A model generated the notes under the pieces. That model saw only the letters and a list, made by a program, of their open reading frames with translations. It was not told the origin of the DNA and searched no databases. Shown piece after piece: positions 1 through 64,000 of a stretch of DNA of 64,000 nucleotides. The DNA comes from Raillietiella orientalis. Its lineage: Eukaryota. Each line of letters begins with the position of its first letter. Positions within the stretch are counted from its first letter, which is position 1. Made by a program: the position numbers and the translations under genes. The DNA is taken from assembly GCA_036172245.1 (NCBI GenBank), contig JAYWIR010000016.1, positions 2,356,001-2,420,000 of the forward strand, written 5' to 3'.

Positions 1-164
1 ATCGTTCACTCTCAAAAGCATTTCAATTGCATGAATGATGATGATGCTTCAGTGCAATAGGTGCACAGTTCTGTACAATTAGGGAGAAGCCACTGGATTC
101 GAAAGATTTGAGATTGCTTCCCGTATTTTGAAATCCAGCCATGAGAAAATCGAATTCTTAGCCA

Positions 165-380
165 TATTTTATTTAACTCATCATCATCCAGCATTAAATA
201 TCAATTTTTAATTAATTTCACTCTGATACAAAACTAAACATATACTTCTAGTACTCCCATAGTCAAATTCAACCATATTTCCTTGCACATAGCAATCATT
301 TTATTTAACTCATCAGCATCCAGCATTAAATATCAATTTCACTCTAATACAAAACAGAACACATATTACTAGGACTTCTA
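165..380. repeat. Imperfect tandem duplication (~90 bp aligned, ~130 bp spacing)
   Basis: TTTTATTTAACTCATCA(T/G)CATCCAGCATTAAATATCAATTT...CACTCT(G/A)ATACAAA occurs at ~167-260 and again at ~299-380. Confidence 0.8.
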
Positions 381-473
381 AATCATTAACTTACAGCCAA
401 CCTAAACAATTCATTTCACACGAAAGTACCACCAGCACACATGGGATGATAGCCCAAGCCACCAGATAGGTCG

Positions 474-504
474 CGTACCAGATATTAAGCTGATAAGAAC
501 AGAT
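474..504 (-). pseudogene. U2 snRNA internal fragment (U2 nt ~38-68, stem IIa)
   Basis: Minus strand reads ATCTGTTCTTATCAGCTTAATATCTGGTACG, 29/31 identical to the recalled human U2 sequence ATCTGTTCTTATCAGTTTAATATCTGATACG. No U2 5' end precedes it (AATAGA instead) and no clear Sm site follows. Confidence 0.85.
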
Positions 505-989
505 TCTATTGAATTCACAGAACGGTACATGAAATTTAATGCCGCTCGTCCTACATCCTTATTAGTTGCCTGATTTTGTCATTCGCACCACTACAAAGAT
601 GTAATTTGGGAAATCTGTGGCGAATGTGTGATGCGGAATGAGTTCAGACTCAAAGAACTTGAATTCCACACAGCATAAAAAATAAAATCATGGAAGAACG
701 TTGGTTGAAGCAAGCAGAAATAGGTGAATGATGAACCAAATTGGGAACGATGTTGAAAACAACATGGACATTCTCTATGGTAAATAATGAAATCTTGGAA
801 TCTAGAAAGGAGGAAACCTAACACGCTACAGTCATTTTTCGTCTGGATGCCCTGATCCATGGTTGTGCTCAATGAATGTTGCGATTTCCATGACGAGTAA
901 CCCTTTTGTAAGTAAGTGATCTGCTGTATCTTTGAGTATATATTCTGCATTCTATGAATTGAATTGAACGCTCTTTATTTTGAGACATT

Positions 990-1607
990 TTGCATTTTTT
1001 TTTCTTTTGGTTCTCAAAGAGTGCTGAAAAACCGTTCGCCTCCTTAAGAGGGGAATTCACGAAGCTCTTTAACACTGTCTCATGCCACCCGAGGGTGCAT
1101 GTTATCTTCACGTCAGAGTACCCTGGGAAGGTACCTCCCTATGAATCCAAGAGGCTCTGGAGAAAGGAGTTCTTTCTTCTTACTTTTGGGAGGAAACCCG
1201 TAAGGGAACCCTCGCCCGAGCTGTCTCCGAAGGGAATCCCGAATGGAACCGTTCCCTCGTTCTCTCCAGATGGGTCCGCCGGAGGGGGTCCACTCATTTT
1301 CTTTCCGAAGGGAACTCTCAAAGGGATCGCTTCTTGTTTTTATTCCTGTGAAGGGAACCCCAAAGGACGCTTCCAAATTTCTCTAAAGGGCCGCTCCCCG
1401 AAGGGAGCAGCGCGCTTCTTGACACACTGGATCTCCATCCAGTCTTGGGGGTCTTCTCCCCTAAGGAGGAGGATGGCTCCATTTTCAAAACCGGAGGGGA
1501 ACCCTGAAGGGAACCGACTCCTTGATTCTTGGAAGCATCCCCGAGGATCGACTTCCGATCCCGGCCAGTTCATGGAAGCATCCGGTTCCCACCAGTGCCG
1601 CATCCGA
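990..1607 (-). mobile_element. 3' body of a tRNA-derived SINE-like element, interrupted at ~1607 by an L1/Tx1-like insertion
   Basis: Colinear with the copies at 18160-18997, 41600-42255 and 60680-61357: internal GAAGGGAAYCC-rich repeats and a shared A-rich tail. Confidence 0.7.
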
Positions 1608-4600
1608 CGCTGCACGGACGTGTCTTTCGTTCGCTCCGCGCCCGGTGTGTCGACTTCTTTTTCCTAAGTGGTTTGTGTGGATTCGGTGGTGACGAAGGAA
1701 GCAATGCCTGACACCACCACCAACGAAGGCAGGGGAAAGACGCCCTCATCTCCCCCAGAGGCTATGAAGGTGGAGACGTGCGCCCCCACAGAATCGTCCC
1801 TTGAGCCAGCGAGGGCTTGGAATGCGTGACTGCGGCCCTGTCGCCGGCAGCCTGGCCGAACAGAAGGCCTGCATTGAGGAGGGCTACAACTAGTCCTCTT
1901 CTACAAGGTACTCCTCTACACTTATATAGTCCGGAGAGCGCGGCCGCCTTGTCGAAGGCGATGTACGCTCACAGCGTACAACAAGAGCTTCGTGCGATGA
2001 CCGTCCGGAGCGGAGATCAATACGCTGAGGTGGTCTGCAAGCAAGCAGACCTTACCCAACGATTGCTGAGGACCCCCCTTTCTGTGGGAAGCTGGAGGCT
2101 CTTTCCGATCACGGTGAACCGCTCGATGGTGGTCCACCATCTTGGGATAACGTTACGGATGACCAAGGAGTCCGTCCACAAGGAACTCAACAAATATGGA
2201 ACGGTCCACGAGCTGTAGGCGAAGCCCTCTCCCTTCGTGGAGCATAGCGGGCTTTCGGGTGGCCTCGCGGCTGCTCCGATCACCATAGGCGAGGGCTGTG
2301 GGTTGCCCCACAAAATACAGGTCGCCGGGAAACCGGTATACCTGTGGTACGTGAAGAAACCCAAGTACTGCTTCCATTACGAGTGCTCGGGCACTCCAAA
2401 AAGAGGTGCCCGAATGTGCAGTGCCAGGAGTGCCAAGCCCCGTGGCACACCAGTACGGTGTGTCCTCAAAGTACTGTCCGCATCGCGTCTGCCAAAAATG
2501 GCAAAAAGCGCGAGGTTAAAAAATTATAAAAATTTCAGCGAAAGCCGCCGCACAAACTGCTACCTTCGTGCCACTAGCTAAGGCTGTCCTATCGACCTCA
2601 GCCGAAAGTGCTTAAAATGTTGAGAGGGACAGCCAGGAAGGTTGGCAGGTAGTCAGGTATAAAAAAGCCTGAAAAAGGCTGAAAACAAAGAAAAAGCGAT
2701 CACGAAAAAACAAAGAGCTGCCGTGTAGTCGTAGAACGCGTTCTCGCGATCGACCAGCGCGGAGCTGCTGAACTCGTCCTTGCCACGCCACCCCTCGAGA
2801 AAGTTAGCGAGGAGGGGAGCGAGGAGGCGGCGTCCCTCGGAAACGACGTCGAGCGAAAGGAGAAGGAGCTCGCTGCCACGCTGCAGCGACCCTCCAAGGC
2901 CGCGAAAAAGGCCCTGAGGCACCCGGCCTCTACCAAGGGGTCCGAGACCTCGGACTGCGAGGCGGAAGCCAGAAAGGCAACTTCCGCCGCCGCTGAACCC
3001 CGCCGGAAGTCTGGGAGAAATTCCAAGACCATGCGGAGGCACATCGCCCCCGTCGAAGGGGAACAGATCGTCTCCGGAAGCAAAGGTGCACGAGCGTAGC
3101 AATTCGGGACTCATTGCCCGAAGTAGTACCGCGCTCCGAGGCGAATGGGATGAAGGGGGTGGAGGCTGGAAGGGTCTGGTGGTGAACAAGGCGAAGTCGT
3201 CTGTAGTTCCCGTTGGTGCGGCGTGGGCAGGGTGGCTGGGCTGGATCCGACTGAGGATCCCCTCGGGCCGGTACTTAAAGTACCTGGGCGTTCCACTGGG
3301 GAACTTTTGCCCCTCAGAAGCCTGGTCCGAGCGTCTTCAGAAAGCACTGCAGGCGCTCGGCCCGTTCCAATGAGGCAGGTTCTCCCTGCCGAAGCGGGAC
3401 GTGGTGTGGAACGCCTTCCTGGCCCCCTTCCTCCGTCCCCTACTTTTTGTTTGCCCCCCGCCATGCAGCATTAGGGAGCGGACGATGGACCTCCTCCGTA
3501 TCGCCCTCTGGGGCAAAGGGAGACACCGAGTCCCCCTTAAGGACTTGTGGGCTCCACGCCGGACGGCGGTCTAGATCTCTTCCTGATGCTGGAACAAATG
3601 GAACTGCAGCTCCAGTTTCGAACACTTGCCCTCGCGGAAAAGCTCTGGAGCACCACCTGCTGCCAACCTGCACGTCTTCTCTTCCAGCAAGCCACCGACA
3701 GCGTGGGGCTCGCGTCCTTCCTTGCGTGCCCTCCACGCAGCCTCATCCACTGCGGACTGCGCCTTCGGCAGGTGGCCACGCTGGCCACGAACAACGGATG
3801 GATCTCGTGCCGCCCCGCGAACGGTAGTGCCCGGTTGAAGGGAACCGTTCGCACGTGGACGAGGATCCAGGAGCCAAGCGCGAACAGGTGCGACGTTTCG
3901 TGTACGCGCTCAACAACAACTGCACGCTCCGGGAGATCCTGGGAGATCCCGCGAAGAGCGAATGGGCAAGAAAAACCTCGCTTTCCGCTGCGCCGCCCTC
4001 CCTTAGGGAATCGTGAACACGGCTAGGTGGGAGGTTATTGTGGAAATCTCCGGAAGGAGAAGAGGACTGGACAGGTGGATGACAGGTCAGCCCACCGACG
4101 CTGCATCCCCGATTGCTCGACCTGGGACCTTTGCTCTGGGGCGTGCTACTGGCTATTCCGGAAGAAGACCTGCAGTGATCCCCGGTGCTCATAAACACCC
4201 GTGCCCTCCCCTTGGAGTGGTAGGAGTCGGCGTTGATGTTGCTGCACTGGGTCTCCCGTGCAACGCTCGCCGGCATCATTGGCCATGCGGGGGAGAGAGC
4301 CGACTCGAACTGTGCCAGGCGCGGGGAGCGGGAATCCCTCCTGCACCTCCTAGTGGAATGTGATCCCCTGTCCCTTGAAGACGCTTTGCCGCGACCATTG
4401 GAACCCCTGGTGGCAATGCCAGAGATGTTGTGAAGCATCTCTTCCTGAGCGACGCCCCCAAGCCGGCCGCATCCCTAGCAGCACTTTGCTGCCTACGAGG
4501 CGGGAGCGTGGCTGCATGGAGCCATGCCAGAAGAGGCCAGAAAGACTGGAGCGGCAACTATATTGCTATCCTCTTCATGAGGAATGCGTCAAGATGGGAA

Positions 4601-4882
4601 CCATAAAACAGGAACTTGCAAGGATGCAGACGATTCCCTCCAGCACACAGATTCCCTTCCCTTCCCAAACCCTCCCATTTTTTGACTATGTTTTTTGTTT
4701 TCCTTTTTTCTTTTTGTTTGTCTCCCCTTCCCCTGTGCTGCCGAGGTGACCCCGCTGGCCTGCGTACCAGATCCTTGCAGGTTCTTTTTCGATTTCATAA
4801 GTTACGGGGAAGGATCAAACGTGCTGCCACAGACATTTATGTTTATTTCTTATAAATAAAGGACCCGGTGTGACCGGGTGCC
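1608..4882 (+). mobile_element. L1/Tx1-clade non-LTR retrotransposon, internally deleted and frameshifted
   Basis: ORF1 remnant from ATG ~1704 with two CCHC-type knuckles (CFHYECSGH.KKRC; CQECQAPWHTSTVC, ~2370-2465). RT C-terminal motifs GLVVNKAKS and YLKYLGVPLG (~3170-3300). C-terminal zinc motif CARRGERESLLHLLVEC (~4310-4360). T-rich 3' UTR, AATAAA at 4855-4860. Confidence 0.9.
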
Positions 4883-5060
4883 AACCAGTGCCACCTCACC
4901 CGAAGTCTTGTAGGCCAACCAGCGTCATCTTGCGGGTAGGAACTCGAAATCCACGACTCACCTATTCCTTGGCGAAGATCGGATCCCATGGGGATTCGAA
5001 CCCGCAACGCTTGATGCCACGCGCGGAGACCGCCGTGGCCACACGGCCGCGAGCGCGGGC
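4883..5060 (-). mobile_element. 5' part (tRNA-like head) of the SINE-like element
   Basis: Minus strand: GGCC-GTGTGGCCACGGC-GGTC (D-arm/A-box-like), GCGGGTTCGAATCCC (B box), then the family-conserved block GCAAGATGACGCTGGTTGGCC. Confidence 0.8.
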
Positions 5061-5499
5061 TTGTAGCATTCTGAGGCACGTTGCGCTGTTACGCTTGGTT
5101 TGCACGGTTTATGCCCAGAGGAGAGCTTTGAGTTGTTATTATCATCCACTCTGCATTGAGCTTTTTTTGCTGCACCTTGGCTTCCAAATAAAATCTTCAG
5201 TTCTAGATTCTATTTAGCTGCACGTGCATTTTCATTTTCGGAAACAAAAGACGAGAACGATGTCGAAATCTTTTCAGACCAATGTGATTCCTGCATATTC
5301 CCCTTTCTGGAACTTGATATGTAATTTTGTAGACTCATTGCCGAGTGCACGTGGAATTTTTTTCCCTCTTTTGCGTCTTAAGCAAAAGGAAGGAAAATCC
5401 AATTCTGTCAGGAGGAAGTACAGATTTTGTTCATGGGTAGATGCACCTCATTACCGCGCTTCTGACGTCTGAGTGGATTCATTCCAGCACCCCCTAATT

Positions 5500-6490
5500 C
5501 TCTCAACTGCTCGTGCTCACTACAGATTTTTCATCTAGATAAATGAATTTCCAAGTACCTCGTGTTACTGTCCATAGTAGTGTAGTGTCCATAGTTGGAT
5601 GGCTTTGTTGCTGGGCTTCGTATTCTTTTCGTAAACTAACAAATCCTTTGGCTGTTTTTTTTCTTCGAGATAGTGAACAGAATCTATCGTAACTGCGCGT
5701 ATTTTTACTCAACAACTGCTCAGCGAAATATCTGGAAACTACTGTTTGAACTAAGAGCAACTTCCCTTCTTGGGACTTTTGCAGGGTTTGCCCTTGCATT
5801 TTGGCTGCAAACTTTGCTGAATCCTCCATCATGCCGGAGGACGTCGACCGAAGTGTTGCTCACTTAGAAATCATAAAACTGCATAATGATGTGAGCTGCT
5901 TCTTATCTTCTGGATACCTTACATTCACTCCCACCGCATCGATAATCCAGGAAGATGACTGCTGTACGGATCCTCGTCTTCTCGTCGAATGGAGAGATTG
6001 CTCAGGAATGCCGTGTCTTTGTTGCAGTGGGATGCTGTAAGGGTTTCCTTTACTCGAGCTTCTCGTCTGGATTCACGGAATTTTCCCACTTCTGCTACAT
6101 CGTGCGGCTTGCTGATCCACAGCCAGCCCTCACCGGGAAGTCTGATATGCACAGTCATGTGTGGATCCATAAGTTGAAGTCTAGCAATCTCACCTTCTGC
6201 ATCCTTGAGATCTTCTCTGACGTGAGCTGAATTCAATTTGTTATTGCTGATCTCTGAGGTCAGACTGCTCAAAGCTAGTGCGATGAGGAGGGAGAGATTT
6301 TAAGGCTGTGAGATGGGTGCAAAACGATTTCTTGGACTGCTTCCAAGAATTCTTCTGTGGTTCTTCTGTGGTTTTCCCCCTATCACCATCTCATTTGACA
6401 GCAGGCTTCTCCTAACCCAGCATCCATCAGGTTGGTAACATTGCTTGCGGCTTCCAACTCCATCGCCATCATCGCACTCATCCATCATGA
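5500..6490 (-). mobile_element. Decayed non-LTR ORF1-like remnant
   Basis: Broken minus-strand ORFs with SPRNRFAPIS, resembling the NRFAPL motif common in non-LTR ORF1 proteins; adjacent to an L1-like 3' fragment. Confidence 0.35.
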
Positions 6491-6549
6491 TGCATGTATC
6501 GGCTTGAACAGTGTTGTCTTGTCCAAGGCGGTTTACATCTCAGAGGGGA

Positions 6550-7300
6550 AGAAAATGTTTTTTCAGGGAGGGGAGGGCATGGAAGGGATCACTGCTGACC
6601 TCGATTGGTTTTCTGAATCCTGTTCAGGATTCCGACAAGTGCTGTTCTATTATTATTCCGATGGGGCCATCTTGATGCGGTATCCAGAAGGATCGTCGTC
6701 CAGTGGTTGGTGTTCCTGCTATTTTGCCTTCTCTTGGCGTTCCACCTCGCCCGATTCCGCGAACACAGCGGAGAAGTGCTAGAGACGAGGCGTGGGGCAA
6801 GGCATCACGCATGAAGAGGCTCCAGAAAATGCCTTTAGGGTCGCTTAGTGGGATATTCAGGATCGACGAGAGTCGATCCCAAAGTTCACGGAGGGCGACA
6901 CAGTCTATTAAGAGATGCGGGAAGGTTTCCCTTTCGCCGCATTCTGCACAATGGGCATCCGCGCTCCCAAGTGTCCAGTGAGAGAGGCGTACTCTGCCTT
7001 GGAGTCCCCAATGCAAGAATAGCAACGCCATCTCCTGCCACTTCCGGGGGAGGGTGCCACCGTTTCAACACGCTGGAGGCCACTCCACCTCCTTCGGAGG
7101 TATTGCGAGCAGCTCGCCCCAGCGTGCAAGTCCTTTGGGTGGTACACTCAGTGCCGCAGCGTATCCGCTAGCTGCCGAGTTGTCCACGCCTTCAAGAAGC
7201 CTCTGATGAGGCAGGTCACTTCCCACGTTGCCGGATCGTTGCTGCCCTCAGCGTTCCCAAGAGCTTCCTCCTACACTGCTGTTAGTGCTGATTCCCCACT
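6550..7300 (-). mobile_element. 3' fragment of an L1/Tx1-like ORF2 (diverged subfamily)
   Basis: ORF 6624-7031 has LHWG...CAECGERETFPHLLIDC...LFMRDALPHASSLALLRCVRGI, homologous to 4233-4520. Confidence 0.85.
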
Positions 7301-8329
7301 GTTAGTCGCCTCTGGATGATACCGATCTATTTTCTCTGCATGCTCTGAGTGAACGCAGAGAAAATAGATCGGCGGATGCACCTATTCTTCGCTTCCTCCA
7401 GTGCCAACCGTCCACTAATCAGCAAGGCGAAATGCTCAGAAGTTCAAAAAGGAAGTCAGAATTTTCCTTTGACAGAGGGGGTGCGTGTCCAGGGCCTTCG
7501 CAGCAGCAGTCATTTCTCAAGGATCGCGCTTGCCATTTTTCCACAATCCTCCCCTACTAAGACTGAAGCTTGAAAGAGGCATCCGAGAGCTCACCGAAGA
7601 GAATGTTTGGATTGCTCGCAAAGCAACAGAATATCCATATGTGCACAATTCATCTGTGATCGCTTCGCGATCGAGAGTACTGCATTTTATATGTAAGTAA
7701 TGTACGTAATTCGGATGCACTAACGAGGCCTTCTTGGACACAGTGGTTAGTTAGACGCGCGAGTTTTCCATCTATTGCGTGGCGCTACGAGAACTCCGTG
7801 TCGGCTTCGACGAAACGTGGAAGTCGTTTGATATTTTTCGTTCTGGGATGATGCTGAAAATTTTGCAAGCATGAAGCTAATAACACATGGATTCATTGGA
7901 GTCGTCACAAAGTTTTCCGTTCACGTAACTGAGCTCTTAAGGTGTCATTCGTAGTCACATGCAATTGAGTAAGGCGTTCAAAAATGTGCAATTACCTTTA
8001 TGATTTCATTGTGAAAAAGCAGTGAGCTTGCTGAATTCACCCAAATTTAACCGAAGGTGTTGAATTGCTGTGTGCACTTTCATTGGTTATTTGCTTAACA
8101 TTAGTCTTCTGTTTTTGTTTTTTTTTTTCCTCTCTTCCAGAACTGAATTCAAAGATTCAGGTTTATCCAACAGCTCTGTCGGGAACTGGCGCACTTTCTG
8201 ATGCACAGCATCGTCTTGTCAGGAATTTTCGTCAGCGTCATTAAAAATGAGAACCGAGCTCCTTCCAGACCATTCTGAGACGTTTAGTGGACGAGATTTG
8301 ATTTCTGCTTGAGGGGAAGACCGGCACCA

Positions 8330-8560
8330 ACGGTAAGCAACTTTCATCAAACGTCCGGCGAACATTCTGGGTTCCCGTGGACGATCCTACGGGATGCTGG
8401 TGAGCTTCACCATCAGCTCGAGACCTCCGAAATCATCTGAAGGGATTGAATCCGAGCTCATGCCCAAGATATGTAGATATACATTTATGGAAAAGAGGCT
8501 CCATTAGGCTTTAGTCATCGGAAGCCTCAGGGCTGCAACATTTTTTAACTACATGATGAG
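8330..8560 (+). mobile_element. Possible highly decayed restriction-like endonuclease (RLE) remnant
   Basis: ALVIGSLRA at ~8508-8534 resembles ALIVGSLDAW in the RLE at 58.2 kb; the rest is heavily degenerate. Confidence 0.3.
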
Positions 8561-11500
8561 TATTGGAAAACTGTAAAGAAATGCCGAAACATCGAGTAGC
8601 TGTTTGATGCACCAATAACTAACCAACAGATCTCGGAAGGATGATTGATGGGCACATCGTGTTTCAAGTACGCCTCCCCATACACAGCGCAATTCCTGCA
8701 TTCCTGTTGCAGCCATCAGCCATAGTAGCAATGTATTTCCTCACACTAGGTGCATGGCTTATCGCCTGAGGACGTGAGTCCCAACCTGTTTTCGTGGTTC
8801 AGATCAAAGCTGCACAGCCATGCCCATGGATGGCAGCGAAAACACATATTCATCATGCAGCACGTTTAGTGAGTTTTATCTCCAGCTGAGAATAAAGGAA
8901 CCTTTACATTACTACGTTCAACTTATTTATATTCTATTGCATCATTGCTTTTACGGAGCATTCATCCGCACTCTTCCGTTTCATGAAGAGTTTTCTTCAG
9001 AGTCCGCGCTTACTCCACTTTGCTATTAGATGATGCTAGACTTCAAAATGAGCAGGTGCTTTCGATTCGTAATCACTTGCTCAAGCTCGATTGGCAAGTG
9101 TGCAAATTCGAGAATCCAGAATTACCAGAGTCGATCTTTGAGCTAGTATGCAAATTATAAATGGTGAAAAAAACTTGATTCACTGTTGAGCCTTCATCAG
9201 TTTCCCTGTGTACCACTTCTATCCAAGCTAGCGGCTTATCAGAAAAAAAAAAAAAAAAAAACGAAGACAACGAATGGTTCGAAATTGAAATCTGGAAAAC
9301 AAAGCCCTATTTGCATTTTGCAATTGCGACACATCCCCATTCACAGAGGGCACAGGTACAATTTGCAAATTGTTTCTTGAGCTTGTTTCAGCTTGTGGAG
9401 ATCAACTGTGACGTTTCACTTCCATATTTCTTTTATTGTCATCGAACTTTCACTTCCAGGACATACCAATTCTGGGTAGCTCTATGCATGTAGACACACC
9501 TTCGAGGATGGGACGAAGGCCAAGATGCAACGATGAAAGTATGAGGTGCAGTTAATAATAAATATAATAAGGATGCTAAATATAATAACGGTGACATTCA
9601 TAATGAATTCTCATATTCACATTCAGACTTTTGAGCCTTGTTTCAAACATGGGATCATTAGGATGAAGAAAACAAATGGAAAAAGGCTGTTCATTCACTT
9701 CCCGGTTACACGAAACCGACTCCAGATTGTACACGGTTTCCCGGTTCTATAATTTGTAAAAGAGCTTTTAGGAACTAGGAAAGAGAATCTCGTTTGACGA
9801 GATATCCAGCATGAGGATTAAAATGTGTTTAAAAGGTAAAGATGCAAACAATATTTCCAATTCTCTAATCGAAGTAAGTTTTCAATATTGTCCAGCTGGT
9901 GGACTATATCTACCGGTTTTTCTGTTAAAACAATTCTTGCTACTTGGCACCAAATCATGAATGCTTGGGAAAATCTACCTGCTTTAATGGACAGTAATGC
10001 AATTTCCTGTAGTATATGTATTAATATTAATGCCTATAATTATGTTTCTTTTTCAATCTAATGCGTATTATATGCGCAGCATGAATACCTGATTTCAAGG
10101 AGACATAAAATAACATTTGCGGAACACATGCTCCGTGTTTAGCTTTCTCAAAAACAGAATTTCTTTTTAAAAATTTCAACAAAACTTCTTCTGGATAAAG
10201 GAATACAGAATTGAGTTCTTTATGCTTTGGTGCTTTCCTTTACGCAGTTTTGAAGCAGTTTTGTGCTTTACTCAGTGCCGTCATACATCCAATACTTTGT
10301 GGAGTAATTGCTTACGAATTTGCTCTCGAAGAGAACACTTTGGAAAAATGGCACGATGCTTTTCTGTGCCTTTTTTCGTTACTTACCTTTCATTATTCTA
10401 AGCCTTATTGGGAATTTTCTAAAACCAATTCTAAATCGTGTTATTTTACTGTGGAGAGTTATTGAAAGCAAGGCAAGTTGTACAACGAACCCATGGGAAT
10501 CGCATTCGCTGCTGGTACATGCTGGGATGCTTACTGGGACTCAATGTGCGGATCAATTTCAGTTGATGAAATTACCCAAGCACCAAAGAAAATATTAAGA
10601 ATCTAATAGATTTAAAACAGTTTGCTTTGAATTTTGCCAGAGCAGTCTTACTAAAGAATCAGTCATGAAGGAATCTTAGAGTGCTAATGGAGAAATCCAT
10701 TACCAGGATTAAAAAGAAAAGCATTACATCAAGTAATTTATCATCCTTTAATCGCAAAGTCCTTAGAATGCTTGGGGAAAATGTGGGAGCTAGAGTGGTA
10801 TGCTCAAAACGGTCTCATTTATCCTTCCACATCCAGTAAGATGAAAAATCAGTCGCCATATTTTTGGTTGTGTTGTTGTACATTGCTTTCTTCGTTTGAA
10901 TTTCTGGAAATAAGAAGCATCGGTTTACCTCTATTCTTTAGTAACTCGTACATGTGTCGATGTGTACTAGTCCCTCTCTTTTTATATTAATATTCATAAA
11001 AAAGGAAACCAATTCATGCATTCTACAAATCATACTTAAAGATCTTCATCTTTAAGTACTTATTTTATTTAAGTTACGTTAGGATATGCTTCCTGATCTA
11101 TATCAACTCTATTGATTGTAAAGGCTAGAAAAAATGTAAATGTTTCTCTTTTGTGTCTTGTTCATATCCACACAGATGTACACCCAAAGATACAATCAGG
11201 TTTTACGCCATATTTATTTCAAATGAAGGCAGACTAAGTTTAAAAAGCTTCACTTTTATGAGTCCATCCTTAATACGTTTCTAATCTGAATCCTTCCAGT
11301 TTTGAAGATTGCAAGAGTGTACATAGCATAATCCACATGATGACCATGCAGAGTTCATTGTATGATGAGTTCAAAAAGGCACTACATTAGGGATGAATTT
11401 TGATCGTTGCGAGCTATTAATTTATTTTTTAAATCATTCGAGTTTCATTTTAATGCCTAATGTACAGATGCAAACGAGTGAATAAGTGCATTTTTAAACT

Positions 11501-12867
11501 AATACTTCACACTATTTACATCTTTACATAGGCAAAAGAAAAAAAGTGAAAACTAACGATCGATTCTTTGAAAGATATTTTGATTATATCGCTGACTTTT
11601 AGCATAGTCCTTTTTTTTTTTTAGCATTCTATGCATAATATTAATTTTTTGTCTCCCAATGATGCAGTCGGAAACCAGCTTGAAGAAGCAACCATCATCC
11701 AACTTGTCACAAGTGTCATCGTCGATCACGAAGCCATGACGAAAAATGGAATCAGTAAAATGGCGAGGTTTTCTCGCCTTCATCCACCATCTCCGTGTGA
11801 TCATGTCCGACGGCACGAGAAGATTCAGCATCCAGGACGGTCGTGGATCCCGACCCGGAATCCCGACGATCACTCCTTTCCCTTCCTTTGTTGCGGTACT
11901 TTGCTTCCCCGAGCAGCGGGGCTCGTCCCTCCCTGCAACACTGGCCGCAAGTGTATCAGTTTTTCTTCTTCTTATTATTATTATTCTCCTTCCGGTGTGT
12001 TTGGTTCCACTGATTGCTTTTTGTGAGACACCATCAGCAACCCACGGCAAAACAGCACACGCACGCACGCACGCACACAGAACGAAGTGTGGCTGACACA
12101 GAGGGATTGTTTGACGTTGGAAAAAAAGCACCCGCCGTGTTTCGCAGTGGCCGTTCGTTCGATGAGCTGCCACAAAATTTTAAAATTTCATGCATGCTCG
12201 TTGGGAAGTAAATTTTTTGGTTTTGCATGTGTGTGTGTGTGCGATGCTCGACAGGGGTAAGAATGTACAAGCTGGGATGCAAAATGTATGTGACCCCCAA
12301 AATTTGTAGCCGCCCTTGTTTATCATGATTTGAATCGTTATCCATAAAAATGGTATGAAAACAAGGTAAACCAGTTCTGTGTGCTGGAAACCCGAATTGC
12401 CAACAAACCATATGTGGACGAATGTTAAAAACTGCTTCACTATGTGAAAAATGTAACACACCAAGCGCTCCGTTCCAGTTTCTGCTTGCTCCACATAGTC
12501 CACATGAATGGCCATCGCTTTTTGTTTTTGCAGAAATACTGCAGTGTATGACTTGTGACGAGATTTTTAGAGTACATCATTAATTTCAAAACTATGACCT
12601 GATAGTTTTAATTTCGTGTAATGTCCGTTTCCCAAGGCATCTGATTATTAGCAGCTGTCAGAGGTTTGAGGTGTATCAGGTTCCGAATGTTTTACGCTGT
12701 CATGTGTGTCAGTTTCTTCATTCAATGAATTGGATTTGCAAATTATGTTTAGCACATTTATGTTGTAGGCAAAAGGAAAGCATACAACACATTTGCCAAA
12801 TAGAAAATTCGAAAAGTCTAGTTATGAGGAAAAAGATTACAAAAAAAATCTGGAAAAGAAAAAAGAA

Positions 12868-15299
12868 ATGGACAGTATTATTTCTGACAAGCAGAAAGGT
12901 TTTGTTTCTCTGAAAGATAAGGAGAGCAGGAGTGAATCCTCATATTCCCAGAATAATCTTTTGGCTTCACTAATACAACTGGATTTAAACAAAAGCTTCC
13001 CTACTTTGAAAGCATGTAAAATCATTTTAAATCCTTTTTATCATGTGCATTTAGCCACTTTTGTAATTTTTTTTTTTTTTTTTTTTTTACTTCAATTCAT
13101 CATGCTTTTGGAATATCAAGCTTTACTGTTTGAGTATTTATGGAAAAAAAGAAATTTGTTTATTCTTTTTATGTGATCTATATTTCCAAAAACATGTATC
13201 ACTTAAATTGAGGAAACTTCATTTATGTAGAACGTTAATTTATTCTGATTGTGAGTTGAACTATGAAAAGATTTTGTTAAAGCATAGTTTCCATGTCATT
13301 AGACTGTAATGTGTAGCATGAACTTTGTTGAGTTTACTATTCATTCTATAAAAGTAATTTTTGCTTCATCATTGTTGGCACATGTTTTATTATTTGTGTT
13401 TTTTGCATTAAATTTTATTTTATTATTATATGTGTTAACCTTTTTTAGTAGAAAAAAAAGAAAACTTCGACATTGGAGTTGATACTATTGATTCTTTACA
13501 ATTAGAATTGGAAACATTGCTTGCAGCATTAGTACAAAGACAGCACATTTTAACTTTAAAAATAAAAGCTCTTCATGATTCAGAAGACAAATGTGAAGAA
13601 ACAGCTCCTGAGTTTTCTGTAAGTAATGTTACATAATTGTATCTTTTATCTTGATACTAATACCGATAGGAATCTTGATACTGTAAACATCAAGATTACT
13701 ATAATTTATTCTTTCCAAGTGCTAAACTGCCCATGATTGGAATTTATCTTGATTTCAATTGGGTGTGTTTTTACTTAGGAAGCTTGGCAAAGTTTATCAT
13801 TTATAACAATTTTGTAATGCATTCAGTATAATGATAGCAAAATTAAGTGTCAACTGTGTGATTGGTTTGTTTATGATTCTAATTGTGTATGTCTTCTGTT
13901 TTTAGGCATCTTGCCAGCAAGCTAAGCGGTACAAAGTGGGTGATGGTAGACCTTTCAAAAAAGTTAAGGATCTCATGGGCAAGCATCAATCTGATATCTA
14001 TGCTGTCTCACCTATTAGAAATTCAAAGCAGAAGTCTTCAGTAAGTCAAATGTATATTTAATATTCATTTGAAACATAATTGTTGGTATCTTATTCATTT
14101 GAAAGACGTTACAGCAACATATGATAGAAATGAATAATTAGTAGTAAACTGAAGTTAATTTGCAATGTTGTATATAGTTGTTGCAGAATGAAAATCAAAT
14201 GCTCCTCTCCCCATCCAAGGCAGTGCATTCCTCTCCAGTAACCCTGATATCCAAAAACGATAATCCCGAGAAATTTTGGAAATATGTTAATACATTTACT
14301 CGATGTGTCAATAAAAATGATCTGCAGGTCTGGGAGATACATGGAGAGACATTTTTTATTATAGTTGAGATAGTTTCTAGAAAGTCTAATCCATGCACAC
14401 GAAAATGATCCCTTATATTACAAAATCCCTTCTCTTGGAATCCACTATAGCATGAGATGGATGGAGGAGGTCACATCTCCATTGGATGAATGTAAAACAA
14501 ACAGTGCTTTAAATAATGAAGAGAACTTTGCAAATAATAACAAAGCATCTCACACGAGGTAAAAAATAAAAAAAAAAAACTTTGGTATGAATCGTAAGTA
14601 CTAAGCAGTTATAGTGAAGGTGTATCTCCGTATGGCCCTTTAACTCAAAGGTTGATGTCTTGCTTGCTTACCAAAGATGATGCTCAGATGAGTGAGAGTC
14701 ATGATGCTGGTGCTGCTGGTATATTACTTCTTAGAGAGATAGAGATCGTTATTTATGTATTCTGTAGATAATTTAAACCAATTAATTATTAAAGAGCTCG
14801 ATGTTGGTGATGCATTGCATTTAGAAAAGAATGTCATACAGGAACTTAAAGACAATGGGATTCTGGATGATGATAGTCAGGAACAAGAGGCAAGTGTTTT
14901 TTAATAAAATAAATCTATTGTTTGTCCTAGAATGATGAGATTCTTATGGAATTGCAGCGTTGCCAAAAAGAACTTTATATTCTAGCTCATCATAACTTGG
15001 AATATGAGCAGAACTTGTATCAGGCATGTGTGAAACAGATGCAGAGACAAGAACTAATTTCAAAGCTGAAACAGTGTGATGAAGAGGTAACACAATTAAA
15101 ACGGTTGTTCGATTTTGAATAAATTTGCTAGATTATGGATCTTCACAAAAAATTCTCTCTCAATCGACAGAAAAAGAAGAGCCCTCTTAAAAAAGAAAAA
15201 GAACAGATTTGGAAAATGTTGAAAGAAAGAGAGTTGATTCTGTACCAGTTAGAAGCATCAGAAGCGAATGGGCATAATGTGCAAAAACCAGTATCGTAG
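12868..15299 (+). CDS. TADA3: Transcriptional adapter 3 (SAGA/ATAC HAT-module subunit), 9 coding exons, ~444 aa; start uncertain
   Basis: Exons 12769/12868-13015, 13449-13618, 13906-14040, 14187-14327, 14374-14558, 14609 (or 14615)-14718, 14768-14889, 14931-15086, 15132-15299 splice in frame to TAG. Peptides IGVDTIDSLQLELETLL, KNDNPEKFW, YKIPSLGIHYSMRW, PYGPLTQRLM, DEILMELQRCQKEL and KKEKEQIWKMLKERE match ADA3 blocks in the expected order. Confidence 0.93.
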
Positions 15300-16689
15300 A
15301 TTATCGCATGCTTTGCATTCCAACAGCGAATGTACAAATTTGAAATTCTTGTACTTTCAATACATCATCATCATTTGCCTTACCTCAAAGATATCTCATT
15401 CTCCTGTTTTCCAAACAGATTATGGGTTTGTGCTATAATGGAAAAGTAAGGCATTTTTTGAACATTTTGATAAGCCATGGGAATATAAAAGTTTCTCCTC
15501 GATGTTGGCAATCCTACATATTTACAAAAATCCTATGAAAAATGGTCAAATACAAAGAAGGCACAAGGAAGGATGTGAATAGTCTTTTAAAGATGTTTCC
15601 CAGAACAAATTCAAGACAGCTTGCATCTCTTGGTTGTACATTTTTGTCAAAAGAGAAGTCCTCAAAAGCCAAAAATTTTATAGCCTTTTTTGCAATGCTG
15701 CATGGTGTGGAGGTGGTCACTTAAGTAGTGAAGTAGAATACTTCTCAATGATGCCCAAAGCAGGTACTGAAATACAGGAAAAAGGTAAATTGGAGAAAAA
15801 CGGAAGTTTTCTTTGTAATTTAGGTATTCAGTTGTTAATGAAAATAAATTATGTAATAAATGTTTAGTAGTAATTGCTTATTTTAAGAATACGTAAACAT
15901 GTGGGTAGAAACATTTGGGGCCATTTCTAATGCATCTTAAATTTGTGGCCTTTTCAAGTTCCGGGTTTTTTTTTTTTTTTTTCTTTGCATTTGGTTTATC
16001 TAGTTTTTTTTGTGAGGGTTTTGAATACAACGTTGTTTCTAGGTACTACTGTTGGTAATGATTTCCAAATGTGTGGACCTATCACCAAACTGCTAAAATT
16101 ATCATGTATGAGTGTTATCATTAAATCCTGTTTTTTTTTTTTTCCTTATTCAAATCATTGCTAGATTGTAACAAATCTTTTCATCCATTTTCACTTATGT
16201 TTTTGACGTTCCCATTCGTCTCTTGAACAGACAAAGCAGTCAAGTTTCCTGCAACGTCGTGTGAGCTTGTGTACGTGTCTGTCAGGGTAGATAATTCCTT
16301 CTTATCCGGCGATGATGCTGTGGAACTTTCCATCGTGCGGCATTTTCTCGTTGCTCAAATTTTCTTAACAACCACGCTGTGGAAGTGTCGATATTCCCAG
16401 GAGAAAAGGGGAAAATGTGGCTCCCTGCGTTTCCGCGTAGACTGCGGAAAGGGGGCTGCCTCGAAACTTCACCTCCCCAACCGATTTCCTTGAAATTAAT
16501 AAGAGTGTCGGGAAGGTACAGAGAATGGGGGAATTATTATTTTAACGGGCTGGGTATTTATAGAAAAGGAAATGGCAATTCTATCTACAAGTTGACAGCT
16601 CTTGCATTAGGTCGAACATTCACAAAGTTTCAATGGGCTTGATGGTTGCAAGCTGACCATATGGACTCCAGACTCGAAGTGATCACGTG

Positions 16690-16852
16690 ATTGGAATTCG
16701 GGGTTCTCTTCAGGGAAGGAAATCAGGAGCGACTCCCTTGGGGAGCCTTTCCGGATTCCCTTCGGAGAAGAAACAATGGAGCGGACTCCTCCAGGAGTCC
16801 CTCCTGGATTCATAGGGTGGCTCCGTCCCGAGGCACCCCCTATCCTGAAGAC
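16690..16852 (+). mobile_element. Internal fragment of the SINE-like family
   Basis: GGATTCATAGGGTG...CCGAGGCACCCCCTATCCTGAAG aligns with the reverse complement of 18331-18390. Confidence 0.7.
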
Positions 16853-18159
16853 GAAAGAATCTCAGTGAGAAAAGACTCTCATAGGTGCCCACGAAGAGGC
16901 CATTTTCGGCGTCTTGCCTCCCATAATGGAATGGGCTCGTTTTCCAGCGTGTCGGGTCCAGTTTGATAATTGTGCAATCGAACGCCATCGCATCCCGGTG
17001 AATGAGCTCTCCCTCTTTCCTTGGAGGCAGGGCGAAGGGAGCTGGGAGAGAAGGGGTAGGAGACGCCGCAGAGGAGGGAGCAGCCGGGACAAAGCCTTAG
17101 CTGGAAGAGCTTAGGGAACGAGGCGGGAGGCAGGTCGATAATCTCCCTGGGAAAGATCCGGGAGTCGCGGTCGTCGCGGCAATGAAGGGCTGGTTAGGGA
17201 TCCCGCAGAGCACTGCATCCCGCGCCCCCTCTAGTTCCGAAGGCCACCACAATTCTTGCCCAGGACAGTAACGCGTGCGGCAGCTGAGCTCCTCTCGCAG
17301 TCAAGGTCGCTCGTGGACGCACCCCTCTGAGTGCCTGCTGCTTCATCGAAGCGTGGTTGGGTGAAGATGGGGTACACCACCTTGAAGGAGAAGTGGGGGA
17401 GGGGAGTTACCGCTGCTTGGCAGCCGCGAGCGCGGGCGATCTCGAGAGGAAATTCCGGAGACCCCGTTCTTCTTTTCCTCCTTCCTCTCCTCTGGCCTGC
17501 TTCATCTGCTCTTTTTTGGGATCCACAGAGCTTCTGCAGCCCGCCAAGTCGACCGGGAAGAACATGAGAGGAATGCGGGAGAGGGGTGGAGGAACGTGGG
17601 GCTACGGGAAAGCAAAAGCGATGCGGCTGCCCTTCCCCATCCCGAACTCCTCGTTCCCGAGCGTGCTCTCGCTCTTCTGATGAAGCGGTGCAGCATCCGC
17701 TCTGAAGTGGGGTCCGGGAAGAAAGCGGTAGCCGTGAAGGGAAGTTCTGGTGAACGGGGGAAGACGGAGAACGGCGACGCTGGCAGCCTCGAGGACACCC
17801 ATCCTGCGGGACGCGTTGTACAAGGAGGAGGCGCGAGCGACCCACTCCAGTAAGGCACGTGACATCGCGGCAGCGTCCCCCAACAAGTCTAGGGCATCAG
17901 CTGAGATCCGGAGCCCCTTCGCCCCACTCCCCCCATTTTCTTAAGGGGGTAGGGTCCAAGGGCCTGTGAGGAGAGATCGACAGACGACAACGGCGCTGAT
18001 CGCTGCCCCCGACGCATTGAGCTGAGGCGTCTTGGACAGCAGCACGGAGCTCCGGGCTGGCTTAAAAGACGGAGCTTCTGAGTGGGCGACAGACTGCTGA
18101 GGACTGACTGCAGAGCTCCTGAAGCACCCAGGAATCGTCCGGAGATCGTTACTAGGATG

Positions 18160-18997
18160 ATGGGCATCCTTTGGGGTTCCCTTGTCCTCGCTATTTTCCT
18201 TCCAGCTTTTTTTTTTCTTTTTCGGGTTTTCTTTTCTTTGGTTCGCCGAGTACCTCAAGAACCATCGCACGCGTGGCGTCCCGCGCAGCTTTTTGACACT
18301 GTAACACACCATCCGGGAGTGCGTGTAATTCTTCAAGATAGGGGGTACCTCGGAGAAGGGGGCACCCTATGATTCCGGGAAGGACTCCGTAGAAGGGAGT
18401 CCGTTCTTATTAAAGCATGGGGAGCGATCCCTGAAATGGAGATCACCTCCGCCCTGGTTGTCTTCGAATGGGAACCCGAGGGGAATCTCTTCCGGAGGGA
18501 CCCCCGAAGAGGACCGCTCCATTATTTCTTCTCCGAAGGAACCCGAAAAGGGTTCGCTATTAGGAGTTTCTTCTCCGAAGGGAACCTGCGAATTCCCTGT
18601 TTCCTCTGAGGAGAATCCCGTAGAGACGCTTCCAAATTTTCTCTGTAGGGTGCTTTCCGAAGTCATCAATCCACCAACTCCATGTTAATCTATGAAGGGT
18701 CCCCTCGCTCGAGGGGGACGAGGACTCCATTTTCACAACTGGAGGAGAGACCCGAAGGGAACCGGGCTCTTTGATTCCTAGAAGAGGAGGGTGAACTTCC
18801 AATCCTGGCCAGTCAACAACCAGTCAACTTCCATCGTTGCTGCGCCCGAAGCTCGTGGGCCAGCTAGTGTCATCCTGAGGGGGGAAGGGACTCAATACCC
18901 ACGACGCACCCTCGATCCTTCCCCGGGTAGGATTTGAACTTGCGACGCTTGACGCCACGCGCAGAGACCTCAGCCACAGGGTCTTCGACACGGGCCA
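18160..18997 (-). mobile_element. Near full-length tRNA-derived SINE-like element
   Basis: Minus strand: GACC-CTGTGGCTGA-GGTC D-arm, AAGTTCAAATCC degenerate B box, GGATGACACTAGCTGGCC block, GAAGGGAAC-type internal repeats, A-rich tail. Confidence 0.8.
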
Positions 18998-18999
18998 TG

Positions 19000-21900
19000 T
19001 GGCTCGTCTTGGGTCTTCCCCCCAAACAAGAATCCTCAGCCTTTTCTCCCTGCAGCCTGAACCAAGAATGGGGGTGGAACAGGTATCCCGGATGTTGAAG
19101 GCAGCTGAGACGGAAACAGCGACCCGGCAGAGCATTCCACACTTTGGAAAGCAATGTGACGCGGACTCCCGGAAGTGTGGTACGTTAGTCGCCTGAAGTG
19201 AGGGGATCCCTTCCTTCGGGAAGGAGACAGATCCTTGCTGATCGAAAAGAATCAGGCACGTAGCCTGCGCGCACCCATCAGTGGTAGTTCCACCATGAGG
19301 TGCCGTCGTCACCCAGCAGGCGTCCACCCCGATCGGGCGCATTCCGCTCTTCGGGCCATTCTCGGGAACGGCTATGCCCATCGCGGCTCGCCAAGGGCGG
19401 CTGGGGGCCTTCGGAAAGCCAACAGCAGCCAACACCCGAGGTGCTGCACAGCGCGGGCTTTGCTCAGGCCGCATCGGCATACCGCTCGGAGCAACCGTTG
19501 CAGACGGCAGAGAGAACAGTGACGGCACGCGTCCAGGCGCGTTCCTGACCTCCCGGATCTTGCGCATCTGCTGACCCCTAGTGCCAAGATTTCCTCCGGC
19601 CCAGCGGTACGTTTGCATCCGGATATGAGGGGCCTGCACACACATCCGAGTGCCCTCTCCTTGTGTGCGTGATGCCAACTGAAAGTTTGCCTTTTGGAGA
19701 AGCCCGGATGAGAACACCACTTGCGAAAAGAGTAGCGGAATCTTCAAGAATGCCTCTGTCTTCCATTCCGGAGTGGGCAGCTGAAACCGGTCCAGGAGAG
19801 CTCAAAGAGGTCAATCTTTTAGCAGCCGGTGCGAGAGGGTCACTCTCCCGAATCTGGTTCTATCTCGGCTCTGGGGCGGACTGAGAGGTCCGGCTGCATC
19901 GGAGGTCGTCGTGTGAGCACGCACGAGTGCCTCAGTGTCTCTGAAACTCGCGCCAAGAGTTTGGAAGGCGTGCACCTCCGCAAACACCTCACTTGCCTTT
20001 ACACGGCTGACCCTAGTGCCGCGTGTGGTCCAATGACAGGTGAATGCCTCTTCGAGCGCGACTCGATCTCGCCTAAAGCTTCCCTTGCAGCCTTCGTGGG
20101 ATTGTGGTGGAAAGAAGTCGCGCCGAAAGAGGCCAGTAGAATGATGAGGTCATCGCAATTGTCTGCTCCTTCATGAGGAAGGCAGCCAGATGGCCACATC
20201 TCTGCCAACAAAAGGAGCAAGCTGCACAGATCCTCCAGAGGATACTGAGGACGCCAGGAAGAAATATGTGATCCCTTCCTTTCCACTCCCCCAAACAGTT
20301 TTGGACTGAACTAGTGTGTGTGTGTTTTTGTTCACCCCTTTCCCCACTCCTGTGCGGATCTGCTTCTCGTGAACAGCTGTTCACGAGAGCAGTGTCTCCG
20401 AGGCGTTCCCCTTCGTGGTGGTGACGTGAAGCCACTACGAAGGAAGACATTTTTTTAATCTTGTACATGGTTGTTTTTTTCGTAAATATTTTTTTTTACA
20501 ATAAACAAAGGCTTGACTGGGTGAAAAACAACAGGTGAATGTTGAAAACCCAAACCAGATAAAGAGCTCTAAGAAATGACGGACAGCCATCGCGGAGCAC
20601 ATTCAAGAGAGCCCGGACTTGCCGAACGTTCTGTTTCACTCGGCACTCCTGAATGACGCTCGTGACCACGAAGTCAGACCTCACGTGTTTACGGAAAGAT
20701 GGTGGAAGTGAGGGAAGGAAGCCTCTCCTCCCATCCTTGTTGTGCGTCTCCAATTTTTTTTTCCAGGAAGGGGCACACGCGACCTCAGCTCCCGCCTCGC
20801 CTCATCAGAGACGGAACAGGAGATGCTCGTCGAGATGCGACCTCGCATGTGGGGAGCCGCATCTCCGTGGGCGGCGGTGGCGTGCTTGCTGCGGCGCCTC
20901 CATTCCCGATGGCCACCGTTTCGGAAACGGGACTGTCTGGCTGCCTGCAGGAGAGCAGGATCTGCTATCAAGTCTCCTCTGTGTCATCATCAGTTCAGGC
21001 TGCTGCTGTTTCCAGTGACTGCTCCTCCCAGGGAACGAAGACCCTCTATCCCTTGCATTATTCCTGCGAATCACGAGGGGGATTAGACTCCTTGGAAGGG
21101 GATGCTGAGGGCTGAAGTTGTGATTTCGGAAGGATCCCCCTGTGGTCACGGATCGTTATCTGCCTCCTTGTTGGAGGAGTCCCCGGCGTTCGAGGCACCA
21201 GCTTCTTCCCAAGTTACATTGCGGCCCACAGCCCTGGGATTGGGGCGCCCCTTCTTCCTTTTGTGAATCGTACAAGTTGCCGGCCGCTGCGGACGACGCA
21301 TCGGTCCCTTTCTGAGATCTTCTTGTGCTCTCTGAGATGGTGCCTGGGATCGCGATCTCAGGCACCACCTTAGACAGCATGTGCACTCGTGTGCGGTTGA
21401 AAACTTCCGCCTTCCCGTCGCGAGTTTTCGTTTTCGGTTGAAGACACCCTCGGAGCCCGTCCAGCAGCCAGCACGGACGAGGAGTTCCTTGAGGATGCTG
21501 ACTGAATTGCGCTCGTCGCGTTATGCTGCAGTCTCCTTCCGATCGGCGTTACCTGGGCTCACGCTGTGAATGGCGGTGCACGTGTTTCAACCTTCGCGGG
21601 GTTCGGAGCAATGGTTCTGGACACTTCAGTTGTTTTCAGCATCTTTTCTCCTTCCGGTCTGCATCTATCCAGCGTAGCCGATAGCGCCGGAGTTTTTCGA
21701 GGCTGCGATGCAGCGTCTCCTGCGAAAGCAGACTGCCCGGGAACCGGCGGGACGGGGCCGCAGGGCATCCCCTGCCTCTATCGGTACTTTGACAACGGCA
21801 TTCCTCTTCTGGGAAGGTTCCTCCGCGTGCACTTCTCTTTCAACAGCCCTTCAACAAGCCCAAAGGCTAGTCGAGGAGCTGCTTTTACTTGATTGCCTTT
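19000..21900 (-). mobile_element. Cluster of decayed non-LTR fragments (RLE-like C-termini and a zinc-knuckle ORF1 piece)
   Basis: KSGMRPIGV (~19330) and HVRSDFVVT (~20670) resemble the RPD motif; CSFCWQRCGHLAAF (~20200) is a knuckle remnant. GC-rich with many stops and frameshifts. Confidence 0.45.
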
Positions 21901-22428
21901 GCTTTATGAGAGCACTATAAGTTTCGTTTCCAGTGGAAAGCCATCTATTAGGCTGTAAGTTACAGTCTAACATGGAGATAAAAACATTTGGTATCTGACG
22001 CGCAACCTTTCAAAAATACAACAAAATTTCATGCAAACTGCGAGATTTCCTCCTTCACTAGTTCATGGAGAATGTTTCATTTTACAAAATTCCAAAAGTT
22101 CGTGATTCACTTAATTTTACTTATACACTTCCATCTTAGAAGCTTCCATTATTACCGTACGCAAGGGGCCGAAGCCCAGCCGTATTGAATCTCCTGCCAC
22201 TTGTCGATGAATAAGCAATATTCAGGCCCTTGCATTATTTTTGCATCAATTTTCAATACGAGAATCGTAAGGGTTTTTATCAGGTTTCTTATCGGATAGT
22301 TCGCCTTTCATATATTTTGTACGTTTTTGTACATCACAATGTCCGACTTGAATGAATAAAACTGATCCTACATATGTATAGAATTTGAATTCCATACTGT
22401 GCAGCGAATCTAATTTCAAGTGTTGAAG

Positions 22429-22461
<33 letters not shown>

Positions 22462-23313
22462 CATTCAAATAATTAGTACGATTGTTCCTTTCTACATCAG
22501 AATCTCTGAGGCTGCGATGTCTCTGAAAATTACAGCTTTTAGGATACAAGCTGTTTTCACAATTCCAATTTAAACACTAATTATCTCGTCTTTCAATGTG
22601 ACTACGTGAAGTTCCCAACCCTGAGGTGCAAATCTATAAATTGCTCAATTTGCAAATCAAAAATTGCCTAAAGAGCATTTGCGAAATGTAGTCAAAAACT
22701 CTTAAGGCACAAAGAATACAATGTTGAAAAAAATGTCACACAGAAAATACATGAAAACTCTTATTATTCCTCATTAGCTGATATAGCATGCTGTTCAAAA
22801 CAGCAATTTCTGAATCTATTGAATGAAACAAAACAAAATTTGCCACAGATAGCCCCACTATTTTTTTGCAAAATGTAACAGAGGCTTCAGAGTTGAGGAT
22901 TATTAATCTTCACTTTCATAATTCCCAATGAGCTTTTGTAAAAGCTTCCTTAATTATAACTTGAAAATATTCATGGAGAATGACATGTTCTCATGAATGA
23001 ATTCACTAAATTAAATAGAAAATTGATTAAATCCAGAAGTCAATATGGAATCTGGAAGACAGAAAATTAGAATAAATTAGCTTACAAGAAATCAGTAGCC
23101 ATGTTGAGTGCATGCATTCACAAACATAGATATGACAAAAAAAAACGTTTGGCTTTCTTAAATGTACAAATAGAATTTAGTTTAGAATACAAAATTTTTC
23201 AACTCGATAGTTTCTCACATTTATGATATTGCCACTTTTTCTTTCATCGCAACTCTTAATTGGTACTTAGAAATTCTTGAGCAGCAAGTGAACCAAAAAA
23301 ACCATTAGGCACC

Positions 23314-25461
23314 TCATGATTCTGGTGGATCTCCTAAAAACTGCAATGTCTTCAGGGTTTCCAGAACAGAACGAATAAGTGTCCTAATTTTATGTGCATC
23401 ACTTGTTAAGGCATTAGCTCGTTTAGTTAGCAAATCCATTTTCTTTTGTGCAAATTCTATAGCTTCCTTGCCATTCATTTGAAGATAAAAACCAAGGCCA
23501 ACTTTTACAAAAACTTGATCTAAATCTTGACTAGAAAAAAAAAAAAAAAGCAATCAATCAGTTACTTATTTTTCCTGAAATTCAACATTCTCATAATTAG
23601 CAAATAACTAAACAAAAACAATGCTTTATTACATTTCAAACAAAGGATTTGTGAACTCATTCTTAAATATGAAACTGTTATCAAAACAACTCATGTGAAA
23701 TAACACAAAGACGTGAAATATGCCCTTAGTATTGTATGAATGTATGTTTTGGAAATGTATCACTGTCACATAGACTGAGTTTTCCTCTCATACATTGACA
23801 TATGGTATTTCAATTGACTGCAAGTGAGATTTCTCTCTTTTTTAGGATTTCCTTGCCTACTAAACCATATTAATACTTCAAATTTTTGAAATCAAACTCC
23901 TTTAGCATCCACACATCATTCATTATTCAAATTCTCCAATATAGATCTCTAACAATGCCTTTTCCATTATGCTATTTTAAAAGATTGTATTGTTCCTTGC
24001 AATGATGTACATTTGTTGACACCATCATTCATAACTATTATGAAGTTTCTTCATTACATTATTCATTGATAAGTGAAGGTCAGGAAATACCCAGTTTTGC
24101 TTTCAAAATTCTTTATAGATCACATATCAACACCAACATGTGAACCTTAATTTGCAAAAATCATTGTTTTTCTATGCTGATTACTTGAATAGTATTAAAT
24201 GAGAGACCAATTAAAGGTACATTTATTTAATATCCTTTCTTTCTTAATATTTTAGTCAGCATAACTTATGATATGATAGTGTGGAGAATAAAGGGCCCAA
24301 AAGGAAGAAAAAGATTATGAATACAGCTAATCATGGATAAAGAAATGTTCACCAAAATAGATAAGTACACCACACTTTCAAGATCACTCCAGACTTTTAA
24401 TTTTAAATAAATAAATAGATGAAGAAACGAATGCTTTATTTAAAACCTCAATCTACAATGTAAGTTATAGATAACTTGCACAATAAGTTTTTTTTATCAA
24501 TTCACAAATTTTTTTCAATTGTAATTCATCCTAAATATTAATTCTAAAATTTCTACCAACCTGGTCACAGATAAGGGAAAGAAGAAAAAAAAACCTTACA
24601 AACTCCCATCGTCCTCACTTCATTCATCATGTGATTCATTCATAATCCTGTCTTGTAACCCTCTGATCATGCATAGCAACTTTACCCTTAGGTATTCCTC
24701 TCTAAACATCATTCAGATAGCTGTTGAAAATGACTATTTTGATGTTTAAAGCTAAAGACGTGTCGAATTCAGTAAATCATTAGATTCCATCCATTCCTCA
24801 TCAGAAAGCTTTTTTTTTTTGCATATAATATACTCTCCCACAGTTAAATGAACAACTACCAATAATTACATTAATGCTACACACAGGCTTGTTTTCTTGC
24901 AACCTCCAATTACATTCTGTTCCTAAAATTGGTTTGCAAGTTTTTCATTTAAAACAAAATATTAAAAGAGAATGGCTACACACAAAGGATAGGTATGCTT
25001 AAGTTAAATTTCAATTTCATAATTAAAGCCCTCATCAGTTGAGTACCAACCAAATCTTTTTCATGATAATTACATTTTGCAATTCACATAAAAGTTGCAA
25101 CCAAGATCGGCTTTGGAAGAGATTGGTGTACCAAGGTCCATATCAACGATGTTTGTTAGCATTTTTTGCAATCCTAAGTATTCACTGATTAATTCAAACA
25201 CTGCATCTCGTTCTGTCAAAACCATCCTAAAATCATCACAATTATTGATAATACAAGATTAAAGGTATTTTCTATAAGATATTAAAGAATTCTATTACAA
25301 TATGCCAACATTAACAAGAAACTGCACTTTGATTGTGAACACAATGAAATAATCATTCCATACAATCATGATGCTTACTTCAAATGTTCTTTCAAGACAT
25401 CGTTTACAAAGTGTTCATATCGGGCTATTTTGCTTCCCGATGGGTCACTTATCAAATCCAT
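23314..25461 (-). CDS. UXT: UXT, prefoldin alpha-like chaperone, 3 exons, 150 aa
   Basis: Exons 25461-25379, 25226-25074 and 23530-23314 with GT-AG introns. Protein KIARYEHFVNDVLKEHLK...ERDAVFELISEYLGLQ...ADLGCNFYV...VFVKVGLGFYLQM...EAIEF is the typical UXT pattern. Confidence 0.95.
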
Positions 25462-27469
25462 TCGAACGGCCACAAGTAAACACAGCGTGAGGTACCGACA
25501 AACGAAATCCGAACACGTTTAAATGTCCACCATCTGAGTGATTAGATGTTACCAAGTTCCACTAAGAGTGCAGGCCTCCAGAAAATTGGCAAATACAAAG
25601 TGCTGCTCTGATTTCCATTTCCATTACAAAGCATTCTTCTTAAAATGCTTTTGAAATTTTTCTTGCGATAAATATCAACTTTTCAATGATACTTCATCAG
25701 GATGTTTGATATCGTAGGATTATCACGACACTATTTAGGACTGTCGTGCATGACTTTTTGGTTCGACAACCATGAGTTGACAGTGTTTTTTCCTAGATAC
25801 CTCAAGGGATTCTCATATAGCCTTGAATATTTAAATATTCGAATGGAATTAAATTACATTACTAGCATGAGCTATATTCCAAGGCGTAAAGAAACTTGAA
25901 AAACCACTTTTTGCAACCAAACATTTCAGGATATTGGAGAATGTGAAGTAAGGTATCTTATGGAAGCGTGCAAGTAAGAAAGAAGGCCATTCCAATTGTT
26001 AATGCAATCCAATTTGTATATCTTACTACTAACATGTTCTCAGTACCACGTATTTTGAGGCAGCCTACTACATTAATAATGCATGTTATTTAACAACTTT
26101 TTGTAAAAGGTTTCTATTACAATCAAAAATATCAGTGTCAATAAGGCACCATAAAATATGCTTTTTTAATTGAAAAGTCTTGTAAAACATCGAATTTTCG
26201 AGATTTACAACAGATTCAAGTAATCATGATAAGTTTGTATCTTTCCCATTACTAGTTTGTTCCTTTCAAAAAATAAGGTCCGAATTGTCGAATTAGGAAT
26301 GAAAATTATGAAATTCTAATTGGCAATAAACAAAATCTCCGAAAACATCTAATGCTTATAATGAAGTCAATATCAACAAATTTCATGGAACTAATGACAG
26401 TGGAAGACGGAAAAAACATTTTCAAGAATTTTCAAAAAAAGCGGCGAAGCCTCCAAGGTAGACATTGGGTGTAAGCAGGAAATATGCATTTTCCTATAGA
26501 CAATGAAACACAGAGTTGGAAGATCTTGTAGGGAAGATGTCTTCAGCAGAAGTTGCTTTAATGCCAGTGGCGCTCTTCTACAAACTTTGAATAGGCAACC
26601 TACGAATTCTTGCATCAAAGAGATGTTCAAACGTTCTTTATGAGAATTCATTCTTTCATTCTCAAGCTAAAGGCCTGTCAAAGAATAGATTCCTCCAATG
26701 TGCCTTGTAATTAAATAGATACCTGAAATCCTTGAAACTTTCAAAAGGTTTTCCAAAAGAAAAAAAAAATCTTCGAAACTTATTTTGTGATCAGCAATCT
26801 CTAAAGCTATTCGCATTGACTATGCTCACTTAATGATAAAAGAATGCACGAATTACTCAAGAGGCAATGTGAGAGAGTTAGCTACTGACTGCGCTAGAAA
26901 CATGAACAAGGCTTTTGAGCAAATTCGTCGTTTTGAAAATTTTTGTTCTACATTATAATAGACACGTGGTTAAGCAAACACGGTATACTGCTCCTTTTTT
27001 AGTTTGACATAACGAATATGTAGATTCATATCCGAAGCTGATGGATTTGCTTTATTTTTCATTCCCCTTGATATTTTTTATACCGTTTCATGTATCAATG
27101 ATGGGAAAATAAAATGATAAAATAAGAATTGTCTTGCACCCAACAAGAGGGCAATTTCAGTTCTGAATTTTCGATGCTTGGTTATTTTGCTGCCACTGAC
27201 CCACCCTTCGATCCCAAAATGATAAAGATTCATTCGGTAATTCATAAAGATTTTCAGATCTTTGTTTCCACAGGGTGTATCTAAGTAATTTAAGAATGTT
27301 TGTGAACGATCTTCGTTCATGTTCTCAGTGCACAAAACTTTTTACGCCATTGGATTCACCAAGACATGAGAAGCCTCACTTCCTTCCACATGTCTTTCGT
27401 ATACTCGTAGAGTAAACAGAACACAAGCTTGCATGATTGCACCTCATTATTTCCATGGTGTTTTCCAGG

Positions 27470-28292
27470 ATGAAATTTATTACGTGGAACATTCTGAATG
27501 TCTTGTTGGCTTTGGTAGAACCTCCATAGGAAACTCGAATCGAGGAAGCACACGGGTATTCTTCTCGTTTCCCATCTCCAGAGAGTGTAATGGATAGAAA
27601 GCGCTCGGAAACAGGAGCGCCAGGATGCAGTTAGGAATTGTAGACTGTGGCGTGCTTTAGAAATGTGCGACTGATGTATTCAGCACTAATGTCGAAAGTG
27701 GTCGGTTTCATTATTTAAATTATTTAATTGCGCCATGGGAGATTCGGTCAGGAAATAGCAACGGGAAACTATGGCTTGGGACAGCCGCGACCATTAGTGC
27801 ATGTCCTGGTTCATGTTTCCTGAAAATCTAAGACTTTGCATGATGCACGATTTCATAGGGAGGCAGGATTCTGAACGTTATTTGCATTTATGATTTGCGC
27901 TGCCAGCTGACGCACAGTCAGTCTCCCATGAAGAAAAAAAAACTAAGCGCACAGAGCACGGAAGGATGGAACCAGCGCGTGTCCTTATGAGGATCATAAG
28001 GACACACGCTGGTGAGGATGCGATACAGATCGAACAGCAACCTTTCCGAGGTTCTTCTGCATGTCTCGAGAAGCCCTCAGCGAAATTGCTTAGTTAATAC
28101 TAGTAAGGTAATGGCCTCATTAAAGTCCTGGAGCTCGGATGCTCCCTGCGGACGAGTTCAAGCTGCAACTTCGTTAAATTTTAATAGGTGAATGTCTTGG
28201 TCCGTGTTGGATAATGGAAAACTCAATTTAGGAGGAATTAAGGAACAGTGTCCGACAGAAAAGCCCGACGAATGAAGTGAACAAAAATGCCA

Positions 28293-28353
<61 letters not shown>

Positions 28354-30000
28354 TAATACGTTCCATGGCCGTTTGCATCGAAAGAGAACAAATGGATGAA
28401 AAACGAACAAGCAGAACTGAAAACGGTAACAGATGAAGCTGCTTCATACTGGAAGCTGACTTTTCTGATCGTAAAGCAAGGGGGGCCGGAGTTCAGAAAG
28501 TGCTGAGAAATGTTCATCCAAATGCAGCTCCAGCCTTCAATATTTCCCAAGCATGAATAGTTTGGTGCTAATCAAAGAGCGACGGATTATCAAACTGCAT
28601 AGTTCGAAAAGAAGATGAACGAGTAAATGAAAAAAAGCCAGAACTAAGCTGGCTACTTGGAAAATTGATTCTCATCTTCTCTACATAGCAAGCCAATCAT
28701 TTTATGAAGGGCTAAAGCTAACTGATATTTTTCAATCCGGTTTAAAAGTCACCCCAAATTCGAGATTCGGGATCCATCTACGAAAGGGAATATACAGAGC
28801 TCTCCGTGGAAACCATCCCGCAAGCCACTGCAACGATGGCTTAGTAAGTGTTTTCTCTGCTTGATGCAATTCATTGCACAACTAATACACTTGGAGACGT
28901 GCATCTAGAAAATTAGCTTAATCACCGTTACGTAAGAACACTGCTATCGAGTAGGAATAGTGGATGTTCTCCGCTGCCCTCCAAAGCAATGTGCAAATGC
29001 TGATGTTTCGAAATTTCTAGGTATTTGCATTCCGAGCTCTGCCGTTTGAATGGAGGACATTTAATTTTTATAAATTGGCTCACATGCAATGATTCCTCCT
29101 CCATGGTGGCGCAAAAGTTTGGATCTGGGGCTAAGCCGGCACCCTGATGGCGTCGGCGGAACCCCAGTTTATTGGTTGATAATCAATGGAAACTACGACG
29201 TCCTAACTTAACATATCACTTGTGTGGGTCTTTCCCCCCCTGGCTGTGCAGATTTGTTGTTATAGCAATTCTGAAAGCGTGGATTTGCAAGGAACACATT
29301 AAGAGTGGATGGACGCGCTTGCACTTTTTGCTGTTCCACATATGAAATCGCTGAAGATTCGCTGCATCCGCAAGAAGTGGCTGTCGTGAAAGGACACGTC
29401 GAAAACTAAAAACTGTTCATTCCACAGAACTGGGAAGGCAATGCAAGGATCAGGGATTTGTTTCAAAATGAGAGCCCGAATGAATTTTCCAGATGAAAGC
29501 ATTTGGGTTGGATGAATCCAAGTTGCCTGAAGGGAAACTTCCTCCGTATTCAAGAGGTCCGAGAGCGTCAAAAAAACAGTCCACAACCTATGCTAATAAT
29601 ATGCGAGCCACGTGTGCAGTCATTTGGAAAAAATGCAGATCCAACCACACAGTAGTAAAGCTACAAAAATCAACGGCCCTCTACAAAGTTCCCTAGATGC
29701 TTTGCAAACATGGTTCAGGAACTGGCAAGGCAAGCAGAATGCTTGTAAAACCGGCAGAATATTCTTCCAGTCAGTGGAACGAGCCGTACGTGAAATTCCT
29801 GGAACTTCCCTAACTTCCGGAATTAATTTCGGAAATGATCTTTCCTTCTGTGAGAGCTCTCGATCATCAATGAAATGAGAGCAGACCTGCAGAGGAGCTC
29901 ATGTTTTGCCTGCTCGGTGATCGGTTTCTGGTTGCAAGCAGCTTCAGCATCGGTTTGCGGGCATAAAACGGTATTTCCCTTTCAATTCAGAGTAGCAGAA
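27470..30000 (+). mobile_element. Ancient decayed L1-like ORF2 remnant (APE to RT to zinc motif)
   Basis: In the expected order: MKFITWNI (27470, APE start), ESGRF (~27695), SKFLGI (~29010, YLG motif) and a CFAC zinc-motif remnant (~29900). Many stops. Confidence 0.45.
28293..28347. repeat. Compound microsatellite (TC)n(TA)n
   Basis: Directly visible. Confidence 0.97.
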
Positions 30001-33000
30001 CATTCCGTAAATTCCTATGCCATGCTTCTCTTGCATGGATACAACGGAAAGCCTTCACACACATTGTGCACGTATGCTGACTGCAGCTCGCTGGTGTAAT
30101 TCTAATCTTTGACTTGGCCAGTCGGATCAAAATTCGCTCTCCCTTTCATCCAACGAAATGTCATCTGCAAGCTCGCCTGCTCGAGTGGCTGAAAAATCAG
30201 TTGGGACCATCCGTTGAAGCCTTTCTTCAGAAACTTGAAACTGCACCTGTATGCCATTTACCATTCAACGAGTACACACACAAAAAAAAATCGTCTGAAG
30301 CAGATCTCTACGAAAACACCGTCACTCGCAACTGTGTCATCCTAATATCATCAAATCCGGATGACAGAGTCGGATCGAACTGCTGCTTCGTCAGATCACG
30401 GACCCAATCCTTCCGCATCCACGAAACTGTAAACCCAGCAATACATGGAGCACGCCTGTGTTCTTACTAAACATCGTTTTCCTTTTTTTTTTTTTTTAAA
30501 TTCACACTGCACCAGGAGTTACCCAAACAAATCCCTTTTCCGAGACTTCATGGTGCATTCCGTTTTTCTGTGAGATGCCTGAAAAAAGCCGTTTCCAGCT
30601 CATTCCATCATCTACTTTCACATACCGTGCCCTGCATAAGTCCTTAATTCACGTGGTGCCCAATTGCTTCTGTTTTCAGCCGTGGTGAATGTCATCCATT
30701 TGCCTTAGACCGAGATGATAATTTACAGTCAAACTTTGATAGTTCTTATCCGGAATACAAGTATGCTCTGACCGACGTCCCCCTTTCGGAAAGGACCTTG
30801 CCATCTCGTAATTCCAGGGGGATTTTTTTCCTGGCAATAGCCAGTCCTGTTAATTAGAGCATGCAATAAGCTCGTGCTGGTATTCCATCCAGCAGCTTAC
30901 ATCCTTTTATCTGCATCGGGCAGTTCGCCTGCTGATTTCACTGAGAGATGCTAAAGCGGAGAGCTCTTTTATGGCAGAGAAAATCACCAGCTTCGTGCTG
31001 CTCACAAGAAGCACGAAGCTGGAGGCCGCCGGAGTCGAAGCGCTCTTTCGGCTCTTCCGCAGAGGATGCATTTGCGAAGAGCAAGAAAAAAATGGAGGCT
31101 TGTACTGGAGGCTGTGATCCTTGTGAAACACACACATGCCCTCGAATGGCTCTTTATGCAATTCTTTGCAAGTAAAGCATCGGAGACATCTGCTTACTCC
31201 AAAGCCTTCTAAGCAGTGATCCCATAGTGCTAACGGCGTGGCACCCAGTGGAGAACCTGCCGTGCTTAATGCTCTTGCAGATAAAATCCAAGTGCTTCAA
31301 GCCACCATTTGTTACGCTTGAAAAGGAAGCTTCCACAGGCTTTTCAACGACCACGTTGAAATTCATTTACAGATTTCCATATATTCACCGCCAAGTGAGC
31401 TTTTGCATTATCAAAGCATGGACTGCCAAAACTGCCTGCAAAGTGAAAGATCACATGTGAAACAGAAGCCTACTCTTTTATGCAGACTAGTGGCCACCAC
31501 TTGAAGCCCCAGGGTTCAATGGAAGCATCACTATATCGTAAGGTACTTCAAGAGCATTGCAGCATTCTTTAAATTCGTAAGAGCCGGACTCGAATTTTTC
31601 GGTTTCTTCATTATATCCTGCCATAGCAGGCGTTGTTCATGTTCCAGAATGTTCCGAATCAAGTGTGAGCTTATGAGTTCATTCTTAAGTCGGTACGATT
31701 CAGCTTTTTTATTCGTACGTCTTCAGTTGGTAGGACACTGCAAGAGACGATTCCTCCTCGATGGCCTTCACACTCAGTCCACAGACACGTCGAATATGGG
31801 AAGTCCGGAATCTCAAATCGCGCGTACAGGGTTTCGCCAAATTTCCCCAGTGGGTTTCCTTCACTTCTCTGGAGGCATCTCTTCGCCACGTCTGACGAAC
31901 TCTCGCCCGAGCACTGATGGTGGACGACGACTCACCACGTCCATTATCAGCGCGAGGCAATCCATGATCGAGCCGAGCACTGTTCAGCAGTTCTCTGGAT
32001 TGCGTATTCAGCAGCCCAGAAAGACTCTCAAACATTCAAGTGGCTCTTTCGACCCTGAACACAATCTCTTCAGGTACAAAAACGTGCATGAAGTTCAGCC
32101 GTTCAACAGGCAGTGCCTTTTCTTGGGCAAATGAAGCTCGTGATTTTTTCTGCAGCTGATCCGTCCCGTTTCACGGCCTTCAGGCCTTCCCACGGAGTTC
32201 CATAAACCTCAAGTTGTCCCTCTGGTGAAACCGGCAACCAGAGTTCTGCTGGCCACTGCCAGCAGCACTCTGGTTTGAACCAAATTCACCCGGTCAGGAC
32301 CAGCAATCTCAGAAACGGAAATGCCTCATTGATGTTGAAGAGGGTCAACGGAGCTTGAATCTCTCGGCACTCTCGGAAAGGTAACGCAAAACTTTACTGA
32401 ATAGATGTTTGCTCGAGGGCTTACATTTTACGCTTTTCATTATTTTTCATTTAGCACTGCAGGAAGTATGACAAAGAGATTTTTCATCCATCATTTCAAT
32501 TCTGAAATCACCTTAGATGGGGAGCCAAGGCAAATTTAATGCTGCTTGGAATTACCACAAGCAATTAAGCAAGGAGATTGACATAGCGCGTGCTCTTCAC
32601 GATTGGTGAGCAGCAAAGAACTAAGAGTGGCTTACGAAGAACTCTTTTCCATGTGATTGCAACGGTTTTTCTTTTCAAACTTTTTAGGAATTACACAAGA
32701 ATGTTGCAGTCACCCATTTTCTCACCAGTATTCCTTTTTTTTTTTCTTTCTTGAAATGCCTTTGTTAATATTTGAAGGATGCCAGCAGAGCTTTGATGCA
32801 CATTTGGCGTGTATCAATTAAAAATCTTTTCCAGCTGCCTGTCCACCGAAACCACTCTGGTTTCTCGCTTCTGCCCATTCCGTCTTAGTCGCTCCCATTT
32901 CCTGACGGATAACGCGTTTCGAGCACGGTGAGCGGAAATTGGGTTTCGAATTTTCTTCTTCTTCTTCATCATGCTACGCCTGCAAACTATTTCCTTCCTT

Positions 33001-35790
33001 CCTTCCTTTCTTTTTCTTTTCCAGTTTCAAGGCAGCCGAGGACGAAAAATTCTGCCGATTGCAGATTTTGCGGGATGTCGTCAGTGGGGAGGAGTCTCAT
33101 GGATGAGGCTGATGATGGACGAGAGCTGTACCGCTTCGCCTTACATGACAATATAGAAGATTGCCGTTTCCGAGACGAGGATCAATATGAAGTTTCCTGG
33201 AAGTCAGAGCATCCGCAATCTGGAGCACACACTTGGAGCTCCTACATGTACAAAGCCAAAGATTCGAACTTGCTCATAGGATCGAATCCACGAATTCCAT
33301 TTCCAGCATCCAGTTATGAGATCCAAACATAAAATGGATCCAAAGGTAATACATACATGGAATCACCCAATGGGAGCCATTCCATAAAATCGGACATTTA
33401 TTGCGAGTCCCCTGACATAGCACGGTCCACAGAGATTCTTTCGCATCAGAGGCGCGTTCTTAATGCACCGAGACAGAAAAACGGGTCTGGTTTCTGGACC
33501 ACCGAATTAAGAGAGAGGCTAAGAGATTTTCTCGTGTGCACGTGTGCAAAACCCAAGTCATGCGAAGCAGTGGATGCCCAATTAGGAGGGGAAAAATTCC
33601 CAAACTTCCCATTACACTCTCGCCTCGAAGGTTTTCCTGCTGGACACGAGCGGGCAACACCACGTTCCCGGCATGCCTTGAAGCACTCTCGGAACCAGAA
33701 CGAAGGTCACCTCGGAGGTGCCCTCGCTGGCAGGAAACACTCACCCGTAACGACAGAACAGTCTTCCAAAAAAACACGTGAATGGCTGCACCCCCGCCAA
33801 GCTTTCAAGTACGAACGTCGGGGGTGATTGCCCGGAGACACGCACGGAAAGACGCCCTGTGCCCGGGGCTGCCCTTCGGGAAGTGGGGGGCTTTCACTTT
33901 GAACGTTCGGTTTTCGAATTTCCAGTTGACGTCGGCTGCATGCGGCTCGAGCATTTCCGGAAAATCGATTTTCGCGGTCCACTCGAGCAGATGATCTCCC
34001 GGATCCAACGGAACACGTAATGAATTGTATTAACTGGTCAGCGTGTTCAGCTGTACGGTACGCGAAATCACGTCCAAGTCGTCTGGCCATGGCGTTGCCG
34101 CCCCCCTTCTTGCGACTCTCCTCCGAACCGTGGGCCACCGTCGCACAAATGGATACGGAGAGGGTTGCTTTTACAAGAAGAGTGTCTGTACAGAAACCGA
34201 TGCACAAGCAAACCGCGCAAGCCGATCGTACACGTGCACTGCAAAAATTCTTTACCCCAAGAGCTGAAAATTCTCTCCAGTCTGCTTATTCAAAGATTTT
34301 TGCGCATGCAACCATTTCAATCGGATAGGTATACACTGCTGATATGAAATCATTAACAATTACTGATGCTCCACTCTTGCAGCTGATGGTGAATGTTTTT
34401 CATCCAATCCACATTCAATATGCCCATGCGAAATGCCCGTGCTTTTCCCTAATTTGGAAGCACTTTTGCTGTTACAGATCCAACGCAGTGGCAATTGAAA
34501 TTCCATCGCAATTCGGTTACTAAGCTCGGATGAATCAGAAATTTTTCTCGAGTTAAATTCCCTGTGCAAATGGTGAAATTAAAATGAACTGTTACCATCA
34601 CAATAAGTTCTTTACCAATGTGCAATAACACAAATTCTAAAACCATCTGATTCATAAACTAACTCTGCTTTTGTTTGGGTTTATTGGAGCTAGGATTTTC
34701 ATCAACCTAACAGATCAACTGTTCTATGCTATCACGGTCAACACAAGTCAGTCTTTCATGCACAAACAACGCATTTCAGTTCATTCTTTATGAACTTAAT
34801 TTTTAGCATTTGATTTACATCTCCAGAAATTCTTGAACTATTTATGGGTATTTACATATTTCACTAACCATTGCTGCCCCTGAAATTATTCTAAACTGCC
34901 ACTAATTTTTAAAAAGTACGGTTCCTAATTTCCAAATAGCAAAATCATTACACCTTATCATCATTTATTTCTAATTTGAACCCAGTACCAAACAGTACAT
35001 TTTCCTTATATGTCTAATTTCCAATACGCCTATTAAAATCTTTGCAATTTTTGCATTCAGAACAACTCCAATTCTGGTTTTCAAATTCATGTTTTCCTGC
35101 TTACATTTTTTTTTTCAAGTTTCGACAAAGTTTTCCAGTAAACTTTCATCTGATTACGAACAGAAATACACACAAATCATTTCCAAAACTGTAGTTATTT
35201 TGACAATTATTGTGCTCCAGATTAAATATATATATATATAATACACATATAAAAATTCAATCTGCTAAATACTTTAGAGATCTCTGGCATTTGGAAAACA
35301 TCAGTCACCATCAAACAGTTATGATAAGATTTTCAATGTAGACCTTTTCACCAAACCAACGATTACTGTCTCAAAAGCAGTTCTTACCTATACATGTGTG
35401 ATTAAAATTTCTCGAACAAACGCAAATTTCGGAAATTTTTGGAGCAAAGAAAAAAATAATACATGGATAATGCATACAAACGTGCTGCTACCCAAAAAAA
35501 GTCACCCTAGAATCTAAAACTACTTGAATATTTTTTGTTAACGTAAATGCATAATGCAAATGTTCTTAGTATGAAAAGTCCATGCTTTATTAACAGGAAT
35601 GATCTAGATGCATAAAACAACGTTGGCATCATAATTCCCTTCATATCCTAGGGTTTGCAGCAACTTATCCTGGAACAAAAAAAAGGAACATGTTAAAAAC
35701 AAAACAAACAAACAAAAAAACCTAATTTTCATGTGAAGTTATTTTGGAACAGAATTTACCTCAGAAATCAAATCTGAAATCATGCTTCCA

Positions 35791-36723
35791 TTAGAATGTG
35801 CTCCCTTCTGGTGGTTGGGATGATTTTATGTTATCCTTGGAAGTCATCAGTCTACGCAATTCTTGTAGAACAGTTTTAATTGTGTAATGCCGTTGCCAGC
35901 GCAACAACACAGGCACAGCACGTTTGTCAACCCATATAATGCATTTTAAGTTTACCACATCTCATTCAGTACTTACTACTCCAGATGATGAGTTTACTTC
36001 CTTCATGTGTATCCGTGTACAAAATTTGACATTGGGAGGATCATCAGGATATCGAAGTCCACATTCAATTTTTAAACTATACATTCGATTCTCAAATGAT
36101 GTCTGCAAAACACAACATTTGATTTTTTATTCTATAAAACATTACTCGAGTGTGCATATGCAAAACATGAGGTCTCACTTCCTGTGAACTATTGTACCTT
36201 GAGGAATGTATCTATTAACATGTAAATTCAAAAGATAGATTTTCAAAAGTTAAATATGTGGTAACAAAATTTAAAGACAATTATGTGAGTATTGTCATGT
36301 AAAAGTTGATGCTTTTCAATAAAAAACTCCCAGGAAAAATTGTCACTGAATTCAAAAAAGAGTGGGCAGCACAACATAGTTTGCTCAGGTTTTTGAGTTA
36401 CAATCAAACAAAGAATCTGATGTAATTCATGAACCTTCATAAAGGCCATATGACAACTAACTTATGAGAATCCATCAGTTCACCCAACTTACCCTAGGAG
36501 GACCAATAATCATTCCCGTCCAGTTACTCAGAGTCATATCTGAGTCATCTTCCAGCCCCCAACTTATTGTTCCATCCCCAACACCCTTTTGACCTTGTTC
36601 TAATTCTTCTAATAAGCGGAAATTTCTAGGTATCACTGAAAGATTCAAACATTATTCTATGAAAAAAAAAAAAAAAAAAACGAAAAAGAAATGCTCACCA
36701 ACACCTCCTGGTGGAGCTGCCAT
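35791..36723 (-). CDS. UBE2V: Ubiquitin-conjugating enzyme E2 variant (MMS2/UEV1 family), 4 exons, 144 aa
   Basis: Exons 36723-36699, 36635-36493, 36102-35977 and 35931-35791. Protein [63 protein letters not shown]...W...[13 protein letters not shown]...QPPEGSTF*, with no catalytic Cys. Intron 3 has a non-AG acceptor (see findings). Confidence 0.96.
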
Positions 36724-39700
36724 TCAAATTATCAATATTGCAATACTAGTATACAATGTATTTTAAAAATCAGATAATTTACATTATGAAATTTCACACT
36801 GGTATGGATGTGCTAAAAATCAGGCACATTTATTCCAAGCATCTTCAATACGTTTAAGAAAGAGCTGCAAACAGTAATGCACAGTACACATAACGTGATC
36901 TGATCTCGTGGGAGCTTCCAACTGCACTTACATTTACTTATATGTATAGGCCGTGAAGAACTTAAGTACTAATTAAAGCAAATGAGTTCGAGGTGGGAAT
37001 CGACGACAAATAACACATATTAACATGCTACTTAAAAAGATTAGAAAGAAAAACGTGACAGTACATTCACCGGTTAGTTCATGGCATTCACTTCGGCATT
37101 CAGGTAAGTAATCAAAAACGCTATCAAACTGAATTTGCTGGAAAACAAAATAAGTGCTTCCAAAATGGTTTAAAGACTTGTAGAAGCTTGCTCGTACAAA
37201 CCGTTATTTTCTGCATGCAAATAATGCAACACATTTTACAATGACTTTTATACGAGACTTCATACATCAGACTTACCACATGAAATAGAAATGCAGGAAA
37301 TAGAATATCTATTATTCGAAAATCAGTATTACTGTTTTGTAAACGTACTGTGAACGTTTCATAAATTACAGTAATTGCAAACGATCTACAAATCGAGCGT
37401 AATGTCCTAATGCTTTTTATGATTCACCATGTAATTGCAACATTATGTTTAGGATTATGAAACGAAAGAATTGTATCCGAATTGTATCTATGTTTTCATA
37501 AAGTTCGACGTGCATTCGGGGTTTGAAAACATCAAATAAGCATTCGGGATATTTCCCAAAGTATACATTTTATTCCGACACTGCATTGTAAATCATTTTG
37601 CATGGTAACCATGTTTGCTGATAGACAAGGGGTTTGGTAATTTTAAAAAAAATAGTCCACTGGCATGTGATCAATAAGAAATCCCAACTGGTTTCTGAAA
37701 GAAAATTGAAGAGAAAGAAAAAAACTCATCAAATAAGCAATGATGAAGTTCTTGGAACTGAGACAAAAGTCTTAATGCGGCAAAGAAAACTATTTTTTCA
37801 AAAATAAAAGTGTATTTCACTTAGTGATATAAATAAAGATACTAAAACGATTCACAATCGTATTTTTCAATTTGATATTGTTCCTCTAATAATAGTGACG
37901 GAACCACAAAATTTCGTTCATATTACGATAACTGTAGGTGCGCAAAACTTTAAACAGCATTTGGAACGGTCATGTTCTGCATATGAAGCACTTATTGGGT
38001 AATTAATTTGGCATATTTGCATCTTTAGCTAGTTTTCTATTACATTTTTAAGCATTCATTTGAAACAATTTGCAATTTTGATTACTTAGATATACTAGGG
38101 AATCAAAATTGCTCTGGATGTACTAATGTTTTTGTCGCTCATTGGAAGGCATGAGAGCACATTGTGAATGCTATTGACTGTGAGTTTCAAAGACAATATT
38201 CTCTACAAGAATTTACGTATCACTCCTCTCATTCTCAAGTTAAGTTACAGAGGGTGTGCTGCTTTGCTGACTAGAATCTTCGGAATGGCATAAATCGCTA
38301 CCAAATAGTGATCCTGTTCCAAAACGCATCTGTTGAAAGTAAACAACCTTCAGACGCCTTTGGATTGGAGACAGAAGCTTTCGTCATGCATGAAGGGGGT
38401 TTCTTTTCCTCTTTCAAGAACCGATCTCAGTAGGAAAAAATAGGGACTAATCCAGAACTCTTGCCCATTCTCACCCCACATTCAACGCATCAGACTGATT
38501 TGCAGGTCCACCTCGGATGGATCCTCTCGAAGTGGAAAAAACAGCATACGCGAAGGCATTTCTGATATTTTCCTTGGAGTGTCGCGACGAACTCCATTCC
38601 AGTTTCATTCTTCAAAAGAGCTCCACACACGTGGTTACTCAACATGGCTCCAGGGAATACCTTGTACCCCTCGTTCATCAAGATCCTCAATGCTGAGACT
38701 TACAGGGACTTTTTGATCGCAGAGGTCGACTTACGAAATATGAGATGACTATTGAGATGAGTTATCTTTTCGCAGTTCCCAAGAGAATAAACTGCCTGCT
38801 ATCTATGCATTCGCCGAATCCAATTTCTAATAGTAAAGTAGGGATGAGAACCATACACTCATGAAAATTTTCAAGAGTTTTAAAAAAACGAATATTCAAA
38901 GATTTTGTAAGGCCATTTTCTTTGGGAAGTACAAGGAAATGTGATTAATCCAAGCTGGTCTATGGAGACATCAGAACCCCTTCTGGCACTCGATGTAGCC
39001 GTTGTCGAAATCAACACCATTTCTCCTTACTGGCGATCCCTTATGAAAGAGCCTGCCTTTTTGCTTTTGCAGCTGATGCGCTGCTACACTTTTAACATCC
39101 TCAGAAAAGAGCAGTTGGTTTTTTTTTTGGTCGAGGCGCAATATATCCAAAATCCAGCAAGATTTTTTCTTGTTTTTTTTGACCTCAGCATCATATGAAA
39201 ACGTGTCATCCCAACGAAGGAAGGTACAAAGGATTTTCGATCTCCAGTGTCTCTTTTTTATGTTTTCCAGGATCTTTGAAGCGCTCCGAAGAAACAGACC
39301 GTCTTTACCACGAAGCATGGCAAATTACGCCTCGAAAGTCAAGCTTTAAATCAGTCCCGAAGGCAGTCGAGCTCACAGATACAGAAGGCACAGTATCCAG
39401 CAGAAAGCTGCTTTTTCAGAAACTTGTTCGAATCTACGGCAGCGGATTTTGACGGGCATTCTGAAGCAAAGCGCGAAGTTCTTCACGAAACGGTTCGGTA
39501 TTCACTTGTGAGTAGTTGCCAATTTTTCCATCAGAAGACTAAGGGACTCAGCAACCATTCCCATGAGAAGCTAGCCTTCTTGAACACAGGAAAATCGCAC
39601 ATTTTCATAAGTGTACCAATTTCATCTTCCCCTGTGACCAATTCTGTTTCTCATGTTTCCTTTCAGAGGGCTTAGATCGGGATCTTTTGGATTTATTCGA

Positions 39701-41599
39701 GCAATCCTCTCTAGCTTTCTGAATTCGTTGCTAAACTTTCACAGACATCATTGAAAAAGAATAGTTAAGAAGAAGCCAAGCATATGAAGATATTCCTGCT
39801 GATTGTGCACTAGTGAAAATCTCTTCTGCGCAGGTCCATCGGTGTGTGAAACCGAGAGTGCAGATGTGCATTTCATAGTCAGAGGTAGCATTCAATTTAT
39901 TCTGTTAAGAAACCAGAAACATCTTCAGTAGCTAAAAATGCTGAAGCCTCCTCAACACATGTCGAATTATGGAAGCTGACTTGTCTGTAACGTCCAAAGT
40001 TCCTAGCCCATCTTTTTCCTCTGATTAGGGTTCGTTCAGGTAGTTTCCTGCTATTTTAGTCGGAACTCCTAGAAACTCTTGTACAATTACATCGAACTGA
40101 GGCTGTTACAGAGCAGGGACAGAGATCAATAGGATTGCTGTTAAAACATTATTATGCATTAGCAGATTTCGAATGCATGCATATCGAGTACATCTCATAA
40201 ACAGTGCATAGATCTCATAAACACTTTACGCCATAGGGGATAGCAGCACTACAAGATTCGGTTCCAACACTTTCTCAATAGTTTTGAGATTTCACCCTCA
40301 GGACCGTTAGAGTTCGAATGTTCCCTGGAGCAGCAATTGATGGAATAGTATCCAAGAAAGCCAGCCTCTGGGAATCACAACGTCCATGTTGACCTCACTG
40401 AACCTTTCTGAGGCCGAGAATACGATGATGCAGAAGCCACCGTGGTGCTTCCAAGGATCCAGTGCATTCGAAACTTCAGAACCAACAAGTATGATGGTAA
40501 GTGTGTTGCAAGCAATGGAGATGCCTTCTGTAGTCGAAAGAAAATAAATAAATAAATTGCAGATCTTAATTGGTTGATGGCGCCGAATGGATGCGGAAAG
40601 GCACTGATGAGACTGGACATGCTGAGAATCAGAAATGGAGAAAACGTGCTCAGAGAATGGCACGTGGCACTTGCTCACAGAAAGCTAGGAGAAGGCACTC
40701 GAATCTTCGCAAGGAGTTTCAAGGATTACCGTCAGAAGAGATGGTTCATACGGGGTAGGAGGCGTCGAGAAATAAAATGAGAAGTCCTAAAGCAAAGTAA
40801 AGCACAAAAGAGACAGGTCACTTACCCACCCAGCGAAAGTCGCTGCTGACTCTCCTCCGCATAGATGGGCATCCATTATTTGGGAATCTCTCACACATGG
40901 CACAGAGTTCAGAACTGGTTGCCAGGTTCAAGGGAAAATCCATATTTGGTCACACCTGGGAGTTTTACAATGGTGGAAAACAGTGTGTCCCAGGAGCAAA
41001 AGTGGCTCACCACGGCTCACTGTTTCCTCTCATGCTAAAAACTGCCTGCGAAGCACAGGAAGTGCGAAGTGCAGAAGTTAGGAATTGGCGCCATCAACAG
41101 ACATGGAGACATACGGAAGGATGAGCACAGTCAAGGTAAGGACATACAAATTACATATGTGGCTGGGGGGAGTAAGAAATCAAGGAGGCTTCCTTTTTAT
41201 GGATACCATTGTTCCTTTTACTTCTTTCACATCACCCCCACCCAGTCTGGAGATGCGATCCGTTCATCAGGATGGCCACAAATGTGGGTCGTTGCCATTC
41301 GATCCATGAGGAGGTCGGTCATCGACGTGATCCTCTCTGCTCAAGTTCTGGAAGGATTTCGGCCACAACTACAAATGCGGTGCAACAGATAACAGCGGCT
41401 CTTGTCCGTGGATATCTCACGCCGATAATGGGCACGTCGCCACGCACCTACGAGGTCAGTGATTCATCTCCATCCAAAGCCTTATCGCGGAGCAAAAAAC
41501 ACATGCGAAAAATGCTGACAGCCCAATCGCCGGCTCCGCCACCGCGTCAGAGTCACATCAGAGCAACACTCCCTCCGGCACAGACCGGAGTGCGGACGA

Positions 41600-42255
41600 T
41601 GGAAATCCTTTTGGGTTCTTTTCTGTCTTCGTCGTTTTCCTTTCAGCTCTTTTTTCGTTCTCTGAGAACTTCAAGAACTGTCACGCGCCTGGTGTCCCAC
41701 GCAACTCTTTGATGCCGTACCGCGCCACCCGAGAGTGCGTGTAACTCTTCAAGATAGGAGGTACCCTATGAATTCCAGGAAGGACTCCGAAGAAGAGAGT
41801 CTATTCTTCTTTAGTGGTTGGGGATCCCCAAAGGAGAACTCCACCCTGGCTGTCTCCGAAGGGAACTCTGAAGGGACGCTTCCGAAATTTCTCAGAAGGG
41901 CGCTCCCCGAAGGGAGCGGCGCGCTTCTTTGCACTTTGGAGAGGTGTCACCAATCACCAGCTGCGTGGTACGAGGCGGAAGGTCCCCTGTGAGGGAACCG
42001 GACTCCTTGATTCCGTTTCCAGGAAGGACCTCGGAGGTCGACTCCCAATCCCGGCCGCTTATCGGGGGCATCGGTTTGAACCGCCAACAGTGCTGCCGCG
42101 TCCGAATGGAAGGCAACCAGCGTCATCTTTCGGGATTGATTCAAACCCACCCTCCCCCCACTCTCGGGGTCGATTCTTCCCGAGTATTCGAACCTGCGAC
42201 GCTTGGTAATGCGACGCCTTGCAGAGACCGTGACCACTTGGCCTTCGACGCGCGT
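41600..42255 (-). mobile_element. tRNA-derived SINE-like element
   Basis: Minus strand GGCC-AAGTGGTCAC-GGTC (A box/D arm), GCAGGTTCGAATAC (B box), AGATGACGCTGGTTGCC block, internal repeats and shared tail. Confidence 0.8.
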
Positions 42256-42879
42256 ATGTACTGGGTATGTACCGCATGGCATCCGACTCTCGAAGACTTA
42301 ACCAAAGTGCGCGGAAGTCCTGAAAGACCAGGGAGGTCTGCTCACGAATCCACCTTTTTCTGGTTTTCCGGATGACTCCTTGTACACAATGCAGAGCTCC
42401 GGAGCTCAAGAGGTACAGATGTGGCCACCCGCAGCAAGGAGGGAGCATCGGGGTACCCAGCTACAGCACAGGAAATGCCTCTGCGCTGGAGTCTACTCGA
42501 AAGAAAAGAAAAAAAAAAAAAAAATTTCCTCCTAAGTGTGCCCACGGGAAGCTGGAAACTCCTCTATAGCGCCACATGGGACTTTTTAGGTTTTTATCCC
42601 GTCTTCCCCTCCTCGTGTGGGCGGATGGGGTGTACCATTTACACGCGGCTCCGAACAAACACATGACAACTCATCGTATTCCATGAAGCTCAAAGCATCC
42701 CCTAGCCCCTCCCTCTCCCTCTTCCCCATCCAGCCTGGACTAATTCTCGGATGGAAACCACATATCTTCCGAGCCTACGCCCACCGCCTAACTATCGCTC
42801 CAAATCCAGCTGCCATGGCAATTCACATACCTCCCCCCAGAGTCCTCAGAAAATACACGCAATAGATGTAGGATGGCTT

Positions 42880-43950
42880 TCCCCCTATTCGGGAGCTAGA
42901 GAAGCGAAAGAGGTGAGGTCTCACGTGGTTCGCTTGTGCGGCAGCTCCGAGAGATTCGTCTGCACCTGGGCAGACAACCTGCACGTTGCAGGGGTGGCAG
43001 CGTCCATGGTCAGAAGGGATTCCTCTTTGTCTATCCGCGCCGCCGTTGGTTCCTGCGAGTGAGCAAGAACCAGTGGCAGCAGCCAATCCGCCGAGTCGGT
43101 GGATCCCGGGGTGGGAAAACCAACTGCGTTGCAAAATGGGGAGTGAAAGATGAGAGCCGCACCACCGTTTATGAAAGTGGAACTGAAGAAGATCCAATCT
43201 CCCTTTTCGACTGCGCAGAGCAAATCGGAAGAAAAGTCGTGGGGTCCTGGATGGGTAAGAACGTCTGAAGAAGCGTACGCCGAGGTGGGGCAGTAGGCGG
43301 ATCGGTGGAAAAGAAGGGAAGGAGTTCTTCCTTGGAAATGCAGAGCTTCGAGATATTCATCTTATTTCGGGCTGATGCGGACCGAAATGCTCTTTCGCTG
43401 GACCCGGAGCGCTGGAGTCTCATTTGCGACCAGCAGAAGGAGCCTTTCCGCGCCTTCTGCGTTGTCAAGGAGAAGAGGGTGGAGAGGCACCTCGAATTTT
43501 GGGTAGGCATCAGCGGATGGAGCTGTTTGCTGGAAGGATTCGCCTCCCACCACACAATAGCGGTGGGTCCCCGGAATGCGCGGGCGGAGTTCAAAGAGGG
43601 AAGAACACACCAGCAACGAGACGACGGGGAAAAATCGCGACTTTTGCCGGGAACGCGGACTGCTCTGAGCCCCTCGGGAAGGGGAGCGAACCGGACGGAT
43701 GGGAACGGTAGTGAATGTGGATCGGGAAGCGGTTGGCTGCTTCAACCACACGCAGGAGGAGAGCAGCCGCGCCGCGTATCGGGGAAGAATGTCTATCCGC
43801 CTATCTCGTGCGCACGCGCAGAGCTACGTATTCAAGAACGCGACTCACTCGGCCGAGCAGCGCCATCCAGCGAGCAGCACCAAAGCACGAATCCAACACA
43901 CGACGGTGCGCGATGGCTCCTGCGAGGATCTGAATACAAGGCTGGAATCT
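42880..43950 (-). mobile_element. Heavily decayed L1-like RT remnant
   Basis: Ordered weak remnants of QGCPLS, YADD, LRVQRKS (GLxIN-like) and HLGV motifs, then CHPC. Confidence 0.45.
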
Positions 43951-44361
43951 GAGATGAGATCCTGGAAGATCCGATGCCGAGATCTATGCCGATTTCCTCT
44001 TCAAGGGAAGAGGTATAGTAGAGCATCAGTGCCAGTGCGAATCACAGCCGGTGGATGCTGCTACGTGGGAAAGCCGCCTTCATTCCTCATCCGGTTCTTC
44101 TAGCCTCGCAGATAGGGCATGTACATGCATTAAATGCTGTAAACAAATATAGACACAAATTAAAAATGTGTATAGAAATTATGTTTATCATTCTTATTAT
44201 TCCATGATCCCATCTTAGGAAGGGAATTTTGGATGTGTCCCGATTTAAGAGTGGAGGAAATGTGCAGCATGCCGGTTGATCCATGATGACCCGAGACCTG
44301 ATGGCGACCTACTGTTTGACCACTTATTAAAAGCGCAGTGGTGGGAAGGAAGCGGAAGTGA

Positions 44362-44541
44362 GAGCCACGTTGGAGATCGCGTGGCTGCGGTCTCCGCGCG
44401 TGACACCTGGAATCGCGGGTTCGAATCCCGTCGGGGATGGGGGAGCGACCGACCCAGAGAGTGCGTCGTTACGTTTTTCAAGCACCCCCGGCAAGATGAC
44501 GCTGGTTGGCCTACAAGACTTCGGGTGAGGTGGCACTGGTT
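44362..44541 (+). mobile_element. tRNA-like head of the SINE-like element, ending at an L1/Tx1-like 3' end
   Basis: GATC-GCGTGGCTGC-GGTC D arm, GCGGG-TTCGAAT-CCCGT T arm, conserved block GCAAGATGACGCTGGTTGGCC. Confidence 0.8.
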
Positions 44542-45896
44542 GGCACCCGGTCACACCGGGTCCTTTATTTATAAGAAATAAACATAAATGTCTGTGGCAG
44601 CACGTTTGATCCTTCCCCGTAACTTATGAAATCGAAAAAGAACCTGCAAGGATCTGGTACGCAGGCCAGCGGGGTCACCTCGGCAGCACAGGGGAAGGGG
44701 AGACAAACAAAAAGAAAAAAGGAAAACAAAAAACATAGTCAAAAAATGGGAGGGTTTGGGAAGGGAAGGGAATCTGTGTGCTGGAGGGAATCGTCTGCAT
44801 CCTTGCAAGTTCCTGTTTTATGGTTCTCATCTTGACGCATTCCTCATGAAGAGGATAGCAATATAGTTGCCGCTCCAGTCTTTCTGGCCTCTTCTGGCAT
44901 GGTTCCATGCAGCCACGCTCCCGCCTCGTAGGCAGCAAAGTGCTGCTAGGGATGCGGCCGGCTTGGGGGCGTCGCTCAGGAAGAGATGCTTCACAACATC
45001 CCTGGCATTGCCACCAGGGGTTCCAATGGTCGCGGCAAAGCGTCCCCAAGGGACCGGGGATCACATTCCACTAGGAGGTGCAGGAGGGATTCCCGCTCCC
45101 CGCGCCTGGCACAGTTCGAGTCGGCTCTCTCCCCCGCATGGCCAATGATGCCGGCGAGCGTTGCACGGGAGACCCAGTGCAGCAACATCAACGCCGACTC
45201 CTACCACTCCAAGGGGAGGGCACGGGTGTTTATGAGCACCGGGGATCACTGCAGGTCTTCTTCCGGAATAGCCAGTAGCACGCCCCAGAGCAAAGGTTCC
45301 AGGTCGAGCAATCGGGGACGCAGCGTCGGTGGGCTGACCTGTCGTCCACCTGTCCAGTCCTCTTCTCCTTCCGGAGATTTCCACAATAACCTCCCACCTA
45401 GCCGTGTTCACGATTCCCTAAGGGAGGGCGGCGCGGCGGAAAGCGAGATTTTTCTTGCCCATTCGCTCTTCGCGGGATCTCCCAGGATCTCCCGGAGCGT
45501 GCAGTTGTTGTTGAGCGCGTACAGGAAACGTCGCACCTGTTCGCGCTTGGCTCCTGGATCCTCGTCCACTTGCGAACGGTTCCCTTCAACCGGGCACTAC
45601 CATTCGCGGGGCGGCACGAGATCCATCCGTTGTTCGTGGCCAGCGTGGCCACCTGCCGCAGGCGCAGTCCGCAGTGGATGAGGCTGAGTGGAGGGCGCGC
45701 AAGGAAGGACGCGAGCCCCACGCTGTCGGTGGCTTGCTGGAAGAGAAGACGTGCAGGTTGGCACCAGGTGGTGCTCCAGAGGTTTTCCGCGAGGGCAAGT
45801 GTTCGAAACTGGAGCTGTTGTTCCATTTGTTTCAGCATCAGGAAGAGATCTAGACTGCCGTCCGGCGTGGAGCCCACAAGTCCTTTAGGGGGACTC
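44542..45896 (-). mobile_element. 3' 1.35 kb of the L1/Tx1-like element, near-identical to 3528-4882
   Basis: Reverse complement aligns with copy 1 with only scattered substitutions; the ORF-track peptides are identical or nearly so. Confidence 0.95.
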
Positions 45897-45941
45897 TCTG
45901 CATTGCTGGATCCAGGTGGGGTCATCGCGCCGCCCTCTAGA

Positions 45942-45968
45942 GGTCTTTTGGCTAAGATCAAAGTGTAG
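45942..45968 (+). pseudogene. U2 snRNA 5' fragment (U2 nt ~11-36)
   Basis: GGTCTTTTGGCTAAGATCAAAGTGTAG versus U2 GGCCTTTTGGCTAAGATCAA(A)GTGTAG. The AAAG form is the invertebrate-type variant; the match stops inside GUAGUA. Confidence 0.8.
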
Positions 45969-46108
45969 AGGTATTGGGCGGTGCACTGGATGGCACCTTT
46001 ATCGAGAAGTCCTCTTGTTGCCTTGATCCAAGCGGCGACGATCCCGCGTAGGCAGCACAGGGCTGCTAACGAGGTCCCAGGCCGGAGGGAGTCGGAAACG
46101 AAGAGGGC

Positions 46109-46843
46109 TTTCAGAAGACATTCGACTGCGTCGATCAGGGGCTTCTTCTGAAGCTGTTGGAACGCTTGGGCTTCCCGGCCGCGTTTTCGGTCTATCTGCG
46201 CTCCAGCTGGCGCCACACGCTCGTCAATATCTCTTTCAGTGGGCAGACGGTGCACGGCGTGCCAGTGCGACGCTGCATACGGCAGGGAGAGCCTGAGCTC
46301 CCTGCTCTTTAGCACCTATTTCGAATTGGTGCTGAGGGCATACAGGGAGACTCTGGCTCTCCACCCGCGCGTATGTCCCGGAACGCCTGCCGTCTCAGCA
46401 TAAGCGGACGATCCTCTGCTGCTGCTCCCCATGTCCAACCCGGTTGCGCACTCGACGGTTTCTTCGAGCTGCTCAGTCGTGAGACGGGCCTGTCTGAACA
46501 AGGCGGAGTCATCCGTGGTTCCCGTTGGTGCGGCGTGGGTTGGGTTGCCGGACTGGATCCGATTGAGTATCCCCACGGGCCAGTACTTAAAGTACCTGGG
46601 CGTTACTCTGGGGGACTTTTGCCCCTCAGAAGCCTGGTCCGAGCGTCTTCAGAAAGCACTGCAGGCGCTCGGCCCCTTCCAACGAGGCAGTTTTTACCTG
46701 CCGCAATGGGCCGCGGTGTGGAACGCCTTCGTGGCCCCCTTCCTCCGTCCCCTACTTTTTGGGTTCCCCCCGCCATGCAGCATTAGAAAGCGGACGATGG
46801 ACCTCCTCCGTATCGCCCTTTGGGGCAACGGGAGGCCCCGAGT
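46109..46843 (+). mobile_element. RT-domain segment of the L1/Tx1-like family (pseudogenised)
   Basis: FQKTFDCVD, IRQG.SLSSLLF, VSA*ADD, LNKAES and YLKYLGV; the 3' half closely matches 3180-3531. Confidence 0.9.
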
Positions 46844-47475
46844 GAAGCTGCAGGACGAGGGGAAGTGTGAATCCTGAGTGTGCCAGGTGTGGGGAGCGGG
46901 AATCCCTCCCTCACCTGTTAGTTGACTGTTACCCTTCGGCACCTTTAGGAACGTCTTGGAACTTCCCTGGGGATCCCAGTTGGCAGCACCCCCAGAGACG
47001 TTTTCCGGCTTCTCTTCGTGCGGGACGCCCTGCAGCCAGCCTCAGCCCTGGCAGCACTATGCTGCATCCATGGAATTGTGGCGGCTTGGAAGATGAAGGA
47101 TGAAGGAAGCCCAGGATGAAGACGAGAACAAGAGGGACGTAATCTCGTATGCTGTTCGCTTCCTGCAGAGAGCTACCGGATGGTCCAACTGGGACGATTG
47201 AGGAAGGATCTCCAGGGCATCCTGCAAAGCATGGACCCTCCTTCCAGTGGACAGTGATCCCTTTCTGATCCTTCAATTTCTTTTTTTTTCTTATTGTTTC
47301 ATTTTTCTTTTTGTTTTTTCCCCATCCCCTTCCACTGCCGAGAAGAGTCACGCTGGTCTGCGTCCCGGAGTCCCGGCAGGTCCTGCTAAATGTTGGCCGT
47401 TAGTGGGGCCTTGTACCACGTTTCGTAATAACTTTATGAAGAGTTTGAATAAACGTCCCGGCATATCCGAGTGGC
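46844..47475 (+). mobile_element. 3' end of a diverged L1/Tx1-like subfamily
   Basis: CARCGERESLPHLLVDC, T-rich UTR, CTGCGT stem-loop, AATAAA at 47448-47453. Confidence 0.85.
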
Positions 47476-47479
47476 AACT

Positions 47480-49700
47480 CCGAAGCCTGCAGATAGGAGC
47501 ATGGGCTTCCCGGCCTCCTTAAGGGCCTACCTGTTCTCTTGCTGGCGCAACGCGATAATCAACGTTTTTTTCAGATATCAAAAGGTGTGCGCCGTGCCGG
47601 TGCGGCGGGGCATTAGGCAAGGCGATAGCCTGAGTCTCCTGCTCTTTAGTACCTATTTTGAATTGGTGCTGAGAGCGTACAGGGAGACTTTGGCCACCTT
47701 GCCGAGCTCGTGCCCGGTACGCCTGCCGTGTCGGCGTATGCTGACGATCTTCTGCTCCTGCTGCCCATGTCCTCCCCGGCATCTTCACTCGAGAACTTTT
47801 TCGAGCTGTTGAGCCGCGGTACAGGACTTAGGGTGAACAGGGCAAAGTCATCACTGGTGGCGGCTGGTGAGACGTGGGCTGGACGGCCTGACTGGATCCG
47901 CTTGGGGAACTCCACGGGCAGGTAATTAAAGTACCTTGGAGTTCCGCTGGAGGACTTCTGCCCATCAGAAGCCTGGTCATGTCGTCTCCAGAAAGTGAAG
48001 TTGGCGATCAGCCCGTTTCTGGAAGGCAAGTTCCACTTGCCGGAACGGGCCGCAGTATGGAACGCGTTCGCGTCCCCCATCCTCGGCCCCCTGCTTTTTG
48101 TTTGCCCCGTCCCCCCCAAGTTGAAAAAACAGAGCAAGGACCTACTGCGCATCGCCCTGTGGGGCCACGGGAGGCCCCGAGTCCCGTCGATGGACATGTG
48201 CGCTCCGCATCGTGACGGCGTTCTTAGCCTCCTGACGTTGGAGTGGATGGAGATACAGCTGCTTCCCACCCATGTGAGGCGGGGCGTTTATTCCTAAACC
48301 ATCCGGGAACAGGATTCCCGGACAAAGGACACAGAAAAAACGAATGGAGAGATCCCCGACACGCAGGTCGGTAAATCCGAAAGTCCGGAACGGGAGGGAG
48401 GGGTCCACAAATACACGCATAAAAAATAGAAATCAAGATATGGGGAAGGGAGGGGATAGGGGTCTTTGGCTTCGGTCGTTCCTTTCCTTCAGAACCGGCG
48501 GTGGATGCCGGAGATCTCATTCCTTGCGTGTTCCGGAAGATGAGGCCTCGAGGCAGCCGACGTCATGTTTTCGTCGGCTACTCCGGTGGCCTGTCGACGA
48601 ATCGCCTGCGTCTCCAGCTCTCGGTGGGCCTTGTCGATGGCGCGGGTGCAACGGACAGTTGCGACCATCGCACCTAAGGACAGGCCGCCTGGTGTGAAGA
48701 AGCGGCGCATCAAATCCCTTGCGGTGTCTCCCTTGAGCAGGAGAGCTGAGGCCAGCCTCCTCCACAGTCCTTGGAGGACACCGCAGTCCGAAAGCAGGTG
48801 GGGGAGCGTTTCGGCTTCTCCGCACCTTTTGCAGTTTGGGGAGACAACCCCCCCGGAAACACGGTTCGTCCGCTGGTTGGAATGGAAACCCCAATGCACC
48901 AGCATGACAACGTCCTGTTTCCACGAAAGGGGGAACACAGAAGTGTTCGAGCACGAGGGAGGGACCGCAAGTTCTTCGGGGGGCACACTAAAAGTTAGCT
49001 CTACCGAAGGAGTCCCTTCGCGATGTTGCAAGGCGTGGCGGTGTCCTCGCAACATCGAGTCCTAGTCGCTAGTCCTCGAGCCCTGGAGCTCTCTAGTCCT
49101 CCAGCCGCCCATGGGTCGGTTTGCTCCTGCGATGGCATAGGCGACCTCCCACCTCGCCGGTAGGCAGCTGTCATCACTCGCTCTGAGGGCTGACAGTGCG
49201 TCGGCGAGGGGCGTGACGGCCAGGCGAGTCCACTTCTGGTTGTTCCAGACCTCCTCCACCGTACAGTACGGAGAGAGGTTGGCGCAACGGAGTTCCAAAA
49301 GGGAAACATCCTGTTGCCTTGCATGGAGATACAGCTGCGATGGCGAACCATAGCCAAAGCAGCAAAGTACTGGAGCACCCCCTGCTGCGTTCCGGCCCGC
49401 CTCCTCGCCCGCCGTGTATTCGGAACGGAGAAGCTTGAGTCTCATCTTCTGTGCCGCGGTCAGAAGATCAGAAGATGCGACCTTCTCCACGGATGCATAG
49501 CCACCCTGGAGAAGGAGAACAGCTGGATAATATGCAGCCCCGCCAACTCTAGAGCGTGGCTAGAGGAAACAGTTGTCACGTGGGCGAAGTTGTACGAGAG
49601 AAGAAACGAAACATGGAACTGCCTGCAAATCGGCATCTACGCCCGCTGCCCACTGCGGAAGATAGTCCAGTGTCCCGCCAGGAGCACGTGAGCGGAGACG
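47480..49700 (+). mobile_element. L1/Tx1-like RT fragment split by a nested insertion at 48263-49322
   Basis: RRGIRQGDSLSLLLF, SAYADDLLL, GLRVNRAKS and KYLGV; the frame ...MEIQL resumes at 49323 after a 16-bp duplication. Confidence 0.9.
48263..49322 (-). mobile_element. 5'-truncated L1/Tx1-like insertion with 16-bp target-site duplication
   Basis: ATGGAGATACAGCTGC at 48247-48262 and 49323-49338; encodes CKRCGEAETLPHLLSDC; AATAAA (minus) at 48287-48292. Confidence 0.9.
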
Positions 49701-50499
49701 ACCACCCTCGCCACGTCAATGCCCTTCCTACGAAAGACACTAGGCAGCAGCCGGACACCGAGGTGGCAGGTCTCCTTCCGGATCGAAGGCAGAGAAACGT
49801 TGATGAGCGGTTGGACCATGGGACGCGGACGCCTGGCGAGAGACGCGGAAACACCGAGTCCCTCCTGCTCTACCCCGAGTTCTGGAGGGGAAGGGGAGGT
49901 TTCATCCACACCGCCTCACGAGGACGTCCTCTCGGCAGTTCAGGGACTAGGATCCCGTCCCCTTCCGTCGGATCCCTCCACAGATCGAGTAAGTTTCCGA
50001 GATGCTCGCGAGAGGGCGGGCGAAGATCCCGTACACAAGGAAAAGTACGCAGAAGAAGAAAAAGATCCAGTCCCCGGATTTTGGGATTCGCAAGATCAAG
50101 GGGCCGAATGCTGCGAAGAGTAGCTCTTTCGGAGCATTCCTGGGAGAAGCACGAGCCTAAAAAGAGACTGAGTTCAGTGGGGAGAGAGCTGCGGGGACAA
50201 GGAAAAATCCCCAAATGCTTCTCCCCTTCTTAGTTTTTTATTTTTTTCCACGGGATTCCGACCGGGAAGAAGGCAGTCTGGGATTTCAAAGCGGCACGCA
50301 CGTCCCGGACATCAAAGGAACGGAAAAGAACGGAATTCGCAGGGCGGAGGGAGCAAAAAGATTCCGAGGAGGCGGGGACTGTGGACGTGCCTTCCGGAGC
50401 GAAGGGGATTTCCGGACCGGGACCTCAGGAAGGCACGTCCGCACTTTGCGAAGGAAGCTGGCCTGAAGGGCGCGCGCCCCTTGCACCCGGACGACTGTT

Positions 50500-51720
50500 C
50501 CGGGGTAGGCCGGTTAGGTTAGGTTAGACTCGCCCGGACGCTGGCCTTGGAAGGCGGAATAGAGCCGTGCGGTCGGTCAGGGGAGTCCTCATAGAGGACA
50601 CCCCTGACTGACGGTGAGCCGGTGGCGAACGTTCGTATCCTCGAGGGTGAAATGCTTTCTTATAGTAGGGAGACACACGTAGAAGATGGGTTGGTCGACA
50701 TCTGAGCGTGACCCCCCCTTCCCGTCTTTCGACTGGTCTCCTTTCTCCTTCTCCTGGTACTCTTTGCCAGTGCGCCTGCATGGACTTTGTTTTTCCCGCG
50801 GGCTGTCCCCGGCCTTCTTTAGGGTGGGGGGGATCCGCTTACATTTCAGGCTGTGGTCGAATTCTCGATGGACCGAGACGAGAGGTCGAGGAGTCATGAG
50901 ATTCGAGAGGCTCTACCGTTTCGAGCTCGGGTTGGGAGGATGTTGGGAATCGCAAACAGGTGGATCTGCTGAAGGTCGACCACAGATCCCGTCCGTGGAG
51001 AGGCTTCCAGAAAGGGGGAAGGGAGGGGGGGGGGAACCATTTTGTGAGAGTGCTCGAAGGCAGACGCTCAGAGAACCATGGCAAGGAAGCAGGAGGCAGT
51101 GCGGACGCGCCCTCCTGGCTGCACGCACAGCTCCTATGGGAGACTGAGATGCGTCCCACGCAGACTGTAGCAAAGGCGGCAAACCCGTCTCCACGGCTCA
51201 TGGGAAATCCGGGAGGACAGGGAGTCCATAGATGCTGCAAAAAGATGGGGCAGGGCTTCGCCCTAGGCGAAGAGGAAATTCAAAGACCTGTGACTCCCCG
51301 AGAGCCCTCTACTAGGGGGAGATCGTGGAGGGAGACGAAGCAAATGGTCACCCGAGGAATGCCGCAGTGCACAGTTGGGGTCGGTGTCGAGCTTTCTCGG
51401 CGACCCAGTAGCATGGAGGCACACCTGTCGGCTGTTGCAGGTGCAGAGACAACTCTTCTCTGGGGAAACGAAGCTCTCTTAGGGAGGGGAGACTCCCGAT
51501 TGGTGTCGAGGTAGAGGGATCCCTGGAGCTCCGAAGGCCATGCATGTCCTTCCTCATCGAACAAAAACACGAAGCCCGGCAGCTCTGCGGCTCGCGTGGT
51601 CCCTGACTCAAAACCTCGCAGCCGTGGAACTCGAGGGCATCTCTCCGCGCAAGTGACCTATGAGGGTGGCTCACAGTACGTAAGGACTCGATCCACATCC
51701 ATAGGAAAACCACTCGTGGA
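50500..51720 (-). mobile_element. Decayed L1-like ORF2 C-terminal half
   Basis: WTPCPPGFP and CACSQEG align loosely with family motifs FVCPVPP and CAPHRDG; CPL zinc remnant at ~50590. Confidence 0.45.
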
Positions 51721-51729
51721 GCAAGCTAC

Positions 51730-53640
51730 ATGTCTTGCTTTTTCGGGATTCTGTTGGGGGGGCTGTTGACCCAGCCATTCTGGGGCGTTTATCGTAAGGA
51801 GCAAAACAGGGAACATAAGATCCCTTGTGAATCAGCAACAGAAAGAAAAGAAGTCCTGGTTGCGGGGTCCTTCGACTCGTGGGTCAGTCGAGGAAGACTG
51901 GCTGGACTGACAGTGAGCTAGGAAATATAGAGTGGTAGCAAACAGTTGGCGGGTAGGACGTAGGGGGATGCTACCCCACTCCTATATCCTCTGCTGTTTT
52001 CCTTCTTCGTATGGTCCACCTGCATGCCTCCTTGACGAAAGAGATAGTGATGGAGATGGACGCTGGTTGTCTCCGGGGCAGCTCCAGAGAGTATCGGACC
52101 TTTGGAACACCACGGGTGCTCAACATGGAGCCGCGACTAAGGCGGAGGGAGAGAGACATTCTTGTGGGAAGAACCGAGAAGAATGGCCGCGGTAGCTGCG
52201 TACCCTTTGGATGAAGGAGTACTGAGACCGGTTGTCTCCCATGGCCGACAGAGGACGCCAGCAGCACCTCATCAGCAGGTGCAGGAGAGGCTCCATCGCC
52301 TCGTACCGATTACATTCCGGGGAAACGTTCCCCCTCGTAACGTGATCCATGAACGTTGTGAGAAGAGCGTCACCTCGTGCTGCCACCTTAGGAGAAGGAC
52401 TGGTTTCAAACAAGGGGGAAAGGACGAACAGTTCTTCCAGGGACGCACTCGAAATTTCTGCTCACCGACTCGGCCCTTTCTCGATGCAGGGCGTAGCCGC
52501 CTCGGTTAACACTTTGGGTGGGCGTCCGTCCAGGACCTTCTCGACTCCTGCAATCTTTCAGGGGAACTCCCACCTTGCCGGCTGGCAACTGCCGTTGCTT
52601 TTCCATGGAGAAGAGAGCGCTGCGGCCAGAGGTGCGCGGACCCACTTATCGGACCACTTATTCTTCTACAGGGAAATACTGCTGAACCGCTGAGTCGGGA
52701 CGAGGCCTTCAGAGCTGGTGCCGGTCACGAGTGCCCAGACATCCACATGTTCTTTCCGCTAAGCATGAAAATTCAAAGGGCGGCAGGAGATCCATTCAGC
52801 AAGGAGGCGAGTTGCTTCAGCGGGAATTCCCAAACACTGGTTTGAGCCGAGGTCTCCCGAACCACTTCTAAACAGAACGCAAGGATAAACTGAAAGGAAA
52901 AGGAGAAGACTCCAGCGCAATGAGGAAGCCATGAGTTTCGAACTGGAGCCTGAGTATCTTTCGGGATCCGAATCTTCCCCAAGAGCAGAACTACTTAGGA
53001 TCCTGCATCTGACATATCCCACAACGGAATCGTCTCTGGACAGATTCGCCTGATTTAGTTGAATTTGCAGCCCATGGGACTTTGTTTGGAGCCAGTGTGC
53101 CTCGTTGTCCTTCGACATCAAGTGTGTTTTAATTCCTTGGCTGCAGAGATAAAAGTACTGATAAAAGTGTACTCTGTGTGTTGTAGTTCTCTGCCGCATG
53201 CGCGGAATACTGGAAAAGTGGAATGCATCGAGGGGAGGACACAGAAGCCGGAACGCCATTCATTGGGCAGTCCTCTCCATGGAGAAGGCATGCCGATGGC
53301 GCCGGTTAAGGGCAATTCAACCGGCACTTGCCCGCATCCGAAACCGGATGCAGAGCACTCATCCCGGCAAGCAGTGATCCCATCCCATTCCTCCTCACCC
53401 CATAAAACTTTGTCCCCCCGGCGTTTTTGTTTTTTGTTTTCTTTTTTGGTTTTCCCGTCCCTTTCGCCCGTGAAGTGTACCACACCGGCCAGCGTGTCGG
53501 TAAGGGCAAGTGAAAAAACACTTCCAGAACCATGTGTTCTGGAAGAAGCAATGCCCAAAAGCCTAAATTTAAATATAACAACGAATGCCGTTCCGAATAA
53601 TGTAGACTTTTAAAAATAAAAGCCCCGGCTTATCCAGGCG
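51730..53640 (+). mobile_element. Decayed L1-like APE fragment(s) followed by a 3' end
   Basis: VLVAGSFDS (GDFN-like) and GDGRWLSP (GxWKLN-like); VLCRMRGI C-terminal motif; 3'-UTR stem-loop at 53484-53501; AATAAA at 53615-53620. Confidence 0.65.
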
Positions 53641-53654
53641 AAAAACTCTGATAA

Positions 53655-54300
53655 AGGACACTCTGCAGAGAGTGTCTCTCTCCCGCCGCCTTGATCGTGG
53701 CGCCATGTTGAGCACCCGTGGTGTTCCAAAGGTCCGATACTCTCTGGAGCTGCCCCGGAGACAACCAGCGCCCATCTCCATCGCTGTCTCTTTCGTCAAG
53801 GAGGCATGCAGGTGGACCATAGGAAGAAGGAAAACAGCAGGGGATCTCCACCATCTTTCAGAGGATATAGGAGTGGAGCAGCGTTCCCGGTGCTCCCCAC
53901 GTCCTACCCGCCAACTGTTTGCTACCTCTCTATATTTCCTAGCTCACCGTCAGTCCAGCCAATCTCCCTCGGCTGACCCACGAGTCGATGGAGTCCAAAG
54001 CGCCCACCCAAGTGCAAGATAATCATCGACTCAAGCTCTTGTGTACCAACATGTTTATGCACTCTCAGATTTCACTGCGCCTAGAAGACGTTCTGCCCTC
54101 TGTGTTTTAAAGTTCTCTGGCTCCACAGGCATCCAAGTGCTCTTCGACTCCAGCCTCATCCTCGTTCTTCTTCGACTGGAAGGTGGTTGGTTGGATCACA
54201 GCGCTAAACGGGGTCGGCTCTTAGCCGAAAGCCACCGAGGTTAGCGAGCTGGAATGATAGGTGCGTCAAAATCCGTGACAGAAAATCTCCGCGCTCCAGC
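53655..54300 (-). mobile_element. Second, inverted copy of the APE fragment
   Basis: 53673-53988 is the reverse complement of 51872-52158 apart from substitutions and two short indels. Confidence 0.75.
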
Positions 54301-55899
54301 AGAGAGGCAAGCTGAATGAATGCGACCTGATAATCTTCTTGACCCTGACCCGCGTGGCCTGCAGCCTCGCATCCGAGGGAGCGCAAATCCCCTTGCCGTT
54401 ACCGCAGAAACCGAGGAGGAAGCGATGAGAACCCGGAAGATGAGCATGATCTGCATAATGCAGACATCCGTCAGATCAATCGGGAAGAAATCCCTACTTC
54501 TGTGTGGAATAAGAGAAGATCAGCGGAGCGGCAAATCATGTAGAATATTCTGTCCCTCAGGTTTCGGGAAATTCAGGGAAGAACTGCCTCCCGTCACACG
54601 CGAAGGAGGAGTTTTCCTCCCTTCCATTCTTCTCCCTTCTGCTTACCGCTTACCCTCCTTTCATGCATCCAAAAAGCGACGGTTTTCATCTCTTCCCAAC
54701 GCTCTTTCAGATGGAGAGCGTCCTCGCCCGATATTTCGTGGCGCCTTCTCTCCTGCTTCTCCCACTGCCGAAAAAATCCCGACCCATCCACCTAGTCTAT
54801 GATCATGCGTCACATCTTACGCGAAAATGATTTTTCTCCGCAGGGGAGGAAGAGGTCGCTAGCCTTCGCTGTCGCAGAGATTGCTTTCAGTGACTTCGGC
54901 GGAATGGCTGCAGTAGCTGAAGCGCAATCATTTTATTGGAAAAGGATTATGGGGATGAGGCGTAACGGAAAAGGGGAGATGGAAGGAAGAGGAGGAGGAG
55001 GAATGACAGAGGGGCAAGAGAAGAAGGAGTTTCGAGATCCAGGTCTTTCCACTCCTATTCCATCGGAAACTCCGTGCGTCCGAATCCCCGTCACAATCCC
55101 CACGAAGCAGAATGTTGAAGACCGTGGTCACTACATTTCTCAGTTGCACGTCATGACCAGAATGCCGGCTAGCTGACGGGTCCAAAGGGTGGAAGAGTTT
55201 GGACTAGTGATCTGTTGATGGTGTGAGGAACATTTCCGCTCTTCCTCAGTAATGTACAGGTTTCCCGGAACAAGAACTCACTGGGCATACCGCTACATGC
55301 GATGGATCAAAAGTGGATGCTAAGGGAGACGCAGTATGGGAGGAGCAACAAACGGCCAGAATGAGTCATCTCTCCGGGTTTTGAGCGGTGATGAGCAGGT
55401 GAGTTCCTTCTCCGCTCTTCTTAGCCTAGTTAGATAGATATCCTCGACACCGTTGACACGGTGCGGGCAGGGATGCGTGTCTCACTTAGCAGCAGCTAAA
55501 CAGACCCCCTTTCAAGTTTACTGGGCAACGCGGCTCGCGGAAGCAGGACCTTCGTGGTGTGGAGAGGCTTGGATTGACCTGAGAAGAAAACTCCTTCCAG
55601 GAAAACTTTCCAGGAATGCTTCGTCTTCCATCAGAAGTATGTCAGGGCACATGACCAAGAGCAGCAGCCCAGGCAGAATGGGCGCTCGTGGAAAGCGGGA
55701 GGGTTTAGAGAAGTATAGTGTTCCCTCGTGAAGAGAGCGAGGCGCATGGTTTCTAGTTGGCATGTGCTTCTGGAATACAAAGATGAAGCCGAGGCTTTGC
55801 AGCTCGAAAGTTCATCTGCTGGATATCAGAGGAGGAAAAGGAATTTGTATCCACAGACTATTCTTCGATTGTGACTGGCTGATGCGCCATATCGGTTAG

Positions 55900-57860
55900 T
55901 GAGAAAGTCTACGTATGCGTTTTGATTGACGGCAATGGAGATTTAGGAAATCTTTACTACGTGTCGCTATCAAAGTGCGCGCCGTCTGGATGCTGCCTGG
56001 GACACGAAAAGATTAGTGAGCTCTGCTTGCCGCCGATAGGGTGAAAAGAGAAGAAAGCGCCCAGAAACCTCAGAACAAATGACCAAACTCATCTGAGTTA
56101 CGTAGCGCCTCACGAGTTTCAAAAGGAAGATACTTGCAGCTGGAGAAGCTTCGGTTGCTAGGGGGAGTTATAGGTGTACAAGGAATACTGGGGGATATTT
56201 GCACGTGGAAAAGTCATCACCGACTCTCTAAATGGTCCTGTAAAGATGAGTACCAAAATGTAGGTCGCAGATGAAGAACGGCAATTTAAGGAGGATACCA
56301 AGGGGGACTGCAGGGATGCTGAGGATATGGAATCGAGTTGAATCATCTGAAGATACTGGCTGTGACTTAGAAGTATAGGGTTTGGACCAGACATCTTCAC
56401 AGGGAAAGCGGCACAAAAGACCTCTCCTGCCTACGCACGTTTCTTCTTCCTTCATCTGGTTGAATGTGAAAGCAGCCGTTTCTCGAGATGAAAGACAGAC
56501 GGAGAGGAGCTAAGCCCAGTCCTCAAGCGAATCCACCATAGACACTGCTTCAGCAGGTTTCCTTTCCATCTGAAGGACTGCAGGACCCGGACTGAGGATG
56601 GTATTGGCCTTGCTCCTCATTTTGATCGGTGGTCTGCCATCAGTGGCTCAAGTTCAGCTTCGAATACTGGATCTGGAAAATGTCCAGGGAAAACGAAAAA
56701 GGGGTGCACGATGACAGCATGTTTCCATTTTGGGCACAGAACTTCCCAGGGAAAACAAAATTGAGGGTCTTTTCATACTTTGATAGACCCCCTTTCAGAC
56801 CAGCACCTCTCCTGGTCTTCTTTGAAAGACCAAATCTCCTCTGGGAAATCGATAGATGCGCGACAATGTAGCAAAGTCATCGTTGCGCATCCAACAGCTT
56901 CGTCTTGGAACACAAGTCCCTGTGGGATCTGAAGAGACATTCTATTTCAGAATGGGTAACTGCACGAGCTGGACGAATTCCTCGGATTTCTATCTGGAAC
57001 GATGTCCGAAAGGAAATTCTAAAGATTCCGGAGACGCATAAGACTAAAGTTTTGCGTCTCACATTTTTTGGAAGAAGGCTGCTGAAGCCAGTGGGTCACA
57101 GAGACGTTCAGGGACAGAGTGATCCAGAGTGACATTTTGCATCGACTCTTTCTGCTTGCAAAAGGGTTTTCGGATTCAATTGTCGTGACGCGAAAAGGGG
57201 TGAGGTGGGGCACCCAGTCTTTATTCTCGACGAGGAGGTGAAGTCAATGGGACCCATCGCTTCGAAACGCTTCCGTCACTAAATATTCTATTCTCGGCGT
57301 CCCCGGAACTCATCCTCTCGGCCCTCCCGATGACCTTGGAGAGTAATGGCACACTGCACTCGTGCCATCTGCTCGCAACCTGACTCCTGAAAGACCAGAA
57401 TAGAAGCTCCCAGCTGCGTCCTTTGTCTGGACTCTTTTGATCTCCGAGATGTCTGCAGCAATTGATGGATGTCAGGTAGCAATTGTTGATGAAGATGCCC
57501 TTACATTCTCGTTTGCTGCCCCATGCTTGCTGTTGCCCCTTCCTCTGTGCAAGGTGCCTCTAGGAATAACTTCAGGATGAAAGAATGGATCTCTCACTTT
57601 CTGTAAGGAAAACTCTTTGGAGCTCATCCTGAAACTAATAGTTCCTTTGAGTAGCTCCCTCTGCAAAAGAATTTTTCTCCGTTGGTTCCCAATTTTCGCT
57701 CCCTAATCCATTTCGGCAAATATCTCACAGGAATTTACACCAGTGAAAGACATGAGAGACTTCTGCATGAGATGCTGGATATTTTCAGGAGTGGAACTAC
57801 TCTCCTATGCGGTGCTTCAGGTCTGATCTACAGGCAGAGGAAGAAAGACTATAGTCTCAG
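55900..57860 (+). mobile_element. Decayed R2/NeSL-type RT remnant
   Basis: Ordered remnants: PG.DGI-like (~56590), FRPAPLL (~56795), ISIWNDVRK (WLDL-like, ~56990), RKGVRWG (~57195), LQQLMD, GKYL (~57720). Confidence 0.55.
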
Positions 57861-57899
57861 GTAAGAGCTGGATGAGCCGGTGGTCCACAAGTCTCGAAA

Positions 57900-59430
57900 A
57901 GGCACCAGGGCTTAGATGCGATCATCCATCGATCGGGATCCATCGATCCGTCTCGGAGTTTCACGTCTGTTCATCTGGGGTGCTCGTCGCTCCCCAGAAT
58001 GTTGCTTTCTCAGCTTCCTGTCCTCCGTCTCTCGAGAGCCGACCGCTGGGGTTCTCCGGCTGCATCTGTTTGTCCGTCCTTCGTGTGGCATGGGCTGCAT
58101 AGATGTCGCTGGAGTAGCGGATGCACGAAGCCATCATCCGGTGCCTCGTCGTCACCAAGTGCTTCTTCCGAATCCCAAGATCCTGGAGCACCTCTTCGTT
58201 ACCTGGATCCCAGGCGTCCAGAGAGCCAACGATGAGAGCATGAACTCTGCATAGCTTCTCCCTTCTGCTTAGCTGGAGGGCTACCTCCTTGAGCTTTCCT
58301 TGTTTTTTCCTTCTAGCTGTGCTAAACGCCTCCCCTCCAAGCTCGTACGGGCAGCAGACGTCCAGCACTACGATCCGGTGGTTTCCTTTCTCCACCACAA
58401 AGTCCGGTCTTAAGAAGGAATTCGCTCCTGGAGCTCTCTGGGTAGTGGACATGGGTCGACTTTGCTTCATCCACTGCGGTCATGCTGATCATCTCTTCAA
58501 TCGCGTCGTGTCGCGCAATGGACAGATGAGTGTGCCCCTGCATCTGTTTAACATGTGAGAAACCGCTTCGTCTTCTGTCCGGTAGCGCCGATATGTGCGT
58601 TCTTCTGGTTTCATCTTGGGTCCAGCTCTGACTGCCAGGACGTTTAGTCTGGCTGCGTAGATGAATTCCTGGAATCTCAGGTAATCACCATTGGCGAGGA
58701 AGAAGCTTGAGGCGTGGTGCATGTCCACGAATTGCATGGCTTTTCCTTGGCTGATGTGCTTTGGACCAGGGATTGCCACACGTGTTTTCCCTGCAATGCT
58801 CCCACATAGGAGGTAATCTTCCTCCTCATGCTGCCGCTGAAGATGACTCCATTGACTGTTATGGTGGGCTCTCCATTAGGGAAAACCTGGCATCCAAATC
58901 CAAATCTGGACATCCAAATTTCCAGCGGACTTTTGTTCTACAGAATCCCCCGGAAGAGGAAGACGGAATGCAATCATGAATCCCATCTTGAGAGGAAATC
59001 CTCAAGGAAGCACGCTCGCCGTGGCACCTTCCCCTTACAAAAGAGAGCTTTTGTAAGGGGAAGGTGCCATTCAAAGCCACGTGGATTCGAAATAAAGATC
59101 GGCGACCCTGATCGCATATCCTGCGCTGGAGCTCCTGAAGTTTCGAAGAAGCGCTTTTGAACTGGTGACATTAAAAACAAGGGGAATGTACAGCACAGCA
59201 TCCGAGCTGCAGACAGGAGCAGCGGAGCTGCTCGATTTGCTGCTCGCTCCGTCGAGGAATCTTTTCGGCTCCTGCTGTGGAATTCTCGGGTGGCAGACAC
59301 CACTCGTGGGTTCTTTTCTTCAAAGCATCCTTGTCCGAGATGCTGCCATTTACTCCGTGAATCCAACATCTTCAGTATTGTGTGGCCATTTCTAAAGAGG
59401 CTCCGAAAGAGATCCGTTGAATACACTCAT
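57900..59430 (-). mobile_element. NeSL/Utopia-type non-LTR C-terminus (zinc motif plus restriction-like endonuclease), pseudogenised
   Basis: QGKA...SSFFLANG.YLRF..FIYAARLNVL, SHMLNRC...ARHDAI, LRPDFVVE...VLDVCCPYE...AFSTARRKK...ALIVGSLDAWDPGNEEVL...IRYSSDIY. This is the characteristic Utopia/NeSL C-terminal motif series. Confidence 0.88.
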
Positions 59431-60679
59431 TTGGCGTATATCCCGAAAATACTGTTAGTTTTGTACCATTGCCGTACCCTTTTTTATGCACTGCGGCTGC
59501 CTTACTGTTATCTTCGATTCTTTCGGTGCTTCGCCCTTTTCCAGATCTCATGATCTCGAGTATTCTACGTCCAAGAAAGAAACTTTTCTTACCATTGAGA
59601 GCATTCGCCCCGAGACAAAGTAAAGAATCAGTCCTTGGTCTCCTTCCTCCGCTTTTCCCCTTCTAGAACCGTTGATAAATACTCTTAACGGCAGAGAGAC
59701 GCCCAGTGTGATCGTCTTCTCTTTTCTCTAAAGCATCAGATGTAGCTACAGTTTCGAGAGTGTTCTGAACAGGCCCGCTGGAGAATGGTGACTCCCGGTG
59801 CTTCCCACTTGATCCGTGCTACCAGCACTCTTGCCTCTCCGAAATCGCAGTTTTCTTGCTGAGTCATCGATTAGTGACCTGGGGATTACTCACCTCCGAC
59901 CAACGCGGTTGGCGGTATCTCTAGAGAGCGACGTCCATCCAGGAAGGGCATTTAACCGAACCGCAGGGACATATCTACAGTCCGAAAACCCGAAGGCTCA
60001 TCACTGGACGGAAGAGCCCTTCCGCACTGTGGTCTCCACACGATCTGCATGTTCTGGTACCGAATGACCGCACTTTCTTGGGTTCAGAGGGCTGCAGGCT
60101 GGTGATCGATCCCTTTTCTCACGTTTGTGTTCAACATGGAGTCTCCCAACGCAATCTCCAGAGCTGCCTTTTCTAACGCCCACTTTGCTTCCTTGTCAGG
60201 TTCTCCATGTGACCAAGGAAACAGGAAAAGAGAGAAGCAACCCGTGCAGACAAAAGCAGATTTGCCTCCTCCCTTCTCCCCTTCCTCCTCGATGCCCCGC
60301 TAGCCAATTCCGCAAGAATTCATTCCGCAAGAATTTCCAAACCGCGTCCCCCGTGCAAGGTTCCCTTGAAATTGGCGTATTCCAAACTCAGGAGGGAATG
60401 GACGATATGAACTGGAGCGGACGCGGTTGCATGGATCAGATTATGTGGTCTTCTGCTGCTCAGAGAGAAAGCGCCCGACGATTTGCCCTCGGAATCCAGC
60501 TAGGCTGTGTGAGATCTGAGTATGTGAAATCTCAGCATCACGAAGATGGAAGCAAAGATGTGGTAGGAGGCAAAGGGAGTAGATCCACGCAACAATGTCT
60601 CAAAAAGTGTTCAATTGACCTATGCACACTGAAGAAGACGCAGTTGAGAGCAATTTCTTTCCAAGAGTCCATGGAAATT

Positions 60680-61357
60680 GAGGATGCCTCTTTCGGTCCT
60701 GATCTTTTTTTGGTTTGCCAAGTGCTGAGGAACCCTTCGCCTCCTTAGGGGCGCTCATGAAGCCCTTTGGCACTGTCCACGCCACCCAAGGGTGTGTGCA
60801 TCTCTTCATACCCTGGAAGGACCACCCCATGAATCCAGGAAGGCTTCGAAGGAAGGAATCCTTTACTCTCACACTTGGGAGAAAACCACGAAACGAGCCC
60901 TTGGTCTGGTTGTCTTTGAAGGGAAGCCCGAAGGGAACCTCTTCCTTATTCTTTCCAGAGGGGTCTCCCAGAGGGAATTCACTTCTCATTTCTTCTCCGA
61001 AAGGAACCAGGAAAGGATCCACTCCTAGAATTTCTCCTCCGGAGGGAACAATGCAAGGGAACCGCTCCTTCTTTCCTCCTCTGAAGAGAATCCCGAATGA
61101 ATCTGCCTACGTGATTCCTGGAAGGATCCCAAAGTCAACTTCCCATCTGTGCCAGTCAACGGAGGCATCCGGTTTCAACCAGTCCTGCACCCGAAACCAA
61201 CCGAGACCAATCAGCGTCATCCTGCAGAGGAGGGGGGACTCGAAACCCAAGACGCGTCTCCCATTCTCGGCGTCGATCCTTCTCCGGGTAGGATTCGAAT
61301 CTGCAACCCTTGGTGCTACGCGCGGAGACCGCAGCCAAGCGGCCGCCAACACGACCT
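60680..61357 (-). mobile_element. tRNA-derived SINE-like element
   Basis: GGCC-GCTTGGCTGC-GGTC D arm, AGATTCGAATCC B box, GGATGACGCTGATTGGTC block, internal repeats; tail matches ~1000-1100. Confidence 0.8.
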
Positions 61358-61699
61358 TGGTCCTGATCAAGTCTCCATCTTGGTAGCAGAGAAGTTTCAC
61401 ATTCTCAAATCAGCGATGTTTGTACATTCAGTTCGAGGCAGCGAAGGAGTCGCGAGGGTCATCAGGGCTCTTCGAAGGTAGAAACTGTCTGAAATCCCAG
61501 AGCTTCGAATCGGTTTTCCCCTCGAGTTCCCAGCTTGTCGGGAGTCCCGAACCAGCTGGACGTATCCACTTCACTGCTTCCTCATGACCAAATTAGGATA
61601 TGCGGATGCTGGAGTCATCCGGAACGAATGATCGGAGAACGTGGTGTTCCAGCCTTGTGTTCTGTCCTTGCATGACCTTAACGGTTTTTGAAAATGTCT

Positions 61700-63700
61700 T
61701 TTGTTTTGGCTTGCGAAGGACGGTCAGACAAACGGCCAAAGGTGAGAAGGGCAGTAGAAGGACTCGCATGCGGTCGTGAATATTCAAAGAGATTCATTCC
61801 TTATGGAGACTGGGATACCAGATGGAATCATAAAGGGAACCATCTGAACGGCATCCCATTACCCTTAAGTAAAGCAGGGAAAATCATCTCGCGTGATCGC
61901 CACCCTTGGAGGTGACTTAACGATGGAGGAATCTGCACGCCTTTCTCTTCCAAGTTTTAGCTGCACCACCAGCGCCAGCGTGCTGCAGAAGTGTGCAACC
62001 CGCCTTCCTGCTGCTGCACGAATTGATTTTCCTTGTTGTAACCTGCAAAATCCCTGCGTGGCTTCTGTTCCTTTAGACGGCTGATTCTCTACGGAGGTAT
62101 CTCAGGATGCTCAGGAAGACACCGTGGTCCTCATTCGGTAGCCGTGAAGAGAAACAAGGATCAGAAAATTGTTGCCAAGTCACAGATTTACTGCGATGCA
62201 TCAGGTCACCTAGTGATGTTGAGGATGATTCAGCAAACCATTTTACTGTCTTGAGGACACTCTTCATGGCCCTATGTGGCTTCAATGCTTCCTTGCAAAC
62301 CAGCAATCTTTTGAAGAAGATTAAAAAGGCAGAGCAGTCGAGGCAGTGCAGAAAATGCTCCAGAATTGTGGCGGGAAACAGGACCGCCTCCAACTTTCTG
62401 CTGTGAATCACAGGGAAGGAACGCAGACAAACTACGGAAGGAAGAAGAGTTTCGAACACCTCCTCAATGAAGTCACCTTCACTATCTCATCCTTCAGCTC
62501 AGTTTATCGAGGATGGTTCGCCCGATCAGTCCACCTGGTACATTGTCAGTAGAGTTCCGGATCTTAGAACACACCATCCCTTTCCTGAGGTTTCCCATCT
62601 GGTGCCTGGAAATCCTCGACTCCTTCTCGATGAGTCCCCCACAGCTGCTGATGAGTCCCACAAGATACAAGAGGAGTCGAACAGGATAATTTGCCCACCG
62701 CACTCTCGAGCACCAGATCAGATCGGAGCTTGGCCACAGTAGATGCTGGAAGGGGTTCGAGGGTTGTTGCAGGTGACTCGAATATGCAATCTTCATATTT
62801 AGAAAGGGAAGAAAGCTGAAGGAAACTCGTCTTCTTAGGACTCTTGATAAGCGCTCCGGCCGAAGGATCATCCAGATATCTAGTGGTGGCTTGGCACACA
62901 CGACCACAGGGAACAGTTTGTAGGCAGGCATGCCGAAGGTTCACGGAAGTGCATGGATGAGTGAGCGAAGTTTCGTCCGGTCTTCCAGGGACCGTCCTCT
63001 AGCTGAAATCCTCCCTTACATCTCTTCTTCGTGGGAGGCAAAAGCAATTCGAAGCTCAGCTGCTGTCTTTTACTCTCGAGGCGCTTGCATTAGGAAGTCA
63101 GAAGGGAAGCTGTTGCTAAGAAAAAGAGATGATGAGATTCATCCTGGAAACCGCTTCATAGCGAAGAGGTGCACCTCCGGAACTCGGAGCAGTACATCCG
63201 TAAGTGGACAAGAGCAGCAGCCTCTCTTGTTTACCCCTGTAAGTGAAGATGCTCCGAGCGATCCTGATTGGAATGCGAATTGAGCATCCCCTGGAACCGA
63301 ACAGTCGACAGAACCAAGATATTTTTCGAATGGGGAGGTCTAGGGCGGATCCCAAATCCGAGAACTGCTTCCCGTTTCGAAGACTCATGCCATTAGGAGG
63401 AAAAGACTCCCCGGCCGCAACACAGGCTGGAGACCTTCTGAGATCCGTCCATGAACTGATCAACCCCCGGTCACACGCAGTTTCCAAGGCATCGCTACAA
63501 AGAGGAACCTTCTTGCAGTCAAGAGCGAAATCCTAGTGGTTTTTCGTGGGTTCGGTTTGATTCGGTGCATTCCATCAGGGTCATTAGTTGTCCTGTTCTG
63601 GACGACTTTCGCAGAGGACATCCGCATCGGGGGCCCACAGCCTCCACTTCTTTGGATTTCTTGAGACATCCGCGCCGCTGCTCCGGATCTCTTTCGCTAC
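61700..63700 (-). mobile_element. Decayed RT N-terminal/linker region, probably RLE-clade
   Basis: DNVPGG (APGPDG-like, ~62530) and other weak RT remnants with many frameshifts. Confidence 0.4.
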
Positions 63701-63849
63701 GGCACGAGATTCAGTTCCTGCTTGTGGGATCCCTCGCCATCAGCGGGGGCCCGTCCTATGAGGCGGCGGAATGGAGCAACGGAGCTGTCAGGGTGCGTGC
63801 GCACCGACGGGTGACACGCGCCTGTCGTCACTCGTTCGTGGTGTAGCGT

Positions 63850-64000
63850 GAGGTTAATGGCACCTCTTCAGAGAGTGCAAAGAAGCGCGCCTTTCCCTTC
63901 TGGGAGCGCCCTTCTGAGAAATTTCGGAAGCGTCCCTTCGAGGTTCCTTTCAGAGGAGTAAACAGGAGCGGTTCCCTCGCGGGTTCCCTCTGGAGAAGAA
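63850..64000 (+). mobile_element. Internal fragment of the SINE-like family running off the window edge
   Basis: Reverse complement of 41860-41950 (AGTGCAAAGAAGCGCGCC...GGGAGCGCCCTTCTGAGAAATTTCGGAAGCGTCCCTTC). Confidence 0.8.

What the first reader, a model, noticed from the sequence alone, without database searches (positions are those of the whole stretch)
1591..5060. An L1/Tx1-like family that may home into a tRNA-derived SINE, carrying a SINE-derived 3' tail
Seen: copy 1 (1608-4882, +) sits antisense inside a SINE, with the body on the left (990-1607) and the head on the right (4883-5060). It is flanked by an imperfect duplication, ACCAGTGCCGCATCCGA (1591-1607) and ACCAGTGCCACCTCACCCGA (4884-4903). 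Copy 2 (44542-45896, -) ends at the same SINE position. The next 51 nt are identical in both copies (4883-4933 = reverse complement of 44491-44541) and end at the best-conserved SINE motif CAGCGTCATCTTGC. Beyond that the two flanks stay in SINE register but belong to clearly different SINE copies. Known: Tx1-clade elements often target multicopy sequences. Inference: a read-through transcript with a target-homologous tail directs insertion into dispersed SINE copies, a LINE parasitising a SINE. The alternative is duplication or gene conversion with a breakpoint inside the SINE.
Basis: partly seen in the sequence, partly recalled or inferred. Interest (0 to 1): 0.8.

Follow-up and report, generated by a model that had tools for sequence, protein, structure and literature searches.

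The report
LINE copies lodged in a SINE
Two copies of a decayed LINE retrotransposon sit at the same spot, in the same orientation, in two different copies of a SINE and share 51 identical flanking bases; this suggests, but with only this window cannot prove, that the LINE homes into the SINE.

Summary
A roughly 790-nt SINE-like repeat with a tRNA-like head has 7 loci in the window. Five of them include the site, and 2 of those 5 hold a LINE there.

Copy A1 (1608-4882, +) splits SINE S1. Both flanks map to overlapping SINE positions, but the right-hand copy of the overlap differs from the left by a 3-nt indel and 2 substitutions.

Copy A2 (44542-45896, -) is 98.2% identical to A1 with no indels and abuts SINE S2 at the same position. 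The next 51 nt are 51/51 identical. Beyond them the two SINE heads are only 62% identical.

The LINE belongs to the L1/Tx1 superclade. Its closest solved relative is human L1 ORF2p. The clade is unresolved, and no endonuclease is visible in the window.

The mechanism cannot be settled. No genome, sequencing run or close relative was reachable, so the decisive tabulation of 3' flanks was not possible.
- For an RNA-carried tail: the foreign right-hand overlap in A1, and zero differences in the last 336 nt.
- For DNA-level copying or gene conversion: A1 and A2 share in-frame stops, so their ancestor was already non-coding. Identity is patchy, the copies lie 40 kb apart, and A2 sits in a scrambled LINE cluster.

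My odds: targeting with a carried tail 0.40, targeting plus gene conversion 0.25, one insertion plus DNA-level copying 0.27.

The parts
964..1607 (-). SINE copy S1, body and A-rich 3' part (the SINE sense strand is the window minus strand). It ends at SINE model position 598.
   Evidence: nhmmer E 8.4e-170, model 12-598; alignment with three other copies.
1591..1607 (.). Left copy of the target overlap, ACCAGTGCCGCATCCGA. It fits the SINE consensus without an indel.
   Evidence: Alignments; sequence read.
1608..4882 (+). LINE copy A1. It has a complete-looking 5' end, decayed ORFs and an internal deletion. No endonuclease and no N-terminal half of the RT are present. The 3' boundary is ambiguous up to about 4885.
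   Evidence: BLASTN. tblastn of P0001 matches only its residues 356-588, at 3173-3873. No Pfam hit for 8 ORF pieces. Many stops in all frames.
1704..2520 (+). ORF1 remnant, broken by stops and frameshifts. It holds one CX2CX4HX4C zinc knuckle at 2422-2463.
   Evidence: Motif search in the translation; ORF list. Pfam found nothing at E<=0.1.
3173..3873 (+). C-terminal half of the reverse transcriptase and the thumb region (YLKYLGV at 3272-3292, GGLDL at 3565-3579).
   Evidence: tblastn of P0001, 65% and 51% identity; motifs located.
4311..4361 (+). Decayed C-terminal Cys/His motif (CARRGERESLLHLLVEC) of the kind found at the end of L1/Tx1-type ORF2.
   Evidence: Comparable motifs in other window LINE pieces give weak zf-RVT hits, E 7e-4 and 7.5e-3, both below the Pfam cut-off.
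4855..4882 (+). LINE 3' end: AATAAA (4855-4860) followed by a hairpin at 4861-4882. There is no poly(A) tract.
   Evidence: RNA fold -16.3 kcal/mol, z -3.19, 1 of 200 shuffles as good. A pattern shared with a related LINE end has 3 matches in the window and 0 in shuffles.
4883..4933 (+). 51-nt SINE-derived tail, antisense to the SINE, identical in both LINE copies. It holds the right copy of the target overlap (4884-4903) and ends in CAGCGTCATCTTGC.
   Evidence: 0 differences; about 70-75% identity to other SINE copies; motif scan.
4934..5065 (-). SINE copy S1, tRNA-like head with an exact B box.
   Evidence: nhmmer model 576-778, E 3.4e-47. Weak tRNA-Sec and mascRNA matches on the minus strand.
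44362..44490 (+). SINE copy S2, head only (SINE sense on the plus strand), 62% identical to the S1 head. No SINE body was found beyond the LINE.
   Evidence: nhmmer model 576-751, E 6.3e-26; pairwise alignment 85/138; sensitive rerun.
44491..44541 (-). Second copy of the 51-nt tail.
44542..45896 (-). LINE copy A2, truncated at its 5' end at A1 position 3528. It has 24 substitutions against A1 and no indel.
46115..46843 (+). Fragment B1, the RT region of an A-like LINE, inverted relative to A2. It is 89.7% identical to A1 3183-3531, and the similarity ends within a few bases of A2's truncation point.
46844..47478 (+). Fragment B2, the 3' end of a related LINE family (about 71% identical to A) with the same terminal pattern. 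It is followed by TCCGA and then a further 5'-truncated LINE (C, about 47481-48270).
60650..61399 (-). Uninterrupted SINE copy (empty site). The other two empty copies are at 18185-19006 and 41600-42292.
   Evidence: nhmmer; alignments.

Best explanation
A LINE family of the L1/Tx1 superclade inserts preferentially at one position of a dispersed SINE-like repeat with a tRNA-like head, antisense to the SINE. In this window the family is represented by a non-coding, internally deleted derivative, which would have to be mobilised in trans.

The mobile unit is the LINE plus a 51-nt tail that is itself an antisense SINE segment. The proposed course of events is this:
1. During target-primed reverse transcription, the nicked SINE DNA pairs with the end of the tail at the conserved CAGCGTCATCTTGC block.
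2. The cDNA therefore copies the donor's tail.
3. The second strand is cut about 30 nt upstream, after ...TCCGA.

The result looks like a 17-20-nt target-site duplication whose right-hand copy is foreign.

Shown: the two junctions, the identical tail, the different SINE heads, the mismatch between left and right overlap, and superclade membership.

Inferred: RNA carriage of the tail, priming at the motif, trans-mobilisation, and any genome-wide preference.
For: - Two of two A-family 3' ends abut the SINE at model position 576 in the same orientation, in SINE copies whose heads are 62% identical. Two of the 5 SINE copies that include the site are occupied.
- The tail is 51/51 identical between copies but only about 70-75% identical to other SINE copies.
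- In A1 the right overlap differs from the left by a 3-nt indel and 2 substitutions, although A1 and A2 differ by only 1.7%. This is expected if the right copy came in with the element.
- There are no differences in the last 336 nt (3' UTR plus tail), where 6.2 are expected from CpG and non-CpG rates (P about 0.002). This fits constraint on a functional 3' end that includes the tail.
- The 3' end has a hairpin and no poly(A), as in LINEs that recognise a specific 3' end.
- The tail stops at a block that ties for the best-conserved 14-mer of the SINE.
- Precedent, from passages read. Tx1-clade families target other transposons: Tx1D piggyBac, Mariner-N4_AMi and some LTR elements (PMC4494074). 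R1Bm needs a downstream target sequence in its RNA for accurate priming, and 3' transduction is reported for R1Bm and R7Ag (PMC7265360).
Against: - There are only two junctions, 40 kb apart, and their independence is not shown.
- A1 and A2 share all frameshifts (no indels) and 3 of A1's 4 in-frame stops in the C-terminal frame. Their common ancestor was already non-coding. This is automatic for a DNA-level copy but needs a trans-mobilised dead lineage under this model.
- Identity is patchy. All 24 differences lie in 3538-4126 and 4369-4597, with identical blocks of 242 and 336 nt. Gene conversion also produces such patterns.
- A2 has no SINE body on its 5' side. It ends in a scrambled LINE cluster.
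- The inverted fragment B1 ends where A2 begins but is 10% diverged from A1, not 1.7%. That hints at a mosaic.
- In the simple R1Bm-type annealing model, the downstream sequence of a new copy comes from the target, not the donor. Priming at the distal end of the tail is therefore an extra assumption.
- AATAAA lies 22 nt before 4882, so a normal transcript end would not include the tail.
- No endonuclease of this family was seen.
Confidence: 0.4

Rival explanations
1. The LINE family does target this SINE site. A1 and an older A-family copy at the A2 locus were independent insertions. The shared 51 nt and the 98% identity come from later non-allelic gene conversion between the two loci. The tract is bounded on one side by the end of collinear LINE homology at the A2 locus (position 3528) and on the other by the last well-conserved SINE block.
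For: - Patchy identity, with identical blocks of 242 and 336 nt between blocks diverged by about 3%.
- B1, which is inverted and ends at A1 position 3531 where A2 begins (3528), is 89.7% identical to A1. This is what one would expect if the unconverted divergence of the two elements is about 10%.
- The loci are only 40 kb apart.
- The foreign right-hand overlap in A1 is explained if A1 was the recipient.
Against: - Between A2 and B1 lie 219 nt of other material: a weak U2-like piece and a LINE fragment of another subfamily. A2 plus B1 is therefore not a clean twin-priming product.
- The diverged blocks differ by about 3%, not 10%.
- A conversion tract reaching 51 nt into SINE flanks that are otherwise about 62-75% identical would need to end exactly at the motif.
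Confidence: 0.25
2. There is no targeting. One old LINE insertion (A1) happened to land in a SINE. The A2 segment is a DNA-level copy of A1 3528-4933. It could have arisen by repair of a break in SINE S2 that used the S1/A1 locus as template, invading at the 14-19-nt conserved motif and ending by microhomology (GAGT). Unequal recombination or template switching between SINE copies is another possible route.
For: - The copied unit was already non-coding: shared stops, no indels.
- One in-register junction at a conserved motif plus one junction with 4-nt microhomology in a rearranged region.
- Proximity of the two loci.
- The left/right overlap mismatch in A1 (3 events in 17-20 nt) is reachable by decay if A1 is 5-10% old, and A1's many disabling mutations allow that.
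Against: - Homeologous invasion between SINE copies only about 62-75% identical is inefficient.
- It does not explain why the last 336 nt have no differences while the rest has 2.2%.
- A related LINE family's 3' end (47448-47478) is followed by TCCGA, the same 5 nt that precede the A1 5' junction. This is a weak hint of repeated use of the site.
Confidence: 0.27
3. Chance or assembly artefact. Either two unrelated insertions coincide, or the A2/S2 junction is a false join at the shared motif.
For: A run of 387 identical bases (4598-4933 plus adjoining sequence) at two loci is the kind of repeat at which assemblers can err. No reads could be laid to check.
Against: - Coincidence of position, orientation and 51/51 identity is about 1e-7 or less (my arithmetic).
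- The shared exact block beyond which the flanks differ is only 19 nt of SINE motif, too short for a typical false join.
- A1 and A2 differ at 24 positions upstream, so they are distinct copies.
Confidence: 0.03

Closest known systems
Tx1-clade target-specific LINEs that insert into other transposons: Tx1L in Tx1D, and Tx1-Mar in Mariner-N4_AMi (PMC4494074, passages read)
   Same: A LINE of the L1/Tx1 superclade found repeatedly at one position of another interspersed repeat, without a poly(A) tail. The targets are multicopy and presumably harmless.
   Different: - The target here would be a SINE. The passages I read list piggyBac, Mariner and LTR elements, microsatellites, satellites, U2, U5 and 5S as Tx1 targets, and no SINE.
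- Clade membership is untested.
- There are only 2 junctions, against dozens in those studies.
- A donor-derived 51-nt target-like tail is not described in the passages read.
R1Bm and R2: target sequence in the read-through or co-transcribed RNA helps priming (PMC7265360, passages; PMC4494074)
   Same: Homology between the 3' extension of the LINE RNA and the target is proposed to position reverse transcription.
   Different: - In those systems the downstream sequence of the new copy is the target's own, and all targets are near-identical rDNA.
- Here the targets are 25-40% diverged, and the new copies appear to keep the donor's 51 nt.
- R1 and R2 are different clades.
L1 3' transduction
   Same: Sequence 3' of the element travels with it and marks copies that share a source.
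   Different: - A transduced segment normally ends in a poly(A) tract and lands at unrelated sites with a fresh duplication (my knowledge).
- Here there is no poly(A), and the segment is homologous to, and in register with, the new target.
Non-autonomous internally deleted LINEs (mentioned for L1 and Vingi in PMC4494074)
   Same: A1 keeps its 5' and 3' ends but lacks the endonuclease and half of the RT, and its ORFs are decayed.
   Different: Amplification of this derivative is not shown. Only two copies are seen, and one of them is 5'-truncated.

Membership tests
Non-LTR retrotransposon, L1/Tx1 superclade | Reverse transcriptase closer to L1-type than to R2-type enzymes | tested here: met
   Window RT pieces are 65-79% identical to P0001 (P0001 was found with E 7.6e-77). 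P0001 matches human L1 ORF2p at E 7e-40 to 5e-39, against 7e-17 or weaker for R2 proteins. It matches Pfam RVT_1 at E 4.7e-24. Caveat: L1 ORF2p was the only non-R2 LINE protein among the 10 solved matches.
Non-LTR retrotransposon, L1/Tx1 superclade | APE-type endonuclease at the N-terminus of ORF2 | tested here: inconclusive
   No endonuclease-like segment was found in the window with 7 full-length relatives as queries. Those relatives (26-30% identity) carry PF03372 + PF00078 +/- PF13966. P0001 is cut off before the endonuclease.
Non-LTR retrotransposon, L1/Tx1 superclade | ORF1 with a CCHC knuckle, and a C-terminal Cys/His motif in ORF2 | tested here: met
   CX2CX4HX4C at 2422-2463 and a decayed CX2(C)...HX4C motif at 4311-4361. 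Pfam gave no hit on the A1 pieces. Other window LINE pieces gave only sub-threshold zf-RVT hits.
Tx1 clade | RT groups with Tx1 references in a phylogeny | not testable with these tools
   No named Tx1 or L1 reference set could be fetched. Source names are generic and unreliable. One plant protein there is labelled 'Transposon TX1'.
Target-specific LINE | Many independent insertions at the same target position, with varied 5' truncation | tested here: inconclusive
   2 of 2 A-family 3' ends lie at SINE model position 576, and one is full at its 5' end while the other is truncated. Their independence is not established. No genome or reads were available.
3' transduction | Shared flank beyond the element's end, followed by poly(A) and a new target duplication | tested here: not met
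   The shared 51-nt flank is present. No poly(A) follows it, and the flank continues in register into the target SINE.
tRNA-derived SINE (SINE2) | tRNA-related head with pol III A and B boxes | tested here: inconclusive
   An exact B box (reverse complement of GGTTCGAATCC) is read. ARAGORN finds 0 genes. Rfam has no gathering-level hit. The best tRNA-type match is 14.7 bits, E 2.2.
tRNA-derived SINE (SINE2) | Short, dispersed, non-coding copies with an A-rich 3' end and target duplications | tested here: inconclusive
   7 loci, 4 of them near full length, with an A-rich end. The unit is long for a SINE (about 700-830 nt). No flanking direct repeat of 8 nt or more was found for 4 of 4 copies. 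The copies are about 25-30% diverged.

The most novel reading that the evidence does not exclude
A non-autonomous L1/Tx1-like lineage has fixed an antisense SINE segment as its 3' tail and uses RNA-DNA homology at a conserved 14-19-nt SINE block to choose and prime its insertion sites, rather than relying only on endonuclease specificity. It would then home into old, diverged SINE copies across the genome, replacing about 30 nt of each target with its own tail. That would be a LINE parasitising a SINE, the reverse of the usual relation.
Probability: 0.3. Interest if true: 0.75.

Novelty: new variant of a known kind. Interest (0 to 1): 0.45.

Why it matters
Site-specific LINEs are studied as natural models for programmable, RNA-templated insertion.

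If this family picks diverged SINE copies through a short homologous RNA tail, it would be a natural case of target choice guided partly by the template RNA in an L1/Tx1-type element. It would also add SINEs to the list of repeats used as safe havens by LINEs.

If instead the pattern comes from gene conversion or repair copying, it is an ordinary example of homeologous repeats recombining in a TE-dense region. It would then also be a caution against reading shared flanks as transduction.

Tried and rejected
Searches for more copies (none succeeded):
- Whole-genome search: no genome is held for this window.
- Sequencing runs: none was listed for 4300-5300, and no RNA holder was listed. Read laying could therefore not be used.
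- Metagenome contigs: an exact 26-nt LINE-end pattern gave 0 matches. A P0001-based scan gave 7 loci at 22-61% identity over short stretches, none close.
- Prokaryote genome contigs gave 1 distant locus at 26%. Viral contigs gave 0 loci.
- Earlier scan notes: none for this genome and no look-alike windows.

Protein-level searches:
- Protein search with A1 3541-4023: no hit among 476 candidates.
- Pfam on 8 A1 ORF pieces: 0 families.
- Pfam on 30 other window ORFs: only two weak zf-RVT hits.

Ideas considered and dropped:
- That B2's 3' flank is SINE-derived. Only TCCGA, or at most CCGAAGC, matches, and the same bases align about as well to the 5' end of the next LINE, fragment C (reading). I count it as a weak hint only.
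- That weak nhmmer hits at 52204-52251 (E 2.5) or 63858-63997 are the missing body of S2. The first looks like chance, and the second is 19 kb away with a full SINE in between.
- That A2 plus B1 is a clean twin-priming product. The breakpoints coincide, but 219 nt of other material intervene and the identities differ (89.7% against 98.2%).
- That the SINE is mobilised by this LINE. Their 3' ends differ: the SINE's is A-rich, while the LINE has a hairpin and no A tract.

Literature:
- Four searches listed no paper describing a LINE that targets a SINE.
- Motif strings from the tail and the LINE end occur in no paper searched.
- The supplementary figures of PMC4494074, which hold the target tables, were not seen.
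Full report
**What is there.**

The window is eukaryotic, TE-rich DNA. AT-rich stretches of 28-40% GC alternate with repeat blocks of 50-62% GC. No genome is held for it.

The stretch 964-1607 plus 4881-5065 is one copy (S1) of a SINE-like repeat about 790 nt long. A profile built from four copies gives 8 nhmmer hits at E<=0.01, which make 7 loci:
- S1, split in two;
- 18185-19006, 41600-42292 and 60650-61399, all near full length and uninterrupted;
- 44362-44543, head only (S2);
- two body fragments, 16697-16851 and 63858-63997.

The copies are about 25-30% diverged from one another. Only 23% of the columns are invariant among four copies.

The head carries an exact pol III B box on the minus strand of S1. 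ARAGORN finds no tRNA. Rfam has no gathering-level hit. The best tRNA-type match is tRNA-Sec at 14.7 bits, E 2.2. A tRNA origin is therefore likely but not proven. The other end of the repeat is A-rich. No flanking direct repeats of 8 nt or more survive around 4 of 4 copies.

**The two LINE copies.**

A1 (1608-4882, +) splits S1. A2 (44542-45896, -) matches A1 3528-4882 at 98.2% over 1355 nt, with 24 substitutions and no indel.

The next 51 nt are identical in both copies. After that, 41 of 57 ungapped positions differ. With gaps allowed, the SINE heads are 85/138 = 62% identical.

In profile coordinates, the left flank of A1 ends at position 598 and the right flanks of A1 and A2 both begin at 576. 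The three uninterrupted SINE copies carry this segment once. So A1 looks like a target-primed insertion with a 17-22-nt target overlap.

The right-hand copy of the overlap (ACCAGTGCCACCTCACCCGA) differs from the left (ACCAGTGCCGCATCCGA) by a 3-nt indel and two substitutions. The left copy is the one that fits the SINE consensus without an indel.

The tail is about 70-75% identical to the other SINE copies. Its perfect identity between A1 and A2 is therefore not common descent of two SINE copies. It ends at CAACCAGCGTCATC..TTGC, a block that ties for the best-conserved 14-mer of the SINE (10/14 invariant columns; motif scan).

**What the LINE is.**

A1 is a decayed element.
- An ATG at 1704 opens an ORF1 remnant that is broken in several places. 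It holds one CX2CX4HX4C knuckle at 2422-2463.
- Bases 2520-3170 match nothing.
- Bases 3173-3873 encode the C-terminal half of an RT and the thumb region.
- A decayed Cys/His motif lies at 4311-4361.
- The 3' UTR ends in AATAAA (4855-4860) and a hairpin at 4861-4882 (-16.3 kcal/mol, z -3.19). There is no A tract.

Pfam does not recognise the A1 pieces.

A neighbouring RT fragment (47662-48282, read through one TAA as X) finds a single close protein, P0001 (619 aa, 66% identity, E 7.6e-77).
- P0001 matches human L1 ORF2p at E about 1e-39, against 7e-17 or weaker for R2 proteins.
- It matches Pfam RVT_1.
- Its full-length relatives are only 26-30% identical. They have the architecture Exo_endo_phos + RVT_1 +/- zf-RVT and come from ticks, lizards, frogs, plants and fungi.

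The family therefore belongs to the L1/Tx1 superclade. Whether it is Tx1 proper could not be tested. No endonuclease was detected in any window copy. The APE type is inferred from distant relatives only.

A related family's 3' end at 47448-47478 shares the pattern AATAAA-SNN-CCCGG-N5-CCGRGTGSCAAC (3 matches in the window, 0 in shuffles). This places the true LINE terminus at ...CAAC (4885). It also shows up to about 6 nt of microhomology with the SINE (C[AC]ACCAGTG).

**How it most likely works.**

The simplest reading that covers all junction features is as follows. The mobile unit is the LINE plus the 51-nt antisense SINE segment. Reverse transcription is primed where nicked SINE DNA pairs with the end of that segment at the conserved block. 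The new copy therefore keeps the donor's 51 nt. The second-strand break falls after ...TCCGA, about 30 nt upstream in SINE coordinates.

This explains three things:
- the foreign right-hand overlap in A1;
- the sharp switch from 100% to 62% identity at 4933/4934;
- the position of the switch at a conserved block.

It also fits the absence of any difference in the last 336 nt. There, 6.2 differences are expected from the CpG and non-CpG rates of the rest (P about 0.002), as if the 3' UTR plus tail were constrained in the source lineage.

Precedents exist for the ingredients, from passages I read:
- Tx1-clade families target other transposons (PMC4494074).
- R1Bm needs downstream target sequence in its RNA for accurate priming.
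- 3' transduction is reported for R1Bm and R7Ag (PMC7265360).

Two steps are assumptions:
- In the plain annealing model, the downstream DNA of a new copy is the target's. Priming must therefore occur at the distal end of the tail.
- The element must be mobilised in trans.

**Evidence pointing the other way.**

- A1 and A2 share every frameshift and 3 of A1's 4 in-frame stops in the C-terminal frame. The fourth, at 4080, is a CGA-to-TGA change private to A1. Their common ancestor was already non-coding. This is automatic for a DNA-level copy but requires a dead, trans-mobilised lineage under retrotransposition.
- The 24 differences are clumped: 18 in 3538-4126, 6 in 4369-4597, and none in 4127-4368 or 4598-4933. 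That is a pattern gene conversion also gives.
- The two loci are 40 kb apart.
- A2's 5' side has no SINE body. It runs into a patchwork:
  - 27 nt of unassigned sequence;
  - a weak, internally deleted U2-like piece (45930-46001, 15.1 bits, E 0.63);
  - a 115-nt minus-strand LINE C-terminal fragment of another subfamily;
  - a plus-strand A-like RT fragment B1 (46115-46843);
  - the 3' end of a related family (B2, to 47478);
  - a further 5'-truncated LINE (C);
  - a minus-strand LINE inserted into C.
- B1 is inverted relative to A2, and its similarity to A1 ends at A1 position 3531, where A2 begins (3528, shared GAGT). This geometry resembles twin priming. But B1 is 89.7% identical to A1, while A2 is 98.2% identical. 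If A2 and B1 were one element, A1 and A2 must have been homogenised later. That would be gene conversion over the collinear part, with the tract ending in the SINE at the conserved block.

In that scenario the SINE targeting survives, as two independent insertions at one site, but the RNA-carried tail does not.

A third scenario needs no targeting. It is break repair in S2 templated by the S1/A1 locus, invading at the 14-19-nt motif and finishing by microhomology. A1's mismatched overlap would then be ordinary decay of an old insertion.

**Weighing.**

Chance coincidence or a false assembly join is very unlikely (about 0.03). I put about 0.65 on the family really preferring this SINE site. That splits into 0.40 with a carried tail and 0.25 with later conversion. 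I put 0.27 on a single insertion plus DNA-level copying.

A weak extra hint for repeated use of the site is that B2's terminus is followed by TCCGA, the same 5 nt that precede A1's 5' end. Five bases cannot carry weight.

**What could not be done.**

The decisive test is a tabulation of the 3' flanks of all close copies, and it needs the genome. No sequencing run was listed. No close DNA or protein relative with context was reachable. Earlier scan notes hold nothing.

**Novelty.**

Target-specific L1/Tx1-type LINEs that live in other repeats are known. In the passages I read, and in four literature searches, no case of a SINE as the target appeared, and none of a donor-derived target-homologous tail kept in new copies. 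The supplementary target tables of PMC4494074 were not seen. If real, this is a new variant of a known kind. If it is conversion or repair copying, it is ordinary.

Noticed in passing
window 458-508 (-): Partial U2 snRNA-like sequence, Rfam U2 model positions 34-84, 40.1 bits against a gathering score of 46, E 1.4e-4. It is probably a truncated U2 pseudogene or retrocopy in AT-rich DNA just left of SINE S1.
   Followed up: partly
window 45930-46001 (+): Weak, internally deleted U2-like piece (15.1 bits, E 0.63 in a 301-nt search). It holds a run resembling the U2 5' region and sits 34 nt from the truncated 5' end of LINE copy A2, on the opposite strand. U2 is a known target and 5' add-on of Tx1-type elements (PMC4494074), but this match is too weak to interpret.
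   Followed up: partly
window 45897-50300: A dense patchwork of at least six LINE fragments from several subfamilies in both orientations (A2, a 115-nt C-terminal fragment, B1, B2, C, a minus-strand element from about 48278, and another RT piece at 49218-49613). The end of B1 coincides with the 5' truncation point of A2.
   Followed up: partly
window 51868-52162 and 53669-53992: Inverted repeat pair of about 300 nt at 84.6% identity, of unknown nature.
   Followed up: no
window 6627-7064 (-): C-terminal piece of another, more distant LINE with a weak zf-RVT match (E 7.3e-4, below the cut-off). Its 3' side shows no SINE sequence (reading).
   Followed up: partly
window 7322-7372 and 59022-59069: Two short palindromic stretches, each matching its own reverse complement, at 86% and 92%.
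   Followed up: no
window 57964-58479 (-): 172-aa open frame in a GC-rich block with no Pfam hit. It may be a further transposon remnant.
   Followed up: no

Follow-up and report, generated by a model that had tools for sequence, protein, structure and literature searches.

The window analyzed here, a 64,000-nucleotide stretch of Raillietiella orientalis DNA (assembly GCA_036172245.1, contig JAYWIR010000016.1, positions 2,356,001 to 2,420,000), holds between 44.4 and 49.6 kb a pile of at least six truncated copies, in both orientations, of one GC-rich APE-class LINE family, with a short piece of U2 snRNA sequence at 45942-45968 (+ strand) embedded in it. The LINE was mapped by tblastn with P0003, its nearest protein relative, and by nucleotide mapping on copy A (3181-4936, +), which served as reference for the 3' half and tail and is followed by an inverted SINE head at 4937-5063. 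Within the pile, copy B (44488-45898, -) is young, 98.2% identical to copy A, and 5'-truncated 43 nt left of the U2 piece. To the right, RT protein homology begins at 46109, the first base of copy C (46109-47496, +), which comprises the RT from the KAFD motif onward, a CCHC knuckle (46879-46929), the 3' UTR, and the tail; relative to copy A, it has lost approximately 750 bp after 46856, between the FLW-like region and the CCHC knuckle. Copy D (47497-48261, +), 5'-truncated in the RT, begins directly at the end of C's tail, and its broken end is abutted by the tail of copy E (48262 to approximately 49061, -), an ORF2 C terminus with a CCHC knuckle. A post-RT fragment, F, lies at 49218-49613 (+). 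The two RT blocks delimited by tblastn, 46109-46856 and 47501-48261, are those that a preliminary description of this DNA had correctly named. Between the U2 piece and copy C lies an inverted fragment, G, which meets C head-to-head at 46109-46116, where up to 8 nt fit both alignments.

Among 1.84 billion representative proteins, the nearest to this LINE was P0003, a 619-aa metagenome ORF with 66% identity to copy D (E 2.5e-77); all other protein matches were at most 30% identical. The best full-length relatives carry Exo_endo_phos, RVT_1, and zf-RVT domains, and the solved structure nearest to the RT was human L1 ORF2p (E ~1e-39, versus ~1e-17 to 7e-17 for R2). Given both the structure match and the endonuclease domain of the full-length relatives, the family probably belongs to the APE-class L1 superfamily, and we describe it as L1/Tx1-type, with the Tx1 placement putative. 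No fragment coding for the APE domain of the family was left in the window in a search with reference proteins. Pfam searches of single ORF pieces returned RVT_1 and zf-RVT at sub-threshold level only, and the CCHC knuckles scored below the Pfam cut-off (zf-RVT E 0.0075 in copy E and 7e-4 in an element at 6627-7064). A word-index protein search with the RT piece of copy C yielded no match at E <= 1e-3. When metagenome contigs were searched with P0003, seven loci were returned and no close locus was found among them; six were 22 to 35% identical, and the seventh (L006) was 61% identical over only 28 residues; the contig of P0003 itself was not among the seven.

The U2 piece reads GGTCTTTTGGCTAAGATCAAAGTGTAG and corresponds to U2 nt 11-36 with C13 replaced by T and one extra A. 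In the alignment to the Rfam U2 model (RF00004), which covers model nt ~11-36, the aligned bases are otherwise all identical. The piece ends at G36, within the GUAGUA branch-point-recognition sequence. A U2-consensus pattern permitting an optional extra base occurred once in the window and in none of 100 dinucleotide shuffles; together with the Rfam alignment, this bears out the earlier identification of a U2 5' fragment (nt ~11-36) at 45942. No second copy of the window's own U2 24-mer was found in the window at up to 3 mismatches, and the Rfam model at its gathering score (46 bits) had no match in the whole window. Local scores of the piece were low (15.1 bits, E 1.9; also 11.8 bits, E 0.83) because it is short. 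Both this piece and a second one, at 458-508, are fragments and not genes. Immediately upstream, ATCGC at 45924 equals U2 nt 1-5, but the next 13 nt fit nt 6-10 only with a 6-nt and a 2-nt insertion. This possible continuation (45924-45941, +) is weak and by itself not significant, and the U2 block may start at nt 1 or near nt 8-11.

Two other origins of the block were rejected. The preliminary description had considered that the 27-mer might instead be an internal part of ORF2; extension of the RT alignment through the U2 block stayed at noise level, and the similarity was not significant. Nor does the SINE or the LINE tail itself appear to be derived from U2. By eye, they share TTGGC alone with the block, and alignment of the block to the tails scored below the null, with 894, 895, 913, 193, and 982 of 1000 shuffles reaching the observed scores. 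A 305-codon open frame (45401-46315, -) runs antisense across RT copy C, fragment G, and the U2 block into copy B. It strings together unrelated pieces and contains no Pfam family, and most likely arose as a side effect of GC-rich sequence.

On the right, the U2 block had been described as followed directly by L1/Tx1-like sequence. In the sense of the RT this was not confirmed, since RT homology starts only at 46109; the adjoining 40 or so nt resemble an inverted LINE tail. A frameshift-aware alignment found no RT similarity in 45969-46108 (score 22, reached by 87 of 100 shuffles), and an extension of the P0003 alignment up to the U2 boundary was rejected, since 45885-46108 scored 35 against 27.7 ± 4.2 in shuffled sequence and 10 of 150 shuffles did as well. 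Instead of RT, the 140 nt that separate U2 from the RT hold an inverted tail-like stretch and an inverted ORF2 C-terminal piece. The latter (46011-46116, -; ...LFVSDSLRPGTSLAALCCLRGIVAAW...), which lies 42 nt from G36, is 68.8% identical to copy A 4428-4536 (75/109 nt, E 9e-11) and 53/79 nt identical to copy C, and matches both at the protein level. Read along the minus strand, this C-terminal piece is followed by ...CTCGATAAAGG, then by TGCCATCCAGTGCACC GCCCAATACCT, and then by the complement of U2 G36. The ends of copies A and B consist of AATAAAGG, a hairpin of 15 nt, and GTGCCAACCAGTGCCACC....

The stretch at 45969-46010 (-) shows GATAAAGG and, after it, a core, GGTGCCATCCAGTGCACC (45982-45999), that matches the A/B tail. 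Across minus-strand 45969-46012, 17 of 18 aligned core bases agree with one 1-nt gap (19 columns), and ATAAAGG precedes the core as it does in A. The score of 26, against 13.1 ± 2.5 for shuffled sequence, was reached by 1 of 500 shuffles with A and 0 of 500 with B, and in a second scoring scheme by 3 and 1 of 1000, respectively; as an 18-nt core tested against four or five references, the match is only moderately significant. Similarity to the tail of copy C was weaker (124 of 500 shuffles, and 11 of 1000 in the second scheme), and the tail of copy E gave no match (229 of 500). The SINE itself was matched at a score that 105 of 1000 shuffles reached, and the core, being close to the SINE, could be SINE rather than LINE tail. 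The tail-like stretch lies 3' of G's C-terminal piece on the same strand, the order expected of a LINE 3' end. The two would together constitute one element if a 3'-UTR deletion of approximately 310 bp is allowed for, and the shortness of its tail is not odd because the tails of other copies (C and E) also stop at different points.

On the left, 25 to 29 nt (45899-45923) separate the 5' end of copy B from the U2 block and resemble neither LINE tail nor SINE. Comparison with the tails and the SINE found no similarity in two runs, the observed scores being reached by 808, 824, 579, 106, and 456 of 1000 shuffles and by 915, 573, and 922 of 2000, which argues against U2 as a later insertion into a continuous tail. 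The U2/LINE junction is a modest single-copy relic within a decayed LINE pile.

The second U2 fragment (458-508, -) matches model nt 34-84 with 40.1 bits (E 2.2e-6), below the gathering score. The preliminary description had recognized it correctly as U2 but placed its start at nt ~38; it begins at nt 34 (TAGAATCTG...), and the five preceding bases have no U2 match. The two fragments consequently do not both break at U37, as had been supposed, the breaks being 36|37 and 33|34; both U2 fragments of the window nevertheless have one end within nt 34-36. The flanks of the second fragment (380-1010) are unique in the window, and tblastn with seven reference proteins found no LINE at 509-3172. That the two pieces are the sides of one insertion, split by an inversion between A and B, was rejected by reasoning, as such an inversion leaves the outer flanks unchanged. 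No further U2 3' half was found in the window, either beyond the LINE pile or beside an RLE-type element farther downstream.

The LINE family is more firmly associated with a tRNA-derived SINE than with U2. Copies of this SINE, approximately 666 bp long, lie at 60700-61365 (-), 18363-18992 (-), 1002-1607 (-), 41720-42207 (-), and 63864-64000 (+). Its head is tRNA-like (with a box B-like GGTTCGAATCC), its body repetitive and rich in GGGAAC, and its end a short A-run; ARAGORN called no tRNA in the window. The 98%-identical copies A and B stop at the same base, and each is then followed by an inverted SINE head ending at approximately position 139. Beside B this is a head covering positions ~16-139 (44369-44487, +), and the heads next to A and B are different copies, ~68% alike. 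Over its last tens of nucleotides, the LINE tail is homologous to the SINE complement from position 140 onward, and SINE 7-162 aligns across the end of copy A into A's tail. At 60700-61365 and 18363-18992, intact SINEs present the site in its unfilled state, and SINE sequence from position 140 onward is absent from the 5' flank or junction of both A and B. The pattern of A and B looks like SINE-position-specific insertion, presumably guided by a transduced 3' tail, and the family's demonstrable target preference is the SINE position, not U2. The SINE association is the more solid by-product of this analysis, a testable case of target choice via 3' homology. A shift of this lineage from U2 to targets such as the SINE had also been proposed. 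The LINE fragment touching U2 already carries a SINE-like tail core, so no lineage move from U2 to the SINE is evident; if anything, a SINE-tailed LINE landed once at U2.

An RLE-class LINE remnant is also present in the window. The C-terminal part of this R2/NeSL/Utopia-like element occupies 57963-58746 (-) and contains an RPDFVV...VLDVCCPYE motif; 58078-58746 (-) matches the zf-C2H2+RVT proteins P0060 and P0077 (E 4e-6 and 0.002). The remnant lies 12 kb from the U2/LINE pile, and no U2 sequence was found near it in 57000-58200.

U2 genes are one of very few low-copy targets known to have been chosen independently, and at the same nucleotides, by two unrelated retrotransposon lineages. Keno elements are described as Tx1-clade, APE-type LINEs specific for U2 snRNA genes (Kojima and Fujiwara 2004, as reported in passages of PMC4640811, PMC4494074, and PMC6136364), and Utopia elements as RLE-type U2-specific LINEs in the corresponding passages of Kojima and Jurka 2015 (PMC4640811). 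According to section 6 of PMC4640811, the 3' flank of Utopia begins at U2 nt 39, identical to that of Keno. Utopia 5' flanks end ...AAGTGTAGTA in its S4 Fig, and passages of the same paper describe weakened specificity and variable 5' junctions. The Keno 3' target sequence is TCTGTTCTT..., given as TCTGTTCTTATCAGTTTAAT in a passage of PMC6136364. A literature search found nothing relevant in newer work on U2-targeting Tx1 elements. The break at 36|37 lies 2 nt upstream of the Keno/Utopia site, 38|39, so that the general claim of U2 as a retrotransposon target survives within the reading preferred below, but not as a simple 5' junction. As in Keno, as far as it is portrayed in these passages, an APE-class LINE is joined to U2 within GUAGUA, and truncated copies stand nearby in tandem in the U2 sense orientation. 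Unlike Keno, the LINE piece that touches U2 is inverted and is a 3' end, not a 5' end; the window has no junction of a LINE 3' end with U2 nt 39 onward; and the tail is SINE-like, with two young copies at the SINE position. With the LINE inverted and that 3' junction absent from the window, the testable features that define Keno are not those of this locus. With Utopia, in the portions of PMC4640811 cited above, the locus shares the same few U2 nucleotides; Utopia, however, has a restriction-like endonuclease, whereas the LINE copies around this U2 piece are L1-like.

The reading we tentatively prefer, though we would not call it probable, is that the U2/LINE junction is the TPRT 3' junction of an inverted L1/Tx1-type LINE at U2 G36|U37. 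U2-like DNA, whether a gene, a pseudogene, or an older fragment, would have provided the primer strand for TPRT. A nick in the U2 sense strand between G36 and U37, inside the single-stranded GUAGUA, would have supplied a 3'-OH that was extended on the 3' tail of the LINE RNA. The + strand product would be U2 ...GTGTAG, an A, the complement of the LINE tail, and the complement of the ORF2 C terminus (G), 5'-truncated at approximately 46116. Copy C would later have landed at, or been joined to, the 5' end of G, and D, E, F, and the young copy B would then have accumulated as the pile. U2 primer DNA followed by cDNA of a LINE 3' end on the + strand would be the signature of TPRT from such a nick. 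The observed elements of this order are the U2 identity of the block, its end at G36, and the inverted LINE C-terminal fragment; that the intervening stretch belongs to the family's 3' tail is suggested by its similarity, order, and strand.

Three further suppositions enter this TPRT reading: that G's tail and C-terminal piece were one element before the ~310-bp deletion, that priming and not some later rearrangement made the junction, and that the site was taken for a reason, as an exposed or cleavage-prone U2 site shared with Keno and Utopia, and not by luck. In its favor are the 2-nt distance of the break from the Keno/Utopia site and the two U2 pieces with ends in nt 34-36. Against it, there is one copy, its orientation is opposite to that of every described U2-targeting LINE, the tail match is short, the deletion is needed, and no U2 3' half lies beyond the pile; moreover, the near-perfect match at U2 nt 11-36 contrasts with a poor one at nt 1-10. 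The family otherwise neighbors a SINE, as copies A and B show, and its arrival at U2 may have been an off-target accident; the chance that a random hit falls within ±3 nt of 38|39 is ~7/188.

A possible, if doubtful, alternative is that the block is a U2 retro-fragment, a 3'-truncated ("tailless") cDNA of U2 nt 1-36 inserted into existing LINE tail or SINE-like sequence. The cDNA would have been made by a LINE reverse transcriptase that primed at the exposed branch-point-recognition region or switched to it. Precedents are described in passages of Kojima 2015 (PMC4494074), in which Tx1-group machinery repeatedly adds short U2 5' pieces, e.g. of 32 bp, to element 5' ends, and in which 3'-truncated snRNA retropseudogenes with TSDs occur. 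The U1 and U2 heads that the same passages describe for SINEU and Tx1-Mar elements stand at the 5' end, in the element's own orientation, and are common to many copies. The R. orientalis piece resembles them in its length (~30-36 nt), in coming from the U2 5' part, and in its association with machinery of the Tx1/L1 type; it differs in facing an inverted LINE 3' end in one copy. Two features of the locus fit a tailless retropseudogene. One is ATCGC at 45924, with which the block may start precisely at nt 1 of the RNA; the other is an AGGT...GGG repeat flanking it, AGGTGGGGTC directly before the block and AGGTATTGGGC directly after G36, which looks like a decayed target-site duplication. The match at nt 6-10, however, needs indels, and the putative AGGTGGGGTC/AGGTATTGGGC duplication needs two. 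Insertion into a continuous SINE or LINE tail would require the tail to resume on the left. The left flank has no similarity to the expected continuation, whereas the right flank does, and for this reason a block within a continuous tail was rejected as the main reading and kept as this rival. This rival leaves unexplained the second fragment, which extends 3'-ward from nt 34.

The first option of the preliminary description had been a 5' junction of a U2-targeted insertion. As a simple junction, this does not agree with the locus, where U2 abuts the inverted 3' tail of G and not the 5' end of C. An arrangement close to it, a Keno-like sense insertion with an inverted 5' part, is in our view unlikely. 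A U2-specific LINE would nick both strands, near 38|39 on the bottom and at 36|37 on top. From the first nick a sense copy would be primed, either C or an earlier one such as D, which would account for the tandem; from the top-strand 3'-OH a second LINE RNA would be primed, yielding inverted G head-to-head with C. The G|C joint, with its up to 8 shared nt, fits this scheme, as do the proximity to 38|39 and the C-D tandem in U2 sense, in which D starts from the exact end of C's tail; tandem insertions are described for target-specific LINEs in passages of PMC4640811 and PMC4494074. The scheme is opposed by G itself, which is not a copy of C's RNA and whose region is contained in C, so that two different RNAs would be needed in one event. 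Nowhere in the window, moreover, does U2 from nt 39 follow a LINE 3' end, and the tail of copy C is SINE-like rather than U2-directed.

The head-to-head arrangement also invites comparison with L1 5' inversions, which Ostertag and Kazazian in 2001 reportedly attributed to twin priming. As in those inversions, inverted and sense LINE segments stand head-to-head beside an upstream flank. The inverted segment here differs in carrying the 3' tail, in covering sequence that the sense copy also spans, and in sharing only ~67% identity with that copy. With that identity and overlap, G did not come from C's RNA, and classical twin priming for the G/C pair was rejected, G being closer to A (75/109 against 53/79 for C) and its region being present in C itself.

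Chance would offer another account: unrelated events in a decaying repeat pile (insertions, deletions, or end-joining) would have cut short a stray fragment of a U2 pseudogene, and the point at which it breaks would be meaningless. We consider it improbable. An accidental origin would suit a region in which 5 kb contain six or more LINE fragments, some sense and some inverted, and in which 25 nt left of the U2 block and the ~12 nt separating G from the tail core have no assignment. It would also suit a family whose demonstrable target is a SINE position, and a finding picked by a reader on the lookout for such coincidences. Against it, two U2 fragments end in nt 34-36, next to the one site known for two unrelated LINE lineages, and U2 is joined within 1 nt to sequence like a LINE 3' end, in the orientation that TPRT predicts.

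The other option raised previously, a U2-LINE template-switch chimera in which the RT jumps from LINE RNA to U2 snRNA and produces a same-orientation fusion with a 5'-truncated LINE, is highly improbable and close to refuted: chimeras of L1 with snRNAs have precedents (cited in section 19 of PMC4494074) and U2 has the orientation of RT copy C, 140 nt downstream, but the interval up to C is inverted LINE and not RT, the LINE touching U2 is antisense to it where the model requires the same orientation, and U2 stops at nt 36 instead of reaching its own 3' end.

Beyond the single junction, the TPRT reading could be extended to a lineage property, namely that an L1/Tx1-type lineage primes from the U2 sense strand at G36|U37, mirroring Keno and Utopia on the other strand and 2 nt away, while its SINE-derived 3' tail guides it to position ~139 of the tRNA-SINE. 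We regard this extension as a long shot. If it were true, the branch-point-recognition stretch of U2 genes would be a hot spot for a third, independently oriented lineage, and target choice would be set by transduced 3' homology and not by the endonuclease alone. Were a third lineage to arrive on the opposite strand, the convergence would seem to owe something to the site (its structure, its exposure, or a bias in its cleavage) as well as to the endonuclease. For now, one decayed junction is a lead and not a result.

Several other features of the window were recorded. Directly upstream of A's truncated 5' end, a GC-rich stretch (2650-3180) has long open frames on both strands; it has no Pfam match and no similarity to reference ORF2 proteins, and could be LINE 5' material or something else. 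At 6627-7064 (-) lies another L1-type ORF2 C terminus with a CCHC knuckle (the zf-RVT match of E 7e-4), from a different, more AT-rich family with a tail unlike those of copies A-G. With LINE/SINE ORFs and overlapping ORFs set aside, 57 of the 104 ORFs of at least 120 aa contained no credible Pfam family. An inverted repeat pair of approximately 300 bp, with 84.6% identity, occupies 51868-52162 and 53669-53992.
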